A stretch of 64,000 nt of DNA. Origin: Acidimicrobiia bacterium (lineage in GTDB: Bacteria > Actinomycetota > Acidimicrobiia > Spongiisociales > ZC4RG35). Shown here one piece after another: positions 1 through 64,000 of this stretch. The stretch is from positions 4,537 to 68,536 of the forward strand of contig DATKEA010000044.1 of assembly GCA_035544615.1 (NCBI GenBank), written 5' to 3'. A program made the position numbers and the translations under genes. The first letter of the stretch is position 1. Every line of letters starts with the position of its first letter. The notes beneath the pieces are model-generated. The model saw nothing but the letters and a program-made list of their open reading frames with translations. It had not been told where the DNA came from and made no database searches.

Positions 1-2
1 TC

Positions 3-158
3 GGGATCAGGGCCTGGCCGTGGGCGTTCGCCAACGACACCTGGTTCGCCGAGATCGGGAGACGTCTGGTTCGGGGCCCACAGGAGGTGAGGGATCTGCC
101 GATTCCCTACGCGGTGGAGCACCACCTCATATCTGGCGAGCGTCAAGGGCTTCACTGA
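3..158 (+). CDS. 3' end of an unidentified gene entering from upstream of the window (last 51 codons)
   Basis: Frame 3 is open from the window edge to TGA at 156-158. It reads ...WPWAFANDTWFAEIGRRLVRGPQEVRDLPIPYAVEHHLISGERQGLH, which is protein-like. It is absent from the ORF track because it has no start in the window. Product not recognised. Confidence 0.3.
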   Translation, partial: GIRAWPWAFANDTWFAEIGRRLVRGPQEVRDLPIPYAVEHHLISGERQGLH

Positions 159-175
159 TCCAGGGGAGCTCGGCG

Positions 176-1438
176 TCAGGCTTGATCGAGGACTGGAAGG
201 TCGGCCGGCAGCCAAACCCGCTCGGTGTCGTCCACTCTGCGCAATGACCACCATCCCAGGGCCACGAAGACGATCAGGGAGGCCATCGCCACTCGTCGGC
301 CCAGACCCACCACGTCGACGATGAGCGCCCAGGTGAGGGGTCCGAGGATGGTGGCGAACCTGCCCACCGTGGCATATAGACCGTAGAACTCTCCCAGATG
401 CCTGGGTGGGGATACCCTCGCCATGACCACCCGATCCGCGGTCCAGGTGGCTCCCAACGCCAGCCCGCCCAATGGCCCGATCACCCAGGCCAGAGCGGTC
501 AGACCTGTGACCGCAGCTGCGACCCCCGAGGCGATGGCGAGCATCCATATCACCAGGACGGTGCGCAAGACCCGCAGAGGCCCGAGCCGCCCGACCAGCC
601 TGCCCGCTCCCAGTGCCCCGAAGATGGCGGCGGTGATCGCCACGGCCAGCAGTGCGGTGACGAATTGTCCATCCAAACCCAGTTCCTCGATCACGTAGAT
701 GGTGAGAAACCCGCCGATCAGGGTGTTGATGGCGTCGGTGTAGAGGAAGCGCCCTACCAGGAACCTGACCACGCCCTGGTAGTTGGAGGCCAGCCGCCAG
801 GAGGCCACCAGTTTGGTCGCGACGTCACGCAGCTTTGGGATAGGAGCATCGTCGACGCCTCCTCGCTCCTCGATCAGGAAGAACGAGGGCAACGCGAATA
901 GAAGAAAGCCAAGAGCCAGGGCCCGGAAGGTGGCGCCGTACGACCACCCGAGGAGGTCGAGGGTCACCAGTCCGAGCCCCAGCCCGATGTACGAGCCCAG
1001 GTAGCCGACACCGACTCCCAGACCTGAAACCCACCCTCGATTCAAGGGGGTGCTGACATCCACGAGAAGGGCGTCATAGACCACCGAGCCGACGTTGAAG
1101 GCAACCAGAGCCACTCCGAGCAGGATCAGTGTCACCGGCACCGGGCCGGTGGCCAGACTGGTGGTTGCGGCTACGGCCAGCACCGTGGTGGCCATCAGGG
1201 TCGGCACACGGCTGCCTTTGACGTCGCTGCGCGCCCCGGCCCAAGGTGCGAGGAAGATGACGATGGCGCCGGCTCCGGCTTCGACCAGGGCGAGAGCGCT
1301 GTCGGGCTGGTCCACCGATTTGAGCCATTCGGGGAAATAGCGCCCGATGACTCCGAGGGCGAAGATGGTGTTGGCGAGGTCGTAGACCACCCATGACCCA
1401 ACCGACAGCCGGCCCGGGCCGGTGGGGCGACCGGTCAT
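176..1438 (-). CDS. MFS transporter, UMF1/Atg22-like family
   Basis: 420-aa ORF, polytopic and hydrophobic throughout. N-terminal WVVYDLANTIFALGV...YFPEWL resembles the YDxAN(S/T)xF signature of UMF1-type MFS proteins. Confidence 0.75.
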   Translation of the reverse strand: MTGRPTGPGRLSVGSWVVYDLANTIFALGVIGRYFPEWLKSVDQPDSALALVEAGAGAIVIFLAPWAGARSDVKGSRVPTLMATTVLAVAATTSLATGPVPVTLILLGVALVAFNVGSVVYDALLVDVSTPLNRGWVSGLGVGVGYLGSYIGLGLGLVTLDLLGWSYGATFRALALGFLLFALPSFFLIEERGGVDDAPIPKLRDVATKLVASWRLASNYQGVVRFLVGRFLYTDAINTLIGGFLTIYVIEELGLDGQFVTALLAVAITAAIFGALGAGRLVGRLGPLRVLRTVLVIWMLAIASGVAAAVTGLTALAWVIGPLGGLALGATWTADRVVMARVSPPRHLGEFYGLYATVGRFATILGPLTWALIVDVVGLGRRVAMASLIVFVALGWWSLRRVDDTERVWLPADLPVLDQA

Positions 1439-1439
1439 C

Positions 1440-2513
1440 TCAGAAGGTGACAGCTACCGAGATCAGCTCCTCTCGACCGAGCAGGCCGGCCGCGGCTTGG
1501 AGCGCCCGGGACGCCTCGCCCAACGGGAACTGGTGGGATACCAGGTCGTCGATTCGTGGATCGGTTTCGATCTGGCGGGTAGCCCACTGATAGCCGACCG
1601 TGGTAGCGCCCATGGCGCCGCGAACCGTCAACTGCTTGGCGACGAGGACATCACTAATGAAATGGAACGCCCGATTGCCCTTGGTCGAGGCCAGGATGAC
1701 CCGTCCCCCGCTGCGCACCAGATCGAGCGCAGTGAACAGAGCCTCCGGATCGTCCGAGGTGACATCGACGACGATGTCGGGCCGGGTGCCAATGGCCTCT
1801 GCGATGGCTCCGCCGACGTCTTCCCTCTCGGCATCGATTGCCAGATCCGCACCCAGGAGCCGAGCCAACTCGAGTCGGTCGCGGTCATGGGAGAGCCCGG
1901 TCACGCCTACCCAGCCTGCTCCAGCCGCCTTGGCCGCGATCAAGCAGGCAAGCCCCCGCGGTCCCGGTCCGAGGATCAACACGTTCTCACCAAGCTGGAG
2001 TGAGGGAAGCTCCACCGCCCAGGTGTGACCGGCGGCCAGCGGGTGGACAAAGGTCCCAACCTCGGCAGGCACATCGTCGGTGAGCGGGTGAAGCCGGGCC
2101 GCGGGGTCGAGGTAGAGGAACTCGGCGAGACCACCCCAAAGCCCGGGGGGCTCCATGGATGGGATGAAACCGTATGAGTTCGACGGCCGGCGGCGAGAGC
2201 AGGTGGCCAGGCTGAGCTTGCACCGATGGCACTCGCCGCAATGGATCCGCGGCTCGACCACGACACGAGTGCCGATCGGGTAGGGAATGGTCGGTGCGAC
2301 GCTGGCGATTCGTCCTACGACTTCGTGACCCGGGATCAGGGGGTAGACCACATCCTGAGCCTCACCCTTCCATACCTGGACGTCAGCCCCAGAGATGCCG
2401 GTTGCCTCGACAGCTAGCCATCCACCTTCCAGGGCAGGTTGGGCAGACAACTCCGTGAGGGAGAAGTGGCGTGGCTCGACGAGCATCATGGCCCGCGCTT
2501 TGGTGCCATCCAT
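1440..2513 (-). CDS. zinc-dependent alcohol/polyol dehydrogenase (MDR superfamily)
   Basis: 357 aa. PGHEVVGRI zinc-ligand region, structural-zinc cysteine cluster CGECHRCK, Rossmann LILGPGPRGL. The start could instead be the MM at codons 9-10. Confidence 0.8.
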   Translation of the reverse strand: MDGTKARAMMLVEPRHFSLTELSAQPALEGGWLAVEATGISGADVQVWKGEAQDVVYPLIPGHEVVGRIASVAPTIPYPIGTRVVVEPRIHCGECHRCKLSLATCSRRRPSNSYGFIPSMEPPGLWGGLAEFLYLDPAARLHPLTDDVPAEVGTFVHPLAAGHTWAVELPSLQLGENVLILGPGPRGLACLIAAKAAGAGWVGVTGLSHDRDRLELARLLGADLAIDAEREDVGGAIAEAIGTRPDIVVDVTSDDPEALFTALDLVRSGGRVILASTKGNRAFHFISDVLVAKQLTVRGAMGATTVGYQWATRQIETDPRIDDLVSHQFPLGEASRALQAAAGLLGREELISVAVTF

Positions 2514-2549
2514 CGTTGTCGAGTGTAAACCTGGTTGGGAAGCCCGAAT

Positions 2550-3725
2550 TCACCCGGCGAGAAGCTGCCTGATTCTGTCCACCCCGCGCTCGATGTCAGC
2601 TTCCCCGACGGCATACGAGAGGCGGAGGTAGCCAGGGGTGCCGAACGACTCTCCGGGGACAAGTGCCACGCCGGCATCCTCGAGGATGGTGGTCGCCAGA
2701 TCGGCTGTGCTCTCCCATCGACCCTGCAATGCCTCGCTGAAGTCGGGGAAGACATAGAACGCTCCCTGTGGCTCGACACAACGGACGCCGGGAACGTCGC
2801 TGATCAGGGAATGCATCAGCTTTCGACGGTTGTTGAAGGCCTGACGCATCTCCTCGACGGTCTCCTGAGGGCCGCGGAGAGCAGCGACGGCCGCATGTTG
2901 GGCAACATTTGCCACGTTGCCGGTGGCGTGGGATTGGTGACTGTTGGCCGCGTCGACGATGTCGGCAGGCCCGACCATCCAACCCACCCGCCAGCCGGTC
3001 ATGGAATAGGTCTTGGCCACCCCATTGATCAGAACCCAATTGTCGAACCGCGGGGTCACGGCGGCGATGGACGGGGCGACGTCGGTGAAGTAGGTCAGAC
3101 GTTGGTAGATCTCATCGGCCAGTACCCAGACGTCGTTTTCGAGGGCCCATTCGCCGATGGCTCGCGCCTCTTCGGACGTGTAGACGGATCCAGTGGGGTT
3201 CGAAGGCGACACGAAGACCAGGAGCCGGGTGCGATCGGTCCTGGCTCTCTCCAGGTCTTCGACCGTAACCTTGAACTCGTCCTCGATGCGAGTCGGCACC
3301 GGCACGGTGATGCCACCGGCCAGGTCGATGCCGGCCGGGTAGGTGACCCAGTGCGGTGCCGGCAGCAGGACCTCGTCACCGGGGTCGATCAACGCGGCAA
3401 ATGCCTGGAACACCGCCTGTTTCGCCCCGTTGGTCACCATCACCTCGGACCAATCGACCTCGACCCCCGAGTACTTCCCGACATCCTCGGCGATCGCCTC
3501 GCGTAGGACCCGTAGCCCCGCCGACGCGGTGTACTTGTGGTTTTCGGGGTCGTAACAGGCACGCGCCGCGGCCGCCACCACATGCTCGGGGGTGGCAAAG
3601 TCAGGCTCGCCTGCCCCAAATGAGATGACGTCGATGCCCTGGGCTTTCATCTCCCGGGCGCGGGCGCTGATTCCCAGGGTGGCCGATGGTGGGATACGAC
3701 TGAGACGTTCCGAGGCGCGTTTCAT
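2550..3725 (-). CDS. class I PLP-dependent aminotransferase (aspartate aminotransferase-like)
   Basis: 391 aa. ISFGAGEPDFATP, NPTG, the KTYSMTGWRVG lysine motif and LRLSY near the C-terminus are typical of AspC/AspB-type aminotransferases. Confidence 0.85.
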   Translation of the reverse strand: MKRASERLSRIPPSATLGISARAREMKAQGIDVISFGAGEPDFATPEHVVAAAARACYDPENHKYTASAGLRVLREAIAEDVGKYSGVEVDWSEVMVTNGAKQAVFQAFAALIDPGDEVLLPAPHWVTYPAGIDLAGGITVPVPTRIEDEFKVTVEDLERARTDRTRLLVFVSPSNPTGSVYTSEEARAIGEWALENDVWVLADEIYQRLTYFTDVAPSIAAVTPRFDNWVLINGVAKTYSMTGWRVGWMVGPADIVDAANSHQSHATGNVANVAQHAAVAALRGPQETVEEMRQAFNNRRKLMHSLISDVPGVRCVEPQGAFYVFPDFSEALQGRWESTADLATTILEDAGVALVPGESFGTPGYLRLSYAVGEADIERGVDRIRQLLAG

Positions 3726-3764
3726 GGTGTGCGGGATGATGATGGTCGGGGGACAGGTCCCCGA

Positions 3765-4190
3765 TCAGCCTTCCAGTTTGTCCTTGGCTTCTTCGGCCGC
3801 GCTGTCTATCGCGTCGGAGGCATCGTCAACCGCATCCTGTGCCGCCCCGACTGCGTCGGCAGCGGTCTCCTTGGCATCCTCCACGGCCGACTGAGCCGTC
3901 GAAGCAGTGTCCGACGAACCCGCCTTGTCCCGCAACTCGTCGATCTTGGCACCGGTCTTCTCCACCGCATCCTGTGCGAAGTCCTTGGTCTTCTCGACGT
4001 ACGGTTGAGCCTTCTCCGCCAGTTCGGAGCCTTGCTCCTTCGCCTTTTCCATCAGGGGCTTGGCCTTCTCCGCCAGCTCCGCTCCTTGCTCCTTCGCCTT
4101 TTCCATCAGGGGCTGGGCCTTCTCGGCCAATTCCGCTCCTTGCTCCTTCGCCTTTCCAAACCACCCCTTGAGGGTGTCCATCAGTGCCAT
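3765..4190 (-). CDS. small alanine/glutamate/lysine-rich helical repeat protein (LEA/apolipoprotein-like composition), function unknown
   Basis: 141 aa. Strong SD (AAGGAGAA) 4 nt upstream of the ATG at 4190. Three 18-aa units KAKEQGAELAEKAQPLME. No TM segment or signal peptide. Confidence 0.7.
   Translation of the reverse strand: MALMDTLKGWFGKAKEQGAELAEKAQPLMEKAKEQGAELAEKAKPLMEKAKEQGSELAEKAQPYVEKTKDFAQDAVEKTGAKIDELRDKAGSSDTASTAQSAVEDAKETAADAVGAAQDAVDDASDAIDSAAEEAKDKLEG
3993..4154. repeat. 3 x 54-nt in-frame tandem repeat inside the 141-aa gene
   Basis: Near-identical 54-nt units are visible directly, e.g. cttcgccttttccatcaggggc(t/g)tggccttctc(c/g)gcca(g/a)(c/t)tccgctccttgctc. They encode codons 13-66. 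Confidence 0.9.
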
Positions 4191-4281
4191 CGTTTTCTCC
4201 TTGTCATTAGGTACCCCGAATCGTAGGGACCTGAGGCCGAAGGTGTGAAGGGGAGGCCGGAAAGGGTGGTCGACAACACAA

Positions 4282-6375
4282 CTAGCGTTGCAGGGATAGA
4301 GCTTCGGGACCGTCGACCGCCAGCCAGAGAACCACGTCGTTCTCGCCGGGGAGAAGGGTCTCCGGTGGAATCAGCACCTCAAAGCTCGCAGACGACCCCT
4401 CGGGATCGAAAACCCGGGTGACCGCCACCACCTCACCATCCGACGAGACGACGAGGACTTCTCTCCCCGTGGCGGCTTGCTCCAGGCGGAGTGTGCCGGA
4501 GAGGTAGACCGGCAGCACCTCAGGATCAGGGGGCAACGACTCCAACAATTCCTGTTGCCTCACAGTCACCGAGACGTCAGGCACCTCGGTGGTGCTGATC
4601 GCGTCCAGTGAGAGACCCAACCACTCATGCCAGCCGGGTGGGGTGAGGGCCCACGGATCGCCCTCGGGGAACCAGGTCTCCTTCAACGCGGCTGCGGCGA
4701 GTTTCTCGGTCCCGTCGACGCCGAACTCCACCGGCCCCTCGGGACCGAGCATCACCGATTCGGTGCGCCGGGCCCGCTCCGGATCGAGGAGAGAGAGCCC
4801 CTCCACATCCCAGGGCAGGCTGATCCCGATCACGTCGGCCACCGTAGGCACCAGGTCGACCGTCTCAGCTCTGACGTCGTCGATCTTCCCCGGCTGCACG
4901 CCGGGGAACCCGCTCGGGTATTTCACGAACATTGGCACCGCGGCGATGGTGCCGATGGTGTCGGGGGTGATGAGGCGCTGATGCTCGACGCCGGGGCGGA
5001 TGGTTATCCCGTGATCGGCGACGATGATCAACAGGGACTCGTCATAGATCCCCTCGGACTCCAACCGCTCGATCACCAATCCCACGACGGTGTCGGCGTA
5101 TTGAGACTGGATGATGTGACGCTGGTACCCCTGTGCCACCAGCCAGTCGTCGGTGTTCCAGCCCGCCCCCTCCCCACCTGGCGAGTTGCCGGCGCCGGTC
5201 CGCTGACCGTCGGCTGTCAGCTCCCATGGGTGATGGGGAAAGAGGAAATGGCCAAACCGCAATGGTGGAGCCGAGTCGTCGAAGTCGAAGGTCTCCAAGA
5301 GACGTGCGACCTCGAGTCTTCGGTCGGCGTCGACGTTGGCCAGGAAGCGATCGATGATGTCGAATTCGGATCGCTCGCCGGTGGTGAAGTTGCCCCATGT
5401 CCGGTCGATCACCGGAAGACGGTCGGAAACCGAACGGGGGAGTACCAGATGGCCGTACACGACCGATAGGTCCACCGCCAACGATCTCCAACGTTTTCCG
5501 ACCGGCTCGATTCTCCGACTCGAGTTCTCACAGGCGAAGGCGGGGCAGAGATCGGTGACCGTCTCCACCGCTGCCTCGTCATAGGCGTCAGACAACAGCG
5601 TGAAGAGGGTGAGAGGGTGGTCCGAAGAGATCGGGATACTGCCCGGACTGGCACCCACACCCGAGAGAATGGTGGGAAGCGCTTCCTCGGTCTGCTGCCG
5701 CACGCCCACCCCGTTTCGATACCAGACTCCGTCGCCGGCGAGCGCGGCGAAGTTCGGGAACAGGTCTGCCAGCAGCTCACCACTCGAATCGATCATGGTT
5801 GCGACGGGGAACTCGTCGAAGACCAGCATCACGATCGGGACCGGATTCCCCACTTCACCGGTATCGGGGAGCTCGCCGGAGCTGGCGAACGCGACATCGC
5901 TGGCCGGGGTCATCACGAGGAACCAAGCGGCGAACGCAATCAGCGCCCAGGAGGCATAACCCACGGCGGCTTGGGTCATCCGGGATCGGACAAACAAGAA
6001 GGCGAAGACGGCGCCGGCGGAGAGCGCCACCACCACGAATACCGCGGATGGCGCGTCGCTCCCCAGGAGGGCAACCCACGCCGAGGCGACGAACATGGCG
6101 AAAAGCCCTCCGAGGACGACCGCGTGTGCCGTCCCCGCACTGCGCGGGCCGATCCACCTCAGGGCGAGCACCGGGATGGCAAGCACCGCCGGCAAGACCA
6201 GGACGACCAACGGGAAGAGCATGACGTCGAGAGGGGTGAATCCCCGGGCTACGAAGAATTCGGGGTTCCGTCCCAGCAGATCGAGGATGGGTTGGCTGAA
6301 CCCGAAGGCTCCCACCGTGGCGGCCGACAGCGGCATCTTCCACCAGGGGATGGACCCGAGCTGGGCCAGCGTCAT
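4282..6375 (-). CDS. membrane-anchored sulfatase-like enzyme (alkaline-phosphatase superfamily, LtaS/phosphoglycerol-transferase-like architecture)
   Basis: 697 aa. The N-terminal ~170 aa holds several TM helices. It is followed by VMLVFDEFP... and ...IIVADHGI, typical of the sulfatase/phosphotransferase fold, plus an extra C-terminal domain. Confidence 0.7.
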   Translation of the reverse strand: MTLAQLGSIPWWKMPLSAATVGAFGFSQPILDLLGRNPEFFVARGFTPLDVMLFPLVVLVLPAVLAIPVLALRWIGPRSAGTAHAVVLGGLFAMFVASAWVALLGSDAPSAVFVVVALSAGAVFAFLFVRSRMTQAAVGYASWALIAFAAWFLVMTPASDVAFASSGELPDTGEVGNPVPIVMLVFDEFPVATMIDSSGELLADLFPNFAALAGDGVWYRNGVGVRQQTEEALPTILSGVGASPGSIPISSDHPLTLFTLLSDAYDEAAVETVTDLCPAFACENSSRRIEPVGKRWRSLAVDLSVVYGHLVLPRSVSDRLPVIDRTWGNFTTGERSEFDIIDRFLANVDADRRLEVARLLETFDFDDSAPPLRFGHFLFPHHPWELTADGQRTGAGNSPGGEGAGWNTDDWLVAQGYQRHIIQSQYADTVVGLVIERLESEGIYDESLLIIVADHGITIRPGVEHQRLITPDTIGTIAAVPMFVKYPSGFPGVQPGKIDDVRAETVDLVPTVADVIGISLPWDVEGLSLLDPERARRTESVMLGPEGPVEFGVDGTEKLAAAALKETWFPEGDPWALTPPGWHEWLGLSLDAISTTEVPDVSVTVRQQELLESLPPDPEVLPVYLSGTLRLEQAATGREVLVVSSDGEVVAVTRVFDPEGSSASFEVLIPPETLLPGENDVVLWLAVDGPEALSLQR

Positions 6376-7733
6376 CGCGGTACGAGGGCGAAGAGGACTC
6401 TGGTTCCCGATGACAGCGAGGACTCGTCGACAACTTCGAAGAGCTCACTGGCGAGAGAGCGGAATGCCGTCTCGTCACGGTCAGGGTGCAACTCGTGCGG
6501 CAACTTGTTGCCGACCAGTCTCGCCACCATCTCGTCGGACGGAGAGACGAACTCGACTACCACAGGAGCGCCGAAGCCGCGCAACCACTTGAGAACCTCA
6601 CGAGGCGGGATGCTGGCCTGATAGATGAGGTGATGGATCAAGCCGTAAGCGATGACGAGGTCGGGTTGGGCTCGATCGATTATCGATGATCTCTCGGTTC
6701 CGGCCCACCCTTGCGCCGGTGAGGGGTTCGCCAAATCGGTGAGGGCTATCGACATACCCATTCCCGCGCTCCGTCGATAGAGGTCGTCGAGGACGCCCTC
6801 GTCGCTGTCGACCGCCACAACATGGGCTCCGCTACCTGCGGCGATCATCGAGAAGTGCCCGTCGTTGGCTCCGAGGTCGAGCACGCGCCGGGGACGGGAA
6901 CGCTGGATCGCTGCCTGCAGGAACTCGCTCTTGGCGGCCCTGTCCCGGGACACATGGGTGCACGAGCCGTAGTCGGACCAGCCATCGGTGCGGGCTGCCC
7001 ACTCCAGCGACGTCACCAGGGATCGGAGTCTCTTCACATTGGCCAGGATCAAGTCGACGCTGAACCCTGCCGACCTCAGGTCGTCCCGGACCGCGCGACC
7101 CGACATGCGGGCCTCCATGCGGGCCTGGAGACGGACATGGAGCAACGCCCCCGGATTGAGCCGCTTCTTGCTCCCAAGAAGCCGCGCCATCTGGGTTGGG
7201 GTCGGTCCTTCCATGTCTCCCCGCAGCCACGGTTGGAACGGGACATCGAGCCATGCTCTCAGCATCAGCGGGAAGAGGAACTGACGGGTGAACTGGCGGT
7301 AGCCGATCCAGGGCTCGCCGACTCGGTAGGCCTCGAACGATCCAATGTCGATGAACATCGGCCTCCCTTCGACGAATTGGATGTTGTACGGAGTGGCGTC
7401 CTTGATGGTCAGACCGGCGGCGAGAGCATCCCTGAGCAGGTCGAGTTGAAGCAGAGCCGCGTCCTTGAGCATGGAGAACGTCCACTCGTAGGGGTAGCTG
7501 ATGAAGGGCAATCGCGGATGCTCCAGTGCTCCCGCACCGGTTGGGGGCGGCTCGCTGATCTCGGACGTGTCTATCAGTCTCCGGTCGGTGACCGCGGAGG
7601 TGAAGAAGTCGCTAGCGGAGAGTGCACGCCAGCCTTCAAGCCCGCGCTCATCGAGCACCCGCAGGACCCGGCCCTCATCGAGGATTATCCGTGAGGCCGG
7701 GTCGCGGAACGACCCGGGATCGGGCGATTGCAT
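6372..7733 (-). CDS. class I SAM-dependent methyltransferase with large N-terminal domain
   Basis: 453 aa. SAM motif I VLDLGANDGHFS and acidic post-I VVAVDSD. The N-terminal FRDP...YPYEWTF region is seen in long actinobacterial methyltransferases. 4-nt overlap with the downstream sulfatase-like gene. Confidence 0.75.
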   Translation of the reverse strand: MQSPDPGSFRDPASRIILDEGRVLRVLDERGLEGWRALSASDFFTSAVTDRRLIDTSEISEPPPTGAGALEHPRLPFISYPYEWTFSMLKDAALLQLDLLRDALAAGLTIKDATPYNIQFVEGRPMFIDIGSFEAYRVGEPWIGYRQFTRQFLFPLMLRAWLDVPFQPWLRGDMEGPTPTQMARLLGSKKRLNPGALLHVRLQARMEARMSGRAVRDDLRSAGFSVDLILANVKRLRSLVTSLEWAARTDGWSDYGSCTHVSRDRAAKSEFLQAAIQRSRPRRVLDLGANDGHFSMIAAGSGAHVVAVDSDEGVLDDLYRRSAGMGMSIALTDLANPSPAQGWAGTERSSIIDRAQPDLVIAYGLIHHLIYQASIPPREVLKWLRGFGAPVVVEFVSPSDEMVARLVGNKLPHELHPDRDETAFRSLASELFEVVDESSLSSGTRVLFALVPR

Positions 7734-7740
7734 CCCGAGG

Positions 7741-7938
7741 TCAGGATTCCGCGGACAGGGCTGTGTCTTCTACTGCTTCTGCTGCCTCACCGTCGTTGGG
7801 ATCGGCAGCCTTCATGGCCCGGCCAAACCGGTAGCGATGCCGGAGAGCCTTGACGGCAACAGCGAGGCCGGTTGCACCTCCGATCACAGCCTGCAAGAGC
7901 AAACTGCCCGAACCAGGGTCCAAGTATCCAAAGATCAT
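7741..7938 (-). CDS. small membrane protein (65 aa)
   Basis: I moved the start to the ATG at 7938 (MIFGYLDPGSGSLLLQAVIGGATGLAVAV...). It is preceded by GGAGGA 7 nt upstream. One TM helix followed by an acidic tail. Ends 7 nt before the methyltransferase start. Confidence 0.6.
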   Translation of the reverse strand: MIFGYLDPGSGSLLLQAVIGGATGLAVAVKALRHRYRFGRAMKAADPNDGEAAEAVEDTALSAES

Positions 7939-8088
7939 TTGTTTCCTCCAGGGGCATCGGAAAACCGCGCCGACACCATTGTTATCCAACTCTCAGGTCA
8001 AGCAAACCAGTTCCCCCACCCGCTCCCGGACTCGAGCCAACGCCGTTTGAACAGGGGGCCCGGATTTCGCGAGATCGGCGCCGGTGAG

Positions 8089-8445
8089 TCAGGTGCCGCT
8101 GCGGTACCTCTTCAGCTCCTGTTGCTCCACCCGCCGACGCAGACGTCGCCGCCGATAGCCGATGCCGAACAGCTCGGTGAGCACGACCATCGTTCCGACC
8201 GCGACCAGGATCACGAGAGCGAGGGAGAACTCGCCCTCCAATCCGAGGAACCTGACCGGGACTGTCGCGGTGTTCTGCACCGCGAAGATCACCACCGCGC
8301 TGATCCCCAAGAGAAGGAGGATGGCGCCCCAGGCGATGCCTGCCGAGACCGGGGCAGCCGGTGGCTGGTCTTCGGTTTGCTTGTCGGAGGCTGGAGGCGA
8401 GCTCGGCCGCTCCGAACCGAACGGGTCGTGAGATTCGTCGGTCAT
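8089..8445 (-). CDS. LapA/DUF1049-like membrane protein
   Basis: 118 aa. Two TM helices flank VPVRFLGLEGEFSLALVIL, then a basic tail YRRRRLRRRVEQQELKR, as in the LapA-domain family. Confidence 0.6.
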   Translation of the reverse strand: MTDESHDPFGSERPSSPPASDKQTEDQPPAAPVSAGIAWGAILLLLGISAVVIFAVQNTATVPVRFLGLEGEFSLALVILVAVGTMVVLTELFGIGYRRRRLRRRVEQQELKRYRSGT

Positions 8446-8512
8446 CGGCTCATCCTATAGGTTCACGGGGCGGCGGACACGATTGGCCGAGCCCTGACAT
8501 AACGTATCCCCG

Positions 8513-9709
8513 ATGCGTCGAATCTCGATCATCGTCATAGGGCTGTTGGCGGCCTGCAGCTCTGAGCCCGGTTTGCAACCGACGTCCTCGGCGGGGCCAT
8601 CTCTCACCACTGCCAGCACATCGAGTGTCACCACCACGTCGACGACCGTGCCCGCGACTTCCACCGCCACCACGCTTCCCACGAGCAGCACGCTGTCTCC
8701 GGATGAGACCGTCCTCGGATACGAGGTGATCGCCGACCTGAGTTTCCCGGTGCAGACCACTGCCCGGCCCGGCGACCCTCACTCCTATGTCATCACCAAG
8801 GAGGGGCAGGTATGGATCCTCGACGGGGTGGCGGTCTTGGAGGACCCCGTGCTCGATATCCGCGATCGAGTCCTCGACAGAGGGGAACAGGGGCTGCTGT
8901 CGATGGCATTGCATCCCGAGGACGAGAGCCGGTTCTATCTCCACTACTCGGACAACAACGGGGACACCGTCGTCTCCGAGTTCGTGCTCACCTCGCCGGG
9001 TCAAGCCGACCCGGCGAGCGAGAGGGTGCTGCTTCAAGTCGATCAGCCGGCAGGCAATCACAACGGCGGCATGCTTCAGTTCACCGTCGACGGAGCCCTC
9101 CTCCTCGGTCTGGGAGATGGTGGTGGCAGTGGTGACCGGTATGGCAACGGGCAGAACCCCGACACTCTGCTGGCCGGTCTGGTGGTGATCGACGTGGATG
9201 GGGCAGAGCCGAATCCGACTAAATACGCCATGGGGTTGCGTAATCCGTGGCGGTTCTGGATCGACGAGAACGCGATCTACATCGCCGATGTCGGACAGAA
9301 CGCCTACGAGGAGATCTCCGTCTCGGAGCCGCTCGAGCCCGGGCACAACTACGGCTGGCCGATATTCGAGGGATTGAATTGCTTCTCTTCCCCGGACTGC
9401 GACGGAGCGGGATTGGTCGCCCCGGTCCTCGAGGTCGAGCACGGTGATGCCGGCACTTGCTCGATCACCGGCGGGGTGGTGTACCGGGGACCGGCGATGC
9501 CGCAGCTCCACGGGCATTTCTTTTACTCCGACTATTGCGGGGGCTATCTGAGAAGCCTGCTCCACGTCGACGGTGAGGCCACCGCCCTCCGTGACTGGAC
9601 CGAGCAGGTTGGTGTGCCGGGCAGTGTGACCGGCTTCGGTGTGGACGGGGCCGGCGAGATGTACCTCACCACGACCGAACAGCTTCTGAAAGTGGTCCCC
9701 ACCGGTTGA
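8513..9709 (+). CDS. PQQ-dependent sugar (glucose/sorbosone) dehydrogenase lipoprotein
   Basis: 398 aa. Lipobox LLAAC, Ser/Thr-rich linker. HNGGMLQF, GLGDGGGSGD and GLRNPWRF are typical of soluble aldose dehydrogenase beta-propellers. Confidence 0.8.
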   Translation: MRRISIIVIGLLAACSSEPGLQPTSSAGPSLTTASTSSVTTTSTTVPATSTATTLPTSSTLSPDETVLGYEVIADLSFPVQTTARPGDPHSYVITKEGQVWILDGVAVLEDPVLDIRDRVLDRGEQGLLSMALHPEDESRFYLHYSDNNGDTVVSEFVLTSPGQADPASERVLLQVDQPAGNHNGGMLQFTVDGALLLGLGDGGGSGDRYGNGQNPDTLLAGLVVIDVDGAEPNPTKYAMGLRNPWRFWIDENAIYIADVGQNAYEEISVSEPLEPGHNYGWPIFEGLNCFSSPDCDGAGLVAPVLEVEHGDAGTCSITGGVVYRGPAMPQLHGHFFYSDYCGGYLRSLLHVDGEATALRDWTEQVGVPGSVTGFGVDGAGEMYLTTTEQLLKVVPTG

Positions 9710-9763
9710 CCCCGCTCAGTCGCATGTCGGAGGCCGTCGCGGGGTCGGGATAGGCTCTACCTC

Positions 9764-10186
9764 GTGCCCAGCGTCTTTACCCGCATCATCGAAGGGGAGA
9801 TCCCCGGTACCTTCGTCTGGAGAGACGAACAGTGTGCCGCCTTCATGTCGATCAACCCACTTCGCCGCGGCCATACCCTCGTCGTGCCACGGATGGAGAT
9901 CGATCACTGGTTCGATTGCCCACCCGACTTGATGGACCACCTGATGGCAGTGTCGCGTGAGATCGGGGCCGCCCAGCAACAGGTCTTCCAGCCGGTACGC
10001 ATCGGTCTCATGGTCGCCGGTCTCGAGGTGCCCCACCTCCACATCCATCTGGTGCCGATCGATGGGGTGCACGACCTCGACTTCGCCAATGCCGCGGTCT
10101 CGGTTGAGCGGGATGATCTCGAGGAAGCCGCATCGGCGATCCGTCAATTCCTTCAGTCCAGGGGTCTTTCCGGAGTAGCCGACTAA
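9764..10186 (+). CDS. HIT (histidine triad) family protein
   Basis: 140 aa. FTRIIEGEIPG at the N-terminus and the histidine triad HLHIHLVP. Confidence 0.85.
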   Translation: MPSVFTRIIEGEIPGTFVWRDEQCAAFMSINPLRRGHTLVVPRMEIDHWFDCPPDLMDHLMAVSREIGAAQQQVFQPVRIGLMVAGLEVPHLHIHLVPIDGVHDLDFANAAVSVERDDLEEAASAIRQFLQSRGLSGVAD

Positions 10187-11015
10187 GTGGAAGTGCTCTT
10201 CGGGGGGATCAGCTCAGCCCTCTATGGGGGTGCCGACTTCCTCGGTGGCGAGGGAGCGCGGCGTGCCCCCGCCGCCTCGATCGTGTTCTGGGCCGGGGTC
10301 ATCAGCTTTCCCCTCATCCTCGTCGTCGCTCTCCTCGTCGGCGGCCAAGCCGGCCCGGCCGACTCTCCTTGGCGCCGCGGCCGGGGCGTCGGGAGGGATA
10401 GGTCTCGTGTTCCTCTTCGCCGGGCTCGGCCGGGGTCAGGCCGCGGCCGTGGCTCCGGTTGCCGCCGCGCTGGCGGCGGTTCTTCCGGTCGCCGTTGCCG
10501 TGATCGACGGGGAACGGCCGACGACATTGTCCTGGGTCGGTGTTGCGGTTGCCGTCCCGGCGATCGTGTTGTGCTCGTGGATGGCGGATCCCGGGGAGAC
10601 ACTTGGGGGCAGTCTTCGGTACGGGGTAGCCGCAGGGCTTGGGTTCGGCGGATTCACCGCGCTGATCCGGTTCACCTCGTCTGAGTCCAACCTGCTGCCC
10701 CTGGTGACATCGCGGGCATCGACGATGCTGATCGTCTCGATCATTGCCGGCGTCGGGATCTGGAGACTCGTCGGTTTCGGCTCGGTGCCACGCTCGATAG
10801 TCGTCGGCAACGCCCTCTTGGACGTGACAGGGAATGTGACGCTGCTCATCGCATTGCGGGCGGGCTCGCTAGCCCTGGCCGCAGTGGCGGCTTCGTTTTA
10901 CCCGGCAGTGACCGTGATCCTGGCTCGGGTCGTCAATGCCGAGCATCTCCGCCGGAGACAATTCGTGGGTCTTGCGTTGACACTCCTAGCTCTGACCGCG
11001 ATCGCACTCGGTTGA
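10187..11015 (+). pseudogene. EamA/DMT-family transporter interrupted by an apparent frameshift near 10340-10370
   Basis: The frame starting at GTG 10187 gives two good TM helices (VLFGGISSALYGGADFLGG..., IVFWAGVISFPLILVVALLVGG) and then turns into Arg/Gly junk. The frame of ORF 10224..11015 is junk for 45 codons, then gives eight TM helices (LLGAAAGASGGIGLVFLFAG...). Together that makes 10 TM helices and ~276 aa. Confidence 0.6.
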
Positions 11016-11450
11016 TCAACCCCTCACCACCAGCCAGGTCCCGGTCACAACAAGTGCGATACCCAGCAGACGGCCAACGTCGAGTGTCCTGCTGTCGCCG
11101 AACCACCCGAAGTGCTCGATGATCGCCCCCAGCACCAGGGTGGCTCCGGTGAACAGGGTGAGACCGGCACCCAGCCCGAGCCGGGCGACACTGATCCCGA
11201 GCGAGGCGACCACGATCAGACCCATGAGACCTGCGGTCAAGGCCCACCAGGGGAGTTCTCGCAACTCGGAGAGACGGCTGCCCTGAAACGCCAACATGAG
11301 GATGGCGATCGCCAGCCCGCCCCCGGCGTAGGTGACGAAGGTCGAAGCCAACGTTCCCACCCTTTGCTCCATCACCCCGAGGAATTGGGACTGGAGCGAC
11401 CCCGCCAGCCCACCGAGTATTGCGATCAGGACGACGACGATGAGATGCAT
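11016..11450 (-). CDS. DMT-superfamily membrane protein (YdcZ/DUF606-like)
   Basis: Start moved to the ATG at 11450 (MHLIVVVLIAILGGLAGSLQSQF...). 144 aa, 5 TM helices. The upstream 47 codons of the ORF are Arg-rich and not protein-like. Confidence 0.65.
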   Translation of the reverse strand: MHLIVVVLIAILGGLAGSLQSQFLGVMEQRVGTLASTFVTYAGGGLAIAILMLAFQGSRLSELRELPWWALTAGLMGLIVVASLGISVARLGLGAGLTLFTGATLVLGAIIEHFGWFGDSRTLDVGRLLGIALVVTGTWLVVRG

Positions 11451-11584
11451 GATCCGAACAGGATGGTCGCCCGTGCCCGGGTTGGCTGGGATCCCTTCGA
11501 GTAACCGGTACCTACGATCTCGGCATCGATAAGCCGATTCCCTCAGCTCGCCCCGACTCAACCGAGGGTCCGCTGCGCCCCGCG

Positions 11585-12742
11585 GTGGCAACCTTGGTCT
11601 TTCTCAAGCTGGTGGTGAACACCGCCCTTCGCTTCGTCTACCCGTTCCTGCCCGCAATCGCCAGAGGGCTCGGGATCGACCTGACCCAGGCCGGAATGCT
11701 GGTTTCGGTGCGCTGGGTGAGTTCCCTCACCACACCGGCGGTGATGAGCTTCTCCGGGGACGTGCACCGAACCAGACGCCTCCTCGTCGCAGGGTTGACC
11801 ATGTTCGGCGCCGGTTCCATCGTCACCGCCTGGACCGGAATCTACATCGGGGCCGTGATCGGTTTCGCCCTGGCGGGCCTGGCCAAGCCCATGATCGACA
11901 TCGGCTCCCAGCTGTACATCTCGGAACGGGTCCCCTACCGGCGCCGGGCCCGCTACCTGGGAGTCCTCGAGGTTTCCTGGGCCGGGGGGCTGCTCGTCGG
12001 TGCTCCCGCCGCCGGCTGGCTCATCGGAAACTGGGGCTGGGAGGCGCCATTCTGGGCGCTGGGATCGCTCGGGCTGGTAGGGATCGGACTGGCGCTGATC
12101 TTTCTCGATCGGCGCGATCAAGCCGCCTCGAGTCGGGGGACCAAGGCCCCGGATAGCCCCGGCGGCCAGGTGATAATGCTCCTCGGTACCATCGCCCTGT
12201 TCGGCTTCGCCCACGAAGGGGTCCTGGTCACACTCGGGGGATGGCTGGAGGGCAGCTTCGCCATGACCCTCCTCGCACTGGGCGGGGTGGGAACCCTGCT
12301 CGGGGTCTCCGAGCTGGCCGGCGAGGGAGCCATGGTCGCTTTCACCGACCGCATCGGGAAACGCAACTCGCTGGCTCTTGGGCTGGGGGTGGGGTGTCTC
12401 TGCCTGTACGCGCTCTCGTTCTCCTCCGAGGTGGCCGCCCCGGCGCTGACCGCTCTCGCCCTTGCCACCGTGGCCTTGGAGTTCGGCTACATCTCGGTGA
12501 TCCCCTTGATGACGGAGCTCCGACCCCGAGGCAGAACCCGGATCCTGGCACTGTCGGTGGTGGCCAACGGGCTGGGGCGAATGGCCGGCGACTTGGTCTC
12601 CCCCCGGCTGTTCACGGCGGGTGGGATGCAACTGGTGACGATGGTGGCCGCGAGCGTCGTTCTGTGCGCCGTGATACTGGTGCTGGTCGGGGTGAGAGAG
12701 GTCAGTGCCGAGGAGCGGTACTTGGCGGGGAGGGAGAGCTAG
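11585..12742 (+). CDS. MFS transporter
   Basis: 385 aa, GTG start, ~12 TM helices. The loop DVHRTRRLLV between TM2 and TM3 resembles the MFS signature. Confidence 0.75.
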   Translation: MATLVFLKLVVNTALRFVYPFLPAIARGLGIDLTQAGMLVSVRWVSSLTTPAVMSFSGDVHRTRRLLVAGLTMFGAGSIVTAWTGIYIGAVIGFALAGLAKPMIDIGSQLYISERVPYRRRARYLGVLEVSWAGGLLVGAPAAGWLIGNWGWEAPFWALGSLGLVGIGLALIFLDRRDQAASSRGTKAPDSPGGQVIMLLGTIALFGFAHEGVLVTLGGWLEGSFAMTLLALGGVGTLLGVSELAGEGAMVAFTDRIGKRNSLALGLGVGCLCLYALSFSSEVAAPALTALALATVALEFGYISVIPLMTELRPRGRTRILALSVVANGLGRMAGDLVSPRLFTAGGMQLVTMVAASVVLCAVILVLVGVREVSAEERYLAGRES

Positions 12743-13880
12743 TAGTGGCCCTCCGCTCGTAGTCGACGATCGTCGACCGGAGGTAGGCGGTGGCCCGATC
12801 GAATCCGTGTCGGGCGTGACTCGTGGTGTATGCCAGGACCCGGGTGAGCCAGAGACGGAAGGCGAGCGATTCCCAGGCCGGGTCGCCGAGGGCGAATCCG
12901 TCGAGGAGGAACCCGTGCACCTGGTGCCAGCGGTCGGCGTCCATGAAGGACAAGGACCGATCCGGCCCGGAACGGAGCAACTGCTCGGCCGTATCTTCAG
13001 GGAGGAGGCGGGCCAGGGCTTTCTCCCGCTCGGACCAGGGTGCGTCGAGCAGCCGGATCGTGCCCTCGATGTCATAGGCGACGACCTGTTTCAGATCCTC
13101 GGGGACGGGGGCGGCCGGATCGCTCCCGTGCCGGGCGTCGGGGGTCGGCGCGGGGAGGCCGGACAGGGACGTCGCAGCGTCGAGACACTCGACCAACATG
13201 ACCCTGAGCTCTTCGAGCGACCCGTACAGGGCATGGCGCTTCCCGTCGGCGACGTGGTGCTCGTAGAGACCGAGGCCCATCACCGAGGTGGCGTAGGTCA
13301 TGACGGTGTCGATCCCCCAGTCGGATCGGTTCCGGACCAGCTCCGAGGCGGCCAGCAACTCGACCGCCTCCCGGCCGAGCAGCACCTCACCCCCCAGCGG
13401 CTGGTCGAGCCGGGGCAAGAATGTCCCCGGAAAGAGCCGGGCCAGGGCCGGTCTCGTGATCATCCAGGTGATCATGGCGTCGGTGGAAGCACGGGGGAAC
13501 CGGTGCCTGACCACCCCATACCCACGGTCTGCGGCCGTTTCGGCGCCCTCGATCCAGGAAGAGTCGAAGTTGGTGATGTCGGCGTCGTAGAAATGGACCC
13601 GGTGGCGGCCCTGGTCGGCGGCGAGCGCGATAGCGGTGTTGAGAGCATCCCCCTTACCGGGTCGGAGGGTGCCGATCCTCTCCTGGATGATCACCTCCAC
13701 CCGCTTCCCCGATGCCACCGCCAACTCCCGACCCGACCTTCGCAACGCTTGGGGCCCATCTCCTTCTTCGGTGGCCACGGCCCACACCTCGTCTATCGCC
13801 GGATGGGCGGCCGCCGTTGCCAGGTTGGACGCGACCAGCGAAGGAGCCTCCGACTTGAAGGGGAACACGGCGAGGCTCAC
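12702..13880 (-). CDS. mgs: mannosylglycerate synthase-like glycosyltransferase (GT78-type, single-step GDP-mannose:D-glycerate mannosyltransferase)
   Basis: GTG start at 13880 gives VSLAVFPFKSE.... From memory of Rhodothermus marinus mannosylglycerate synthase I recognise FPFK at the N-terminus, QERIGTLRPGKGDALNTA, HFYDADITNF (DxD), VRHRFPRASTDAMITWMITR, QPLGGE, RSDWGIDT and LYGSLEELRVMLVEC. The first 78 codons of the 470-aa ORF are antisense to herA and were rejected. Confidence 0.65.
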   Translation of the reverse strand: MSLAVFPFKSEAPSLVASNLATAAAHPAIDEVWAVATEEGDGPQALRRSGRELAVASGKRVEVIIQERIGTLRPGKGDALNTAIALAADQGRHRVHFYDADITNFDSSWIEGAETAADRGYGVVRHRFPRASTDAMITWMITRPALARLFPGTFLPRLDQPLGGEVLLGREAVELLAASELVRNRSDWGIDTVMTYATSVMGLGLYEHHVADGKRHALYGSLEELRVMLVECLDAATSLSGLPAPTPDARHGSDPAAPVPEDLKQVVAYDIEGTIRLLDAPWSEREKALARLLPEDTAEQLLRSGPDRSLSFMDADRWHQVHGFLLDGFALGDPAWESLAFRLWLTRVLAYTTSHARHGFDRATAYLRSTIVDYERRATTSSPSPPSTAPRH

Positions 13881-13934
13881 CAGGCGAGGATAGGTACCCC
13901 CAACCTGTCCCAACCGCGGTCTACGCTCGCCATC

Positions 13935-15608
13935 ATGGAGGAGATGGTCGGTCGTGTCCTGGGAACCGTCGATGCCACCCCACTCGAGTTCTGGGTCGGA
14001 GTGGCGGATGGTGAGTACCTGGAGCTCGACGACGTGGTCGCCCTCGAACGTGTCCTGCCCACGGGGGAGCTGGTGAAGATATTCGGGACGGTGAGCCAGG
14101 TCAGGGCCCGTCATGAAGGTGCTCGCTTCGACTCAGATGTCTTTCTGATCGAAGACGGAGTGCTCCCGGCCGAAGTGGTCGAAGCGGCGCAAGTGACGGC
14201 TACCCGCGTAGAGCCCGAGATCTTTGTCCCGCCCCGTCCCGGGCAGCCGGTGAGACGGGCACGTGGTGAGGAGCGGGACCAGGCACTGTTCTTCGATCGC
14301 ATGGAGCGGCGGTTCCCGGTTGGTGCCTCCCGGAATGGTGAGCCGCTCTTCGCCAACTTCGAGTTCCTGAATGGGCAGCGTGGCGCACACGTCAACATCT
14401 CCGGGGTCTCCGGGGTGGCCACCAAGACCAGTTACGCCACCTTCTTGCTCCACTCGGTGTTCACTTCACAGGTGTTGGGCCCGGCCGCGGTCAACACCAA
14501 GGCCTTGATCTTCAACGTCAAGGGCGAGGACTTGCTTCATATCGACCGGCCTAACACCAGCCTCGATGACGACGCCAGGCGCCGCTACCGCACCCTCGGG
14601 CTTCCGGCCGACCCGTTCGGCTCGGTCGGGTTGTTCGCTCCGCCTCGACCCGGCTCGGATCGGGCGGTGGCCGACGTCAGCTCCCGATCCGACATCACTT
14701 CCTTCTTCTGGACTCTGGCCGAGTTCTGCCATGACGACTTGATGGTGTTCCTGTTCGCCGATGCCGAGGACGAGCGGTCCCAGTACACCATGGTGGTGTA
14801 CAACGTGATGGCCCAACTCGAACGTGCCGAGGCCACGGACGGGGGAGCAGTCAGGATCGAGGGTGAGACCGTGCGCACGTTTCGTGATCTGGCAGACCTG
14901 ATCTCGCGCAAGGTGCAGGATGACGACTCGAGATACGACTGGGCGGGGCCCCACATCGGCCAGGGCACCGTCAACGCCTTCGTCAGACGCCTCCAGGGCG
15001 CAGTCCGGCATGTCGAGCGGCTGATCCGGGGTGACATCGCCAACCCGGCGCGACATCGGATCGAAGTGCAGGGTCATCAGGTGACCGTGGTCGACCTTCA
15101 CAATCTCAACGATCGGGCCAAACGGTTCGTGGTCGGGGTGACGGTGAGGAAGGCTTTCGAGGACAAGGAGCGGGCCGGGCAGTCCGAGGAGCTGTTGTTC
15201 CTGGTTCTCGACGAGTTGAACAAGTACGCCCCACGTGAGGGATTCAGCCCGATCAAGGAAGTTCTCCTCGATGTTGCCGAGCGGGGACGCTCCTTGGGCG
15301 TGATACTGATCGGGGCTCAGCAGACGGCATCAGAGGTGGAGCGACGCATAATCGCCAACTCGTCGATTCGAGTGGTGGGTCGCCTCGACTCCGCGGAGGC
15401 GTCACGTGAGGAGTACGGATTCCTTCCCTCGGCCCAGCGGCAACGAGCGACGATCCTGAAACCGGGGACGATGCTGCTTGCCCAACCCGAGTTGCCGGTC
15501 CCGCTGGTCCTCGAGTTCCCGTTCCCGGCATGGGCCACGAGAGCCTCCGAGGCCGGGGCGCTCCCGGGCTCGGGCGGGGGGCCCGCCGACCCTTTCCAGG
15601 ATTTGTAG
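13935..15608 (+). CDS. herA: HerA-type (FtsK/HerA superfamily) hexameric ATPase/helicase
   Basis: Protein-like sequence begins at ATG 13935 (MEEMVGRVLGTVDATPLEFWV...). N-terminal barrel-like domain. P-loop NISGVSGVATKTSY (14403-14429), Walker B LLFLVLDELNKYAP, and GVILIGAQQ...RVVGRL. The first 410 codons of the 967-aa track ORF are antisense to mgs. Confidence 0.75.
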   Translation: MEEMVGRVLGTVDATPLEFWVGVADGEYLELDDVVALERVLPTGELVKIFGTVSQVRARHEGARFDSDVFLIEDGVLPAEVVEAAQVTATRVEPEIFVPPRPGQPVRRARGEERDQALFFDRMERRFPVGASRNGEPLFANFEFLNGQRGAHVNISGVSGVATKTSYATFLLHSVFTSQVLGPAAVNTKALIFNVKGEDLLHIDRPNTSLDDDARRRYRTLGLPADPFGSVGLFAPPRPGSDRAVADVSSRSDITSFFWTLAEFCHDDLMVFLFADAEDERSQYTMVVYNVMAQLERAEATDGGAVRIEGETVRTFRDLADLISRKVQDDDSRYDWAGPHIGQGTVNAFVRRLQGAVRHVERLIRGDIANPARHRIEVQGHQVTVVDLHNLNDRAKRFVVGVTVRKAFEDKERAGQSEELLFLVLDELNKYAPREGFSPIKEVLLDVAERGRSLGVILIGAQQTASEVERRIIANSSIRVVGRLDSAEASREEYGFLPSAQRQRATILKPGTMLLAQPELPVPLVLEFPFPAWATRASEAGALPGSGGGPADPFQDL

Positions 15609-15669
15609 CTCCCCGGTTCTGTCCCAGTCCAACTCTACGATCGGGGCCGATGACGACGCCGTCGCCTCG

Positions 15670-16800
15670 ATGAGGCTTCTCCACACTTCCGACTGGCACG
15701 TCGGGCGGAAGATCCGTGGTCGATCCCGGGTGGACGAGCATCGAGCCGTCCTCGACGAGATCGTCGATGTCGCAAGGGATCGCCGGGTCGATGCCACCCT
15801 GGTAGCCGGCGATCTGTTCGACGTGTCCTCACCGTCTCCTGAGGACGAGGCCATCGTGTATCGGGCGCTGCTGGACCTGGCCGAGATCGGCCCGGTCCTG
15901 GTGGTCGCCGGGAACCATGACAGCCCGGCTCGTCTCGAGGCAGTCAAGCCACTGCTCGACCTGGGTCGGATCACCGTGGCGGCCCGTCCCTCCCCACCCG
16001 CCGAAGGTGGGGTCGCCGTTGTCGAGTCGCTCGGCCTCAAGGTCGGCATGCTGCCGTTCGTCACTCAGCGCGGGATCGTCAAGGCCGAGCAGATCATGAA
16101 CCTCGACCCCGATCAACACGCCCAGAGTTACGAGGCCCGATTGCGGAGAGTCATCGAGTCTCTTGTCGAGGACATGGGGCTCGACACGGTCAACGTCGTG
16201 ACCGGGCATCTCACGGTCTATGGCGCGGCCAGCGGTGGGGGAGAGCGCGAGTCCCACATTTTCGGCTATGCGATTCCACCTCAGGCGTTCCCGGGAAGCT
16301 TGTCCTATGTCGCCCTGGGTCATCTTCACCGACAGCAACGAATCCCTGCCTCCGCCCCGGTCTGGTACAGCGGGTCGCCGCTTCAGCTCGACTTCGGGGA
16401 AACCGGTGATCACAAAGGGGTCCTGATCGTGGACGTCGAAGCAGGCAACCCCGCCTCTGTCGAGCCGGTCGCCCTCTCCTCGGGAATAAGGCTGGTCCAG
16501 GTCGGTGGCACTCTGGAACAGGTGCTCTCCATGTCGGCGGAGCTCGAAGACGCATACGTCAAGGTCATGCTCGACGAGCCAGGACGGGCCGGGCTCAACG
16601 ACGAAGTGCGGGCCGCGATACCCGGTGCGGTCGAGGTCAATATCACCCGCACCGAAAACGGTGAGCCTCGAGAGCGGGTGGCACGGGCGGGCCGCACACC
16701 GATCGAGCTGTTCGAGTCCTATCTCGAGTCGAGACAGGTCGACGATCTCGCTGTGGTCCAGCTGTTCCGTGAGCTGGAACAGGAAGTGATGTCGTCATGA
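15670..16800 (+). CDS. sbcD: Mre11/SbcD-family nuclease
   Basis: Start at ATG 15670 (MRLLHTSDWHVG). Calcineurin-like phosphoesterase motifs DWHVG, GDLFD, GNHD and GHL. 376 aa. Confidence 0.85.
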   Translation: MRLLHTSDWHVGRKIRGRSRVDEHRAVLDEIVDVARDRRVDATLVAGDLFDVSSPSPEDEAIVYRALLDLAEIGPVLVVAGNHDSPARLEAVKPLLDLGRITVAARPSPPAEGGVAVVESLGLKVGMLPFVTQRGIVKAEQIMNLDPDQHAQSYEARLRRVIESLVEDMGLDTVNVVTGHLTVYGAASGGGERESHIFGYAIPPQAFPGSLSYVALGHLHRQQRIPASAPVWYSGSPLQLDFGETGDHKGVLIVDVEAGNPASVEPVALSSGIRLVQVGGTLEQVLSMSAELEDAYVKVMLDEPGRAGLNDEVRAAIPGAVEVNITRTENGEPRERVARAGRTPIELFESYLESRQVDDLAVVQLFRELEQEVMSS

Positions 16801-19130
16801 GACCACGGCGACTGATCATGGAGGGCTTTCTCGCCTACCGCCAACGAACGGAAGTCGACTTCACCGACGCAGACCTCTTCGTGCTCTCCGGCCCCACCGG
16901 TTCGGGCAAGTCGAGTGTCATCGACGGGATGACGTTTGCTCTCTACGGGACGATCCCACGTCTGGACGACCGTCGCTCCGTCGCCCCGGTGATCTCGGCG
17001 ATGTCCGATCGGGCGCGGGTCTCTTTCGAGTTCACGGTGGGCGATGAGACCTACACCGCTGTCCGTCTTGTCACGCGAACTCGAACCGGCGCCACGACCA
17101 GCGAAGCGCGGCTTGAGCGGGGCAGTCAACACGAGGTGCTTGCCGGCAACGCCGATGACGTCACCAGCGAGGTGGGCCGGCTCCTTGGTCTCAGCTACGA
17201 GCACTTCACCAAAGCGGTGGTCCTACCCCAAGGTGACTTTGCCCAGTTCCTCACCGACCGTCCCGCCGATCGTCAGGCTCTGCTCCGTGCCCTGCTCGAG
17301 ATCGGCCTCTTCGAGCAGGTGATGCAGTTGGCCAACTCCAGGGCCCGTATCGCCGAGACCCGGGCCCAGGCTCTGGGGGAGAGTCTGGCCAAGCTCGAGG
17401 TCCCTACACCAGAGCAGCTCGACGAAGCGCGAAACCGGCTGAGCCGGCTCGTGGAGGCCGTCGCCGAGTTGCCTGCCCGGGGCGGAAGACTGAGCCAACT
17501 CGAGGTGAGTCATCGCGAGGTCAAGGCGGCCCAGACGGCAATCGAGGAGAGCTTGGGCCGGTTGGCCGGCGTCTCGCCACCGCCTGACCTCGACACCCTC
17601 GATCGAGATCGGGTCGAGGCTGGTGACCATCTCGACAAGGCGGGGGACAGTTTGGCCCGCATCGTCGATGCCCTGACCGAGGTGGATAAGGCTCTGGCCG
17701 AGCATCCCGGGCTACAAGAACTCGAAGCGTGGCAAGCCGACCGGGAGCGACTCCGTGAGCTGACGGAGAATCGCGCCGCGCTCGACTTCGACGGTCTCAG
17801 CTCGGCCTTAGAGGAGGCAGCTTTGGCCCGCGACGAGGCCAGGGCACATCTAGACCGGCTTCGGGTCGAGCACGCCGCACAAGATCTTCGTCGAGCGCTG
17901 GTGGCTGGTGACCCGTGCCCCGTCTGTCATTCGGTGATCACCGAGATCCCGGGAGAAAGCGAGTTGGCACATGGGTCTATCGACCGAGCCATGGCTGACG
18001 TCGCGGGCCTCGACTCACGTGCCGGCGAGGCGCGTGATCGTCTCAAGGAGGCGGAAGGGCAGTCGAAGCAGATCGGGCAACGACTGGCCGAGATCGAAGA
18101 TCGGCTCGGCAGCGCACCATCGCCCGACCAAACCGAGGCCGGCATCGTCGCGGTCCGGCAGTTGCTGGCCAGACGCGGCGAAGCCGAACAGGAGGCGGTT
18201 GCCGCTCGTGCCGATCTCGAAGCCGCTCAATCGGCGGTCAACCGGTTGAGCGAGAGGACAGCCGGCTTGCGCGAGACGCTGCTGGCGGCTCGTGATCGGG
18301 TGGCGGCGGAGGAGCCACCGTTGCCCGGCGATGACGTTGTCGCCGGCTGGCGCGATTTCGAGCTCTGGCGTGTCGCGCAGATGCAGCGGCGGAAGGAACA
18401 TCTGGTCACTGCGCGCGAGGCGGTCGAAGCCGCCGCCGAAGAGCTGTCGAGGTCATCTGCCGAGCTCGAGGTGTGGCTCCGAGGCCTCGGGGTCGAGGCT
18501 ACCGGGTCGCCCGAGACCGACCTGGCGCTGGCCAAGGAACGTCAGGACTCCGAGATAAGGGAGTTGGAGAGGACGGTGACCGAAGCGACGGAGCTGGCCA
18601 AAGAGCTGGAGGTGGAGACCACACGTGCTCGTGTTGCCGCATCGCTAGGCACCCATCTCCGCTCCAACAACTTCGAGGCCTGGCTGTTAGAGGAAGCCAT
18701 GGACACTCTGATCGATGGCGCCAACCGCCTCCTCGACGAGTTGTCCGGTGGTGCTTATTCACTGCTGGCCCGCGACGCTCAGTTCGTGGTGGTCGACCAT
18801 CGCAACGCGGGGCTGATTCGGACGACGAGAGGCCTGTCCGGCGGGGAGACGTTCCTGGTGGCCCTCTCCCTCGCCCTCTCCATGGCGGAACAGCTCGCCG
18901 AGCTGACCGGTATGTCCTCTCGTTTGGAGTCTGTGCTCCTGGACGAAGGTTTCGGGTCGCTTGACCAGGAGTCCCTGGATGTGGTCGCCTCGGTACTCGA
19001 CGATCTCGTGGGCAAGGGGAGGACCGTCGGCATCGTCACCCACGTCCGTGAGTTGGCGGACCGCATGCCCGTTCGCTTCGAAGTCACCAAAGGCCCCGAG
19101 ACGGCGTCGATCGAGAAGGTGATGACGTGA
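16797..19130 (+). CDS. sbcC: Rad50/SbcC-family SMC-like ATPase
   Basis: 777 aa. Walker A GPTGSGKSS, long Ala/Glu/Leu/Arg coiled coil with a central CPVC zinc hook (17916-17927), signature LSGGETF, Walker B VLLDEGFGSLD. ATGA overlap with sbcD. Confidence 0.85.
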   Translation: MRPRRLIMEGFLAYRQRTEVDFTDADLFVLSGPTGSGKSSVIDGMTFALYGTIPRLDDRRSVAPVISAMSDRARVSFEFTVGDETYTAVRLVTRTRTGATTSEARLERGSQHEVLAGNADDVTSEVGRLLGLSYEHFTKAVVLPQGDFAQFLTDRPADRQALLRALLEIGLFEQVMQLANSRARIAETRAQALGESLAKLEVPTPEQLDEARNRLSRLVEAVAELPARGGRLSQLEVSHREVKAAQTAIEESLGRLAGVSPPPDLDTLDRDRVEAGDHLDKAGDSLARIVDALTEVDKALAEHPGLQELEAWQADRERLRELTENRAALDFDGLSSALEEAALARDEARAHLDRLRVEHAAQDLRRALVAGDPCPVCHSVITEIPGESELAHGSIDRAMADVAGLDSRAGEARDRLKEAEGQSKQIGQRLAEIEDRLGSAPSPDQTEAGIVAVRQLLARRGEAEQEAVAARADLEAAQSAVNRLSERTAGLRETLLAARDRVAAEEPPLPGDDVVAGWRDFELWRVAQMQRRKEHLVTAREAVEAAAEELSRSSAELEVWLRGLGVEATGSPETDLALAKERQDSEIRELERTVTEATELAKELEVETTRARVAASLGTHLRSNNFEAWLLEEAMDTLIDGANRLLDELSGGAYSLLARDAQFVVVDHRNAGLIRTTRGLSGGETFLVALSLALSMAEQLAELTGMSSRLESVLLDEGFGSLDQESLDVVASVLDDLVGKGRTVGIVTHVRELADRMPVRFEVTKGPETASIEKVMT

Positions 19131-20032
19131 AGTTCGATGTCGAAGCCTGGGACCCCGCCTACGGCGCCCCTTCGGAGGCCGAGCTCGTCGACTCGACCGA
19201 GAACGTGGACCCATCGGTGGAGCTGGAGGCCGATCAGTGGCGTCCATTGCTACCTGAGAGCGACCCTGCGCCCGACATTCTGTTCGTCGACGGAGTGAGA
19301 CGGGTCGATGCCAATCTTTGGATAGATCGGGAAGGTCGTTTCCCCGGTTTCGGCCTTGCCGCCACCTTTGCCGCCGGTGCGGTCCGCTGCAATGGAGGCG
19401 CCAAGGTCGTGGCGGCGGAAGTCAGGCGGGGGGTTTTCACGGGCATCGATGCCGACCCGGTCGAGACATCCATGGGGCGGTATGAGGTGATGTCGACGAG
19501 GGGGTCGACCCCCGAGGAGCTGTGGCTTGGGATCCAGGAACGGATGGGGGACCTCGAGGGTCTCGTCGCCGAGAGCCAGGGCGACGCCGCCCTCGTTGTG
19601 GTCGATGGGCCTCTGTCGCACCGACGTCACGTGGACGGCGCGGTCGGCTACGTGAAGACCCAGCACGTCCAGTACCTTCCGGACGAGCTCCGGGCCACCC
19701 TGGCCGTGCTTCCCGTCGGTTATCGCACCCCGCTATTTCTGACCACCACGTCGTGGAGTCGATTCTCGTGGTATCTGAGGTTGGCCAACGGAACCGGCCC
19801 CGCCGGCGGTCTCGTCCGGTGTGAAGTGAAAGCTGACATGGGTGTGAGCGACGCGGCTCGTCTGGCCCATCTCGTGAGCGCTTCTCTGCCGAGATACGCC
19901 TCCGCCCGCCACAAAGACCCACGCGCCCCTCAGAACCTGTATCCGATCGGTGGCCTCGAGCGAGAGTTGCGCCGGCGTCTCGGCGACCGTGATCTGGCGA
20001 TGCGCGCCCTGCGAGTGGCAGCCGGCAAGTAG
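19127..20032 (+). CDS. NurA-like nuclease candidate (301 aa)
   Basis: GTGA overlap with the sbcC stop. ILFVDGVRR, an acidic MGDLEG region and a second ALVVVDGPL block resemble the DGS / E / DGSL pattern of RNase-H-fold NurA nucleases. Its position after herA-mre11-rad50 matches the archaeal operon. The call rests on context plus a weak motif. Confidence 0.5.
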   Translation: MKFDVEAWDPAYGAPSEAELVDSTENVDPSVELEADQWRPLLPESDPAPDILFVDGVRRVDANLWIDREGRFPGFGLAATFAAGAVRCNGGAKVVAAEVRRGVFTGIDADPVETSMGRYEVMSTRGSTPEELWLGIQERMGDLEGLVAESQGDAALVVVDGPLSHRRHVDGAVGYVKTQHVQYLPDELRATLAVLPVGYRTPLFLTTTSWSRFSWYLRLANGTGPAGGLVRCEVKADMGVSDAARLAHLVSASLPRYASARHKDPRAPQNLYPIGGLERELRRRLGDRDLAMRALRVAAGK

Positions 20033-20044
20033 GTGTTGGAAAGC

Positions 20045-20075
20045 GCAGTGGGAGCGGTGAGCCCGCTCCCACTGC
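20045..20075 (+). terminator. perfect 13-bp stem / 5-nt loop hairpin 13 nt after the nurA-like stop
   Basis: gcagtgggagcgg-tgagc-ccgctcccactgc read directly. There is no U-tract after it, which is common for high-GC actinobacterial terminators. Confidence 0.6.
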
Positions 20076-20494
20076 AGTGTGGAGGACCGCAATTACGTTG
20101 CAGTTGCGGTCGAATCCGGGCTTTCACCCGGACAGTGCTTTGACGCCCTGCACGCCGTGGCACTCAGTAGCACTCGGGAGGAATGCTTCTGGGCCGGTTA
20201 TTCCTTCGCCATCCGGGGGCATGCCCAGATTGTCGGCCACTTGATTGATCGCCTGTAAGGCCACCAAGAAGCACTCTCCGACCAGGTCGGCGACTATCGG
20301 GATTGGGGCAGCGTCTGACTACATAGCGGGAAATGACATGTACAAGACGACGGAAGAAGACGGAATACGCCTCCGGTCGACCCAGCCGATGTAGCCCGCA
20401 ACAACTCCGAGTCCGAACGGTCCACCACTCATGCACTATGCCCAGAGCCCCGCAAAGCGTGTCGGTAGCGACGTGTTTCCGACGATACCGGCTC

Positions 20495-20914
20495 TCAGAA
20501 CCCGATCCGGACGTCGCGCAACTGTGCCTGGGCGCGAAGCACGTCGAGCTCACCAGCTTCGAGGAATCGATCGAGCAGTATGTGTCTCTTCCGATCCTCG
20601 GTCACTACAACCAGACCCCGGTTCCTCGGCCGGACGATGGCTGCGATGTCATCCCATGCCACCAGTTGGCGGCGAAGCAGGCAGATTCGGTGGATGCCAC
20701 TCGAATTGACGTCGACGGCGATCGGGAAGTCGAATGCTGCCACGTACCCGAGCCCGGCGGTGAGGAGAGCGAGGAGCGCGGTGAGGAAAACGGAGGCGTC
20801 GACGGCCCAGGAGCCCCAGGCCGCGGCGAGGAGCAGAGGCGGGGTCGCCACGGAAAGGGCGATGCGCAACCTCGATTCGCTTAGCCTCAATCGAACAGCC
20901 TCACGGGGCATCAT
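20495..20914 (-). CDS. bacterial PH-domain membrane protein
   Basis: Two TM helices (LLLAAAWGSWAVDASVFLTALLALLTAGLGYV), then a ~70-aa domain (IHRICLLRRQLVAWDDIAAIVRPRNRGLVVVTEDRKRHILL) typical of the bPH fold. Start placed at the MM at 20914/20911. The 20959 start would overlap the upstream gene by 59 nt. Confidence 0.6.
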   Translation of the reverse strand: MMPREAVRLRLSESRLRIALSVATPPLLLAAAWGSWAVDASVFLTALLALLTAGLGYVAAFDFPIAVDVNSSGIHRICLLRRQLVAWDDIAAIVRPRNRGLVVVTEDRKRHILLDRFLEAGELDVLRAQAQLRDVRIGF

Positions 20915-21851
20915 TCGCGATATCCGCGGGCGCCACGGGTCGTGTCGACCCGGATTCACGTCTCGATGCGAGTAGGGCGCCCACGATCACCAAGAGCGAT
21001 CCAAGCACGGCCAAAGGTGCGATGCTCTCGTTCCTGAAGACCACCCCCAAGACAAGGGCAACCACCGGCATCAGATAGGTGATGAAGGTCGACCTGGTGG
21101 CACCTACGCTGCCGACGAGGGATCCCATCATCAGGAATGCGATGCCGGTCCCGAGAAATCCGACCGCCAAGGTGGCGGCGAGCGACGGCCAGGCGAACTC
21201 CGATCGGGTCAGTCCAAAAAGCCCGTACGGGGTCACCAGCACGGTCGCGACCATCAGGGTGCGTCCCATGACCGGGATGGTGCCATAGCGTTGTTGGAGT
21301 GGGGCGACGATGTTTGTGGAGAACCCGTAACAGAGCGTGGCGAGGACGACGAGGATCACACCGAGCGCCTCGGTGTTACCGGACCCGGCCGAGGGAAGCG
21401 CGATCGCCAGAATCCCGAGAAACCCGACGGCAAGACCGCCTACCTGGAGACGGCCGGGGAGTTGGCGGAGCAGCAGAGAGGCGATGATGGCGGTGAAGAT
21501 TGGAGTCGCTCCGTTGAGCATCCCGGCGAGTGCCGAATCGATCCACTGCTGGGCGATGGGGAACAGGGTGAATGGGATCGCCACCCAGATCACGCCGAGG
21601 AGGACCACGCGGGGCAGGTCCTCGCGCGGGATCCGTGTCGCCCTCGCCTGGGGCAGCATTGCCATCAGGAGAGCGCCGAACCCGACACGCAGCCAGGTGA
21701 GAAGCCCCGGGTGGAAGGCGTCGAGACCGATGGCGATGAACAGGAAGGATGCTCCCCAGATCAAGCTGACGGCTACGAAGCGGAGCCAATCGGCAGCGCT
21801 GAATGCCTCCCGGTTGGTTCCGTGCGATGTGGTCAGTAGTCGATTGCTCAT
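20901..21851 (-). CDS. EamA/DMT-family transporter
   Basis: 316 aa, 10 TM helices. WGASFLFIAIGL and a duplicated EamA-type half. Confidence 0.8.
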   Translation of the reverse strand: MSNRLLTTSHGTNREAFSAADWLRFVAVSLIWGASFLFIAIGLDAFHPGLLTWLRVGFGALLMAMLPQARATRIPREDLPRVVLLGVIWVAIPFTLFPIAQQWIDSALAGMLNGATPIFTAIIASLLLRQLPGRLQVGGLAVGFLGILAIALPSAGSGNTEALGVILVVLATLCYGFSTNIVAPLQQRYGTIPVMGRTLMVATVLVTPYGLFGLTRSEFAWPSLAATLAVGFLGTGIAFLMMGSLVGSVGATRSTFITYLMPVVALVLGVVFRNESIAPLAVLGSLLVIVGALLASRRESGSTRPVAPADIANDAP

Positions 21852-21956
21852 AGTGCTGGAACACCAAGCTTCCCAATGCGGTTGCGGTCGTCTCAGGAAC
21901 GTGTGAAGTCGGTCAAATAGTCCTGGTCGTCAGCAACGATCACACACTCGGCGAAA

Positions 21957-22955
21957 TCAGTTCTCCGACTTGGCGTCGCGAGTCATCAGGCTCATTACGG
22001 CGTCCCGTGGGTGCATTCCCTCGTGGAGCACGAGTCCGACGTGAGCCGCGATCGGCATCTCGATATCCTTCCGGGCCGCGAGATCGAGCACGGCGCGCGT
22101 GGTCTTGACACCCTCGGCGACCATTCTCATCTCCTGGACGATCGCATCGAGGCTCCGTCCCTGAGCCAGCCCGACACCGACCCGGTGGTTGCGGCTCTTG
22201 GTCGAGATACAGGTTGCAATGAGGTCACCCATCCCGGCCAGCCCGTCGAAGGTGGTGGGCCGGCCACCCAGGGCGATCCCGAGCCGGGTCAGTTCGGCCA
22301 GGGCACGTGTGATCAAAGTGGCACGGGTGTTGTCTCCGAATCCCAGCCCGTCCGACATGCCGGCTGCAATCGCCATCACGTTCTTCAGGGCGCCGCCCAG
22401 CTCGCAGCCGGTCACATCGTCGTGGGTGTAGACCCGGAATGTCGGGCCCATGAAGACCGACTGCAACGAGACCGCAGTCTCGGAATCCCCGAAAGCGACG
22501 ACCGCGGCCGTCGGCTGCCCGGCGGCCACCTCGTCTGCGAGATTGGGCCCGGTCAGGACCCCTATTCGTCCCGGGTCGTGCCCCGGTGACACCTCGGAGA
22601 TGATCTGCGTCATCGTGGCCAGCGTGTCCTGCTCGATTCCCTTGGTCAACGAGACGATTGGCACACTGGGGTCGATGTCCTTGACCGCCGCGGCAAAGAC
22701 CTCCCGGAATCCGTGCGATGGGACGGCCATGACGACCGCCGAGGCATCGGCGACTGCCTCTCGAAGGCGGGCGGTCGCACTTAGAGACTCGGGCAATCGC
22801 AACCCTGGGAGGTAATCGGGGTTCTCCCGGTGCTGGTTGATGTGGTCGGCCACCTCGCTCCGGCGCGCCCAGAGAACGGTAGGTGACGAACCGGCGGCGA
22901 GCAGGGCGGCGGTGGTGCCCCACGAGCCTGCTCCGATTACGGCGATCTTGGTCAC
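21957..22955 (-). CDS. gpsA: NAD(P)H-dependent glycerol-3-phosphate dehydrogenase
   Basis: 332 aa. MTKIAVIGAGSWGTTAA Rossmann start, LTKGIE, GALKNVMAIAAG, SRNHRVG. Confidence 0.9.
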   Translation of the reverse strand: MTKIAVIGAGSWGTTAALLAAGSSPTVLWARRSEVADHINQHRENPDYLPGLRLPESLSATARLREAVADASAVVMAVPSHGFREVFAAAVKDIDPSVPIVSLTKGIEQDTLATMTQIISEVSPGHDPGRIGVLTGPNLADEVAAGQPTAAVVAFGDSETAVSLQSVFMGPTFRVYTHDDVTGCELGGALKNVMAIAAGMSDGLGFGDNTRATLITRALAELTRLGIALGGRPTTFDGLAGMGDLIATCISTKSRNHRVGVGLAQGRSLDAIVQEMRMVAEGVKTTRAVLDLAARKDIEMPIAAHVGLVLHEGMHPRDAVMSLMTRDAKSEN

Positions 22956-23069
22956 AGCGGCACGCTACTTATGTAGAGCTGGGCCTGTTGCGCCGGTGAC
23001 GGCCGGTCAATGAGGCCCGATAGCCGATCCACGAGGTAGGGGACCCTTTCTCCCTAACCTGCGCGCGCT

Positions 23070-24152
23070 GTGAGTCTCTCCATTGGCATCGTCGGTCTCC
23101 CCAATGTGGGCAAGTCGACCCTGTTCAACGCCCTCACCAATGCCGGAGTACTCGCGGCCAACTACCCGTTCGCCACTATCGAGCCCAACACCGGGGTGGT
23201 GCCAATCCCCGACCCGCGTCTCGGTGTGCTCGCCAGTATCTTCAACTCCAAGCGGGTGGTGCCGGCCACGGTCACATTCGTCGACATAGCCGGCCTGGTC
23301 AAAGGAGCCAGTGAGGGGGAGGGATTGGGCAACCAGTTCCTGGCCAACATCCGCGATGCCAACGCCATCTGCCATGTGGTGAGGGGATTTGCCTCGACGA
23401 CGGTGGCCCATGTGGATGCCGTCCCCGACCCGGGCAAGGACATCGAGGTCATCGAGACCGAGTTGGCCATCGCCGACCTCCAGACCATCGACAAGCGGCT
23501 CCCCCGTCTCGATAAGGAGTCCACCATCGACAAGAGTCTGAAGCCCCAGGTGGACCTGCTCGGGGAGCTGAGGTCCGTGGTGGCCTCGGGTCGAAGGGTG
23601 AGCAGCGAGCCAAGGCTGATGTCGAGGAGAAGCGAGTTCGCCGATCTCCATCTCTTGACGGCCAAGCCGGTGATCTACGTGTTCAATCTCGACGAGACCG
23701 GAATGCGTGACGAGGAGCTGCGCTCCAGACTCTCATCGCTGGTGTCCCCGGCGGAGACGTTGTTCCTCGACGCCCAGATCGAGGCGGAGATGGGCGACTT
23801 GGAGGGCGAGGACAGACGCCAACTGCTCGCATCGGTTGGCCAGGAGGAGCCCGGCCTCCACGCCGTGATCCGGGCCGCCTATCGCACCCTGGGCCTGCAG
23901 AGCTTTCTCACCGCGGGTGAGAAGGAGTCGCGTGCCTGGACGATCCAGGCCGGGGCAACCGCCAACGAGGCAGCGGGAGTGATCCACAGCGACTTCGAGC
24001 GGGGGTTCATCGCCGCCGAGGTGGCCGACTTCGATCGGCTGGTCGAGGCCGGGTCGTGGTTGTCCGCCCGTGAGAAGGGCTGGGTACGCACCGAGGGCAA
24101 GGGATACGTGATGCGCCCAAACGACGTCGTGGAGTTTCGCTTCAATGTCTGA
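23070..24152 (+). CDS. ychF: redox-regulated ATPase YchF
   Basis: 360 aa. GIVGLPNVGKSTLFNALT, DIAGLVKGAS, and the C-terminal TGS-like FIAAEV...VVEFRFNV. Confidence 0.9.
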   Translation: MSLSIGIVGLPNVGKSTLFNALTNAGVLAANYPFATIEPNTGVVPIPDPRLGVLASIFNSKRVVPATVTFVDIAGLVKGASEGEGLGNQFLANIRDANAICHVVRGFASTTVAHVDAVPDPGKDIEVIETELAIADLQTIDKRLPRLDKESTIDKSLKPQVDLLGELRSVVASGRRVSSEPRLMSRRSEFADLHLLTAKPVIYVFNLDETGMRDEELRSRLSSLVSPAETLFLDAQIEAEMGDLEGEDRRQLLASVGQEEPGLHAVIRAAYRTLGLQSFLTAGEKESRAWTIQAGATANEAAGVIHSDFERGFIAAEVADFDRLVEAGSWLSAREKGWVRTEGKGYVMRPNDVVEFRFNV

Positions 24153-24175
24153 CCCGGCGCTGGTGCACCACTAGG

Positions 24176-26377
24176 TTGCCGCCGGTGACTCCACTGGCCG
24201 TCAACGAGAGTGGCGCGTTGGCCGCCCCCCTCACCGAGCATGAGGTCCTCGTCTTCCTGGTCCAACTGCTCTTGCTCGTCGGTGTGGCCAGGGTGTTGGG
24301 CTGGCTGGCGAAGCGGATAGGCCAGCCAGCCGTGGTCGGCGAGTTGCTGGCCGGGATCGCCCTCGGCCCGACCATCTTCGGCCGCTTCGCTCCTGAGGGG
24401 TTTGCCTGGGTGTTCGGAGAGGACACGGTTCGCTCGGTCATCTTCGGGCTGTCCTGGCTCGGTGTGATCATGCTGCTGGTCGTGATCGGATTCGAGACCA
24501 ATCTCGGGATCATCGCCCGGTTCAGGGCGGCCGCCCTGTCGGTCTCGGCCGGAGCTCTACTCGTTCCCCTTGCCGTGATGGTGCCCCTGGCCTACATGGT
24601 CCCCAGCGACTTTGTCGGCGTCGGGACGGAACGGGCCATCTTCGCCGGGTTCTTCGCCTTGGCCCTGTCGGTCTCGGCGCTGCCCGTCGTGGCCAAGATC
24701 CTGCTCGACCTTGGCTTTCTGCGGCGCAACTTCGGTCAGGTGACCCTCGCCGCCGGCATGACCATGGATTCGGTGGGGTGGCTGATCCTGGCTGCACTCT
24801 CCGGCATCGCCCTGGACGGGTTCCGGCCCGAACGTCTGATGAGATCGTTCCTAGGTCTGGTGGTGTTCGTGGTGGCGGCGGCGACAGTGGGCAGATGGTT
24901 GCTCGACCGACTCCTCCGCTTCGTCATGGCCAGGGGCTCGTCGGTGACTGCGGCCGTCTCCATCACCCTGGTTGCTGCCCTCGTTGGTGGCGCGGTCACC
25001 CAAGGGCTCAATCTCGAGGCGATCCTCGGTGCCTTCGTGGTGGGTGTCGTGGCGGCCAGCCTCAGGCACCAGGTGCCCCAGGTGCGGTCTGTGTTGGAGA
25101 CGATCACGGCGGCCTTCTTCGCCCCCATCTTCTTCGCCTTCTCCGGTCTCAGGGTCGATTTGGGCCTCCTCGAAGACAACAACGCACTGTTCTGGACCGG
25201 CGGGCTCATCGTGCTCGCCATCGTGACCAAGATCGTCGGCACATTCATCGGCGGATGGTTCGGGGGAATCCGGGGCCGGGAAGCCCTCGCCCTCGGCTCT
25301 GGTCTCTCCGCGTTGGGGGCGGTCGGAATCGTGGTCGCAATCGTCGCCCTGAATCTCGGAGTGGTCTCCGAGACCGGGTACACGGTCATGGTCCTCGCCG
25401 CCCTGGTGACCTCGATCGTCGCCCCCCAATTGCTCAAACTCGTGGTTCGAGGTTGGGAGGTCCCCCAGGAGGAGGCAGAGCGTCTGGAGAGGGAAGAGCT
25501 TCGCGCCAGCAGTGAGATCCTCGGCGCGAAGCGCATCCTCATCCCCACCAGGGGCGGGGCCAACTCGAGATACGCAGCGCAACTCGTCGGCGCGGCCTTC
25601 CCCGAGGCGGAGGTCACGGTGATGATCGTCGACCAGGAGCCCGGAGCCTTCTGGCGTCGCATCTTCCGCCGAGTGGAAGGGGAGGCGGGGGACCCGACGG
25701 AGCTGTTGGAGGAATTGCCCGAAGCCCGGCTCACGAGACGTCTCGCCCGCGACCCGGCCAGTGCCATCGGTAAAGAGTCGGCGTTGGGATACGACCTGGT
25801 TGTGTTGGGGGCGACCGAGGCGCGGGAAGGAACCTTCAACACCGTGATCGACCGGGTGCTGTCGCGGGTGGGTGTTCCCACGTTGGTGGTGCGATTCCCG
25901 GAGTCGTACCCGGTATCGGACGATCTTCCCCGGCGGATTCTGGTCCCGGTTGCGGCGACCCGGTCGACGCGTGCCTCCGAGGAGTTCGCCTACTCGGTGG
26001 CCAAGGCCGCCGACGGGCGGGTGTTCGCCCTCCACGTCGTCAACCGGCCCGACGGCCAGGGTCTCATCATCGAGAACGAGAGTGTCGACGAGGCGCTGAG
26101 GGCGGGCCGGGAGATGGTTGGCACCGCGGCGGCCTTCGGGAACAGGCTGGGCGTAATGGTCGAGACCGGGGTCAGGGTCGCCCCCAACGCCGAGGCGGAG
26201 ATCGTCGGTTTCGCCAACTCCGGGTCGTACGAGCTCCTGGTGCTGGGCACGAGCACCAGGTACTTCAGCGACCGGCCTTTCTACGGTCATCGGGTCTCAT
26301 ACATCCTGGAGACCGCCGCCATCCCCGTCGTCGTGATCAGTCTTCCCCCCAGTCGTCTCTCCAGCGGAGGTATCTGA
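24176..26377 (+). CDS. CPA2 cation:proton antiporter fused to two universal-stress-protein (USP) domains
   Basis: 733 aa. The N-terminal ~410 aa is polytopic with GQPAVVGELLAGIALGP, typical of Kef/NhaP-like exchangers. Two C-terminal ~140-aa blocks each end in LVVLG / LLVLGTS USP-like motifs. TTG start is uncertain. Confidence 0.75.
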   Translation: MPPVTPLAVNESGALAAPLTEHEVLVFLVQLLLLVGVARVLGWLAKRIGQPAVVGELLAGIALGPTIFGRFAPEGFAWVFGEDTVRSVIFGLSWLGVIMLLVVIGFETNLGIIARFRAAALSVSAGALLVPLAVMVPLAYMVPSDFVGVGTERAIFAGFFALALSVSALPVVAKILLDLGFLRRNFGQVTLAAGMTMDSVGWLILAALSGIALDGFRPERLMRSFLGLVVFVVAAATVGRWLLDRLLRFVMARGSSVTAAVSITLVAALVGGAVTQGLNLEAILGAFVVGVVAASLRHQVPQVRSVLETITAAFFAPIFFAFSGLRVDLGLLEDNNALFWTGGLIVLAIVTKIVGTFIGGWFGGIRGREALALGSGLSALGAVGIVVAIVALNLGVVSETGYTVMVLAALVTSIVAPQLLKLVVRGWEVPQEEAERLEREELRASSEILGAKRILIPTRGGANSRYAAQLVGAAFPEAEVTVMIVDQEPGAFWRRIFRRVEGEAGDPTELLEELPEARLTRRLARDPASAIGKESALGYDLVVLGATEAREGTFNTVIDRVLSRVGVPTLVVRFPESYPVSDDLPRRILVPVAATRSTRASEEFAYSVAKAADGRVFALHVVNRPDGQGLIIENESVDEALRAGREMVGTAAAFGNRLGVMVETGVRVAPNAEAEIVGFANSGSYELLVLGTSTRYFSDRPFYGHRVSYILETAAIPVVVISLPPSRLSSGGI

Positions 26378-26428
26378 CCGGTTCGGGCGGAGCCGTCTCT
26401 TTGTCGTAGGATGACGGGAGCCATCGAC

Positions 26429-26507
26429 ACCGAATGGGAGAGCCCCCAACGGGGCGCCGAAGGGGCAACTCCTCCCCGGAAACTCTCAGGCACGTGGACC
26501 GTTCGGT
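26429..26507 (+). promoter_or_regulatory. glycine riboswitch aptamer (single copy) in the gcvP leader
   Basis: The read matches the glycine-aptamer consensus: accgaa-tGGGAGAG-cccccaacgggg-CGCCGAAGGGGCAAC-tcctccccggaaa-CTCTCAGGCAcgtGGACcg-ttcggt. A 6-bp P1 (accgaa/ttcggt) closes it. It lies 58 nt upstream of the gcvP ATG. Confidence 0.8.
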
Positions 26508-26564
26508 CGAGGCGCCGCTGGAGGCAACAACAGCGGGGGAGGGCAGTCGCACCTGAGGAGAAAG

Positions 26565-29390
26565 ATGCCCAACCCCAAGGAGAGGTTCGCCGACCGGCAC
26601 ATCGGCCCCCGACCCGGCGACATCGAGAAGATGCTGGCGACGATCGGTGCCGCCTCGCTCGATGAGCTGGTGACGGAGACCGTTCCGGCTTCGATCCTCG
26701 ACACGGTCCTCGACCTGCCGGCATCGTTGTCCGAGCCGGAGACGCTGGCGAGACTGCGCGACCTTGGTTCGCAGAACGAGGTTCTGACCTCTCTGATCGG
26801 CTTGGGCTACCACGACACCATCACCCCGCCGGTCATACAGAGAAACGTGCTCGAGAACCCCGCGTGGTATACGGCGTACACCCCTTATCAACCTGAGATC
26901 TCCCAGGGTCGTCTCGAAGCGTTGCTCAACTTTCAGACGATGGTGTCAGACCTGACCGGGCTCGACCTGGCCAACGCCTCGCTTCTCGATGAGGCGTCGG
27001 CTGCAGCCGAGGCGATGTCGATGTGCCGTCGCCTGGCCAAGGGCGACCGGCGGGTCTTCTACATCGACGACGACTGCCATCTGCCAACAACGGCGGTCGT
27101 CGGGACCCGTGCCGAGGCCGCCGGGGTGGAGTTGCGCAGGCTCTCGGATGGCTTCCAAGGCGACCACGCCTTCGGCATGTTGCTCCAATATCCCGGGTCC
27201 TCGGGAGAGATTCCGGATCATCGAGAGCTGGTGGCCAGGGCCAAGGCCGCCGGCGTTCTCGTGGTCGTCGCCACCGACCTCCTTGCTTTGACCTTGCTGA
27301 CGCCGCCCGGCGAGTGGGGCGCCGACATTGCGGTCGGGTCGGCCCAACGGTTTGGCGTCCCCCTTGGTTACGGGGGCCCGCATGCGGCCTTCATCGCCAC
27401 CAAGGAGGCCCACGTCCGGGCGCTGCCTGGTCGTCTGGTAGGTGTTTCTCACGACAGCGGGGGGCGTGTTGCGTATCGCCTGGCACTTCAGACCCGCGAG
27501 CAACACATCCGGAGAGAGAAAGCCACTTCCAACGTCTGCACTGCACAGGTCCTGCTGGCAGTGGTCGCCGGCTTCTATGGGTGTTGGCATGGGCCCGATG
27601 GGCTGGAGGAAATCGCTCGAGAAACCCATCGCCAAGCCAAGGTCCTCTCTTCTTCTCTGAGCTTGGCCGGCTACCGGACCGTGAACGACTGGTTCTTCGA
27701 CACGATCACCATTTCGGCGCCGGGTCGAGCGGTGGAGATCGTCGAGGCAGCCCTGGCCCAAGGCATCAACCTCGGCTTGGTCGATGATGACCGAATTCGC
27801 ATCGCACTGGACGAGACCACGACCTCCGATATCGTCGACGGGGTTTTGGGTGCGTTTGGCGCCGTGATCGAGAGCGACGACGGGTCAACGGCATTGCCGG
27901 CTGACCTGGTCCGAAGCACCGAGTTCATGACTCATCCCGTCTTCAGTCTTTACCGGTCAGAGCACGAGATGCTTCGCTACCTGCGTCGACTCGCCGACCG
28001 CGACCTGGCATTGGACCGAAGCATGATCCCCCTCGGGTCGTGCACGATGAAACTGAACGCAACCACCGAGATGATCCCGATGACATGGCCGGAGTTCGCC
28101 GGGATCCACCCCTACGCGCCAGAGGACCAGGCGGCGGGTTACCACGTCCTGATAGAGGAGCTATCGGACTACCTGTGTCGGATAACCGGGTACGACCAGA
28201 TCTCGCTGCAGCCCAACGCTGGATCCCAGGGAGAGTTCGCGGGTCTGCTCGCCATCCGCGCCTATCACGAGTCTCGTGGTGAGCGTCAGCGAGACATCTG
28301 TCTCATCCCCGCCTCGGCGCACGGGACCAACGCGGCCTCCGCAGTGATGGCGGGCATGAAGGTCGTGGTTGTGGCTACCGACCAATCCGGCAATGTGGAC
28401 CTGGCCGATCTCGAGGACAAGGCATCCACCAACGCTGACCGTTTGGCGGCCGCCATGATCACCTATCCCTCGACACACGGAGTCTTCGAGGAGGGAGTGC
28501 GAGACCTGGTCGAGGTGGTCCATCGCCACGGTGGGCAGGTGTATGTCGACGGGGCCAATCTGAATGCCCTGGTTGGCCTGGCCCGTCCCGCCGACTTTGG
28601 CGCGGACGTCGGGCATCTCAATCTCCACAAGACATTCACGATTCCCCATGGCGGTGGAGGCCCCGGCGTGGGGCCGGTCGGTGTAAAGGCTCACCTCGCA
28701 CCCTTCCTGCCCAACCATCCTCTTCGTGAGACGGCGGGGCCGGCATCCGGTGTGGGGCCGGTCTCGGGCGCCCCGTTCGGCTCGGCCGGCATTCTGGTCA
28801 TCCCGTATGCATATCTCCGGTTGATGGGAGCAGACGGGCTGAGGATGGCCAGCAAGATCGCCATCCTTTCGGCCAACTACATCGCCAGACGACTCGACGC
28901 CTACTTCCCCGTTCTCTACACCGGCAAGAACGGTCGTGTCGCTCATGAGTCGATTGTCGACCTTCGACCTCTGACACGAGCGACCGGAGTAGCAGCAGAG
29001 GACGTGGCCAAGCGGTTGGCGGACTACGGCTTTCACGCCCCCACGCTGTCCTTCCCGGTGGCCGGGACCCTCATGATCGAGCCGACGGAGTCGGAGAGCC
29101 TCGAGGAGTTGGACCGTTTCTGCGACGCCATGATCGCCATCCACGACGAGATCATGAGGATCGGCGCGGGAGAATGGGACCGGTCAGACAACCCGTTGAA
29201 AAACGCGCCCCATTCCGCCGCAGACGTGGTCTCTGACGGGTGGCAGCGCGGTTACTCACGCGAAGTCGCTGCTTATCCGCTCCCCTCTCTGCGGATTGAC
29301 AAGTACTGGCCTCCGGTCGGCCGTATCGACGGTGTCGGCGGGGATCGGAATCTGGTGTGTGCTTGCCCACCAATCGATGCGTATTCTTGA
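26565..29390 (+). CDS. gcvP: glycine dehydrogenase (decarboxylating), single-chain P-protein
   Basis: 941 aa. FADRHIGP at the N-terminus, [26 protein letters not shown] (PLP lysine region). SD GAGGAG upstream. Confidence 0.9.
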
Positions 29391-29471
29391 AGGACTTGAC
29401 TTTCCCCGGGTCAATGGGATCGTGATGGGTAGCACTGGCGCGGGTAGGGATGCAGAGAAGACGGTGTCACG

Positions 29472-30803
29472 GTGAAGTTCACCGGTCAGGTTCGGGTGCC
29501 GGAGATCGACCATCCCGGTGTTCCGGCGACAATTTTAATAGATGGCGATCAGGCCGAGGTCTTCCTCGAAGGGGAGTCACTCGGACGGTGGTCTCTCTTC
29601 GACGTGCAAGCCGTGCGTCTCGTTTCCAGTGCCTTCTCCCTCTCCCTACATGGTGAGGAGATCACCTTCATAGCTGACGAGCCGGTCGACTTTGCCTACA
29701 AGGGCGTCGACCATATGGCGGATGCCTGGGCTCGGTTCAAGTCGATGTCCGTCCCCCGGCGTGTGGTAGCGGTAGGTCGATCGCGTAGGGGCACGCATCC
29801 GTCGCGAATCGGCGAACTCAGGGAGGCGATGCTGAAGAACCTCGAGGCTGCCGGCCGTGGCCCGACGCGGTTGGATCCCATCGATACTGCGCCTGTGATG
29901 CCGGTTCACGATGCGCCGGCGGCGGCCGGGGCCGAACCTGTCAAGAGGGCCCCGATTCCACACCCGTATCGTCGTTCCCAGACCGAGGCCGCTTCGTCCC
30001 CCGTCGAGGAGGCCGAGACCTTCGCACCATCGTCACCCTCCAAGCTTCGCCCCGGCGCCGGGCTGATGGCCGCCGGGGCCGCTCGCTCCGAGGTGCCGAC
30101 GGCCGAGCTCGAGCAGGTTCTCGACACACCCGCGATAGCGGACCCCGAGCCGGTGTTCGCTCCACCCGAGATAGCGGACCCCGAGCCGGTGTCCCCTCCA
30201 CCCGAATTTGCGGACCCCGAGCCGTTGTCCCCTCCAGCCGAGACGGCGATTCCATCTCTCCGTTCTCCATGGGACGAGCCTCCTGCGGGCGACGAACCGG
30301 GTGCCTCTGACCAGGTTCCCGATCAGACGCTCAGGCCTGTCCCCGAACCGGTGGCCGGGCTCCCGCCCACGGGTGTGGGTGAGGGCACAGAACCACCTCG
30401 GGTCGGCGCGCCTCCTGCCGCCGACGCCACCGATGAAGAAGAGCCGGCCACCGAGGCGGTCCCCGAGCTGGTTGAGGAGTTGTTGAGCACTTCGTCGGAT
30501 GAGGGTGGAGAAGAGGGTGCTCGAGATCTCGTCGTCGACCTGGGCCGGTTCGAGGGGCGACGTCGCAGCGACGCCGCCCCCTCGAGCGATCCTCCTGCCC
30601 CGTCCGCTCCAAGAGAGCCCGCCCTCGCTGTCGCTTCGCCTGACGCTTCGGAGAGAGGTGGCCTGTTGGGCGCTGTCAGATCGGCGTTCGTCAGGAACAA
30701 GGTCGCTCATGAGCACGAGTTCACTGAGGCACCGGGAGGAATTGGGATCGTTCGCCAGATCTGTGCCGAGTGCGGCTACATCTCAATCGGACTGTCTGAT
30801 TGA
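29472..30803 (+). CDS. hypothetical protein: ~100-aa N-terminal domain, ~300-aa Pro/Glu/Ala-rich disordered region, short HEHEF...CAEC C-terminus
   Basis: 443 aa, GTG start. No recognisable family. In-frame 36-nt repeats in the middle. Coding status is supported only by length and the repeat reading frame. Confidence 0.5.
   Translation: MKFTGQVRVPEIDHPGVPATILIDGDQAEVFLEGESLGRWSLFDVQAVRLVSSAFSLSLHGEEITFIADEPVDFAYKGVDHMADAWARFKSMSVPRRVVAVGRSRRGTHPSRIGELREAMLKNLEAAGRGPTRLDPIDTAPVMPVHDAPAAAGAEPVKRAPIPHPYRRSQTEAASSPVEEAETFAPSSPSKLRPGAGLMAAGAARSEVPTAELEQVLDTPAIADPEPVFAPPEIADPEPVSPPPEFADPEPLSPPAETAIPSLRSPWDEPPAGDEPGASDQVPDQTLRPVPEPVAGLPPTGVGEGTEPPRVGAPPAADATDEEEPATEAVPELVEELLSTSSDEGGEEGARDLVVDLGRFEGRRRSDAAPSSDPPAPSAPREPALAVASPDASERGGLLGAVRSAFVRNKVAHEHEFTEAPGGIGIVRQICAECGYISIGLSD
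30135..30242. repeat. 3 x 36-nt in-frame tandem repeat (IADPEPVxxPPE)
   Basis: atagcggaccccgagccggtg... recurs three times with a few substitutions, read directly. Confidence 0.85.
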
Positions 30804-30897
30804 CACCGGCGGGCCCGGGGCAGGTGGTCCATCGAGAGCTGCTGATACCGGGCTCATGGTTGCCGGGCGAGCGGAGCGCCTCGGTTAACGTCGCCGG

Positions 30898-31941
30898 GTG
30901 ACTGCAACTGTCCGCCCGGTGATCCTCTCCGGGGGAGCTGGTACCAGGTTATGGCCCCTGTCGACCGGGAAACGCCCGAAACAGTTCCTGGCGCTCCTGG
31001 GGGTGCCGCTCTTCGAAGCGACGTTGCATCGTCTACAAGGTCTCGAAGGGGTTGGCCCGGTGACGGTCGTCGCCGGCGGCGGGCACCTGGATGCAGTCGA
31101 GGAGGCCGCGGCCAACGCCTCGGTTGAGCTGGCGTCCATCATCGTCGAGCCGGTAGGGCGCAACACCGCACCGGCGGTGGTCGTCGCCGCATTGGTCTCC
31201 GACCCCGACGATGTCCTGGTGATCCTTCCCTCGGATCATGTGATCGCCGATGTCGAGGCTTTTCGATCGATTTTGGCGAGAGCCGTGGCTCTTGCGGTCG
31301 ACGGCGCCCTGGTCACTTTCGGTGCCAGAGCGAGCCGGCCAGAGACAGGGTACGGCTATATCGAAAAGGGTGAGGCTGTCGAAGGCGGGTTCCGGATAAA
31401 CAGGTTCAAGGAGAAACCCGAGGCCGAGGAAGCGGCGCGCCTCGTTTCAGGCAACACCCACCTCTGGAATTCCGGGATGTTCGTGTTCACCGCGAGGAGG
31501 CTGCTTCAGGAGGCGAACAAGCACGACCCAGACCTCGTGGCGGGCGTCGCGTCCGCCCTGCCGGGTGAGCGGGAGGGGAGGATCCTTCTCGGCGACTCGT
31601 TTGCAGACGTGAGATCGGTTTCCCTGGATCACGCCATCATGGAGAAGACAGACGGCGCGGTGGTGATACCGATGGACGTCGGATGGAATGACATCGGCTC
31701 ATGGCAGTCACTCTGGGAATTGAGCACCCTCGACGAATCCGGGAATGCGCTGATAGGAGAGGTCACCGTCGTCGATGTCAGCGGCTGCTATGTGTACTCG
31801 AGCTCGCGCCCGGTCGCCGTAGCCGGTGTCAGCGACCTGGTGGTGGTGGAGACCCCCGATGCGGTTCTGGTCGTGCCGTTGGCGAAGTCACAGTTGGTAC
31901 GGGACCTCGTCGCCAAGACCGAACCGTCATCGTCCGATTGA
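30898..31941 (+). CDS. manC: mannose-1-phosphate guanylyltransferase (GDP-mannose pyrophosphorylase)
   Basis: 347 aa, GTG start. VILSGGAGTRLWPLS, then PSDH and GYGYI motifs. Confidence 0.8.
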   Translation: MTATVRPVILSGGAGTRLWPLSTGKRPKQFLALLGVPLFEATLHRLQGLEGVGPVTVVAGGGHLDAVEEAAANASVELASIIVEPVGRNTAPAVVVAALVSDPDDVLVILPSDHVIADVEAFRSILARAVALAVDGALVTFGARASRPETGYGYIEKGEAVEGGFRINRFKEKPEAEEAARLVSGNTHLWNSGMFVFTARRLLQEANKHDPDLVAGVASALPGEREGRILLGDSFADVRSVSLDHAIMEKTDGAVVIPMDVGWNDIGSWQSLWELSTLDESGNALIGEVTVVDVSGCYVYSSSRPVAVAGVSDLVVVETPDAVLVVPLAKSQLVRDLVAKTEPSSSD

Positions 31942-31976
31942 AGCTCTCCCGTCATCGTCCATACCATCTCGAGCCA

Positions 31977-32282
31977 ATGAGGCGTGTCGTCATCCATCTC
32001 CTGGTCGCTGGCCTGGTGGCCGGTTGTGTCGGCCGTCCCGCCGAGGTCGCCACCGGGGAGGAGATCTATCTTCAGCTCTGCTCCAACTGCCATGGAGCGC
32101 AGCTTCAAGGTGGGGTGGGACCGGCTCTAGGCCCGGGGTCCGGCGTCGTCGGGCGACCGGTCGAGTTCCTACGGATGACGATCGTCTCCGGCCGAGGAGC
32201 GATGCCGTCGTTCGATTCGTCTCTGAGCGACGAGCAGGTGGAACGGCTGATCGGATACATCCGGGAGACACACGACGAATGA
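31977..32282 (+). CDS. small c-type cytochrome lipoprotein
   Basis: ATG at 31977 gives MRRVVIHLLVAGLVAGC (lipobox), heme motif CSNCH and distal MP (GRGAMPSF). 101 aa. The upstream 92 codons of the track ORF overlap manC and were rejected. Confidence 0.75.
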   Translation: MRRVVIHLLVAGLVAGCVGRPAEVATGEEIYLQLCSNCHGAQLQGGVGPALGPGSGVVGRPVEFLRMTIVSGRGAMPSFDSSLSDEQVERLIGYIRETHDE

Positions 32283-33238
32283 GCGCTCTCCTTGAGGTTC
32301 TCGAGCTGCATCCGGTCCGGATCCCGATGCGGCACCGCTTTCGCCGGATCGACCACCGGGAGGCCGTGTTGATCAAGGGACCGACCGGCTGGGGTGAGTT
32401 CTCGCCCTTCCCCGACTATCGGCCCGAGGTCACGACGAGATGGCTGGCGGCTGCCCTCGAAGCAGCCTGCAGCAGTCTCCCCGAACCAGGCCGGCCCACC
32501 GTCCCGATCAACGTGACGGTTCCTGCCGTCGACCCCGAGATAGCTGTCGGCCTGGTCCTCGAATCGGGCGCCGGAACCGCGAAAGTGAAGGTCGCCGAGC
32601 CCGGCCAGACGGAAGAGGCCGACGAGGCGAGACTGGCCGCGGTTCGCGAGGCGATGGGCCCCACCGGGAAGATACGGATCGATGTCAATGCAACCTGGGA
32701 TCTCGATACCGCCACCGAGCGACTCCGGGCGCTCTCCCGGTTCGACCTCGAGTACGTGGAGCAGCCGGTAGCGACTCTGGAAGAGATGGTCGAGTTGAGA
32801 CGACGCACCGACGTGCCTCTCGCAGCAGACGAGCTGGTGCGTCTCCGCCCGGACCCGCTCGAGGTGGCCGAGATGGGAGCGGCAGACGTTCTTGTGGTCA
32901 AAGTCCAGCCGCTGGGAGGGGTGTCCCGGACTCTCGACCTGGCCGCGCGTGCCGGGATCCCGGTGGTGGTCTCTTCGGCCCTGGAGACTTCGGTGGGCAT
33001 CTACTCCGGGCTGCTGGTGGCATCACTTCTCGATCGGCTTCCTTACGCATGTGGCCTGGGGACGGTCGCCCTCATCGAAGGTGACCCCACCCGAGCACCG
33101 CTCGTGTCGATGAACGGCGAGCTCGAGGTTCGTCGGCCCGAGCCCGACCCCGAGCTCCTGGAGAGATGGCGCCCCGATCGCGACCGGGCTGCCGAAATGC
33201 TGCGTAAGGTCCGGTCGGCTGCCCAGGTTCTGACGTGA
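32279..33238 (+). CDS. menC: o-succinylbenzoate synthase
   Basis: ATG at 32279 (ATGA overlap with the cytochrome c stop). Enolase-superfamily motifs KVKV, RIDVNATW, EYVEQP and LAADE. menD lies directly downstream. Confidence 0.8.
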   Translation: MSALLEVLELHPVRIPMRHRFRRIDHREAVLIKGPTGWGEFSPFPDYRPEVTTRWLAAALEAACSSLPEPGRPTVPINVTVPAVDPEIAVGLVLESGAGTAKVKVAEPGQTEEADEARLAAVREAMGPTGKIRIDVNATWDLDTATERLRALSRFDLEYVEQPVATLEEMVELRRRTDVPLAADELVRLRPDPLEVAEMGAADVLVVKVQPLGGVSRTLDLAARAGIPVVVSSALETSVGIYSGLLVASLLDRLPYACGLGTVALIEGDPTRAPLVSMNGELEVRRPEPDPELLERWRPDRDRAAEMLRKVRSAAQVLT

Positions 33239-33265
33239 AGATGCTGCGCACGACCCGGATATGAG

Positions 33266-34954
33266 ATGACGCAACCCAATCCGAGCACGGCGATAGCCCG
33301 CACCCTCGCAGACGAGTTGCATCGGCACGGGGTCGACTACGCGGTGATTTCTCCAGGCTCGCGATCTGCTGCCCTCGCCATCGCCTTCGACGAGCATCCC
33401 GCCATCGCGACCAGGGTGATCCTCGATGAGCGGTCGGCTTCGTTCCACGCGCTGGGGCGGGCCCGGGCCACCCAGGCTCCGGTGGTCGCCCTGTGCACCT
33501 CGGGCACCGCCCTCGCCAACTATCTGCCGGCCGTGGTCGAGGCTGACCTCGCCCTCGTTCCCCTCATCCTGATCTCAGCTGATCGGCCGCCGGACATGTT
33601 GCATGTGGGAGCGAATCAGACCATTGATCAGAACCGGATCTTTGGCGAGAGGACACGGTGGTTTTGCAATCTGCCACCGCCCGAGCCTTCGCAGGACGGC
33701 AATGCCTACTGGCGGACAACGGTCTCCCAGGCCGTGGCGCGCGCCCTCGGGCACGGTGGCCGGCCGGGGCCGGTCCACCTCAACGTTGCTTTCCGAGAGC
33801 CGACCGTTCCGGTCGGCGACGATGGCCGGTCGAAGGCACTTTCATATCCGCACTCGATCGAGGGTCGCCCTGATCGAGCGCGCTGGCAGGATCACCAGCG
33901 AGCCCGTCCGGGACCGGGTCGGCTGCCCGACCTCGAAGGCGAACGGGGTCTGCTGGTGGTCGGTGAGGGCGACTTCGATCCGATGGAGCTCGCCTCGGCG
34001 GCCGAAAGGCTGGGCTGGCCCGTGTTGGGCACGGCTCTGTCCGGTCTCCGCGGCACGGAAGTGATCACCACCTACCACCACCTCCTGGTGGAAGGGGTTC
34101 CTCCGGCCCTGCGTCCGAGTCACGTGGTCACGGTGGGGAGGATCGGGCCCAGCGACCGGTTGGCACAGCTTTCCGGTCTCCCGATCCCGCATATCCACAT
34201 CGACCCTTGGGGTTCATGGAACGACCCCCGCCGCGATTCGACCCTGCTGCTCGAGGCCGACCCGGCGACGACCCTCGACTCCGTCGGTCGGCCCATGGAC
34301 GGGCGATTCAGGGAGACCTGGGTCGAAGCCGACGCGACGATGAGGTCAGCGCTCGATCAGCGGCTGGCCGAGATCGAAACCGCGACCGGGCCGTCGGTGG
34401 CGAGGTCCCTGGGTACTTTGGAATTCGACTTGTTGGTGGCAGCCTCGTCGATGCCGGTACGGGACGTCGACGCCCATACGATTCACAAGGCGAGGACGAT
34501 TGCAAACCGTGGCGCCTCGGGAATCGACGGGTTCGTCTCAACGGCGATGGGAGCCGCTTCGGGTGGTCGCCGAACCCTGGCCCTGGCGGGAGATCTGTCC
34601 CTTCTCCATGATGCCGGCGGGTTCGTCACCGACGAGCGCGGTGATGTCGTGTACCTCGTCATCGACAACGGGGGCGGGGGTCTGTTCGATCTGCTGCCTC
34701 AGGCTGAGCACGCTCCGGGCTTCGACCGTCTGTTCGTGACCCCACACGGGCTCGACCTGGCCAGGGTGGCGGAAGCCTACGGGTTGGGCGTCTCCGTGGT
34801 CGATCGACTCGACGGTCTGGCCTCCACGGTCACCGGGCGCTTGGCGGAAGGAGGCCCACAGGTAGTGGTCGTGCCGGTGGACCGGGAGACCGACCTCAAA
34901 CAGCGTCGCGGGTTGGATGATGTCGCTCGACTGGTCTGCGCCGGCTTCAGTTGA
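33266..34954 (+). CDS. menD: 2-succinyl-5-enolpyruvyl-6-hydroxy-3-cyclohexene-1-carboxylate (SEPHCHC) synthase
   Basis: 562 aa. ThDP-enzyme layout: N-terminal ELHRHGVDYAVISPGSRSAAL, CTSGTALANYLPAV, GASGIDG, LAGDLSLLHD. Confidence 0.85.
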   Translation: MTQPNPSTAIARTLADELHRHGVDYAVISPGSRSAALAIAFDEHPAIATRVILDERSASFHALGRARATQAPVVALCTSGTALANYLPAVVEADLALVPLILISADRPPDMLHVGANQTIDQNRIFGERTRWFCNLPPPEPSQDGNAYWRTTVSQAVARALGHGGRPGPVHLNVAFREPTVPVGDDGRSKALSYPHSIEGRPDRARWQDHQRARPGPGRLPDLEGERGLLVVGEGDFDPMELASAAERLGWPVLGTALSGLRGTEVITTYHHLLVEGVPPALRPSHVVTVGRIGPSDRLAQLSGLPIPHIHIDPWGSWNDPRRDSTLLLEADPATTLDSVGRPMDGRFRETWVEADATMRSALDQRLAEIETATGPSVARSLGTLEFDLLVAASSMPVRDVDAHTIHKARTIANRGASGIDGFVSTAMGAASGGRRTLALAGDLSLLHDAGGFVTDERGDVVYLVIDNGGGGLFDLLPQAEHAPGFDRLFVTPHGLDLARVAEAYGLGVSVVDRLDGLASTVTGRLAEGGPQVVVVPVDRETDLKQRRGLDDVARLVCAGFS

Positions 34955-36065
34955 TCCCCAGGGCTCCGAGCATCGGCCGCAGCTTGATCTGAGTCTCCTC
35001 GAGCTCGATGCCGGGCTCGGATCCTTCGACCAGCCCCGCCCCGGTGTACAGGCTCGCCGTCCGCCCTTCGATCACACCGCAGCGCAGGGCGATGGCGAAC
35101 TCTCCCTCGCCTCCAGGATCGAGCCAGCCAACCGGCCCGGCATAGCGGCCTCGATCGTGCGTCTCCAGCTCCCGTATGAGCTCCAGGGCGGATTTGGTTG
35201 GGGTGCCGGCCACCGCCGCCGTCGGGTGAAGGGCGGAGAGGAGGTCGGTGATGCGGGTGCCTGGGTGGACGTCACCTTCGAAAACCGTTGAGAGATGCCT
35301 GATGTCGCCGTAGGTGGCGATGCGGCTGGGCGACCGGTTGAGGTCGGGAGAGTAGGGCATCAGGGCGTCTTCGACAGAGGCGGCGGCGAGAGAGTGCTCC
35401 AGGAGCATCTTGTCACTATCGAAGGAACGAAGCCCCAATCTGTCTTCGAGATCGGACGAGCCGGCCAGCGAGATGGACCGTGCTCTCCCACCATGCAGCG
35501 AGATCAGCAATTCGGGTGACGAGCCGACCAGCCGATCGACGAGGAAGGTGTGCGAGCCGGACTCCCCGAGGAGATTGGCCAGGACCAGATGCGCAGGCAC
35601 CTCATCGTCCAGTTGGACTGTCAACTTGCGTGACAGGACGACCTTTTCCACCTCCCGGACCGAGATGGCCCTGAGGGCCCTCTCGACGCTGGCTGCCCAC
35701 TCGGCCTCGCCGGACTCGACCAGACGCCCCTCCGGCAAAGAGGTGACCGGATGCGGGTCGGGCAGGTCCTCCCGACCTCCCATCAGGAACCGAGATCCTG
35801 CCGCTTCGACCCTGAGCAGGACATCGGGGACAATTGCCATCGAACCGGCCACGTTCTCGTCGAAGGTGAAACTGGCGAGAGCCAGGGGCGCACCCGAGGA
35901 ACGGAGAACACGGAGCGCTCGATCGAATCGGTCTGCACCAGTGCCCGGATCTATTCGAAGCGACTCCCCCCAGCCAACGATGGCCAGGTCCTCACGTATC
36001 CACGCCGAGTCGGGTGCCCGGGTCAGCGCGTCTCGGAGGGTCGATGCAAAGCTGTCAGTCGTCAT
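34947..36065 (-). CDS. menF: isochorismate synthase
   Basis: 372 aa. Chorismate-binding C-terminus: LHPTAAVAGTP, GRYAGPVGW and FAIALRCG. Confidence 0.8.
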   Translation of the reverse strand: MTTDSFASTLRDALTRAPDSAWIREDLAIVGWGESLRIDPGTGADRFDRALRVLRSSGAPLALASFTFDENVAGSMAIVPDVLLRVEAAGSRFLMGGREDLPDPHPVTSLPEGRLVESGEAEWAASVERALRAISVREVEKVVLSRKLTVQLDDEVPAHLVLANLLGESGSHTFLVDRLVGSSPELLISLHGGRARSISLAGSSDLEDRLGLRSFDSDKMLLEHSLAAASVEDALMPYSPDLNRSPSRIATYGDIRHLSTVFEGDVHPGTRITDLLSALHPTAAVAGTPTKSALELIRELETHDRGRYAGPVGWLDPGGEGEFAIALRCGVIEGRTASLYTGAGLVEGSEPGIELEETQIKLRPMLGALGIN

Positions 36066-36843
36066 TCCAGGTGCAGGCTAGGACCGGCTGGTCGGTCTCG
36101 ATGCCAGCCAAGTCCTTCGCCACTCGTTCGAGTCGAAGGGGATCGCCCGAGGTAGCCATGAGGAGTTGTCCCGAGCCGCGCGGCAGCGATGCCACCCGTT
36201 TGACCTGTCTCGCCACTGCGGGGGCGGGATCGAATATCGTCACCTGTGGCCCGGCCACCCTGGCGATCACCGGGGTGAGAAACGGAAAGTGGGTGCAGCC
36301 GAGAACCAGGGTGTCGGCGCCGCCCTCGAGGAGCGGGCTGAGACATGTCTCCACCTGATCCTGCACTTCAGGCCCGTCGTCGAGCCCTCTCTCTATCAAC
36401 CCGACCCATTCGGGGCAGGCCCGGGTCAGCACCGTCATCCCTTCGGCGTGGCGTTGCACGACAGAGGCGAAGAGTTTCCCCTGGAACGTGGCAGTGGTGG
36501 CGAGGACTCCGATGACCCCCGTCGAGGTGGTCAACGCCGCAGGTTTCACCGCAGGCTCCATCCCCACGAATGCAACATCCGGATAGCGGGCGCGGAGCTC
36601 GATCAAAGCCGCCGCCGACGCCGTGTTGCACGCGATGGTGATCGTCGACGCTCCCTGGTCCATCAGCCAGCACGAGACCTGGTCGGAGATGGCAGCCACC
36701 TCGTCGAGGGTCTTCACGCCATAAGGGGCACGCCCCTGGTCGGCGAGGTAGACGACATCGGCATGAGGCAGCTCGCGTCGGATTTCGCTGAGAACGCTCA
36801 GTCCTCCCACGCCTGAATCGAAGACACCGATCATCGGGTGCAT
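36055..36843 (-). CDS. murI: glutamate racemase
   Basis: Start at 36843 (MHPM) or 36834 ([15 protein letters not shown]). Catalytic cysteine regions IACNTASA and LGCTHFP. The 103 upstream codons of the track ORF are not protein-like. Confidence 0.85.
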
Positions 36844-36898
36844 CTCAGCAGGTAGCCAGGCTGGTGACTGGTACCGTCGATCCCAGAGGAAGTGCACC

Positions 36899-37669
36899 TT
36901 GCAGGTCGGCGGATCGGTTGCCCTGATCACCGGTGGCGTTTCCGGTCTCGGATTCGGAGCGGCCACCCGTCTTGTCCACGGTGGCGGTTCGGTGGTGTTG
37001 CTCGACATCAACGAGACCCGCGGTAGGCAGGCAACCGAGGAACTGGGCCCGGACGCGAGATTCGCGATGTGCGATGTGACGGACCGTGAGAGTGTTGCGG
37101 CCGCGGTGGGATCGGCACTGGAACAGTTCGGGCGCATCGACATCCTCGTCAACGCTGCCGGCGTCGCTCCGGCTCAACGACTGGTCGCCCGCGACGGGGC
37201 TCTCTTCGACCTCGACCTGTTCAAGTTCGTGATCGATGTCAACCTCATCGGCGTGTTCGATGTGACCCGCCATGTCGCCGGAGCCATGGCCCGCAACGAG
37301 CCGGGGGATGACGGCGAGCGTGGAGTCATCGTCAATGTGGCCTCGATTGCGGCATTCGACGGTCAGATCGGACAAGCCGCCTACGCGGCTTCTAAGGGAG
37401 GAGTGGTCGCCATGACCCTTCCGATGGCACGTGACCTCGGGAGCTTGGGCATCAGGGTGGTCGCCGTCGCGCCCGGGATAATGGATACTCCGTTGCTCGA
37501 CTCGGCTCCCCAGGAACTGAAGGAATCCCTGGCGAGGCTTCACGTGTTCCCGCAGCGTCTGGGAACCCCGGCCGATTTCGCCCATCTGGTCGAGGCGATT
37601 GTGGAGAATCCGATGCTCAATGGTGAGGTGATCCGTCTCGATGCTGCGGCCAGAATGCCTCCGAAGTGA
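36899..37669 (+). CDS. SDR-family oxidoreductase (3-hydroxyacyl-CoA dehydrogenase type II-like)
   Basis: 256 aa. [13 protein letters not shown] and YAASKGGV (YxxxK). Confidence 0.8.
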
Positions 37670-37853
37670 GGTTTGGCATGATGAGGTTTGGCTTTCCCTG
37701 GGTCGGCTACCCCTCGACCGCAGCGTTAATCACGCAAGATGACGTCCCGGCATGGCTCCCCCACGCCTCCTGTCGTTGGGTAGGCTCTACACTACTTGCG
37801 GTGCCCGCTCTTCGAGCCGGGACACGCAAAAGAGCAAATGAAGGAGAGACCTT

Positions 37854-39611
37854 TTGAGACAACGACCATCGCGATGGCGCGTGGTGCCCTTGATGTTGGT
37901 GCTGGCGCTGATAGTCGCCGCCTGTGCGCAGGATGACACCACCGACACCACCACTGGTAGTGACGAAGTCACGACCACCGTTTCCGACGCCCCCGCAACC
38001 ACTGAACCGACTACCGCGCCCCCCGTCGGCGGGGGATCTGTCTCGACCTACATCGGTGAGCCGCGTTCCATCACCACCGGCAATGCCACGGAGTCGGAGG
38101 GTGCCGCGGTCATGGCCGCTCTGTACACCACGCTTGTCGGTCTCGACGACAACGGTGACCCGGAGATGCAGGCTGCCGAGTCGGTGGAGACCAACGACGG
38201 CGGCGCCACGTGGGTGGTCACCATCAAGGACGGTTGGACGTTCCACGATGGCACCCCGGTGACCGCACAGAGCTATGTCGACTCGTGGAACTACACCGCG
38301 TTGGGCCAAAACGCCCAACAGGGCGCAGGGTTCATGTCGAACATCGCCGGCTACGCCGACCTGCAGTGCGGCACAGTGGTCGAGCAGGACGAGGAAACCG
38401 GAGAGGACGTGGATGTTGCGGACTGTGAGAACCAGCCTCCGGCCGCGGAGACGTTGAGCGGTCTGACGGTTGACAGCGACACCCAGTTCACGGTCTCGTT
38501 GAGCACGCCCGAGTCGTTCTTCGCGATTCGTCTGGTGTACGACCCCTACAACCCTTACCCGGAGTCGTTCTACGACGACCCGGCGGCGTTCGGCGAGATG
38601 CCGATCGGTCAGGGGCCGTTCATGATGGCGGAGCCTTGGAGCCACAACCAGTCCATCACGCTGTCGGCGTTTCCCGAGTACGCCGGTGACAACCCGGCGC
38701 AGATCGACACGCTCGTGTTCCAGATCTTCGACGACATCGACACGGCACTCAACGAGTTGCTCGCGGGCAACCTCGACATTCATGACGGGGTCACGCCGGA
38801 GCGGGCCGCCGAGATCGAGGCTGCAGTACCCGGTTTCGGAACCGCGGAGAGCTCGTCGATCAACTTCCTGGGAATACCTTGGTACGACCCAGCGATCGGT
38901 GGCGACGAGAATCGCGACCTGCGGGCCGCTCTTTCGATGGCGATCGATCGTCAAGCGATCACCGAGGCCATCTTCGACGGGCGCCGGCAGCCTGCCTACA
39001 ACCTGTTGTCACCGGTGATCCCCGGTTTCGACGACACTGTTTGTCCCGCCTGGAGCTTTGATCCCGAGGGGGCTGCTGAGCTGTATGCACAGACCGATGG
39101 TCTGCCTGCCAGCTTCGCGTTCTGGTTCAACTCGGGAGCCGCTCACGAGGATTGGATCGAAGCAGTGACCAACCAGTGGGCGCAGAACCTCGGCATCGAC
39201 GTGACCGGTGTTCAGTTCGAGTCCCTGGACTTTGCAGACTATTTGCAGCGTCTCGAGGATCGGCAGGTCAGTGGACCGTTCCGTTTGGGTTGGGGCATGG
39301 ACTACCCGCATCCGCAGAACTATCTGCAGCTGATCCTGGACAGCAGGTTCGGTGGTGATGCCGGAGGGGCCAACTACGGCTATTACTCAAACCCCGACTT
39401 CGATGCCAAGGTGGATGAGGCTCTAGGGGTCTTCGACCTCAATGAGTCGCTGCCCGTGTGGCAGGAGGCGGCGACGATTGCTTGTGAGGACGTGGCATTG
39501 ATCCCGATGTTCTACGGGCAGTATGACTATGCCTGGAACGACACGGTCAGCAACGTGTCGGTGGACCAGTTCGGCAACCCCAGGTGGACCGATCTAGTCG
39601 CGACCGGTTGA
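37854..39611 (+). CDS. ABC transporter substrate-binding lipoprotein, family 5 (peptide/nickel type)
   Basis: 585 aa. TTG start with AAGGAGAG 5 nt upstream. Lipobox LIVAAC and a Thr-rich linker. Followed by two permeases and two ATPases. Confidence 0.8.
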   Translation: MRQRPSRWRVVPLMLVLALIVAACAQDDTTDTTTGSDEVTTTVSDAPATTEPTTAPPVGGGSVSTYIGEPRSITTGNATESEGAAVMAALYTTLVGLDDNGDPEMQAAESVETNDGGATWVVTIKDGWTFHDGTPVTAQSYVDSWNYTALGQNAQQGAGFMSNIAGYADLQCGTVVEQDEETGEDVDVADCENQPPAAETLSGLTVDSDTQFTVSLSTPESFFAIRLVYDPYNPYPESFYDDPAAFGEMPIGQGPFMMAEPWSHNQSITLSAFPEYAGDNPAQIDTLVFQIFDDIDTALNELLAGNLDIHDGVTPERAAEIEAAVPGFGTAESSSINFLGIPWYDPAIGGDENRDLRAALSMAIDRQAITEAIFDGRRQPAYNLLSPVIPGFDDTVCPAWSFDPEGAAELYAQTDGLPASFAFWFNSGAAHEDWIEAVTNQWAQNLGIDVTGVQFESLDFADYLQRLEDRQVSGPFRLGWGMDYPHPQNYLQLILDSRFGGDAGGANYGYYSNPDFDAKVDEALGVFDLNESLPVWQEAATIACEDVALIPMFYGQYDYAWNDTVSNVSVDQFGNPRWTDLVATG

Positions 39612-39617
39612 TCGAGC

Positions 39618-39658
39618 GTCGGGTTGGGGAGACGGCATTGTCGTCTCCCCAACCCGAC
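39618..39658 (+). promoter_or_regulatory. perfect 17-bp stem / 7-nt loop intercistronic hairpin between the SBP and permease genes
   Basis: gtcgggttggggagacg-gcattgt-cgtctccccaacccgac read directly. It starts 7 nt after the SBP stop. Confidence 0.8.
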
Positions 39659-39686
39659 CTCGCCTCGGCAAGGAGAGGCTGACCTA

Positions 39687-40610
39687 ATGGGACGGTATAT
39701 GATCCGGAGGCTGCTTCAGTTCATCCCCGTCTTTTTGGGCGCAACCTTCTTGATCTTCGCCCTTGTTTTCTTGATCCCCGGAGATCCGATCCGGGCTCTT
39801 TCCGGCGACAAGCCGATGCCACCGTCCGTGCATGCCGCGTTGGAGGAGCGATACAACCTGAACAAGCCGTTCTGGCAGCAGTACACGCTTTACGTGACCG
39901 GTGTCGTCCAGGGTGATTTCGGAGAGGATTTTCGGGGTCGTCAGGTGGTCGACATCATGAGGGAACGGATCCCGGTCACGTTCAAGCTTGCCATGTACGC
40001 CTTCGCCTTTGAGATTGTCATTGGTCTCACCGCCGGGGTCATGGCCGGTCTGCGCAAGGGCGGCTTCGTGGACAATCTGGTTCGTGTGTCCACCCTGGTG
40101 GTCATCTCCATCCCCATCTTCGTGCTGGGTTTCATGGCCCAGCTACTGATAGGTGTCAGGCTTGGCTGGCTCCCGGTGTCCGGCCTCGGCGCCGGTACCA
40201 GCAGCTTCATAATGCCCGCAATCGTGCTCGGCTCGCTCTCTTTGGCCTATATAGCCCGCCTGACCAGAACCAGCCTCGCTGAGAACATGCGTGCCGACTA
40301 CGTGCGGACGGCCACGGCGAAAGGCCTGAAACGCAGCCGGGTGGTCGGAGTCCACGCGATGCGGAACTCGATGATCCCGGTGATCACATTTCTCGGTGTC
40401 GATCTGGGAGCGCTAATGGGCGGTGCCATCATCACCGAGGGCATCTTCAACCTTCCCGGGCTGGGCAATGCGGTATTCACGGCGGTGACCAGACAGGAAG
40501 GCACCGTGGTGGTGGGAATCGTCACTTTCCTGGTTCTCCTGTTCTTGTTGTCGAACCTGATCGTGGATGTGCTCTACGCGGTTTTGGACCCCCGGATCAG
40601 ATATGAGTGA
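39687..40610 (+). CDS. ABC transporter permease (DppB/OppB-like)
   Basis: ATG at 39687 with AGGAGAG upstream. MGRYMIRRLLQFIPVFLGATFLIF is the typical family start, and the EAA-like loop ARTATAKGL is present. Confidence 0.85.
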   Translation: MGRYMIRRLLQFIPVFLGATFLIFALVFLIPGDPIRALSGDKPMPPSVHAALEERYNLNKPFWQQYTLYVTGVVQGDFGEDFRGRQVVDIMRERIPVTFKLAMYAFAFEIVIGLTAGVMAGLRKGGFVDNLVRVSTLVVISIPIFVLGFMAQLLIGVRLGWLPVSGLGAGTSSFIMPAIVLGSLSLAYIARLTRTSLAENMRADYVRTATAKGLKRSRVVGVHAMRNSMIPVITFLGVDLGALMGGAIITEGIFNLPGLGNAVFTAVTRQEGTVVVGIVTFLVLLFLLSNLIVDVLYAVLDPRIRYE

Positions 40611-41556
40611 TCTTCGGCGTCCGGAGCAGGTGGCCGAGCCCGACACCGAGTTCGCCGGCCATACCGAGGTAGCCGAAGAGTTGGTCGAGCCGCCTCAGGC
40701 CGATCCGGCCGGTACCACGAGTCTCTGGTCCGACGCCTGGAGAGAGCTGCGCTCCAGCCCGCTCTTTCTTGCTTCGCTCGCACTCGTGGTCCTGTTCGGC
40801 CTGATGGCCGCCGCCCCCCAGCTGTTCACATCGGCCGATCCTCGTAGTTGCGTCCTTAGCAACTCGTTGCAGAGGCCAAGCGCCGAGCATTGGTTCGGGT
40901 TCGACCTACAGGGATGCGACTATTACGCCCGCACCGTCTACGGGGCCCGAATTTCAATGTCGATCGGAGTCACGGTGATCGCCTTCGCCGCCTTCGTCGC
41001 CATCGTCCTGGGCAGCATCGCGGGCTATTTCGGGGGAGTGCTCGACGCGGTGATCGCGCGAATCACCGACATCTGGTTTGCCATCCCCACCATCCTCGGG
41101 GGGATCGTCATCCTCAGCCTTCTCGGCAATCGAGGGTTCTTCCAGGTGTCCTTGGTCTTGGTGATCCTGGGGTGGCCTACGATGCTCCGGCTCTACCGGT
41201 CTTCGGTGCTTTCGGTCAAAGAGATGGACTATGTCGAAGCGGCTCGAGCCCTGGGCGCCAGCGACTTTCGCATTCTGACCAAACACATCCTCCCCAACGC
41301 GATCACGCCAGTGATCATCTATGGCGCCATCTCGATCGGGGTCATTATCTCCGCGGAAGCCGCCCTCTCTTTTCTTGGTGTGGGGCTCCAGCTTCCCGCC
41401 ATCTCTTGGGGTCTCATGATCTCCGGGGCGCAGACCCGCATCCTCCAGGCGCCGCATCTTCTCCTGTTCCCCGGGCTCTTTCTCAGCCTTGCCGTTTTCG
41501 GGTTCATCCTGATGGGAGACGCCCTCCGAGACGCGTTGGACCCGAAGGGCAGGTGA
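40603..41556 (+). CDS. ABC transporter permease (DppC/OppC-like)
   Basis: ATG at 40603 overlaps the upstream stop by 8 nt. HWFGFDLQGCDYYAR and YVEAARALGAS motifs. Confidence 0.85.
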   Translation: MSDLRRPEQVAEPDTEFAGHTEVAEELVEPPQADPAGTTSLWSDAWRELRSSPLFLASLALVVLFGLMAAAPQLFTSADPRSCVLSNSLQRPSAEHWFGFDLQGCDYYARTVYGARISMSIGVTVIAFAAFVAIVLGSIAGYFGGVLDAVIARITDIWFAIPTILGGIVILSLLGNRGFFQVSLVLVILGWPTMLRLYRSSVLSVKEMDYVEAARALGASDFRILTKHILPNAITPVIIYGAISIGVIISAEAALSFLGVGLQLPAISWGLMISGAQTRILQAPHLLLFPGLFLSLAVFGFILMGDALRDALDPKGR

Positions 41557-42608
41557 AGCGGGTGGTGACGGATGCCGGCCCCGCGGCCAGGGAGAGTGTT
41601 GAAGGGGTTGACTTCGATCCCAATGCCCCGCTCCTCGAGGTCACCGACCTCCATGTCGAGTTCCGGACCAGGGCAGGAGTGGTCAAGGCCAACGACGGGG
41701 TGAGCTATCAGCTGGGCAAAGGCGAGACGATGGCGATCGTGGGAGAGTCGGGCTCGGGGAAGACGGTGAGCGCCCAGGCAGTGATGGGGATCATCGACAC
41801 TCCTCCGGGATATGTCACCAATGGGTCGGCAAGATTCCGGGGGGTGGACCTGTTCCAGCTACCGGAGAGCGAACGGCGGGGTTTCCGGGGGGAGAAGATG
41901 GCGATGATCTTCCAGGACGCGCTGTCCGCGTTGAACCCCGTGTTCCGGGTTGGCTGGCAAATCGCCGAGATGTACCGCCAGCATCGGGGGGCCTCCAAGT
42001 CCGAGGCTCGGCAAAAGTCGATCGAACTGTTGGACAGGGTCAAGATCCCAGGGGCCAAAGAGCGGTTCGACTCCTACCCCCACGAGTTCTCCGGTGGGAT
42101 GAGACAACGTGCCATGATCGCTATGGCACTTGCCCTCGACCCCGAAGTTCTCATCGCCGACGAGCCGACCACCGCACTCGACGTCACAGTCCAAGCCCAA
42201 ATCATGAAGCTGTTGGCCGATCTCCAAGCCGAGACCGGTATGGGGATGATCCTGATCACCCACGACCTGGCGGTCGTGGCCGAGGTGACAGACCGGGCGG
42301 CCGTCATGTACGCAGGGCGGATAGTCGAGGAGGGGACTACCCGACAGCTGTTCAAAGGCCCCCTGCACCCCTACACCCTGGGTTTGATGAACTCTATCGC
42401 CACCCCGGAACAGAAGGGGACCAGCTTGATACCAATCCCGGGATCGCCGCCGGACCTGCTTCACCTCCCCACCGGGTGCCCCTTTCACCCTCGTTGCATC
42501 TACGCCCAGGCCGTCTGTGCCGAAGTGCGACCACCGCTCCGCGATCTTGGCGACCACAGAACGTCGGCGTGTCATTTTGCCGAGGAGGTGGCAGAAGTTG
42601 GCCGCTGA
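41553..42608 (+). CDS. ABC transporter ATP-binding protein (DppD/OppD-like)
   Basis: GTG at 41553 (GTGA overlap). Walker A GESGSGKT, signature FSGGMRQR, Walker B LIADEPTTALD and a C-terminal oligopeptide-type Cys motif. Confidence 0.85.
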   Translation: MKRVVTDAGPAARESVEGVDFDPNAPLLEVTDLHVEFRTRAGVVKANDGVSYQLGKGETMAIVGESGSGKTVSAQAVMGIIDTPPGYVTNGSARFRGVDLFQLPESERRGFRGEKMAMIFQDALSALNPVFRVGWQIAEMYRQHRGASKSEARQKSIELLDRVKIPGAKERFDSYPHEFSGGMRQRAMIAMALALDPEVLIADEPTTALDVTVQAQIMKLLADLQAETGMGMILITHDLAVVAEVTDRAAVMYAGRIVEEGTTRQLFKGPLHPYTLGLMNSIATPEQKGTSLIPIPGSPPDLLHLPTGCPFHPRCIYAQAVCAEVRPPLRDLGDHRTSACHFAEEVAEVGR

Positions 42609-43641
42609 TCACGTCGCGGAGCCACTACTCAAGGTGGAGGGGCTGGTCAAGCACTTTCCCATCCTCCAAGGCATCCTCTTCAAGAGGCAGGTCGGCACAA
42701 TTAAGGCCGTTGACGGCGTCAACTTCGAGCTCTACCCCCGGGAGACACTGGGACTGGTGGGCGAGTCGGGTTGTGGCAAGTCGACCGTGGCCAAGACCAT
42801 CCTCCGTCTCGAGCAGCCAACGGCCGGAGCCGCCTATTTCGAAGGCCGCAACATCTTCGAAATGGACAAGAGAGAGATGCGACGGCTCCGCCGGGAAATT
42901 CAGATCATCTTCCAGGACCCCTACTCCTCCCTCAATCCACGGATGACCGTGGCTGACATCGTTGCCGAACCATGGGAGATCCACAAGGGGGAAGGGCCTA
43001 AGAACCAACAGCGACAAAGAGTGGAGAACCTGTTGGAGCTGGTCGGGCTCAATCCCGACCACATCAACCGGTTCCCCCACCAGTTTTCAGGTGGTCAACG
43101 TCAGCGCATCGGTGTCGCACGGGCCTTGGCGCTCAACCCCAAAGTCATAATCTGTGACGAGCCGGTGTCGGCACTCGACGTGTCGGTTCAGGCCCAGGTG
43201 GTCAATCTCCTCGAAGCGCTCCAGGATGAGTTGAACCTGGCCTACGTATTCATCGCCCACGACCTCTCGATTGTCCGGCACATCTCTGACCGGGTCGCCG
43301 TTATGTACCTGGGTCGGGTGGTCGAGACCGGCACCGAGCACGACATCTACGACATTCCCACCCATCCCTACACACAAGCGCTGTTGGCAGCGGTTCCGGT
43401 CCCCAACCCTGACCGAGCCGGGACCAAGCGGGTGATCCTCGAAGGCGACGTGCCTAGCCCGGCGAACCCGCCATCGGGCTGCTCATTCCGCACCCGGTGC
43501 TGGAAGGCCCAGGACATATGTGCCCAAGAGGTCCCCGAGCTTGTCGACAGATTCGACCACGGTCACCCCTCTGCATGCTATTTCGCTGACACCAAAGTCG
43601 GGGCGGTCGTGGGCGCCTCCGATGAAGCAGAAACCGAATAG
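42598..43641 (+). CDS. ABC transporter ATP-binding protein (DppF/OppF-like)
   Basis: TTG at 42598 with GAGGAGG 8 nt upstream. [17 protein letters not shown] and [11 protein letters not shown]. Confidence 0.8.
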
Positions 43642-43696
43642 CCCGACCGCCCGAAGGGGTTCTGGAGATGATTCACCCGGGCCAAGTCGTCGCATA

Positions 43697-45628
43697 TCAA
43701 AGGGGCGTGATGCCTTCGAGACTTCCCGGGTTCTCCAGACTGGTCAGGTCCCCAGGCTCCTGCCCCAAGGCCATCGCCTTGACCACCCGCCTCATGATCT
43801 TCGCCGACCTCGTCTTCGGTAGGTCATCGACCCATTGGATCCTTTTCGGTCGGAACGCCTTCCCCAGGGTGCTGGTCACCGCGCTCTCGACTCTGGCAGT
43901 CAGCGCGTCATCTGGATCGATGTCTGGTGCGGCCACCACGAACAGGGCAATAACCTCGCCCTTCACCTCGTCGGGGATTCCTACGGCAGCAGCCATGACA
44001 ACCTCGGGGAGCGCTACGGCCACCGACTCGATCTCGGTCGGGCCAATCCGCTTCCCGGCGATATTTAGAGTGTCGTCGGACCTCCCGTGGAGGTACCAGA
44101 AACCGTCATCATCGATCGAAGCCCAGTCACCGTGGACCCAAGTGTTGGGAAAGCGGGCCCAATAGGTCTCCAGGTAGCGATCGGGCTCCTTCCAGAAGCC
44201 TCGTGTCATGCCCGGCCATGAGCCCCGTATTACCAACTCACCCACCTCACCCCGCACCGGGTGTCCGTCTGGGTCATAGACGTCTGCGTCGAGTCCGAAC
44301 GATGGTGAACCCAGTGATGTCGGCTTCAGCCCTTGGAGCAAGTTGACGCCGATGATGACGGCCCCGATCTCGGTCCCGCCCGATATGTTGACGATGGGGC
44401 GGATGCGCTCGCCGACCTCTTCGAACAGCCACCACCACGGATCCGGATTCCAGGGCTCACCTGTCGACCCGAATGTCCGCAGAGTCGACAGGTCGTGTTT
44501 GCGAGCCTGTTCGGCGCCGTGGGGCTGCAGGGCGCGGATGAGAGTGGGTGAGATTCCGAGGAAGGTCACTCCCAGGTCCGCCACCACCTGCCAGAGTCGG
44601 TCCGGTCCCGGGTAGTCGGGTGCTCCGTCATAGGTGGCGAGGGCGGAGCCGTTGGCCAGACCTGCCACCACCATCCAGGGCCCCATGATCCAGCCCATAT
44701 CGGTGGCCCACATCAATACGTCGTCTTCTTTGACCTCGGCGTGAAACGCCCCTTCGGCGGCGAGTTTGACCGTCAGCCCCGCCTGGACGTGGACCGCTCC
44801 CTTGGGGCGACCGGTCGTGCCGGAGGTGTAAGCGATCAGCACCGGATCCTCGGTGCTGGTCGACAGCGGCTCCAACGGCTCCGATCGGGGGACGATGTCG
44901 TGCCACCAGTGGTCACGTACTTCGATCATCGGAGTCGACTCACGAGGGATGTAGTCGACGACGAGCAGATGGTCGAGGTTCCCGGCTGCACTTGCCGCCT
45001 GATCCGCCACCTCCTTCGCCTCCACCAGCGTCCCACGTCGTTGGAATCCGTTGGCACAGATCAAGACCTTTGGCTTCGGGTCTTCCAGTCGGGTGGCGAC
45101 CGCTTCTGCGCCATATCCCGAGAACACGGGGATGAAAACGGCGCCGATGCGGGCCACGGCCAGCAATGAGACGACGGCCTCCTGGCCCATCGGGAGAAAG
45201 ACCGCCACCGCATCACCCCGCTCGACACCCAGGGACCGGAGTGCCCCCGCAAGCCGGCTTACCTCGTCTCTGAGCTCCCCGAAGGACAGCTCGCGAGTCT
45301 CTCCGGACTCCTTCTGACTGCGCAACGCCGTCCGATCGGGGTCGTCCTCCGCCCAGCGGTCGACACATGCCCGGCTCAGGTTGAACGAGCCACCGACGAA
45401 CCAGGTTGCCCAGGCATGCCCGCGGGAGGTGTCGCGCACCGCCCGCCACGGCCGGTCGAAGGGAAGTCCGAGAAATTCCACCACGGCCTCCCAGAACCAT
45501 TCCGGGTCCTGGGCCGACCGGCGGCTCAACTCCTCGACACTGCCGATCCGGTGGGCCTTCATGAAGGCTGCGGTGTTGGTTGTTGCGGCGCGCTCCTCCG
45601 ACGGGCGCCAGACGACTTCGAAACTCAT
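43697..45628 (-). CDS. AMP-forming acyl-CoA synthetase of the acetate/acetoacetate-CoA ligase family
   Basis: ATG at 45628 with GAGGAGAG upstream. N-terminal DPEWFWEAV, AMP motif YTSGTTGRPKG, plus GDWASIDDDGFWYLHGRSDD and KIMRR. Confidence 0.8.
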   Translation of the reverse strand: MSFEVVWRPSEERAATTNTAAFMKAHRIGSVEELSRRSAQDPEWFWEAVVEFLGLPFDRPWRAVRDTSRGHAWATWFVGGSFNLSRACVDRWAEDDPDRTALRSQKESGETRELSFGELRDEVSRLAGALRSLGVERGDAVAVFLPMGQEAVVSLLAVARIGAVFIPVFSGYGAEAVATRLEDPKPKVLICANGFQRRGTLVEAKEVADQAASAAGNLDHLLVVDYIPRESTPMIEVRDHWWHDIVPRSEPLEPLSTSTEDPVLIAYTSGTTGRPKGAVHVQAGLTVKLAAEGAFHAEVKEDDVLMWATDMGWIMGPWMVVAGLANGSALATYDGAPDYPGPDRLWQVVADLGVTFLGISPTLIRALQPHGAEQARKHDLSTLRTFGSTGEPWNPDPWWWLFEEVGERIRPIVNISGGTEIGAVIIGVNLLQGLKPTSLGSPSFGLDADVYDPDGHPVRGEVGELVIRGSWPGMTRGFWKEPDRYLETYWARFPNTWVHGDWASIDDDGFWYLHGRSDDTLNIAGKRIGPTEIESVAVALPEVVMAAAVGIPDEVKGEVIALFVVAAPDIDPDDALTARVESAVTSTLGKAFRPKRIQWVDDLPKTRSAKIMRRVVKAMALGQEPGDLTSLENPGSLEGITPL

Positions 45629-45702
45629 CACTCTCCTCGGGCTGGTAGTGGAGGCTAGAAGGACGCACGCTCCTGGGCGTCGCGGCTTTAGGCTCATTCA
45701 TC

Positions 45703-46791
45703 ATGACAAAGGCTTCCGACCGACAGAACAACCAACTCTTCCGTCGCCGAACCTTCATCGTGGTGGGGGTGCTCGTCGCCTCCGCTGCCGCCGTCTATCT
45801 GGTCTTCCGCATCCGCAATCTGGTGTTCATCATCTTCGTGGCGGTGTTCATGGCAGTCGCCATGGAGCCGCCTGTTCACTACCTCGCCAAGCGGGGATGG
45901 AGGAGGGGACCGGCCACCGCCTTGGTCTTCGTCGTTGCATTCGCCCTTATGGTGGGTTTTTTCGTCTCGTTGGCCCCCCTACTCGTCGACCAGATCAATG
46001 CTCTCATCGATGCCTTGCCCGGCTACATCGGATCGGTGGCCCAGCTGGCTCAGGACTGGTTCGGCATCGAACTCTCGACCGAGACGCTGCAGCAGGAGGC
46101 CGCAGGTCTGCCCGACATCGTGGCAAATGCCGGTGGCACAGTTCTCGGCGGGCTGCTCAACGTGACGGAAGGTGTTGCCGGATTCCTGTTCTTTGCCACG
46201 ACCGTGGCTCTGTTCTCTTTCTACATTGTGGCCGAGCTTCCCCAGTTGCAGAGGACGATTCTCTCGACGATGCCACCGGAGCGACAGCGTGACGCACTCC
46301 ATGTCTGGGACGTCGCCGTGGAGAAGATGGGGGGGTACATCTACTCGAGACTGATCCTCGCCCTGGTCAGCGCGACGCTGTCATCGATCTTTCTCTCGGT
46401 GCTGGGTGTTCCTTATGCGGTGCCACTGGGGATCTGGGTTGGCGTCCTCAGCCAGCTCATCCCGGTGATCGGCACCTACCTGGCGGCGATCCTGCCGGCC
46501 GTCGTCGCCCTGTCGGCGGAGGGGGTTGGCACGATGGTATGGGTGCTTGTGGGCTTTGTGGGCTATCAGCAAGTGGAGAACTTTCTGATAGCACCTCGAA
46601 TCACCAAGCGGACCATGGAAATCCATCCAGCCGTCTCGATCGGGGCAATCATCATCGGGTCGACGCTCCTCGGTCCGATCGGTGTGATACTCGCCCTTCC
46701 CATGACCGGGGTCATCCAGGCGCTCATCTCCGAGACGAGACGACGACACCACGTGATTACCGATGCCCTGAAAGTGCCGGCGGATGGCTGA
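45703..46791 (+). CDS. AI-2E family (PerM-like) transporter
   Basis: 362 aa, 7-8 TM helices. C-terminal GPIGVILALPM is typical of the family. Confidence 0.75.
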   Translation: MTKASDRQNNQLFRRRTFIVVGVLVASAAAVYLVFRIRNLVFIIFVAVFMAVAMEPPVHYLAKRGWRRGPATALVFVVAFALMVGFFVSLAPLLVDQINALIDALPGYIGSVAQLAQDWFGIELSTETLQQEAAGLPDIVANAGGTVLGGLLNVTEGVAGFLFFATTVALFSFYIVAELPQLQRTILSTMPPERQRDALHVWDVAVEKMGGYIYSRLILALVSATLSSIFLSVLGVPYAVPLGIWVGVLSQLIPVIGTYLAAILPAVVALSAEGVGTMVWVLVGFVGYQQVENFLIAPRITKRTMEIHPAVSIGAIIIGSTLLGPIGVILALPMTGVIQALISETRRRHHVITDALKVPADG

Positions 46792-46852
46792 AGGCCAGTT
46801 CCTCCGAAGGACTTGCCGCAACGTGTCTCCCCAGGTGATCCATAATCCTCGG

Positions 46853-48595
46853 ATGCGAACCGATCGAGCGAGCCGGCTGGGTCGGGCTGGCGGCGCAGTC
46901 ACGGCGATGGTCCTGGTCTTGGCCGCCTGCACTGGTAGCCAGAACGAGCCCGCTCAGACTTCGATTACCGAACCCCCCACAACCAGACCGGCTCCCACGA
47001 CGACCCCGACCACAGAAGCCAGATGCAGAGACGTCTTCTGCGTCGAGTACCACATCCATCCCGACGCAAGCTGGGCTGATCGCGTTCCGGTGACAGCCTC
47101 AGACTTTGTTTTCACCTTCGAGACGATCATCGATCCCGAACTCGACATCGACGATCGGGCAGGATACGAGAAGATCACCGGCTACGAGATTGTGGACGAC
47201 AAGACAGTGCTCTTCTCATTTTCGGAGGTTTATGGCGCCTGGCAAACCCTTTTCAGCCCTGTGCTTCCCCGCCATGAGTTGCTCGACGAGCCAATCAACA
47301 GCGTTTGGGACGAGGCGATAACGATGGGATCCGGGCCCTTCGAGTTCTCCGAGTGGATCGAAGCGGATCGCATCGTTTTGAGACGGAATCAGAACTATTG
47401 GTCGTCGACCGATCGATCCTCGGGAGCGGCGATCGGCGATGTCCAGGAGCTGCATTTTGTGTTCGTCGAAACCGGCGAGGCGATGGTCGAACGCTTAGCC
47501 GACGAGACCGTTGACGTCGTGGCCCCGGTACCGGAGCCGTCGATGATCCCCAGGCTCGAAGGGATGCAGGATGTGAACTTTGATGTGGCGGCTGGGACCC
47601 TGTCGGAGCTGATCCATTTCAACCACGACGACCCACTGCTCTCTCAGAAGTTCATTCGTCAGGCCATTGCACAGGCCATCGACCGCACCGCGATTGTCGA
47701 AGAGCTGGTGCGACCGATCGACCCGAACGCGCAGCCTCTCGGGAACGCGATCTCGGTTCAGGGCTCGTCCGCGTATGAGGATCACTTCAACAACGTCTAC
47801 CCATACAATCCAGTGGCCGCAGAACGACTCCTGGTCGAGAACGGTTGTCTCAGAGGCGAGGACGGCATCTACACCTGCGCCGGTCAGAGGCTCCTGTTCA
47901 GGTGGTCCACCACCGGAGCACAGGAGCATCGGGAGATCATCTTCGATCTTGCTCAACAAGACCTCGCCGAGATCGGCATCGAGGTCGTGCCCACATTCGC
48001 CCCGACTTCAGTGATCCTCTCCGTGCCGTACATCTACGGCGACTCGTCTGTGTGGCAAATGTTGAACGTGGCTCGGATCCACTATGCGGACGAATCGAAC
48101 GCTAACTCCACCTTCTATTGCGAAGGTGACTCTCCGGCAGGGTTCGGGTTCCTCAATTTCATCCGCTATTGCAACGAGCAGGTAGATGATCTTGTGAGGT
48201 CGACCGATTCGATCACCGACCAAACAGAGCGAAATAGCGTCTACAACCGGGCCGACGCCATCTATCTCGAGGACCTGGCAGTGGTTCCGCTCTACCAGCG
48301 ACCCTCGCTGCTCGCCTGGAATGCAGAGCTGAACGGTCCGGAGATCAACACCTCCACTGCGACGGACCTGTGGAATGTGAGTGCGTGGGCTGGCCAGGAG
48401 ATAGTCGCCGTCGGGATCGACCAGTCTCCCGCTTCTCTCCAGATCCTCGAACCGGATGGCTCGACCGGGGGCGGCCAGCAGGTCACGGCCATGGTGGTTG
48501 CGCCCATTCTCGAAGGCGCATTCGCACTCAACCCGAGATTTGAGTACGTGCCAATCCTGGTGGAGAGCGCCGACTTGATCTTTCGGGACGGTTGA
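46853..48595 (+). CDS. ABC transporter substrate-binding lipoprotein, family 5, orphan (no adjacent permeases)
   Basis: ATG at 46853. Lipobox LVLAAC and a Thr/Pro linker. Shares the family-5 layout with the SBP at 37854. Confidence 0.75.
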   Translation: MRTDRASRLGRAGGAVTAMVLVLAACTGSQNEPAQTSITEPPTTRPAPTTTPTTEARCRDVFCVEYHIHPDASWADRVPVTASDFVFTFETIIDPELDIDDRAGYEKITGYEIVDDKTVLFSFSEVYGAWQTLFSPVLPRHELLDEPINSVWDEAITMGSGPFEFSEWIEADRIVLRRNQNYWSSTDRSSGAAIGDVQELHFVFVETGEAMVERLADETVDVVAPVPEPSMIPRLEGMQDVNFDVAAGTLSELIHFNHDDPLLSQKFIRQAIAQAIDRTAIVEELVRPIDPNAQPLGNAISVQGSSAYEDHFNNVYPYNPVAAERLLVENGCLRGEDGIYTCAGQRLLFRWSTTGAQEHREIIFDLAQQDLAEIGIEVVPTFAPTSVILSVPYIYGDSSVWQMLNVARIHYADESNANSTFYCEGDSPAGFGFLNFIRYCNEQVDDLVRSTDSITDQTERNSVYNRADAIYLEDLAVVPLYQRPSLLAWNAELNGPEINTSTATDLWNVSAWAGQEIVAVGIDQSPASLQILEPDGSTGGGQQVTAMVVAPILEGAFALNPRFEYVPILVESADLIFRDG

Positions 48596-48692
48596 ACATC
48601 GCCGTTGATGGCTATCTCCCCCTCGGTCTTACCAATGACGAAACAAGTAAGCTCCGCCAGGTGGGAGCAGTGGCGTGAGACCCGGAGGAGCG

Positions 48693-50534
48693 ATGACCCA
48701 AGAAGCGATACTGGCGGAGCGAGCCGCAATAGACGCGGAGGTAGAGGGCAAGACAATTGTCGACTATCTCAACCGGAACGTCGACAGGTACGGGGACCAG
48801 GCAGCCATCCACTTCAAGAACGGTGGCGACTGGAGCCATCTGAATTGGCGTAACTATCGCCAGGTGATCCACGAGGCCGCGGCCGGTCTTCAGGACCTTG
48901 GGGTCGGAGACGGCGAATTCGTCGCCATCATGGCCGGGAATCGGCCGGAGCACGCCATAGCCGACTACGCCGCCATCCACGCCGGGGCGACAGCTGTGAC
49001 CATCTACTCCACTCTCGCCGCCAGCCAGATCCAGTACATCGCGAGCAACTGCAAGGCAACCGTGGCCGTGCTCGAGGACCTCGAGTTCATGAAGCGTTGG
49101 GAGGAGATTCGCTCCGAGCTGCCCAACCTCCGTTATGTGGTCCTCCTCTCCGGCGCCGAGAACTACGACACTGCAGACTGGGTGCTGAGCTGGGATCAGC
49201 TCATCGCAAGGGGCAAGGGTCGTCTCTCCTCGGATCCGGAGAGTGTCACCAGGACGGCAGGCGCTCTCTCACCGGAGACCCTCGCCACACTGATCTACAC
49301 CTCAGGCACCACAGGGACACCCAAGGGAGTGATGATCAGCCATCGGAATGTGGTCTGGACCGCCGAGTGCCTGCGTCGGGCGGCGGACATCGACATCGGT
49401 CCCCGCATGGTCTCCTATCTTCCGCTGGCCCATATCGCCGAGCGGCTCGCAACTCATTATCTGGCCACCTACATGGCGGGCCAGGTTTGGTATTGCCCCA
49501 GCCTCGCCGGCGTCCTCGAGTACATCCTCGAGGCGCGCCCGACCTTGTTCGTTGGTGTCCCCAGGGTCTACGAGAAGTTTCACGCCAGGCTCAACAGCCG
49601 TTTCGCCGAGACCCATGGGATCAAGAAGAGACTGCTCGATATGGCCCTGGCTGCCAACGAGAAGAGGGTCCTGGCCGAGCAATCGGGAAAGTCGGGCCCC
49701 ATGCTCGCCGGTGTCCTCGACTCGGTGGTCCTGTCCAAGGTGCGCGAGGGTCTCGGGATGGACCAGGTGGAGATCGCCATCACCGCCGCGGCTCCGATAA
49801 GCCCCGATTTGATCCTGTTTTTCCAGACTCTCGGCATCCCGCTCTTCGAGCTGTACGGGTTGTCGGAGACCACAGGCCCGGCCACCACCAATGTGCCCGG
49901 GGTCTTCCGGATCGGATCGGTGGGTAAGGCCCTTCCCGGGGTGGAAGTGGAGCTGGCCGACGACGACGAGCTCTTGATCAGAGGGGGAGTGATCACCGAT
50001 GGCTACTACAAGCTCCCCGACGACACCAAGGAGTCCTTTGACAGCGAAGGCTGGCTTCACACCGGTGACCTGGCCCGGGTCGACGAAGACGACTACGTCT
50101 GGATCGTCGGGCGAAAGAAGGAGATCATCATCACGGCCGGTGGCAAGAACGTCGCCCCTGCCAAGCTCGAGACTGCTCTCGGCAATCATCCGCTGATCTC
50201 CAAGGCCTGCATGATTGGGGACGGTCGAAAGTTCCTTTCCATGCTCATCGCCATCGACCATGAAGAGGCGCCGGCTTGGGCCCAATCCAACGGTCTCGAG
50301 TACCTCGACCTGGCCTCGTTCTCCCAGCTCCCGGAGGTGAAGGCCGAGATCGAGCGAGCCGTCAAGGAAATCAATGAGACTGTGTCCCCGGTGGAACAGG
50401 TCAAGAAGTGGATCATCGTCCCTGACGAGTGGACTCCTGACAGCGGTGAGGTGACACCGTCACTCAAGCTCAAGAGGCGGGTTGTCGTCGACAAGTACGC
50501 CGACGAGATAGAACGTCTGTATGTAGGGGTCTGA
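48693..50534 (+). CDS. long-chain fatty-acid-CoA ligase (AMP-dependent synthetase)
   Basis: ATG at 48693 after GGAGGAG. YTSGTTGTPKGV, LYGLSET, GWLHTGD and TPSLKLKR. Confidence 0.85.
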   Translation: MTQEAILAERAAIDAEVEGKTIVDYLNRNVDRYGDQAAIHFKNGGDWSHLNWRNYRQVIHEAAAGLQDLGVGDGEFVAIMAGNRPEHAIADYAAIHAGATAVTIYSTLAASQIQYIASNCKATVAVLEDLEFMKRWEEIRSELPNLRYVVLLSGAENYDTADWVLSWDQLIARGKGRLSSDPESVTRTAGALSPETLATLIYTSGTTGTPKGVMISHRNVVWTAECLRRAADIDIGPRMVSYLPLAHIAERLATHYLATYMAGQVWYCPSLAGVLEYILEARPTLFVGVPRVYEKFHARLNSRFAETHGIKKRLLDMALAANEKRVLAEQSGKSGPMLAGVLDSVVLSKVREGLGMDQVEIAITAAAPISPDLILFFQTLGIPLFELYGLSETTGPATTNVPGVFRIGSVGKALPGVEVELADDDELLIRGGVITDGYYKLPDDTKESFDSEGWLHTGDLARVDEDDYVWIVGRKKEIIITAGGKNVAPAKLETALGNHPLISKACMIGDGRKFLSMLIAIDHEEAPAWAQSNGLEYLDLASFSQLPEVKAEIERAVKEINETVSPVEQVKKWIIVPDEWTPDSGEVTPSLKLKRRVVVDKYADEIERLYVGV

Positions 50535-50556
50535 GAGCCGCCGCGGGCGGGTCGAT

Positions 50557-51705
50557 ATGCTGAGAGACCTATTCGACACCGATCACGAGCTGTTTCGATC
50601 GTCGGTTCGTGACTTCGTGGAACGGGAGGTCAGCCCCAACGTCGCCAAATGGGAGGCAGAGGGCAAGGTCGACAAGGACATGTTCCGCAGTGCGGGCGAA
50701 GCCGGGTTTCTCGGGATGGCGATCCCCGAAGAGTACGGCGGCGGAGGAGTGGTCGACTTTCGATTCAACGTGGTGATCATCGAGGAGCTGATGAGGGGTG
50801 ACGCCATGGCATCGGGTATCTGCATCACCTTGCACAACGACGTGTGTCTCCCTTACTTCCTCGATCTCGCCGATCACCAGCAGAAGCAAAGATGGTTTCC
50901 CGGTCTGGCCTCCGGTGAGCTGATGTCGGCGATAGCGATGACCGAGCCAGGAGCGGGGTCCGACCTCGCCGGGATCAAGACGACCGCAGTCCGCGACGGC
51001 GATGTCTATGTGGTCAATGGTTCGAAGACCTTCATCACCAACGGGATCAACTCCGACGTCGTGATCACTGCTGTCAAGACCGATCCGAACCAGGCTCACA
51101 CGGGGATGAGCCTGCTCGTGATCGAAGACGGGATGCATGGTTTCACCCGGGGCCGGAACCTGGACAAGATCGGCCTCCATGCTCAGGACACCGCCGAGCT
51201 GTTCTTCGACGAGGTTCGGGTGCCCGTGGCCAACCGTCTCGGTGAAGAAGGGATGGGCTTCAGCTATCTGGTGGAGCGGCTTCCCCAGGAGCGTTTGGGT
51301 CTGGCGGCGGCATCTGTCGCTCATGCCGAAGTCGCCTTTGGCTGGACTCTCGAGTACATAAAGGAGCGTGAGGCGTTCGGCCAGCCAATCGGCGCCTTTC
51401 AGACCGTCAAGCATCTCATGGCCGAGATGAGAACCGAGCTCGACATTGCCCAGAGCTACGTCGACAGGCAGATCGAGGCCCTGAACCGAGGGGACCTGAG
51501 CGCCGACGACGCCGCCAAGGCGAAGTGGTGGGTGACCGAGCTCGAGAAGCGGGTCATCGACAACTGTCTCCAGCTTTTCGGTGGGTGGGGATACATGGAG
51601 GAGTACCCAATCGCAAAGGCATACCGAGACGCTCGGGTGCAGACGATCTATGGGGGAACGACCGAGATCATGAAAGAGATAATCGGGCGGTCGCTGGGTC
51701 TATGA
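50557..51705 (+). CDS. acyl-CoA dehydrogenase
   Basis: 382 aa. MTEPGAGSD, FITNG, and C-terminal IYGGTTEIMKEIIGR. Confidence 0.9.
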   Translation: MLRDLFDTDHELFRSSVRDFVEREVSPNVAKWEAEGKVDKDMFRSAGEAGFLGMAIPEEYGGGGVVDFRFNVVIIEELMRGDAMASGICITLHNDVCLPYFLDLADHQQKQRWFPGLASGELMSAIAMTEPGAGSDLAGIKTTAVRDGDVYVVNGSKTFITNGINSDVVITAVKTDPNQAHTGMSLLVIEDGMHGFTRGRNLDKIGLHAQDTAELFFDEVRVPVANRLGEEGMGFSYLVERLPQERLGLAAASVAHAEVAFGWTLEYIKEREAFGQPIGAFQTVKHLMAEMRTELDIAQSYVDRQIEALNRGDLSADDAAKAKWWVTELEKRVIDNCLQLFGGWGYMEEYPIAKAYRDARVQTIYGGTTEIMKEIIGRSLGL

Positions 51706-51723
51706 CGAGAGGAAACAAGCAGA

Positions 51724-52632
51724 GTGAGTGAGCCAATCACGTTCGACGGGCGGGTCGCGGTCATCACCGGAGCCGGCGGTGGCCTCGGCAAGGAGTACGC
51801 CCTGGAGCTGGCGCGCCGTGGAGCAAGGGTCGTGGTCAACGACCTGGGCGGCGCCGTGGACGGAAGCGGGTCGTCGCAGGGTGCGGCCGACGTCGTCGTG
51901 GACGAGATCCGGGAGTCAGGTGGAGAGGCGGTCGCCAGCTATGACTCGGTGGCGACTCGTGACGGGGGTGCGGCCATCGTTCAGACCGCCGTCGATTCGT
52001 TCGGAGCGGTTGACATCGTCATCAACAACGCAGGCATCTTGCGTGACAAGTCCTTCGCCAACATGACCCTCGACGAGGTTGAGGCGGTGCTCGACGTGCA
52101 TTTGAAGGGAGCCTTCTTCGTGTCCCATCCGGCGTTCCAGATGATGAAAGAACGGGGATACGGGCGATTCGTCCACACCAGCTCGGCGTCGGGTCTCTTT
52201 GGCAACTTCGGCCAGGCCAACTACGGCGCGGCCAAAGCAGGTCTGGTCGGTCTCTCCAATGTGCTCGCCATCGAAGGGGCGAAATACAACATCAAGTCGA
52301 ATGCGGTGGCCCCGACAGCCCGTACCCGGATGACCGAGGACATCCTTGGCCCGTTCGCTGACATGTTCGACCCACACCAGGTGATGCCGATGGTGGTCTA
52401 TCTGTGCTCCGAGCAGAACGAGTACACCCACGAGGTCTTCAGCGTGGGTGGCGGTCGATACGCCAGGGTGTTCATCGGCACCAACACAGGATGGTTCGCC
52501 GGTCAGGGCGTGGTACCCAGTGTCGAGCAACTCTCCGAGCATCTCGACGAAGTGAGGGACATCTCCGAATACACAGTGCCGTTGAACAACAACGACGAGC
52601 TGATGATCCTTGAACAGCTGGCGGCGGGTTGA
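51724..52632 (+). CDS. SDR 3-hydroxyacyl-CoA dehydrogenase resembling the N-terminal domain of multifunctional enzyme type 2
   Basis: 302 aa, GTG start. FDGRVAVITGAGGGLG, VVVNDLGG, NNAGILRD, and SSASGLFGNFGQANYGAAK. Confidence 0.85.
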   Translation: MSEPITFDGRVAVITGAGGGLGKEYALELARRGARVVVNDLGGAVDGSGSSQGAADVVVDEIRESGGEAVASYDSVATRDGGAAIVQTAVDSFGAVDIVINNAGILRDKSFANMTLDEVEAVLDVHLKGAFFVSHPAFQMMKERGYGRFVHTSSASGLFGNFGQANYGAAKAGLVGLSNVLAIEGAKYNIKSNAVAPTARTRMTEDILGPFADMFDPHQVMPMVVYLCSEQNEYTHEVFSVGGGRYARVFIGTNTGWFAGQGVVPSVEQLSEHLDEVRDISEYTVPLNNNDELMILEQLAAG

Positions 52633-52635
52633 GCT

Positions 52636-53493
52636 GTGCCAATCGACTTGTCCAAGGCGGTGGGCGCCGAACTGCCCTCGACCGAGTACAGCTGGTCGGA
52701 TGACGACCTGATCCTCTATCACCTCGGGATCGGTGCGGGAAACCCGCCGACTGACCCTGGCGAGCTACGTTATGTGTACGAGGGAGACCTCCATGTCCTA
52801 CCCACGTATGCCACGATCCCCCAGTTCTCGATGATGATGAGCATGGCCATGATCGACGGGTTCGAGATCAACCTGGCTCAAGTCCTCCACGGCGAGCACG
52901 AAATCGTGCTCCACACCCCTATTCCCACCAGCGGCACGGTCACCCAAACCGGGCGGGTCACCGACGTGTTCGACAAGGGCAAGGGCGCCCTTGCTGTGAC
53001 GGAGATCGTTTCGGTCCTCGCGAAGACCGGTGAGCCGGTGTTCACCAACCGTGCCTCGATCTTCATCCGCGGCGAAGGGGGTTTCGGGGGTGATCCCGGC
53101 CCGGTTACCACGAGAGAGCCCCCCAATCGGGAACCCGACCAGATCGTGGAGTCGCCGACCCTCCCCCAACAGGCGCTGCTCTACCGCATGGCCTCGGGCG
53201 ACAAGAACCCGCTTCACGTCGATCCGGGGTTTGCCGCGTTCGGTGGTTTCGAAAGACCCATCCTCCACGGGCTGTGCACCTATGGAATGGTGACAAAGGC
53301 CGCGGTTGACCATGCACTCGATGCCGCACCTGAACGTGTCGCCTCCTTTGCGGCCCGGTTCTCCGGGGTTGTCTTTCCTGGTGAGACCATCGTCACCAGC
53401 ATCTGGGACGAAGGGGATCACCTGGAATTGACGGCGGAGTCGAAAGACCGGGGGGTACCGGTGCTTTCCTGCGGGGTGATGGTCAGGCGTTGA
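52636..53493 (+). CDS. MaoC-like (R)-specific enoyl-CoA hydratase, double hot-dog
   Basis: 285 aa. YRMASGDKNPLHVDP and ILHGLCTYG in the C-terminal half. Confidence 0.8.
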   Translation: MPIDLSKAVGAELPSTEYSWSDDDLILYHLGIGAGNPPTDPGELRYVYEGDLHVLPTYATIPQFSMMMSMAMIDGFEINLAQVLHGEHEIVLHTPIPTSGTVTQTGRVTDVFDKGKGALAVTEIVSVLAKTGEPVFTNRASIFIRGEGGFGGDPGPVTTREPPNREPDQIVESPTLPQQALLYRMASGDKNPLHVDPGFAAFGGFERPILHGLCTYGMVTKAAVDHALDAAPERVASFAARFSGVVFPGETIVTSIWDEGDHLELTAESKDRGVPVLSCGVMVRR

Positions 53494-54325
53494 TCTCCAC
53501 CGGGGTGCCGAGCGGGATCAGCCGGTGCAACTCCGCGATGACCTCGTTGGGGACCCGGACACAGCCCAGAGACGCTGCGTTCCCGATCGACCCCGGCTTG
53601 TTGGTGCCATGGATGCCGATGATGCCATCGCCGCCGTTGAATTCGGTGATGGTGTCGGATCGGCCTGAGAGGCCCAAGGCGTGAGGTCCCCACGGGCTGT
53701 TGGGGTCGGCCAGAGTCACGTTGTCGGTGACGAAGAACGACCCGGGCGGGGTCGGGTTGCGCTCGGTGCCTATCGCCACCGTGGTGGTGACGATCTCCTC
53801 TCCCTGCTCGTAATAGGTCAGCGTCCGTTCTGACAGTTCCACCACGAGATGCCCGTGCACCACATAGAGCAGCATTTCGTCGGCCTTCACCCAGCCTTCC
53901 GAGCCATTGGGACGGATCGGGAGCATCACCCGCGCCCATCCTTCGTCGGGCCCCTCCAATACTGCGAGCACAGTGGGGCTCCCGATGATGGTGGTCGGCT
54001 CGAGAGCAAGGAGCGGCTCGGTGTCGCCTGGCTCGGCGTAGACGTCGACTTCCATGTCGGCCTCCGTGCGGAGGACAAGGGTGGCCCCATTTGGCAGGGT
54101 CTCGGCCTCGAAGCCCTCGTAAGGAGCCGGCAGAGTGGTGGTGGTGGTGGTGGTAGGAGTGGTCGACGTCGTCGGCGACGCGGCCAGAACCACGGCAGGT
54201 GGTTCTGTGGCCTGACCGCCGCAGCTGGCAACAACGAGGCACAGGGCAATTGCTGAGGTAAGTCGACGCACTCTGACAAGATTATCGGCGGGTCCAGCCT
54301 TAACTGTCGGTCTGTCTGGGCTCAT
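53483..54325 (-). CDS. L,D-transpeptidase (YkuD) lipoprotein
   Basis: 280 aa. Lipobox VVASC, poly-Thr linker, catalytic HGTNKPGSIGNAASLGCVRV. Confidence 0.85.
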   Translation of the reverse strand: MSPDRPTVKAGPADNLVRVRRLTSAIALCLVVASCGGQATEPPAVVLAASPTTSTTPTTTTTTTLPAPYEGFEAETLPNGATLVLRTEADMEVDVYAEPGDTEPLLALEPTTIIGSPTVLAVLEGPDEGWARVMLPIRPNGSEGWVKADEMLLYVVHGHLVVELSERTLTYYEQGEEIVTTTVAIGTERNPTPPGSFFVTDNVTLADPNSPWGPHALGLSGRSDTITEFNGGDGIIGIHGTNKPGSIGNAASLGCVRVPNEVIAELHRLIPLGTPVEINA

Positions 54326-54344
54326 GCCCTAACCTCCCTCGGCG

Positions 54345-55325
54345 ATGCCCAAGTTGTTCGTAAGCGACGTGATCCCGGCTGACATCCTGGAGCCTCTCGA
54401 CAAGATTGCGGATGTGGACATGTGGCAGGGGCCCGGATATGTCCCCCGGGCCATCCTGTTGAGCAGACTCGCCGGGTGTCAGGGGTGGTTGTCGATGCTC
54501 AGTGACACCATCGACGCCGAATTGCTCGACGCGGCCCTCGATCTGTCTGTGATCTCACAGATGTCGGTGGGAGTGGACAACATCGACGTCGACGCCTGCA
54601 CCAGGCGGGGGGTGGTCATCGGCCACACCCCCGACGTCCTGACCGAAACGGTGGCGGACACTGCTTTCGCCCTGATGGCGGCGATAGTGAGACGGCTTCC
54701 CGAGGGCGAGAGAATCGTGAAGGACGGTCTGTGGGCGCCCTGGGACCCGTGGACCTTCCTGGGGAGCGATCTGTATCGCTCATCCCTCGGCATCATCGGC
54801 ATGGGTCGGATCGGACGGGCTATCGCTCGTCGCGCCTCGGGCTTCGAGATGAGTGTCCGATACACCTCGAGATCGGACAAGGACGTGCCCGGGACCACGA
54901 GAGTGGCTCTCGACGACCTGCTGGCCGGCTCTGACGTGGTCATCGTCGCCGCCCCGTTGAGCTCGGAGACCAGGGGAATGATCGGTGCCGCCGAGTTGGG
55001 GAAGATGCGCGACGATGCCTATCTCGTCAATATCGCCCGTGGGCCACTGGTTGACACCGCAGCCCTGGTCGAGGCGCTCGCCGCCGGCTCGATCGGTGGC
55101 GCTGCCCTCGACGTGACCGATCCCGAGCCACTACCACCCGATCATCCACTCCTCGGCTTTCCCAATTGCCTGGTCGTGCCTCACATCGGAAGTGCCTCGG
55201 TGCGGGCCAGGCGGGCGATGGCGCAGCTCGCCGTTGACAACCTGGCGGCCGCTTTGCGTGGGGAGCCGATGCCCGCGCCCCTCGAGGTCGGATCAGTTCG
55301 GGAACACGACCAGCAGGCAACCTGA
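54345..55325 (+). CDS. D-isomer-specific 2-hydroxyacid dehydrogenase (glyoxylate/hydroxypyruvate reductase-like)
   Basis: 326 aa. GIIGMGRIGRAIARR, NIARG and PHIGSAS. Confidence 0.8.
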   Translation: MPKLFVSDVIPADILEPLDKIADVDMWQGPGYVPRAILLSRLAGCQGWLSMLSDTIDAELLDAALDLSVISQMSVGVDNIDVDACTRRGVVIGHTPDVLTETVADTAFALMAAIVRRLPEGERIVKDGLWAPWDPWTFLGSDLYRSSLGIIGMGRIGRAIARRASGFEMSVRYTSRSDKDVPGTTRVALDDLLAGSDVVIVAAPLSSETRGMIGAAELGKMRDDAYLVNIARGPLVDTAALVEALAAGSIGGAALDVTDPEPLPPDHPLLGFPNCLVVPHIGSASVRARRAMAQLAVDNLAAALRGEPMPAPLEVGSVREHDQQAT

Positions 55326-55916
55326 TTCGATCCTGATCTCGGCGAAGGGAGCTTTCATCACGTTGCTCACTCCGAGGGTCGAGCCAGGTTCGAGGTCTTC
55401 ACCCCCGAGCTCCCATTGCAACCCGCTGGTAGCGACACCGGCGACGACGCCTCCGATCGGGATCAAAGAGACTGTCGCCCCGACGTCTCCGTGGAGGATC
55501 CGGCGGCGACGGAGGACATGAGCCCACCCCCGGGAAGAGACCCAGTCGATCTCGTCGACACCCGCCCATCGACGGGCGCAGAGCAGGCCCGAGGTGGCTA
55601 CTTCGTGGTCGAATCGGCCACCGGTGCCCCCGACGACCACGATGCGGGCGGGATCCTCTCGTAGGGCGAGGTCCAATGCCAGGGCGAGATCGGTCTGGTC
55701 CTTGTCGGTGGGGTGGCGTTCGATCCTGACTTGTTCCGGGATGTCCACATCACTTATCGAGTCCATGTCCCCGACCAGCACGTCGACCCGGTAGCCGAGG
55801 TGCCGGGCCAGGTCATACCCGCTATCGGCGGCTACCACCAGCTCCGCGGCCGGCAGCTCCTCGGCAAGATCGGGGTGGGGCATTTCCCCTCCGGCGAAGA
55901 TGAGCATCGTGTCCAT
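55293..55916 (-). CDS. thiN: thiamine pyrophosphokinase
   Basis: 207 aa. GDMDS, KDQTD and GGTGGRFDH motifs. Confidence 0.8.
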   Translation of the reverse strand: MDTMLIFAGGEMPHPDLAEELPAAELVVAADSGYDLARHLGYRVDVLVGDMDSISDVDIPEQVRIERHPTDKDQTDLALALDLALREDPARIVVVGGTGGRFDHEVATSGLLCARRWAGVDEIDWVSSRGWAHVLRRRRILHGDVGATVSLIPIGGVVAGVATSGLQWELGGEDLEPGSTLGVSNVMKAPFAEIRIESGCLLVVFPN

Positions 55917-56026
55917 AATGACAAAATCGTCTTACGCGCCGAATGCGGGTAAGATCTCACCCTCTAGTTGAGGTTTAAGGTTGCCAGGCCAAGTGATTGC
56001 TGGCAAAAGGGGGCTACCGTCACCGA

Positions 56027-57226
56027 TCATTGGATCACGACCTCGATCGCACCCATCGCTTCACGTAAGGCTTTCTCGACGGTTTCCGGAGTGTGGGCGC
56101 GGGCGAAGACGAATCCTAGGTAGCGATCTCCCTCCGGAGGTGGCTCGACCCGAGTCCCAACCTGGGCGGTGATGTCGACCGCGGTGACATGTTCGATGTG
56201 GGACAGGGAGTCCAATCCCCTGACCTCGACGAAAGTCCCGGCTGCGGGGATCGGGATCATGAGCACGCCGCTTGCGATCTCCTCCCGTCTCAGCTCCGGT
56301 TTGTCCAGCCCGATTGCGTTGCGCAGGATGAGGGTCTCGAGCGTCGTCCCCATCAGGCCGAAGTTGAGGCTCTTGGAGCACAGACCGCCAATCGAACGAG
56401 CCGCTATCTCGATGACGCGGACCGACCCGCCTTCGGCCTTCATCTCGACGTGAACCGAGCCATGGCTGATGCCGATGCTCTGCAGCGCGGCGACCGCCAC
56501 CCGCCGGCAGTCGGCTTGCACCGACGCTTCGAGACGTGAGGGCGTGATGAGCAGAGTCTCCGGGAAGTACGGGCCTTCGACCGAGTCGGGCTTGTCGAAG
56601 AGGGCGAGTGTTGTCAGGTCGCCTTCGCGGACTATGCCTTCGAGGGCGACCTCTGCTCCCCTCATGTACCCCTCGGCGAGGAGCGGGACGGAAGGGCCGA
56701 CGATGCCACCAACCCTTTCTACGACCGATGCCAGGTCTTCGGCCCGATCGACTCTGATCACCCCTTGACCGGCGGCGCGGTCGAGTGGCTTGACCACCAG
56801 GGGGTACCCCACTTCGTCTCCGGCCGGGCGGGGATCCTCTCCGGGACCGATCACCTTGAATCGGGGTTGGGGGACCTCGGCCGCCTCCATCAGGGCACGT
56901 TGCCGCCCCTTGTCACGGGTGGCTGCTGCTGCCTCCGGCGTGTTGGAGCGCAATCCGAGTTTTGTCGCCGCGAGTGCGGCAACCAGGACGCCGGCATCGT
57001 CAGCGGCTACCACGCCATCTATCGACACGGAATCGCCGAGGCGGACGATTGCGTCTGCTGCATCGTGGGCATCGGCGCAGTCGATCTGGAGATACCGGTC
57101 ACCCATGTCGAACGGTGATGGGTGCTCGGACGCGACGATCAGGTCGACTCCGAGCCCTTCGGCGGCTCGGATGAAGTCGGCGGCGCGGTACGTGGTGCTG
57201 GGGAGGACAACCAGTGCAGTAGGCAT
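56027..57226 (-). CDS. ATP-grasp domain ligase, substrate unknown
   Basis: 399 aa. Pre-ATP-grasp region, YPLVVKPLDRAAGQGV, and the EIAARSIGG region. Confidence 0.7.
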   Translation of the reverse strand: MPTALVVLPSTTYRAADFIRAAEGLGVDLIVASEHPSPFDMGDRYLQIDCADAHDAADAIVRLGDSVSIDGVVAADDAGVLVAALAATKLGLRSNTPEAAAATRDKGRQRALMEAAEVPQPRFKVIGPGEDPRPAGDEVGYPLVVKPLDRAAGQGVIRVDRAEDLASVVERVGGIVGPSVPLLAEGYMRGAEVALEGIVREGDLTTLALFDKPDSVEGPYFPETLLITPSRLEASVQADCRRVAVAALQSIGISHGSVHVEMKAEGGSVRVIEIAARSIGGLCSKSLNFGLMGTTLETLILRNAIGLDKPELRREEIASGVLMIPIPAAGTFVEVRGLDSLSHIEHVTAVDITAQVGTRVEPPPEGDRYLGFVFARAHTPETVEKALREAMGAIEVVIQ

Positions 57227-57259
57227 GTTGATTCAGGGGACTGGTTACCATCCTGGCAG

Positions 57260-57874
57260 ATGTCCGAAAACACCGTGCTCAGCGTCACCCCGGAAGCCCT
57301 GGACATGATCCTTCAGCTGAGGGATCAGGAGCCCGGTGACGGTGAGTTCGCCCTGTCCATCGAAGTGACCGGCTTCCGCGGCCCTCAGTTCACCTATGAG
57401 CTGGCGTTTGTGGCCGTCGACGACATGAAGGAGGGCTGGGTCGTCGAGAGAATCGGCGATCTCGCCTTGATGTTCCCGGCCGACGATCGCGAGAAGCTCG
57501 ATGGCGCTTTCCTGGAGCTCACCGACCAGGGCTTGTCGATGAACAACCCCAACAGCCCGGCTCCTCCGCCGATGTCGGCACCAGGAGGCGACCTGTCGGG
57601 CCCGCTCGTAGATCAGGTGCAACAGGTCATAGTCGAACAGGTCAACCCGGCCATTGCCGCTCATGGCGGCGGCGCCGAGTTGGTGTCTGTCGACGGGACC
57701 ATCGCTTACCTCAGGTTGTTCGGTGGCTGTCAGGGCTGTGGCCTCGCCCAGGTCACGCTGAAACAAGGAATCGAGCGAATCCTGTTGGAGTCGATTCCTG
57801 CTCTGACCCAGGTCGTGGATGTGACTGATCACGCTTCAGGGGACGATCCCTACTACCAGAGCCAGAAGAAGTAA
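57260..57874 (+). CDS. Fe-S cluster carrier, HesB/IscA-like N-terminal domain fused to NifU C-terminal domain (NfuA-type)
   Basis: ATG at 57260. The C-terminal half has NPAIAAHGGGAELV and the CQGC motif. 204 aa. Confidence 0.75.
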   Translation: MSENTVLSVTPEALDMILQLRDQEPGDGEFALSIEVTGFRGPQFTYELAFVAVDDMKEGWVVERIGDLALMFPADDREKLDGAFLELTDQGLSMNNPNSPAPPPMSAPGGDLSGPLVDQVQQVIVEQVNPAIAAHGGGAELVSVDGTIAYLRLFGGCQGCGLAQVTLKQGIERILLESIPALTQVVDVTDHASGDDPYYQSQKK

Positions 57875-57900
57875 GCGGCAAGCATCACTCGAGGAGCATC

Positions 57901-58824
57901 ATGAGCGGGCCGGTTCAACCGCTTGACGTCTCGGTCGACCAAGGGCCACTGGCCCGAATCGAGGTGAAGGAGGGCCGATCAGCCTCGGTGGGTGGAATGT
58001 CGATCAGCCGTGTCCTGCCGACGAAGGGCCGGCGGACCATCGGTCCTTGGTGTTTTGTCGATCTGATTCTCCCTCCCGACTTCGACGATCCCCACCCAAT
58101 GGAGGTAGGCCCTCATCCCCATACCGGGTTGGCCACCGTCACCTGGCTCTTCGAAGGGGAGGCGCTGCACACTGATTCCCTGGGGACCGAGCAGCCGATC
58201 CGCCCTGGCCAGCTCAACCTGATGACGTCGGGCAACGGCATCGCACACGCAGAGCTGGGCACCACCAGCGGAATCCACGGGGCGCAGATGTGGCTCGCCC
58301 AACCCGAGGAGACCCGTCACGGGCAGTCGCGATTCGAACACATCGAGGACCTGCCTCGCGTCGAGCTGCGCGGTGGCGAAGCGACGGTGATAATCGGTGA
58401 GCTGGAGGGGTCCACGTCACCGGCCTCGGTCGATTGGCCAACGATCGGGCTCGATGTGCAGGTGGGCGAGGGCCGTGTCGAGGTCGAGGCCGACCCTGCC
58501 TTCGAATACGCGGTGGTGCCGATCGATCATGCGGTCAAGGTTGAGGAGGCAATCGTCGAGCCGGGTTGGCTGGCCCTGGTCCCGACTGGGGCGGACCTGC
58601 TCCCGGTCGAGACCTCGGGGGCGAGCGCGAGGTTCCTGATCCTCGGGGGCGAGCCGCTCGGGGAGCCGATCGAGATGTGGTGGAACTTCGTGGCGCGTTC
58701 CAAGGAGGAGATCACCGCTGCTTGGAGAGCATGGCAGGACCATGATCTCGACCGATTCGGCAACGTGCGCTCAGAGCTGGCCCGGATCGACGCCCCGGCT
58801 CCTCCCTGGCTGGCGGCCGATTGA
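57901..58824 (+). CDS. pirin family protein
   Basis: 307 aa. GPHPHTGLATVTWL metal-binding histidines and bicupin length. Confidence 0.8.
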   Translation: MSGPVQPLDVSVDQGPLARIEVKEGRSASVGGMSISRVLPTKGRRTIGPWCFVDLILPPDFDDPHPMEVGPHPHTGLATVTWLFEGEALHTDSLGTEQPIRPGQLNLMTSGNGIAHAELGTTSGIHGAQMWLAQPEETRHGQSRFEHIEDLPRVELRGGEATVIIGELEGSTSPASVDWPTIGLDVQVGEGRVEVEADPAFEYAVVPIDHAVKVEEAIVEPGWLALVPTGADLLPVETSGASARFLILGGEPLGEPIEMWWNFVARSKEEITAAWRAWQDHDLDRFGNVRSELARIDAPAPPWLAAD

Positions 58825-58848
58825 GAGCGGCGTTGGGCCGTGGGCGCC

Positions 58849-59658
58849 CTACTTAGGCGGTATTTGGGGTGGCCCCTCTGAACGTACAGACTCAGAGGTC
58901 GCCTCTTCGGTTCGTAGCAGCCGCTCAATGGCATCCAGCCGCTCATGCAGCCGGGCTACGTCATTCGCCAGATGGTCGGCGTCTTTTTCGTCGCCCTCAA
59001 CAAAGTGTGCCGCTACGGATGCTGTGATGACCGCGAGCAGACCGATACCGAGCATCATGAGAACAGCAGCGGCGATCCTCCCGCCAAGGGTGACCGGAAA
59101 GTAGTCCCCATAGCCAACCGTGGTGATGGTGACAATTGCCCACCACAGTCCATCACTGAGCGCCGAACCTTCGAGTACGGCGAACGCTCCACCGATGCCC
59201 ATGGCTACAAGCAGGGTGACGATGATGATGTAGCCAAGTCCTCGTTTGGCGAAGATGGTGCGGGTAGCGAACACGCCCCGACTTATCACAGCCGCCAGCC
59301 GTAACAGACGCAGCAGCCGGAACACACGCCCCAATCGCAGGAGACGCAGCAATCGTGTCGAGGCCAACAAGCCGGGAAGCAGCGGGAAAGACGAGACGAT
59401 TATGAAAACGTCGAGCCAGGCTTTCCTCGTGTAGGCCCATCGACGGTCGGACAGCGAGACAACGATCACATATTCGGCTGTAAACGCGCTCCAGATCAGC
59501 CAATTGCCCGCTCCCACTAACCGCATCCATCCGAGGCTGGTGGCTTGCTCTTCGATAACGATGACCGGGACGACTAACAGCGCCGCCACCAGTACCGGGA
59601 TTTCAAAACGGCGTCGCGCCTCGGCGGCAGACTCGTTGAGCACATCCTCAATCGCCAC
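58849..59658 (-). CDS. voltage-sensor-containing potassium channel (Kv/KvAP-like)
   Basis: 269 aa, GTG start. S4-like RLLRLLRLGRVFRLLRLLRL with Arg at every third position, and selectivity filter TTVGYGD. Confidence 0.8.
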   Translation of the reverse strand: MAIEDVLNESAAEARRRFEIPVLVAALLVVPVIVIEEQATSLGWMRLVGAGNWLIWSAFTAEYVIVVSLSDRRWAYTRKAWLDVFIIVSSFPLLPGLLASTRLLRLLRLGRVFRLLRLLRLAAVISRGVFATRTIFAKRGLGYIIIVTLLVAMGIGGAFAVLEGSALSDGLWWAIVTITTVGYGDYFPVTLGGRIAAAVLMMLGIGLLAVITASVAAHFVEGDEKDADHLANDVARLHERLDAIERLLRTEEATSESVRSEGPPQIPPK

Positions 59659-59883
59659 TGCTTTGTCACCCCTTCGCTATCACCCGCCAGGCAGAGTACC
59701 GAGCCAAGCCGACAGCTTGTATCTGTCTGGGCCGTCTAGACACTGGGATTGGCATTCCCGGTGGTTGCTCTCAGGAGATGGGAGGCGCGCTTCGAGCTGG
59801 TCTAGGTCTTTGTGCAAGATTCCAAGTGAGGCCCCCGAGGACGAGAGTCGCCATCATGACGTCGAGGGCTTTACGTTGTCTGC

Positions 59884-60609
59884 GTGACATTCACAAAGCA
59901 AGACCTCCAACAATTCGAGGACTTCGGAGTTCCCGACCTGATCGGCGAGGACTGCCGGTTGCTTATTGTGGGTATCAATCCCGGCCTTTGGACCGCGGCC
60001 GCGGGACTCCACTTCGCCCATCCGACCAATCGCTTCTGGCCCGCGATGCGTAGGTCCGGTTTGTCTGACTTCGAGCCGAGCATCAGACCACTTGCCCCAA
60101 GCGTGCCGATAAGTGAACCTGATTTCTTGGGTCAAGCTGTCTCCGGGCTATGGACCGCGGCCGCCAACACTCACTTCTGTCACCCGTCGAACCGTTTCTA
60201 CCCGGCGTTGCGTGGCGCGGGTTTGATCGGGTGGGACATCGACACCGCCACGGGCATGACCGCCGAAGACAGGGCTCGTTTCGCCGAGGCGGGGTTGGGG
60301 ATCACCAATCTGGTGCCCCGAGCAACGGTGAGGGCCTCTCAGTTGGCGGCGTCGGAGCTTCGGACAGGTGCGGACCGTCTCCTGCGGTTGGTGGATGAGA
60401 TGACGCCGAGAGTCGTTGCGATCGCGGGCGTGACTGCTTACCGCACCGCTTTCGGCCGTCCGGGAGCCGAGCTGGGATCGCAGCCGGATGCGATCGGGCG
60501 CTCCGAGCTCTGGGTCGTGCCCAACCCGAGTGGGCTCAACGCCCACGAGACCATCGAATCGCTGGCCGGCTGGTTCCGGCGTGTCGGCTTGGCGGCAGGT
60601 CTGTTGTGA
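59884..60609 (+). CDS. mug: G/U mismatch-specific uracil-DNA glycosylase (Mug/TDG family) carrying a ~54-aa internal partial duplication
   Basis: 241 aa. GINPG...HFAHPTNRFW and the C-terminal VVPNPSGLN match E. coli Mug motifs from memory. A second GLWTAAA..HFCHPSNRFY copy lies 54 aa downstream. Confidence 0.75.
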   Translation: MTFTKQDLQQFEDFGVPDLIGEDCRLLIVGINPGLWTAAAGLHFAHPTNRFWPAMRRSGLSDFEPSIRPLAPSVPISEPDFLGQAVSGLWTAAANTHFCHPSNRFYPALRGAGLIGWDIDTATGMTAEDRARFAEAGLGITNLVPRATVRASQLAASELRTGADRLLRLVDEMTPRVVAIAGVTAYRTAFGRPGAELGSQPDAIGRSELWVVPNPSGLNAHETIESLAGWFRRVGLAAGLL

Positions 60610-60860
60610 CCGAGCCGAGCCCTCGGCAGGTCCTATACGCAGCTGTCGCAGCTTGTTTTCTGGTGGTTGTGGCGCTGCTGATTGTGGCCGGCGCCGTCAC
60701 CGGTTTGGTGCCCGCTTGGTGGACTGCCATCCTCGGAGGGAGTCTCATGCTCCTCGCCATCTGGTCGGGATACAACTGGCGGAGGACCGGCCCGGTGCTG
60801 CTCGGTTCCATCGGCTTCTTCGTGATCTGGACGATCGGGACCTTGATCGTTGCCACATGA
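60606..60860 (+). CDS. small membrane protein (84 aa, 3 predicted TM)
   Basis: GTGA overlap with the mug stop. Uniformly hydrophobic helices. Confidence 0.55.
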   Translation: MTEPSPRQVLYAAVAACFLVVVALLIVAGAVTGLVPAWWTAILGGSLMLLAIWSGYNWRRTGPVLLGSIGFFVIWTIGTLIVAT

Positions 60861-60902
60861 CCTTCCCATCCGTATCGTTGATCCGACGGCTTACCGGCTC
60901 CG

Positions 60903-61775
60903 GTGTCTGCCCGTCGTTTACCATCCCCACTCGTGACCAGAGACGTGTCCGTACCAGACTCGACCGCAACCGAGACGATCAGGAGGATCGGGCCCCCCCT
61001 GGTCCTGGCCTCGGTGCTCGGGTCGACTCTCGGGATCGTGTTAGCGCAGTTCGTGGACGATCTTGGCGACGGCATCCTGGCCATGATCCTGGGGGGCAAT
61101 GCCGTCGTCTTCAACAATCGGGCGATCGTTACGGGAACCACAGATGTCGTCTGGGCAGGCGGGTTCCTGCTGTGCCTGATCGTCGGGTTCCTCGCCTTGT
61201 TCGCCTATCCAACGGCCCGCGGTCACGGCGTGGCCAGGCTGACCCTGCTTTGGATGGTGTTGCACCTCCTGCGCCAGGCCTTCATTCAGGCGATGATGTT
61301 GCCCTTGGACAGCACCAGTGATCTGGCCCTGGCTTATCAAACACTCGACGCCCCGCCCGGCCTGGATGTGGTGATCGCCGCCGGCGGAGGGGTCGGGCTT
61401 CTTCTCATCGCCCTGTCCGCGGCATCTGCTTTCCTTGCTTTTGCGCCCCACCACCGAATGATCTCAAACAGTCGGAAGCGTCTCACCTTCGCGTTTTGGA
61501 TCGCGCTGGTCCCGGCGGTGGCCGCGGCGTTCATCGCCATACCGTTCTTCGTCCCTGACGCGGGAAGTGGTGTGGTGCCCGCCTTACCCCTCACCGCGGT
61601 GATCTTCCTGGCAACCGTGGCCGCGGCCCCGGGAACGACCACCGTCCACGGTCCCGAGGACCAACGCGAGACCCCCTGGCCCTGGGGCCTAGGGACCATG
61701 CTGATCGTCATTCTGCTCTTCCAGTTGTTCGTGCTGCGCGGCGGCGTCTCGGTCGACCCGACCCGCTGGGGTTAA
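60903..61775 (+). CDS. polytopic membrane protein, unknown function
   Basis: 290 aa, ~7 hydrophobic segments. GTG start is uncertain. Confidence 0.5.
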   Translation: MSARRLPSPLVTRDVSVPDSTATETIRRIGPPLVLASVLGSTLGIVLAQFVDDLGDGILAMILGGNAVVFNNRAIVTGTTDVVWAGGFLLCLIVGFLALFAYPTARGHGVARLTLLWMVLHLLRQAFIQAMMLPLDSTSDLALAYQTLDAPPGLDVVIAAGGGVGLLLIALSAASAFLAFAPHHRMISNSRKRLTFAFWIALVPAVAAAFIAIPFFVPDAGSGVVPALPLTAVIFLATVAAAPGTTTVHGPEDQRETPWPWGLGTMLIVILLFQLFVLRGGVSVDPTRWG

Positions 61776-61793
61776 GTCATTCCCAGGGCACAC

Positions 61794-62252
61794 GTGATCA
61801 CCGTTAGTGACGGGGTGAGTGCCGGTGTGCGGGAGGACTCGTCGGGTGATGCTCTGGCCACGGTCCTCTCCCAGTCCGGTTACGAAGTCGGTCGCAGCGT
61901 GGTGGCGGACGAAGAGGCTGAAATCGCCGCCGCCATTCAAGCGGTCGCTGCCGAGGTGCGACTGGTCCTGACCACCGGGGGCACCGGCCTCGGGCCTCGG
62001 GATGTCACCCCCGAAGCCACCGTCCGCATCCTGGAGCGCTCGGCGCCCGGCTTGACCCATCTCATGATGGCGAGAGGGCTCGAATCGACACCCTTGGCCG
62101 CGCTGTCGCGGGCGCAGGCCGGATCGATTGGCTCGACGCTCGTGGTGAACCTGCCCGGTTCGACCAAGGGAGCCTTGGAAAGCCTCGAGGCCATCATCGG
62201 CGTGATTCCTCACGCCCTGGACCTGTTGGCGGGGGACACCGAGCATCGTTAG
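61794..62252 (+). CDS. mog: molybdopterin adenylyltransferase MogA/MoaB family
   Basis: 152 aa. VLTTGGTGLGPRDVTPEAT and NLPGS motifs. Confidence 0.85.
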   Translation: MITVSDGVSAGVREDSSGDALATVLSQSGYEVGRSVVADEEAEIAAAIQAVAAEVRLVLTTGGTGLGPRDVTPEATVRILERSAPGLTHLMMARGLESTPLAALSRAQAGSIGSTLVVNLPGSTKGALESLEAIIGVIPHALDLLAGDTEHR

Positions 62253-62312
62253 GGATAACCCGGCGCGAGTCACTAGCGTTCCTCCGCCTGTGTCGGGGCG
62301 CCGAGGAGAGCT

Positions 62313-62876
62313 ATGAAGATCGAACACGAATTCACAGTCGGCCGGTCACCAGAGGTCGTCTGGGAGTTCTTCCAGGATGTGCCGTCCGTCGCCCAGTGCC
62401 TGCCGGGAGCCGAGCTTCTCGGACAGGGTGACGATGGCGCCTACGAAGGCAAGCTCTCGGTGAAGCTAGGCCCGATGGCGGCGTCGTTCGAGGGAACGGC
62501 CGTCGTCTCACCCGACCCTGCCACCAAGACCGCCACCATCGACGGCAAAGGAGTCGACAAGAGCGGTGGGTCGCGCGGCCAGGTGAAGGTGGACTACTCG
62601 ATCGTGCCTGATGGCTCAGGCTCCAAGGTGGGTGTCAACGCCGACGTCACCCTCTCCGGCCCTGTCGCCCAGTTTGGAAGAACCGGTCTAATCAACGAGA
62701 TGTCAAAGCGCTTGATCGGGGAATTCGTCGAGTGCCTGGAGGCAAAGCTCACCGCGGTCACGCCGGCCGAGGCGTCGGGCATCGAGGCGGGCGAGGTCCG
62801 TGGCATATCTCTGTTTCTTGCCTCACTGTGGAGTTGGATCAAGGGTCTCTTCGCCAAGGAGCCGAAAGGCAATTGA
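62313..62876 (+). CDS. coxG: SRPBCC/CoxG family protein
   Basis: 187 aa. The N-terminus F.V......VW.F..D...VA.CLPGAEL.......Y.G...VKLGPM matches the CoxG pattern. Confidence 0.75.
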   Translation: MKIEHEFTVGRSPEVVWEFFQDVPSVAQCLPGAELLGQGDDGAYEGKLSVKLGPMAASFEGTAVVSPDPATKTATIDGKGVDKSGGSRGQVKVDYSIVPDGSGSKVGVNADVTLSGPVAQFGRTGLINEMSKRLIGEFVECLEAKLTAVTPAEASGIEAGEVRGISLFLASLWSWIKGLFAKEPKGN

Positions 62877-63250
62877 CCAGGTTGTGGTTGGGCCTTCTCG
62901 GTCTTCTCCTGCTGGCATCATGTGGTGGCAGCGAGTCCGCATCGATCACCGGCGACGTCGTCGTCGTGAAGATGTTCGACAATCGATTCGAGTACACGGA
63001 GATCGTGATCCCGGTGGGAGGTAGCGTCAACTTCGTCGGAGCGGGACGAAACCCGCACAACGCTGTCGCCGCCGACGGTTCGTGGTCGACCGAGTCCGTG
63101 TTCGGAAGCCTGGAGCAAGGCGATGGGGACGAGGCCCTGCTCACATTCGAGTCCGCGGGGGAGTATGTGTTCTATTGCACATTGCATGGGAACGCCGAAG
63201 GTGCCGGTATGGCGGCAACGTTGACCGTTGGTGGATCCGAGGGTGAATAG
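62873..63250 (+). CDS. cupredoxin (plastocyanin/pseudoazurin-like) lipoprotein
   Basis: TTG at 62873 (TTGA overlap with the coxG stop). Lipobox LLLASC. Type-1 copper ligand pattern H (NPHN) ... YCTLHGNAEGAGM. Confidence 0.7.
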   Translation: MTRLWLGLLGLLLLASCGGSESASITGDVVVVKMFDNRFEYTEIVIPVGGSVNFVGAGRNPHNAVAADGSWSTESVFGSLEQGDGDEALLTFESAGEYVFYCTLHGNAEGAGMAATLTVGGSEGE

Positions 63251-64000
63251 AAGCTGGCTCCTGCTGATTGCGGGGACAGTCTTCAGCCTCGCCGCTTGCG
63301 CCGGCCCGCCGTTCGGCGATCCGTCACCGGCAGCGCTCGGAGACCCAGCGACGGACTCCCCGGCGGAATGGTCGGGCGAGACCCGTCACGTCCCCGAGGA
63401 TTACCCGACCATCCAGGCAGCTGTCGACGCGGCCGGGGCCGGTGACCTGGTCCTGATCGACCGCGGCGTGTACCGGGAGGAGGTGGAGGTCACCACACCA
63501 GGCCTCACCATCCGCGGCGTCGATCGCAACGATGTGATCATCGACGGGGAGTTCCAGCGGCCGAACGGCATCGAGGTGTTCCTCGCCGACGGCATCGCCG
63601 TGGAGAATCTCACCGTGCGCAACGCCACCGGGAACGGGTTCTTCTGGACGGGGGTGCGGGGTTACCGCGGGTCGTACCTAACCGCGGTCAACAACGGTGT
63701 GTACGGCATCTATGCCTTCGATTCCAGCGACGGCCTGTTCGAGCACTCCTATGCGTCGGGCTCGCCCGATGCCGGTTTCTACATCGGCCAATGCGACCCC
63801 TGCCAGGCGACGATCACCGATTCGGTCTCAGAGTGGAACGGGCTCGGCTACTCGGGCACGAATGCCTCCACCGACCTCTACATCGTCGACTCGGTATTCC
63901 GTCACAACGTGGCTGGCATCGCGCCCAACACCCTTGACGGGGAGCTGCTCCCGCCCTTCCACGGCGTCAACGTGGTCGGAAACCTGGTTCATGACAATGG
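63243..64000 (+). CDS. right-handed beta-helix (NosD/pectin-lyase-fold-like) lipoprotein, 5' partial (runs off the window)
   Basis: Not in the ORF track because there is no stop in the window. GTG at 63243 overlaps the cupredoxin stop by 8 nt. VNRSWLLLIAGTVFSLAAC lipobox, then GVYREEVEV...GLTIRG...ENLTVRN..GNGFFW..GVYGIYAF beta-helix repeats. The frame is open to 64000. Confidence 0.7.
   Translation, partial: MNRSWLLLIAGTVFSLAACAGPPFGDPSPAALGDPATDSPAEWSGETRHVPEDYPTIQAAVDAAGAGDLVLIDRGVYREEVEVTTPGLTIRGVDRNDVIIDGEFQRPNGIEVFLADGIAVENLTVRNATGNGFFWTGVRGYRGSYLTAVNNGVYGIYAFDSSDGLFEHSYASGSPDAGFYIGQCDPCQATITDSVSEWNGLGYSGTNASTDLYIVDSVFRHNVAGIAPNTLDGELLPPFHGVNVVGNLVHDN

Follow-up and report, generated by a model that had tools for sequence, protein, structure and literature searches.

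The window, a 64-kb stretch of DNA from an Acidimicrobiia bacterium, carries four consecutive plus-strand genes at positions 13935–20032. Their open reading frames and translations correspond to herA, sbcD (mre11), sbcC (rad50) and nurA (Table 1). A sequence-only reading of the same DNA had already named these four genes, and profile searches, PDB matches and an AF2 fold bore out its coordinates, motifs and identities.

Table 1. Genes, protein motifs and putative regulatory elements of the locus, numbered by position in the window
Feature	Position	Strand	Details
RecA-NDp-like promoter motif, herA copy	13906–13927	+	TGTCCCAACCGCGGTCTACGCT = TGTC-N12-TAnnnT
herA	13935–15608	+	557 aa; bacterial (Deinococcus-type) HerA, predicted hexameric dsDNA translocase ATPase
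HerA Walker A GVATKTS	14412–14432	+	K164/T165
HerA catalytic D199	within 14514–14531	+	aligned to D. radiodurans HerA D220
HerA Walker B VLDELNKYAPREG	15204–15242	+	D426/E427, pore R434
HerA TR-motif arginine R491	within 15372–15410	+	aligned to D. radiodurans HerA R552
RecA-NDp-like promoter motif, sbcD copy	15620–15641	+	TGTCCCAGTCCAACTCTACGAT; inside the herA–sbcD spacer
sbcD (bacterial Mre11 homologue)	15670–16800	+	376 aa; phosphoesterase motifs and SbcD_C domain
SbcD SDWHVG	15688–15705	+	phosphoesterase motif
SbcD GDLFD	15808–15822	+	phosphoesterase motif
SbcD GNHD	15910–15921	+	phosphoesterase motif
SbcD GHLH	16318–16329	+	phosphoesterase motif
sbcC (bacterial Rad50 homologue)	16797–19130	+	777 aa; short coiled coil
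SbcC Walker A (GPTGSGKSS)	16890–16916	+	
SbcC Q-loop	17220–17234	+	
SbcC zinc hook CPVC	17916–17927	+	residues 374–377 of 777
SbcC signature LSGGE	18834–18848	+	
SbcC Walker B (LLDEGF)	18936–18953	+	
SbcC H-loop	19035–19046	+	
nurA	19127–20032	+	301 aa; bacterial-type NurA nuclease, RNase H-like fold
NurA D55 (FVDG)	19283–19303	+	candidate catalytic residue
NurA Glu in helix 129–150	E130/E131/E144	+	candidate catalytic residue, tentative, assigned by position only
NurA D160 (VVVDGPL)	19595–19615	+	candidate catalytic residue
NurA H262 (RHKDPRAPQNL)	19907–19939	+	candidate catalytic residue
Terminator-like hairpin 3′ of nurA	20045–20075	+	13-bp perfect G+C-rich stem, 5-nt loop

Gene boundaries and protein families

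The first methionine of HerA is near-invariant among homologues. The longest sbcD frame begins at 15478, and the canonical N-terminus MRLLHTSDWHVG starts from the ATG at 15670; with this start, the herA–sbcD spacer measures 61 nt. The remaining junctions can be read directly from the sequence: sbcD and sbcC overlap by ATGA (16797–16800), and sbcC and nurA by GTGA (19127–19130), with GTG as the nurA start codon. The latter 4-nt overlap is kept in 27 loci. These overlaps uphold the earlier view of an operon-like, translationally coupled organisation. So does the proposed closing hairpin stand: its folding energy is −34.5 kcal/mol (z = −5.04), and none of 200 shuffled sequences folded equally well. 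It has no T-tract and was missed by a terminator scan that looks for T-runs.

In a phmmer search, HerA matched Deinococcus radiodurans HerA (drHerA; PDB 7f6d_B) over its full length, residues 3–547 on 13–608, with an E-value of 2.6e-146. Matches to drHerA spanned 492–731 bits; the HerA profile scored 731 bits against drHerA versus 21.8 bits against Sulfolobus HerA (4d2i). The conservation can also be followed residue by residue. The key residues of drHerA, K175/T176, D220, D487/E488, R495 and R552 (PMC9960219), align with identical residues in the window protein (K164/T165, D199, D426/E427, R434 and R491). By these sequence criteria, HerA is a member of the Deinococcus-type bacterial clade. 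By homology, it would form a hexameric ring, dock a NurA dimer and translocate along dsDNA.

Pfam profiles had been proposed as a check on all four proteins. They recognised NurA, SbcD (Metallophos) and SbcC (AAA_23), but HerA matched no Pfam family at E ≤ 0.01, the DUF87 and HAS-barrel models included. Database homologues of HerA likewise carry no precomputed Pfam domain; the Pfam HerA models miss the bacterial HerA clade.

SbcD scored 177 bits against NCBIfam TIGR00619 (cut-off 77.65) and only 35–51 bits against archaeal Mre11 models. It matches Pfam Metallophos and, at 27.7 bits versus a cut-off of 24.4, SbcD_C, and all five phosphoesterase motifs (I–V: DWH, GDLFD, GNHD, GH and GHLH) are present. 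SbcC exceeded the Pfam cut-offs for both AAA_23 (73 bits) and SbcC_Walker_B (43 bits). Against TIGR00618 it reached 244.5 bits, below the full-length cut-off of 478.5, with only the head regions aligning. Since the protein has 777 residues as against 1047 positions in PRK10246, its coiled coil must be much shorter than that of the E. coli type, and by sequence SbcC is a short-coil variant. The central CP[VLI]C hook is kept in 41 of 47 orthologous SbcC ORFs. Archaeal Mre11 and Rad50 equivalog models gave 35–77 bits against cut-offs of 500–1087; for SbcD and SbcC, the bacterial models score three to four times higher than the archaeal ones.

The match of the 301-aa protein to the Pfam NurA family is marginal (PF09376, 22.2 bits; gathering score 21), and PDB searches returned D. 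radiodurans NurA (drNurA; 7f6d_H, E = 8.4e-19) and 1zup (E = 1.1e-6). Structure prediction had been suggested earlier for this protein. The AF2 model (pLDDT 77.6, pTM 0.77) gave only NurA structures as top Foldseek matches: 7f6d_G (E = 2.3e-18, TM 0.65), 1zup (E = 1.7e-15) and 2ygk (E = 1.3e-7). It superimposes best on drNurA and lies nearest to drNurA and TM1739 (TM 0.63–0.65), compared with 0.42 for Sulfolobus NurA 2ygk. At the level of a predicted model, the NurA RNase H-like fold is thus confirmed. In PfNurA the catalytic residues are D51, E105, D126 and H411. The candidate catalytic residues of the window protein are invariant in the homologue alignment, and D55, D160 and H262 each have an identical counterpart in the drNurA alignment.

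Gene order, distribution and genomic context

The sequence-only reading had regarded the four-gene module as unusual and as archaeal in its gene order. It is neither unusual nor archaeal in content. Of 82 related loci, 65 carry herA-sbcD-sbcC-nurA in full, and a further 10, broken off at contig ends, agree with this order. Among the sources of these loci are Acidimicrobiia, cultured Micromonospora and Actinoplanes, and MAGs of four other phyla; the HerA clade as a whole extends to at least 590 GTDB species genomes. The exact order is therefore common across bacteria and widespread in Actinomycetota; the window holds a typical copy, one of hundreds, and the system is not of a new kind. As to archaeal content, all of the scores given above mark the proteins as bacterial-type. 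We found no published description of the actinobacterial herA-sbcD-sbcC-nurA version in the literature.

To our knowledge, work on bacterial NurA–HerA has been confined to Deinococcus and Thermus, where the two genes form a pair of their own. The related claim that bacterial nurA and herA are encoded apart from sbcCD holds for these two genera, but not in general: every distant member of the HerA clade examined (30–47% identity) has herA-sbcD-sbcC with nurA adjoining. The order in these more distant relatives is nurA-herA-sbcD-sbcC, which we observed in a cyanobacterial plasmid, in candidate division WS2 and in Acidobacteria, and which had already been noted in Oceanithermus profundus as a nurA-herA(hepA)-sbcD-sbcC cluster (PMC5448004). 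In the Oceanithermus type, as in the window, the bacterial HerA/NurA and SbcD/SbcC genes are linked on one strand; the difference is that nurA lies upstream of herA there, whereas in the Actinomycetota-centred clade of the window it lies downstream of sbcC with a 4-nt overlap. The herA genes of this clade are thus usually linked physically to sbcD-sbcC, in one or the other of two gene orders. Because the linkage has been independently retained in both orders, it argues for a shared function.

The locus sits in a core rather than a variable context. It is flanked by metabolic and housekeeping genes, and these flanks are syntenic in a relative with an 85% identical NurA. GC content is unremarkable (0.644–0.659 across the module, 0.60–0.68 elsewhere in the window). 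Relatives were found in 6 of 72,556 plasmid records and in 2 distant phage records.

Among characterised systems, D. radiodurans NurA–HerA, which resects DNA ends (PDB 7F6D, 7WRW; PMC9960219), belongs to the same protein clade. Common to both are the Walker A and B motifs, the catalytic Asp, the arginines corresponding to R434 (pore) and R491, and the D/E/D/H residues of NurA, of which the Glu is tentative. The window NurA is shorter (301 aa versus a 369-aa chain), and the acidic patch of drHerA (D78/E80/D81) is conserved only at its first position (D68), with acidic E73 and D74 nearby. The arrangement also differs. In Deinococcus, nurA and herA form an operon of two genes, for which the link to sbcCD is stated to be unknown (PMC4663267), whereas in the window nurA is coupled to sbcC in translation, and herA lies ahead of sbcD. 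E. coli-type SbcCD shares the SbcD phosphoesterase, SbcC ABC-ATPase head and CxxC zinc hook motifs, but stands alone, while the window pair is embedded between herA and nurA.

The likeness to the Sulfolobus herA-mre11-rad50-nurA operon, pointed out earlier, is genuine as far as gene order goes (PMC4351679). The archaeal operon, which is indispensable to repair by homologous recombination (PMC4351679), comprises the same four activities with the same presumed division between Mre11–Rad50 end processing and HerA6–NurA2 resection (PMC4351679, PMC3326311). Its proteins are nevertheless only remotely related to those of the window (HerA 21.8 bits, NurA TM 0.42, Mre11/Rad50 models 35–77 bits). Moreover, the HerA–NurA interface is hydrophobic in archaea and ionic in bacteria (PMC9960219), and regulation of the window module appears to be actinobacterial (RecA-NDp-like), unlike that of the archaeal operon.

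Promoter-like motifs upstream of herA and sbcD

In mycobacteria, the LexA-independent activator PafBC drives promoters of the RecA-NDp type (PMC5656591, PMC8223512, PMC6789036), for which the mycobacterial consensus is tTGTCRgtg-8nt-TAnnnT (PMC5656591). We observed a RecA-NDp-like motif directly 5′ of both herA and sbcD, kept across actinobacterial loci and absent from non-actinobacterial copies; this is a new observation. The pattern TGTC-N12-TAnnnT has three exact matches on both strands of the 64-kb window, and two of them are the copies directly upstream of herA and sbcD. Agreement of these two with the mycobacterial consensus is confined to TGTC, the 12-nt spacing and TAnnnT, the 'Rgtg' positions reading CCAA and CCAG. 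A full match to the consensus is seen in some relatives, such as locus L006 upstream of sbcD (TGTCGGTG-N8-TACGAT).

At herA, TGTC and TCTACnCTCG are invariant in upstream DNA that has otherwise diverged. A strict match to the motif is found in 27 of 82 herA-upstream regions, compared with 0.004 expected per region, and a version with a relaxed −10 occurs in 55 of 83. One close relative (L003, HerA 99% identical) has TGGC in place of TGTC at herA. Upstream of sbcD, the motif is present in 16 of 77 loci, among them six of the ten where insertions of unrelated genes part sbcD from herA.

The −10 hexamer of the herA motif ends 7 nt before the ATG, which suggests that the herA mRNA is leaderless. 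The other copy lies 28 nt 5′ of the sbcD ATG and, judged by its sequence, is probably a separate promoter for sbcD-sbcC-nurA. The motifs at herA and sbcD fit the actinobacterial RecA-NDp/PafBC damage regulon, and the module appears, as far as motifs can tell, to be wired to a DNA-damage promoter. Pfam scans that covered 44 of the ORFs called in the window revealed no WYL-domain regulator.

Function of the module and competing explanations

Taken together, these data make it likely that the locus is a chromosomal, vertically maintained and damage-responsive bacterial module for double-strand break (DSB) end processing, organised as two transcription units under common regulation, one consisting of herA and the other of the translationally coupled sbcD-sbcC-nurA. 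DNA damage would switch on the two near-identical RecA-NDp-like promoters. From what is known of the family, SbcD2–SbcC2 would then recognise and trim DNA ends, hairpins and blocked termini, with the CPVC zinc hook bridging the arms. The D. radiodurans complex (7F6D) and archaeal biochemistry suggest that a HerA hexamer would dock the NurA dimer on its HAS-barrel face and pump duplex DNA into the two RNase H-like sites of NurA. NurA may then degrade the 5′ strand, leaving a 3′ tail for RecA. In D. radiodurans, however, loss of nurA/herA does not reduce radioresistance (summarised in PMC5448004), so the contribution of HerA–NurA to repair can be minor or modulatory.

A stronger proposal, possible though doubtful, is that in Acidimicrobiia and Micromonosporaceae herA / sbcD-sbcC-nurA constitutes a major long-range DSB resection machine, driven by two PafBC-type promoters, in which SbcCD physically hands ends over to HerA6–NurA2. 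If true, this would be a bacterial counterpart of the archaeal Mre11–Rad50/HerA–NurA pathway, with the same gene order reached independently. The question of a functional tie between SbcCD and bacterial HerA–NurA, a connection that 'remained to be uncovered' (PMC4663267), would then have its answer. For a bacterial end-resection pathway of SbcCD and HerA–NurA our survey offers comparative-genomic support, including a conserved motif of the DNA-damage promoter type at both transcription units in Actinomycetota. Micromonospora and Actinoplanes provide cultured, tractable hosts.

The four genes could instead be co-regulated neighbours without a joint machine: SbcCD–NurA would have hairpins or stalled forks as its targets and HerA would work elsewhere, for instance in chromosome segregation or together with RecJ, the adjacency of herA reflecting only a shared damage regulon. 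We regard this as unlikely. It would account for the promoter-like motif that herA has of its own, the 61-nt gap, and the repeatedly broken herA–sbcD junction: unrelated inserts separate the two genes in 10 loci, and in at least one (L010, with 10 kb of downstream DNA) herA is alone. Also, drHerA interacts with RecJ (PMC4663267). On the other hand, NurA and HerA depend on each other in both D. radiodurans and archaea (PMC9960219, PMC3326311), and nurA sits in the module; moreover, in many phyla and with either gene order, herA lies no more than a few kb from sbcD.

The sequence-only reading had also left room for a defence module. In such an anti-phage or anti-plasmid system, an SMC/Rad50-like sensor and a HerA–NurA translocase-nuclease would jointly degrade foreign linear DNA. 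HerA ATPases and SMC-like proteins do recur in defence systems, and Blackwood et al. speculated that archaeal HerA–NurA may also destroy foreign DNA (PMC3326311). HerA sequences of Actinomycetota share 65–70% identity with those from MAGs of other phyla, implying horizontal spread, and the copy on a Streptomyces plasmid (L083) adjoins TIGR02680/TIGR02678/DUF2397 (Wadjet-like) and ImmA/IrrE genes. Known anti-phage HerA systems (Sir2–HerA, DUF4297–HerA; PDB 8xau, 9c1m, 8ziq) and TdpAB (8wfd) likewise combine a HerA/FtsK-type hexameric ATPase fold with a nuclease effector, and the predicted fold of NurA remotely resembles the TdpAB complex (8wfd_G, E = 1.1e-5). These systems are distant, however, at 20–36 bits to the HerA profile and a NurA–TdpB TM of 0.42, and the window has no Sir2 or DUF4297 partner. 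The weak PADLOC matches (mad8, HerA, LmuB and mad3) are at the generic level of ATPase heads, 14–91 bits in PADLOC-DB v2. This is far below SbcC (244), SbcD (177) and drHerA (492–731 bits), and the same database gave no match for NurA and nothing notable for SbcD. Furthermore, the 64-kb window contains no defence, integrase or transposase genes; its context is core and not a defence island, with flanking synteny kept. Relatives are nearly absent from plasmids and phages, and the putative promoters are of the DNA-damage type. Defence thus finds little support and is very unlikely to be what the module is for.

Finally, recent horizontal acquisition of the archaeal operon, which would explain the identical Sulfolobus order (PMC4351679) and would agree with the Thermus literature, where bacterial HerA is treated as archaeal in origin (PMC5448004), is scarcely credible given the HerA (731 versus 21.8 bits), NurA (TM 0.63–0.65 versus 0.42) and SbcD/SbcC comparisons and the absence of a GC anomaly. 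Because the more distant bacterial relatives carry nurA-herA-sbcD-sbcC, the Sulfolobus-like order is best explained by rearrangement among bacteria.

Identities of the four proteins

The sequence-only reading described four consecutive genes on one strand as an archaeal-order herA-mre11-rad50-nurA module, unusual in a high-GC bacterium. Open reading frames and translations bear out the four same-strand genes, and all the motifs listed for them, including the CPVC of sbcC, were found where they had been placed. The gene identities proved right by profile, PDB-sequence and fold matches. The archaeal character did not hold, since profile scores and fold matches mark the proteins as bacterial (Deinococcus-type HerA and NurA together with SbcCD).

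Searching Pfam with HerA matched no family; among PDB sequences, HerA is homologous over its full length to that of Deinococcus radiodurans (drHerA; 7f6d_B, E = 2.6e-146). With a profile built from 27 HerA sequences, drHerA scored 731 bits, Sulfolobus HerA (4d2i) 21.8 bits and the HerAs of anti-phage systems (8xau, 9c1m, 8ziq) 20–36 bits. Gene 1 encodes a Deinococcus-type bacterial HerA. Gene 2 scored 177 bits with TIGR00619 (cut-off 77.65) and only 35–51 bits with archaeal Mre11 models, and is a bacterial SbcD. Gene 3 exceeds the cut-offs of Pfam AAA_23 and SbcC_Walker_B; its TIGR00618 match (244.5 bits) covers the head domains only and falls under the full-length cut-off, and archaeal Rad50 models gave 51–77 bits. 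Judged from these profiles, its product is a bacterial SbcC with a short coil.

Gene 4 passes the Pfam NurA threshold marginally (22.2 bits vs 21) and matches D. radiodurans NurA (drNurA; 7f6d_H, E = 8.4e-19) and Thermotoga TM1739 (1zup, E = 1.1e-6). The NurA-like fold claimed for it was checked with an AlphaFold2 model (pLDDT 77.6), for which the top matches in a PDB fold search were exclusively NurA structures: 7f6d_G (E = 2.3e-18, TM 0.65), 1zup (E = 1.7e-15) and Sulfolobus 2ygk (E = 1.3e-7, TM 0.42) were among those recovered.

The catalytic residues are intact. In HerA, K164/T165, D199, D426/E427, R434 and R491 are aligned and identical to the drHerA functional residues K175/T176, D220, D487/E488, R495 and R552 (PMC9960219). 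In NurA, D55, D160, H262 and a Glu within helix 129–150 are invariant in an alignment of homologues; their PfNurA counterparts are the catalytic Asp51, Asp126, His411 and, tentatively, Glu105 (PMC3300031).

Spread and gene order

When one genome per GTDB species was searched by pattern, a HerA relative turned up in at least 590 genomes; at 50% identity, the HerA clade amounts to 535 clusters with E ≤ 1e-30. By label, the best 80 loci comprise 33 from Acidimicrobiia, 25 from Micromonosporaceae (cultured Micromonospora, Actinoplanes, Longispora and Plantactinospora among them), 11 from unclassified Actinomycetota, 2 from Nitriliruptoria, 2 unlabelled and 7 from other phyla (Gammaproteobacteria, Acidobacteriota, Saprospiraceae and Dehalococcoidia, some on Mb-scale contigs).

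Gene order was surveyed in these 80 loci and two more from the synteny comparison, with the four window proteins as tblastn queries. The complete same-strand order herA-sbcD-sbcC-nurA is present in 65 of the 82, and ten others fit it but end at a contig edge. In five, no partner lies near herA: in four of them the DNA downstream is shorter than 3 kb, and in the fifth, L010, it extends for 10 kb and has no sbcD. One locus has no downstream DNA and one (L030) is odd. With 65 complete loci, and HerA relatives in 590 or more genomes, the arrangement can no longer be called unusual: what the window carries is an unexceptional copy of a bacterial operon that is widespread but under-described.

Large sbcD-sbcC and sbcC-nurA 'gaps' in the tblastn results were rejected as artefacts of SbcC aligning by its head domains alone; ORF tracing found the three genes contiguous there. 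The 4-nt sbcC/nurA overlap was found again in 27 loci, and 41 of 47 SbcC ORFs have a central CP[VLI]C hook. The weak link of the module is the herA-sbcD junction, where ten loci (L008, L013, L014, L016, L028, L051, L052, L068, L070 and L077) have unrelated inserts of 0.6–4 kb. Among the inserts are an oxidoreductase, an acetyltransferase-like gene, a MerR-like regulator and a possible transposase; the sbcD-sbcC-nurA trio is unbroken.

All distant clade members looked up, with HerA 30–47% identical to that of the window, have nurA directly ahead of herA-sbcD-sbcC. Their sources are candidate division WS2, Acidobacteria, a 6.5-Mb contig, a JGI contig and a cyanobacterial conjugative plasmid, and the same order was reported for Oceanithermus profundus (PMC5448004). 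Because most surveyed loci and all distant members looked up keep the genes together, linkage to SbcCD is the norm for the bacterial HerA/NurA of this clade; Deinococcus and Thermus, where nurA-herA stands alone as a pair, seem to be exceptional. The order resembling that of Sulfolobus is an Actinomycetota-centred variant, and it most likely arose when nurA was relocated within bacteria.

All four families and the notion of their cooperation were already known, and the Oceanithermus report is the one earlier note of bacterial nurA-herA/sbcDC linkage. In the searchable literature we found no description of the actinobacterial herA-sbcD-sbcC-nurA order and no account of how widespread it is. Bacterial NurA-HerA was said to occur 'in a few bacteria' (PMC9960219) and its link to SbcCD was called unknown (PMC4663267); public genome data have outdated both statements.

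Several single loci deserve mention. In L088, a distant member, a 284-aa gene (8928–9782) between herA and sbcD overlaps the end of herA and shows a faint DUF6263 match; it may encode an accessory component. L030 (12914–14216), from a Candidatus Marinacidobacterales MAG, has a seemingly truncated sbcC, of which tblastn aligns the N-terminal head only; the traced ORF has 716 aa and no central CxxC hook. In a frame overlapping this sbcC there is a weak NurA-HMM match (28.8 bits), and BLASTP does not identify the following ORF as NurA. The L030 copy may have decayed or been misassembled. Plasmids and phages are almost free of the module: relatives occur in 6 of 72,556 plasmid records, one of them really an 11.8-Mb Nonomuraea replicon, and phages gave two matches, both distant. 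On the linear plasmid NZ_CP134205.1 of Streptomyces sp. BB1-1-1 (L083, 1–6319), the four-gene module stands back-to-back with a Wadjet-like TIGR02680/TIGR02678/DUF2397 cluster and an ImmA/IrrE metallopeptidase gene, the only setting seen that resembles a defence locus. The SbcC of this copy is much longer, at 1117 aa, and carries the annotation 'SMC family ATPase'.

Putative transcription signals and layout

Features of the module and related sites (window positions)
Feature	Position	Strand	Remarks
Mannosylglycerate synthase	12702-14114	-	Pfam MGS_GT 288 bits and MGS_C; divergent from herA
TGTC-N12-TAnnnT site 1	13906-13927	+	ends 7 nt before herA ATG
herA	13935-15608	+	557 aa
TGTC-N12-TAnnnT site 2	15620-15641	+	in 61-nt herA-sbcD spacer (herA stop to sbcD ATG), 28 nt before sbcD ATG
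sbcD/mre11	15670-16800	+	ATG start, canonical N-terminus MRLLHTSDWHVG
sbcC/rad50	16797-19130	+	777 aa
CPVC of sbcC	17916-17927	+
nurA	19127-20032	+	301 aa
Hairpin	20045-20075	+	13-bp perfect stem; dG -34.5 kcal/mol, z = -5.0
K+-channel-like ORF	58849-59658	-
TGTC-N12-TAnnnT site 3	59693-59714	-	TGTCGGCTTGGCTCGGTACTCT
UDG-superfamily gene	59884-60609	+	internal tandem duplication

Direct reading confirmed the overlaps ATGA (sbcD/sbcC) and GTGA (sbcC/nurA), by which the last three genes are coupled. The closing hairpin was likewise recovered, with a stability well beyond background; it has no T-tract and was missed by a T-run terminator scan, and Rfam found no RNA family in 12000–22000.

When the DNA upstream of herA was aligned among relatives, TGTC and TCTACnCTCG blocks were invariant amid diverged sequence. 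The motif TGTC-N12-TAnnnT has three matches on both strands of the 64-kb window (1.14 expected), two of them ahead of herA and sbcD. Its core and spacing equal those of RecA-NDp, the actinobacterial RecA-independent damage promoter (tTGTCRgtg-8nt-TAnnnT; PMC5656591), which the activator PafBC binds in mycobacteria (PMC6789036, PMC8223512); at both module sites of the window, the 'Rgtg' positions do not fit the consensus. The first Met of herA is almost invariant among homologues, and the herA mRNA is likely leaderless.

The strict motif lies upstream of herA in 27 of 82 regions and upstream of sbcD in 16 of 77, against 0.004 expected per region in both cases; the loci are related, and the counts are not independent. 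With a relaxed −10 element ([TC]AnnnT) within 200 nt upstream of herA, 55 of 83 loci, again related, have it, and Micromonospora and Actinoplanes show the form TGTCGTAC-N8-CAGGAT. Neither the seven non-actinobacterial copies nor those on plasmids have the relaxed motif. The strict motif is retained directly upstream of sbcD in six of the ten loci with herA-sbcD inserts, which fits two separate promoters. Such paired RecA-NDp-like promoters at herA and sbcD were not found in the searchable literature. The nearest MAG (L003, isolate SMAG_U2920, DASWKK01; HerA 99% identical) has TGGC in place of TGTC upstream of herA (equivalent to 13906–13909) and a copy identical to that of the window upstream of sbcD; this natural single-base variant is usable for judging motif function. 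Neither herA nor sbcD has an upstream LexA (SOS) box (TCGAAC-N4-GTTCGA, up to 3 mismatches), and a sigma-70 consensus scan found no promoter.

Site 3 lies 34 nt upstream of the K+-channel-like ORF, in a spacer shared with the divergent UDG-family gene. Its core, TGTCGG, is nearer the mycobacterial consensus than either module site; with 1.14 matches expected per window, it is probably a chance occurrence. In the UDG-superfamily protein, Pfam finds two UDG stretches, with repeats GLWTAAAGLHFAHPTNRFWPAMRRSGL and GLWTAAANTHFCHPSNRFYPALRGAGL; at the DNA level, a 22-nt direct repeat occurs at 59981 and 60143 (spacing 162 nt).

Proposed function and genomic context

We consider it highly probable that these genes form a DNA-damage-responsive end-processing module. 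SbcD2-SbcC2 would recognise and trim ends, hairpins or blocked termini, and HerA6-NurA2 would then translocate duplex and degrade the 5' strand, leaving a 3' tail. Both drNurA-HerA (PMC9960219) and the archaeal system (PMC3326311, PMC4351679) were shown to act in this way. Three points are inferred: induction by damage, a physical passing-on of ends from SbcCD to HerA-NurA, and how much the module adds to repair; for NurA-HerA in D. radiodurans that contribution is modest (PMC5448004).

It is unlikely that the genes are co-regulated neighbours that build no joint machine: the fragile herA-sbcD junction would suit such an arrangement, but NurA and HerA are interdependent and the linkage is kept in two gene orders. 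An anti-phage or anti-plasmid defence system is somewhat less probable still. Evidence of horizontal spread, the single plasmid neighbourhood beside Wadjet-like genes and a generic ATPase similarity in PADLOC point towards it; a specific PADLOC system was rejected, as the matches are at that generic level only. Recent import of an archaeal operon is contradicted by every protein comparison and can practically be dismissed.

The end-processing module stands in a core context. Besides the module and one ORF without a match, the 44 called window ORFs scanned with Pfam code for transporters and for enzymes of metabolism or housekeeping (mannosylglycerate synthase, GpsA, YchF, GcvP, acyl-CoA enzymes and an Opp transporter among them), and no integrase, transposase or defence gene was found in this set. 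The GC content of the module is unremarkable. Its closest relatives are Acidimicrobiia MAGs, and its flanks are syntenic on both sides in a relative with 85%-identical NurA.

The mannosylglycerate synthase gene probably has its true start near 13838, and its adjacency to herA is kept in a related locus (L001). The product of this enzyme is a compatible solute usually tied to thermophiles and halophiles; the host here belongs to a soil-type Acidimicrobiia lineage.
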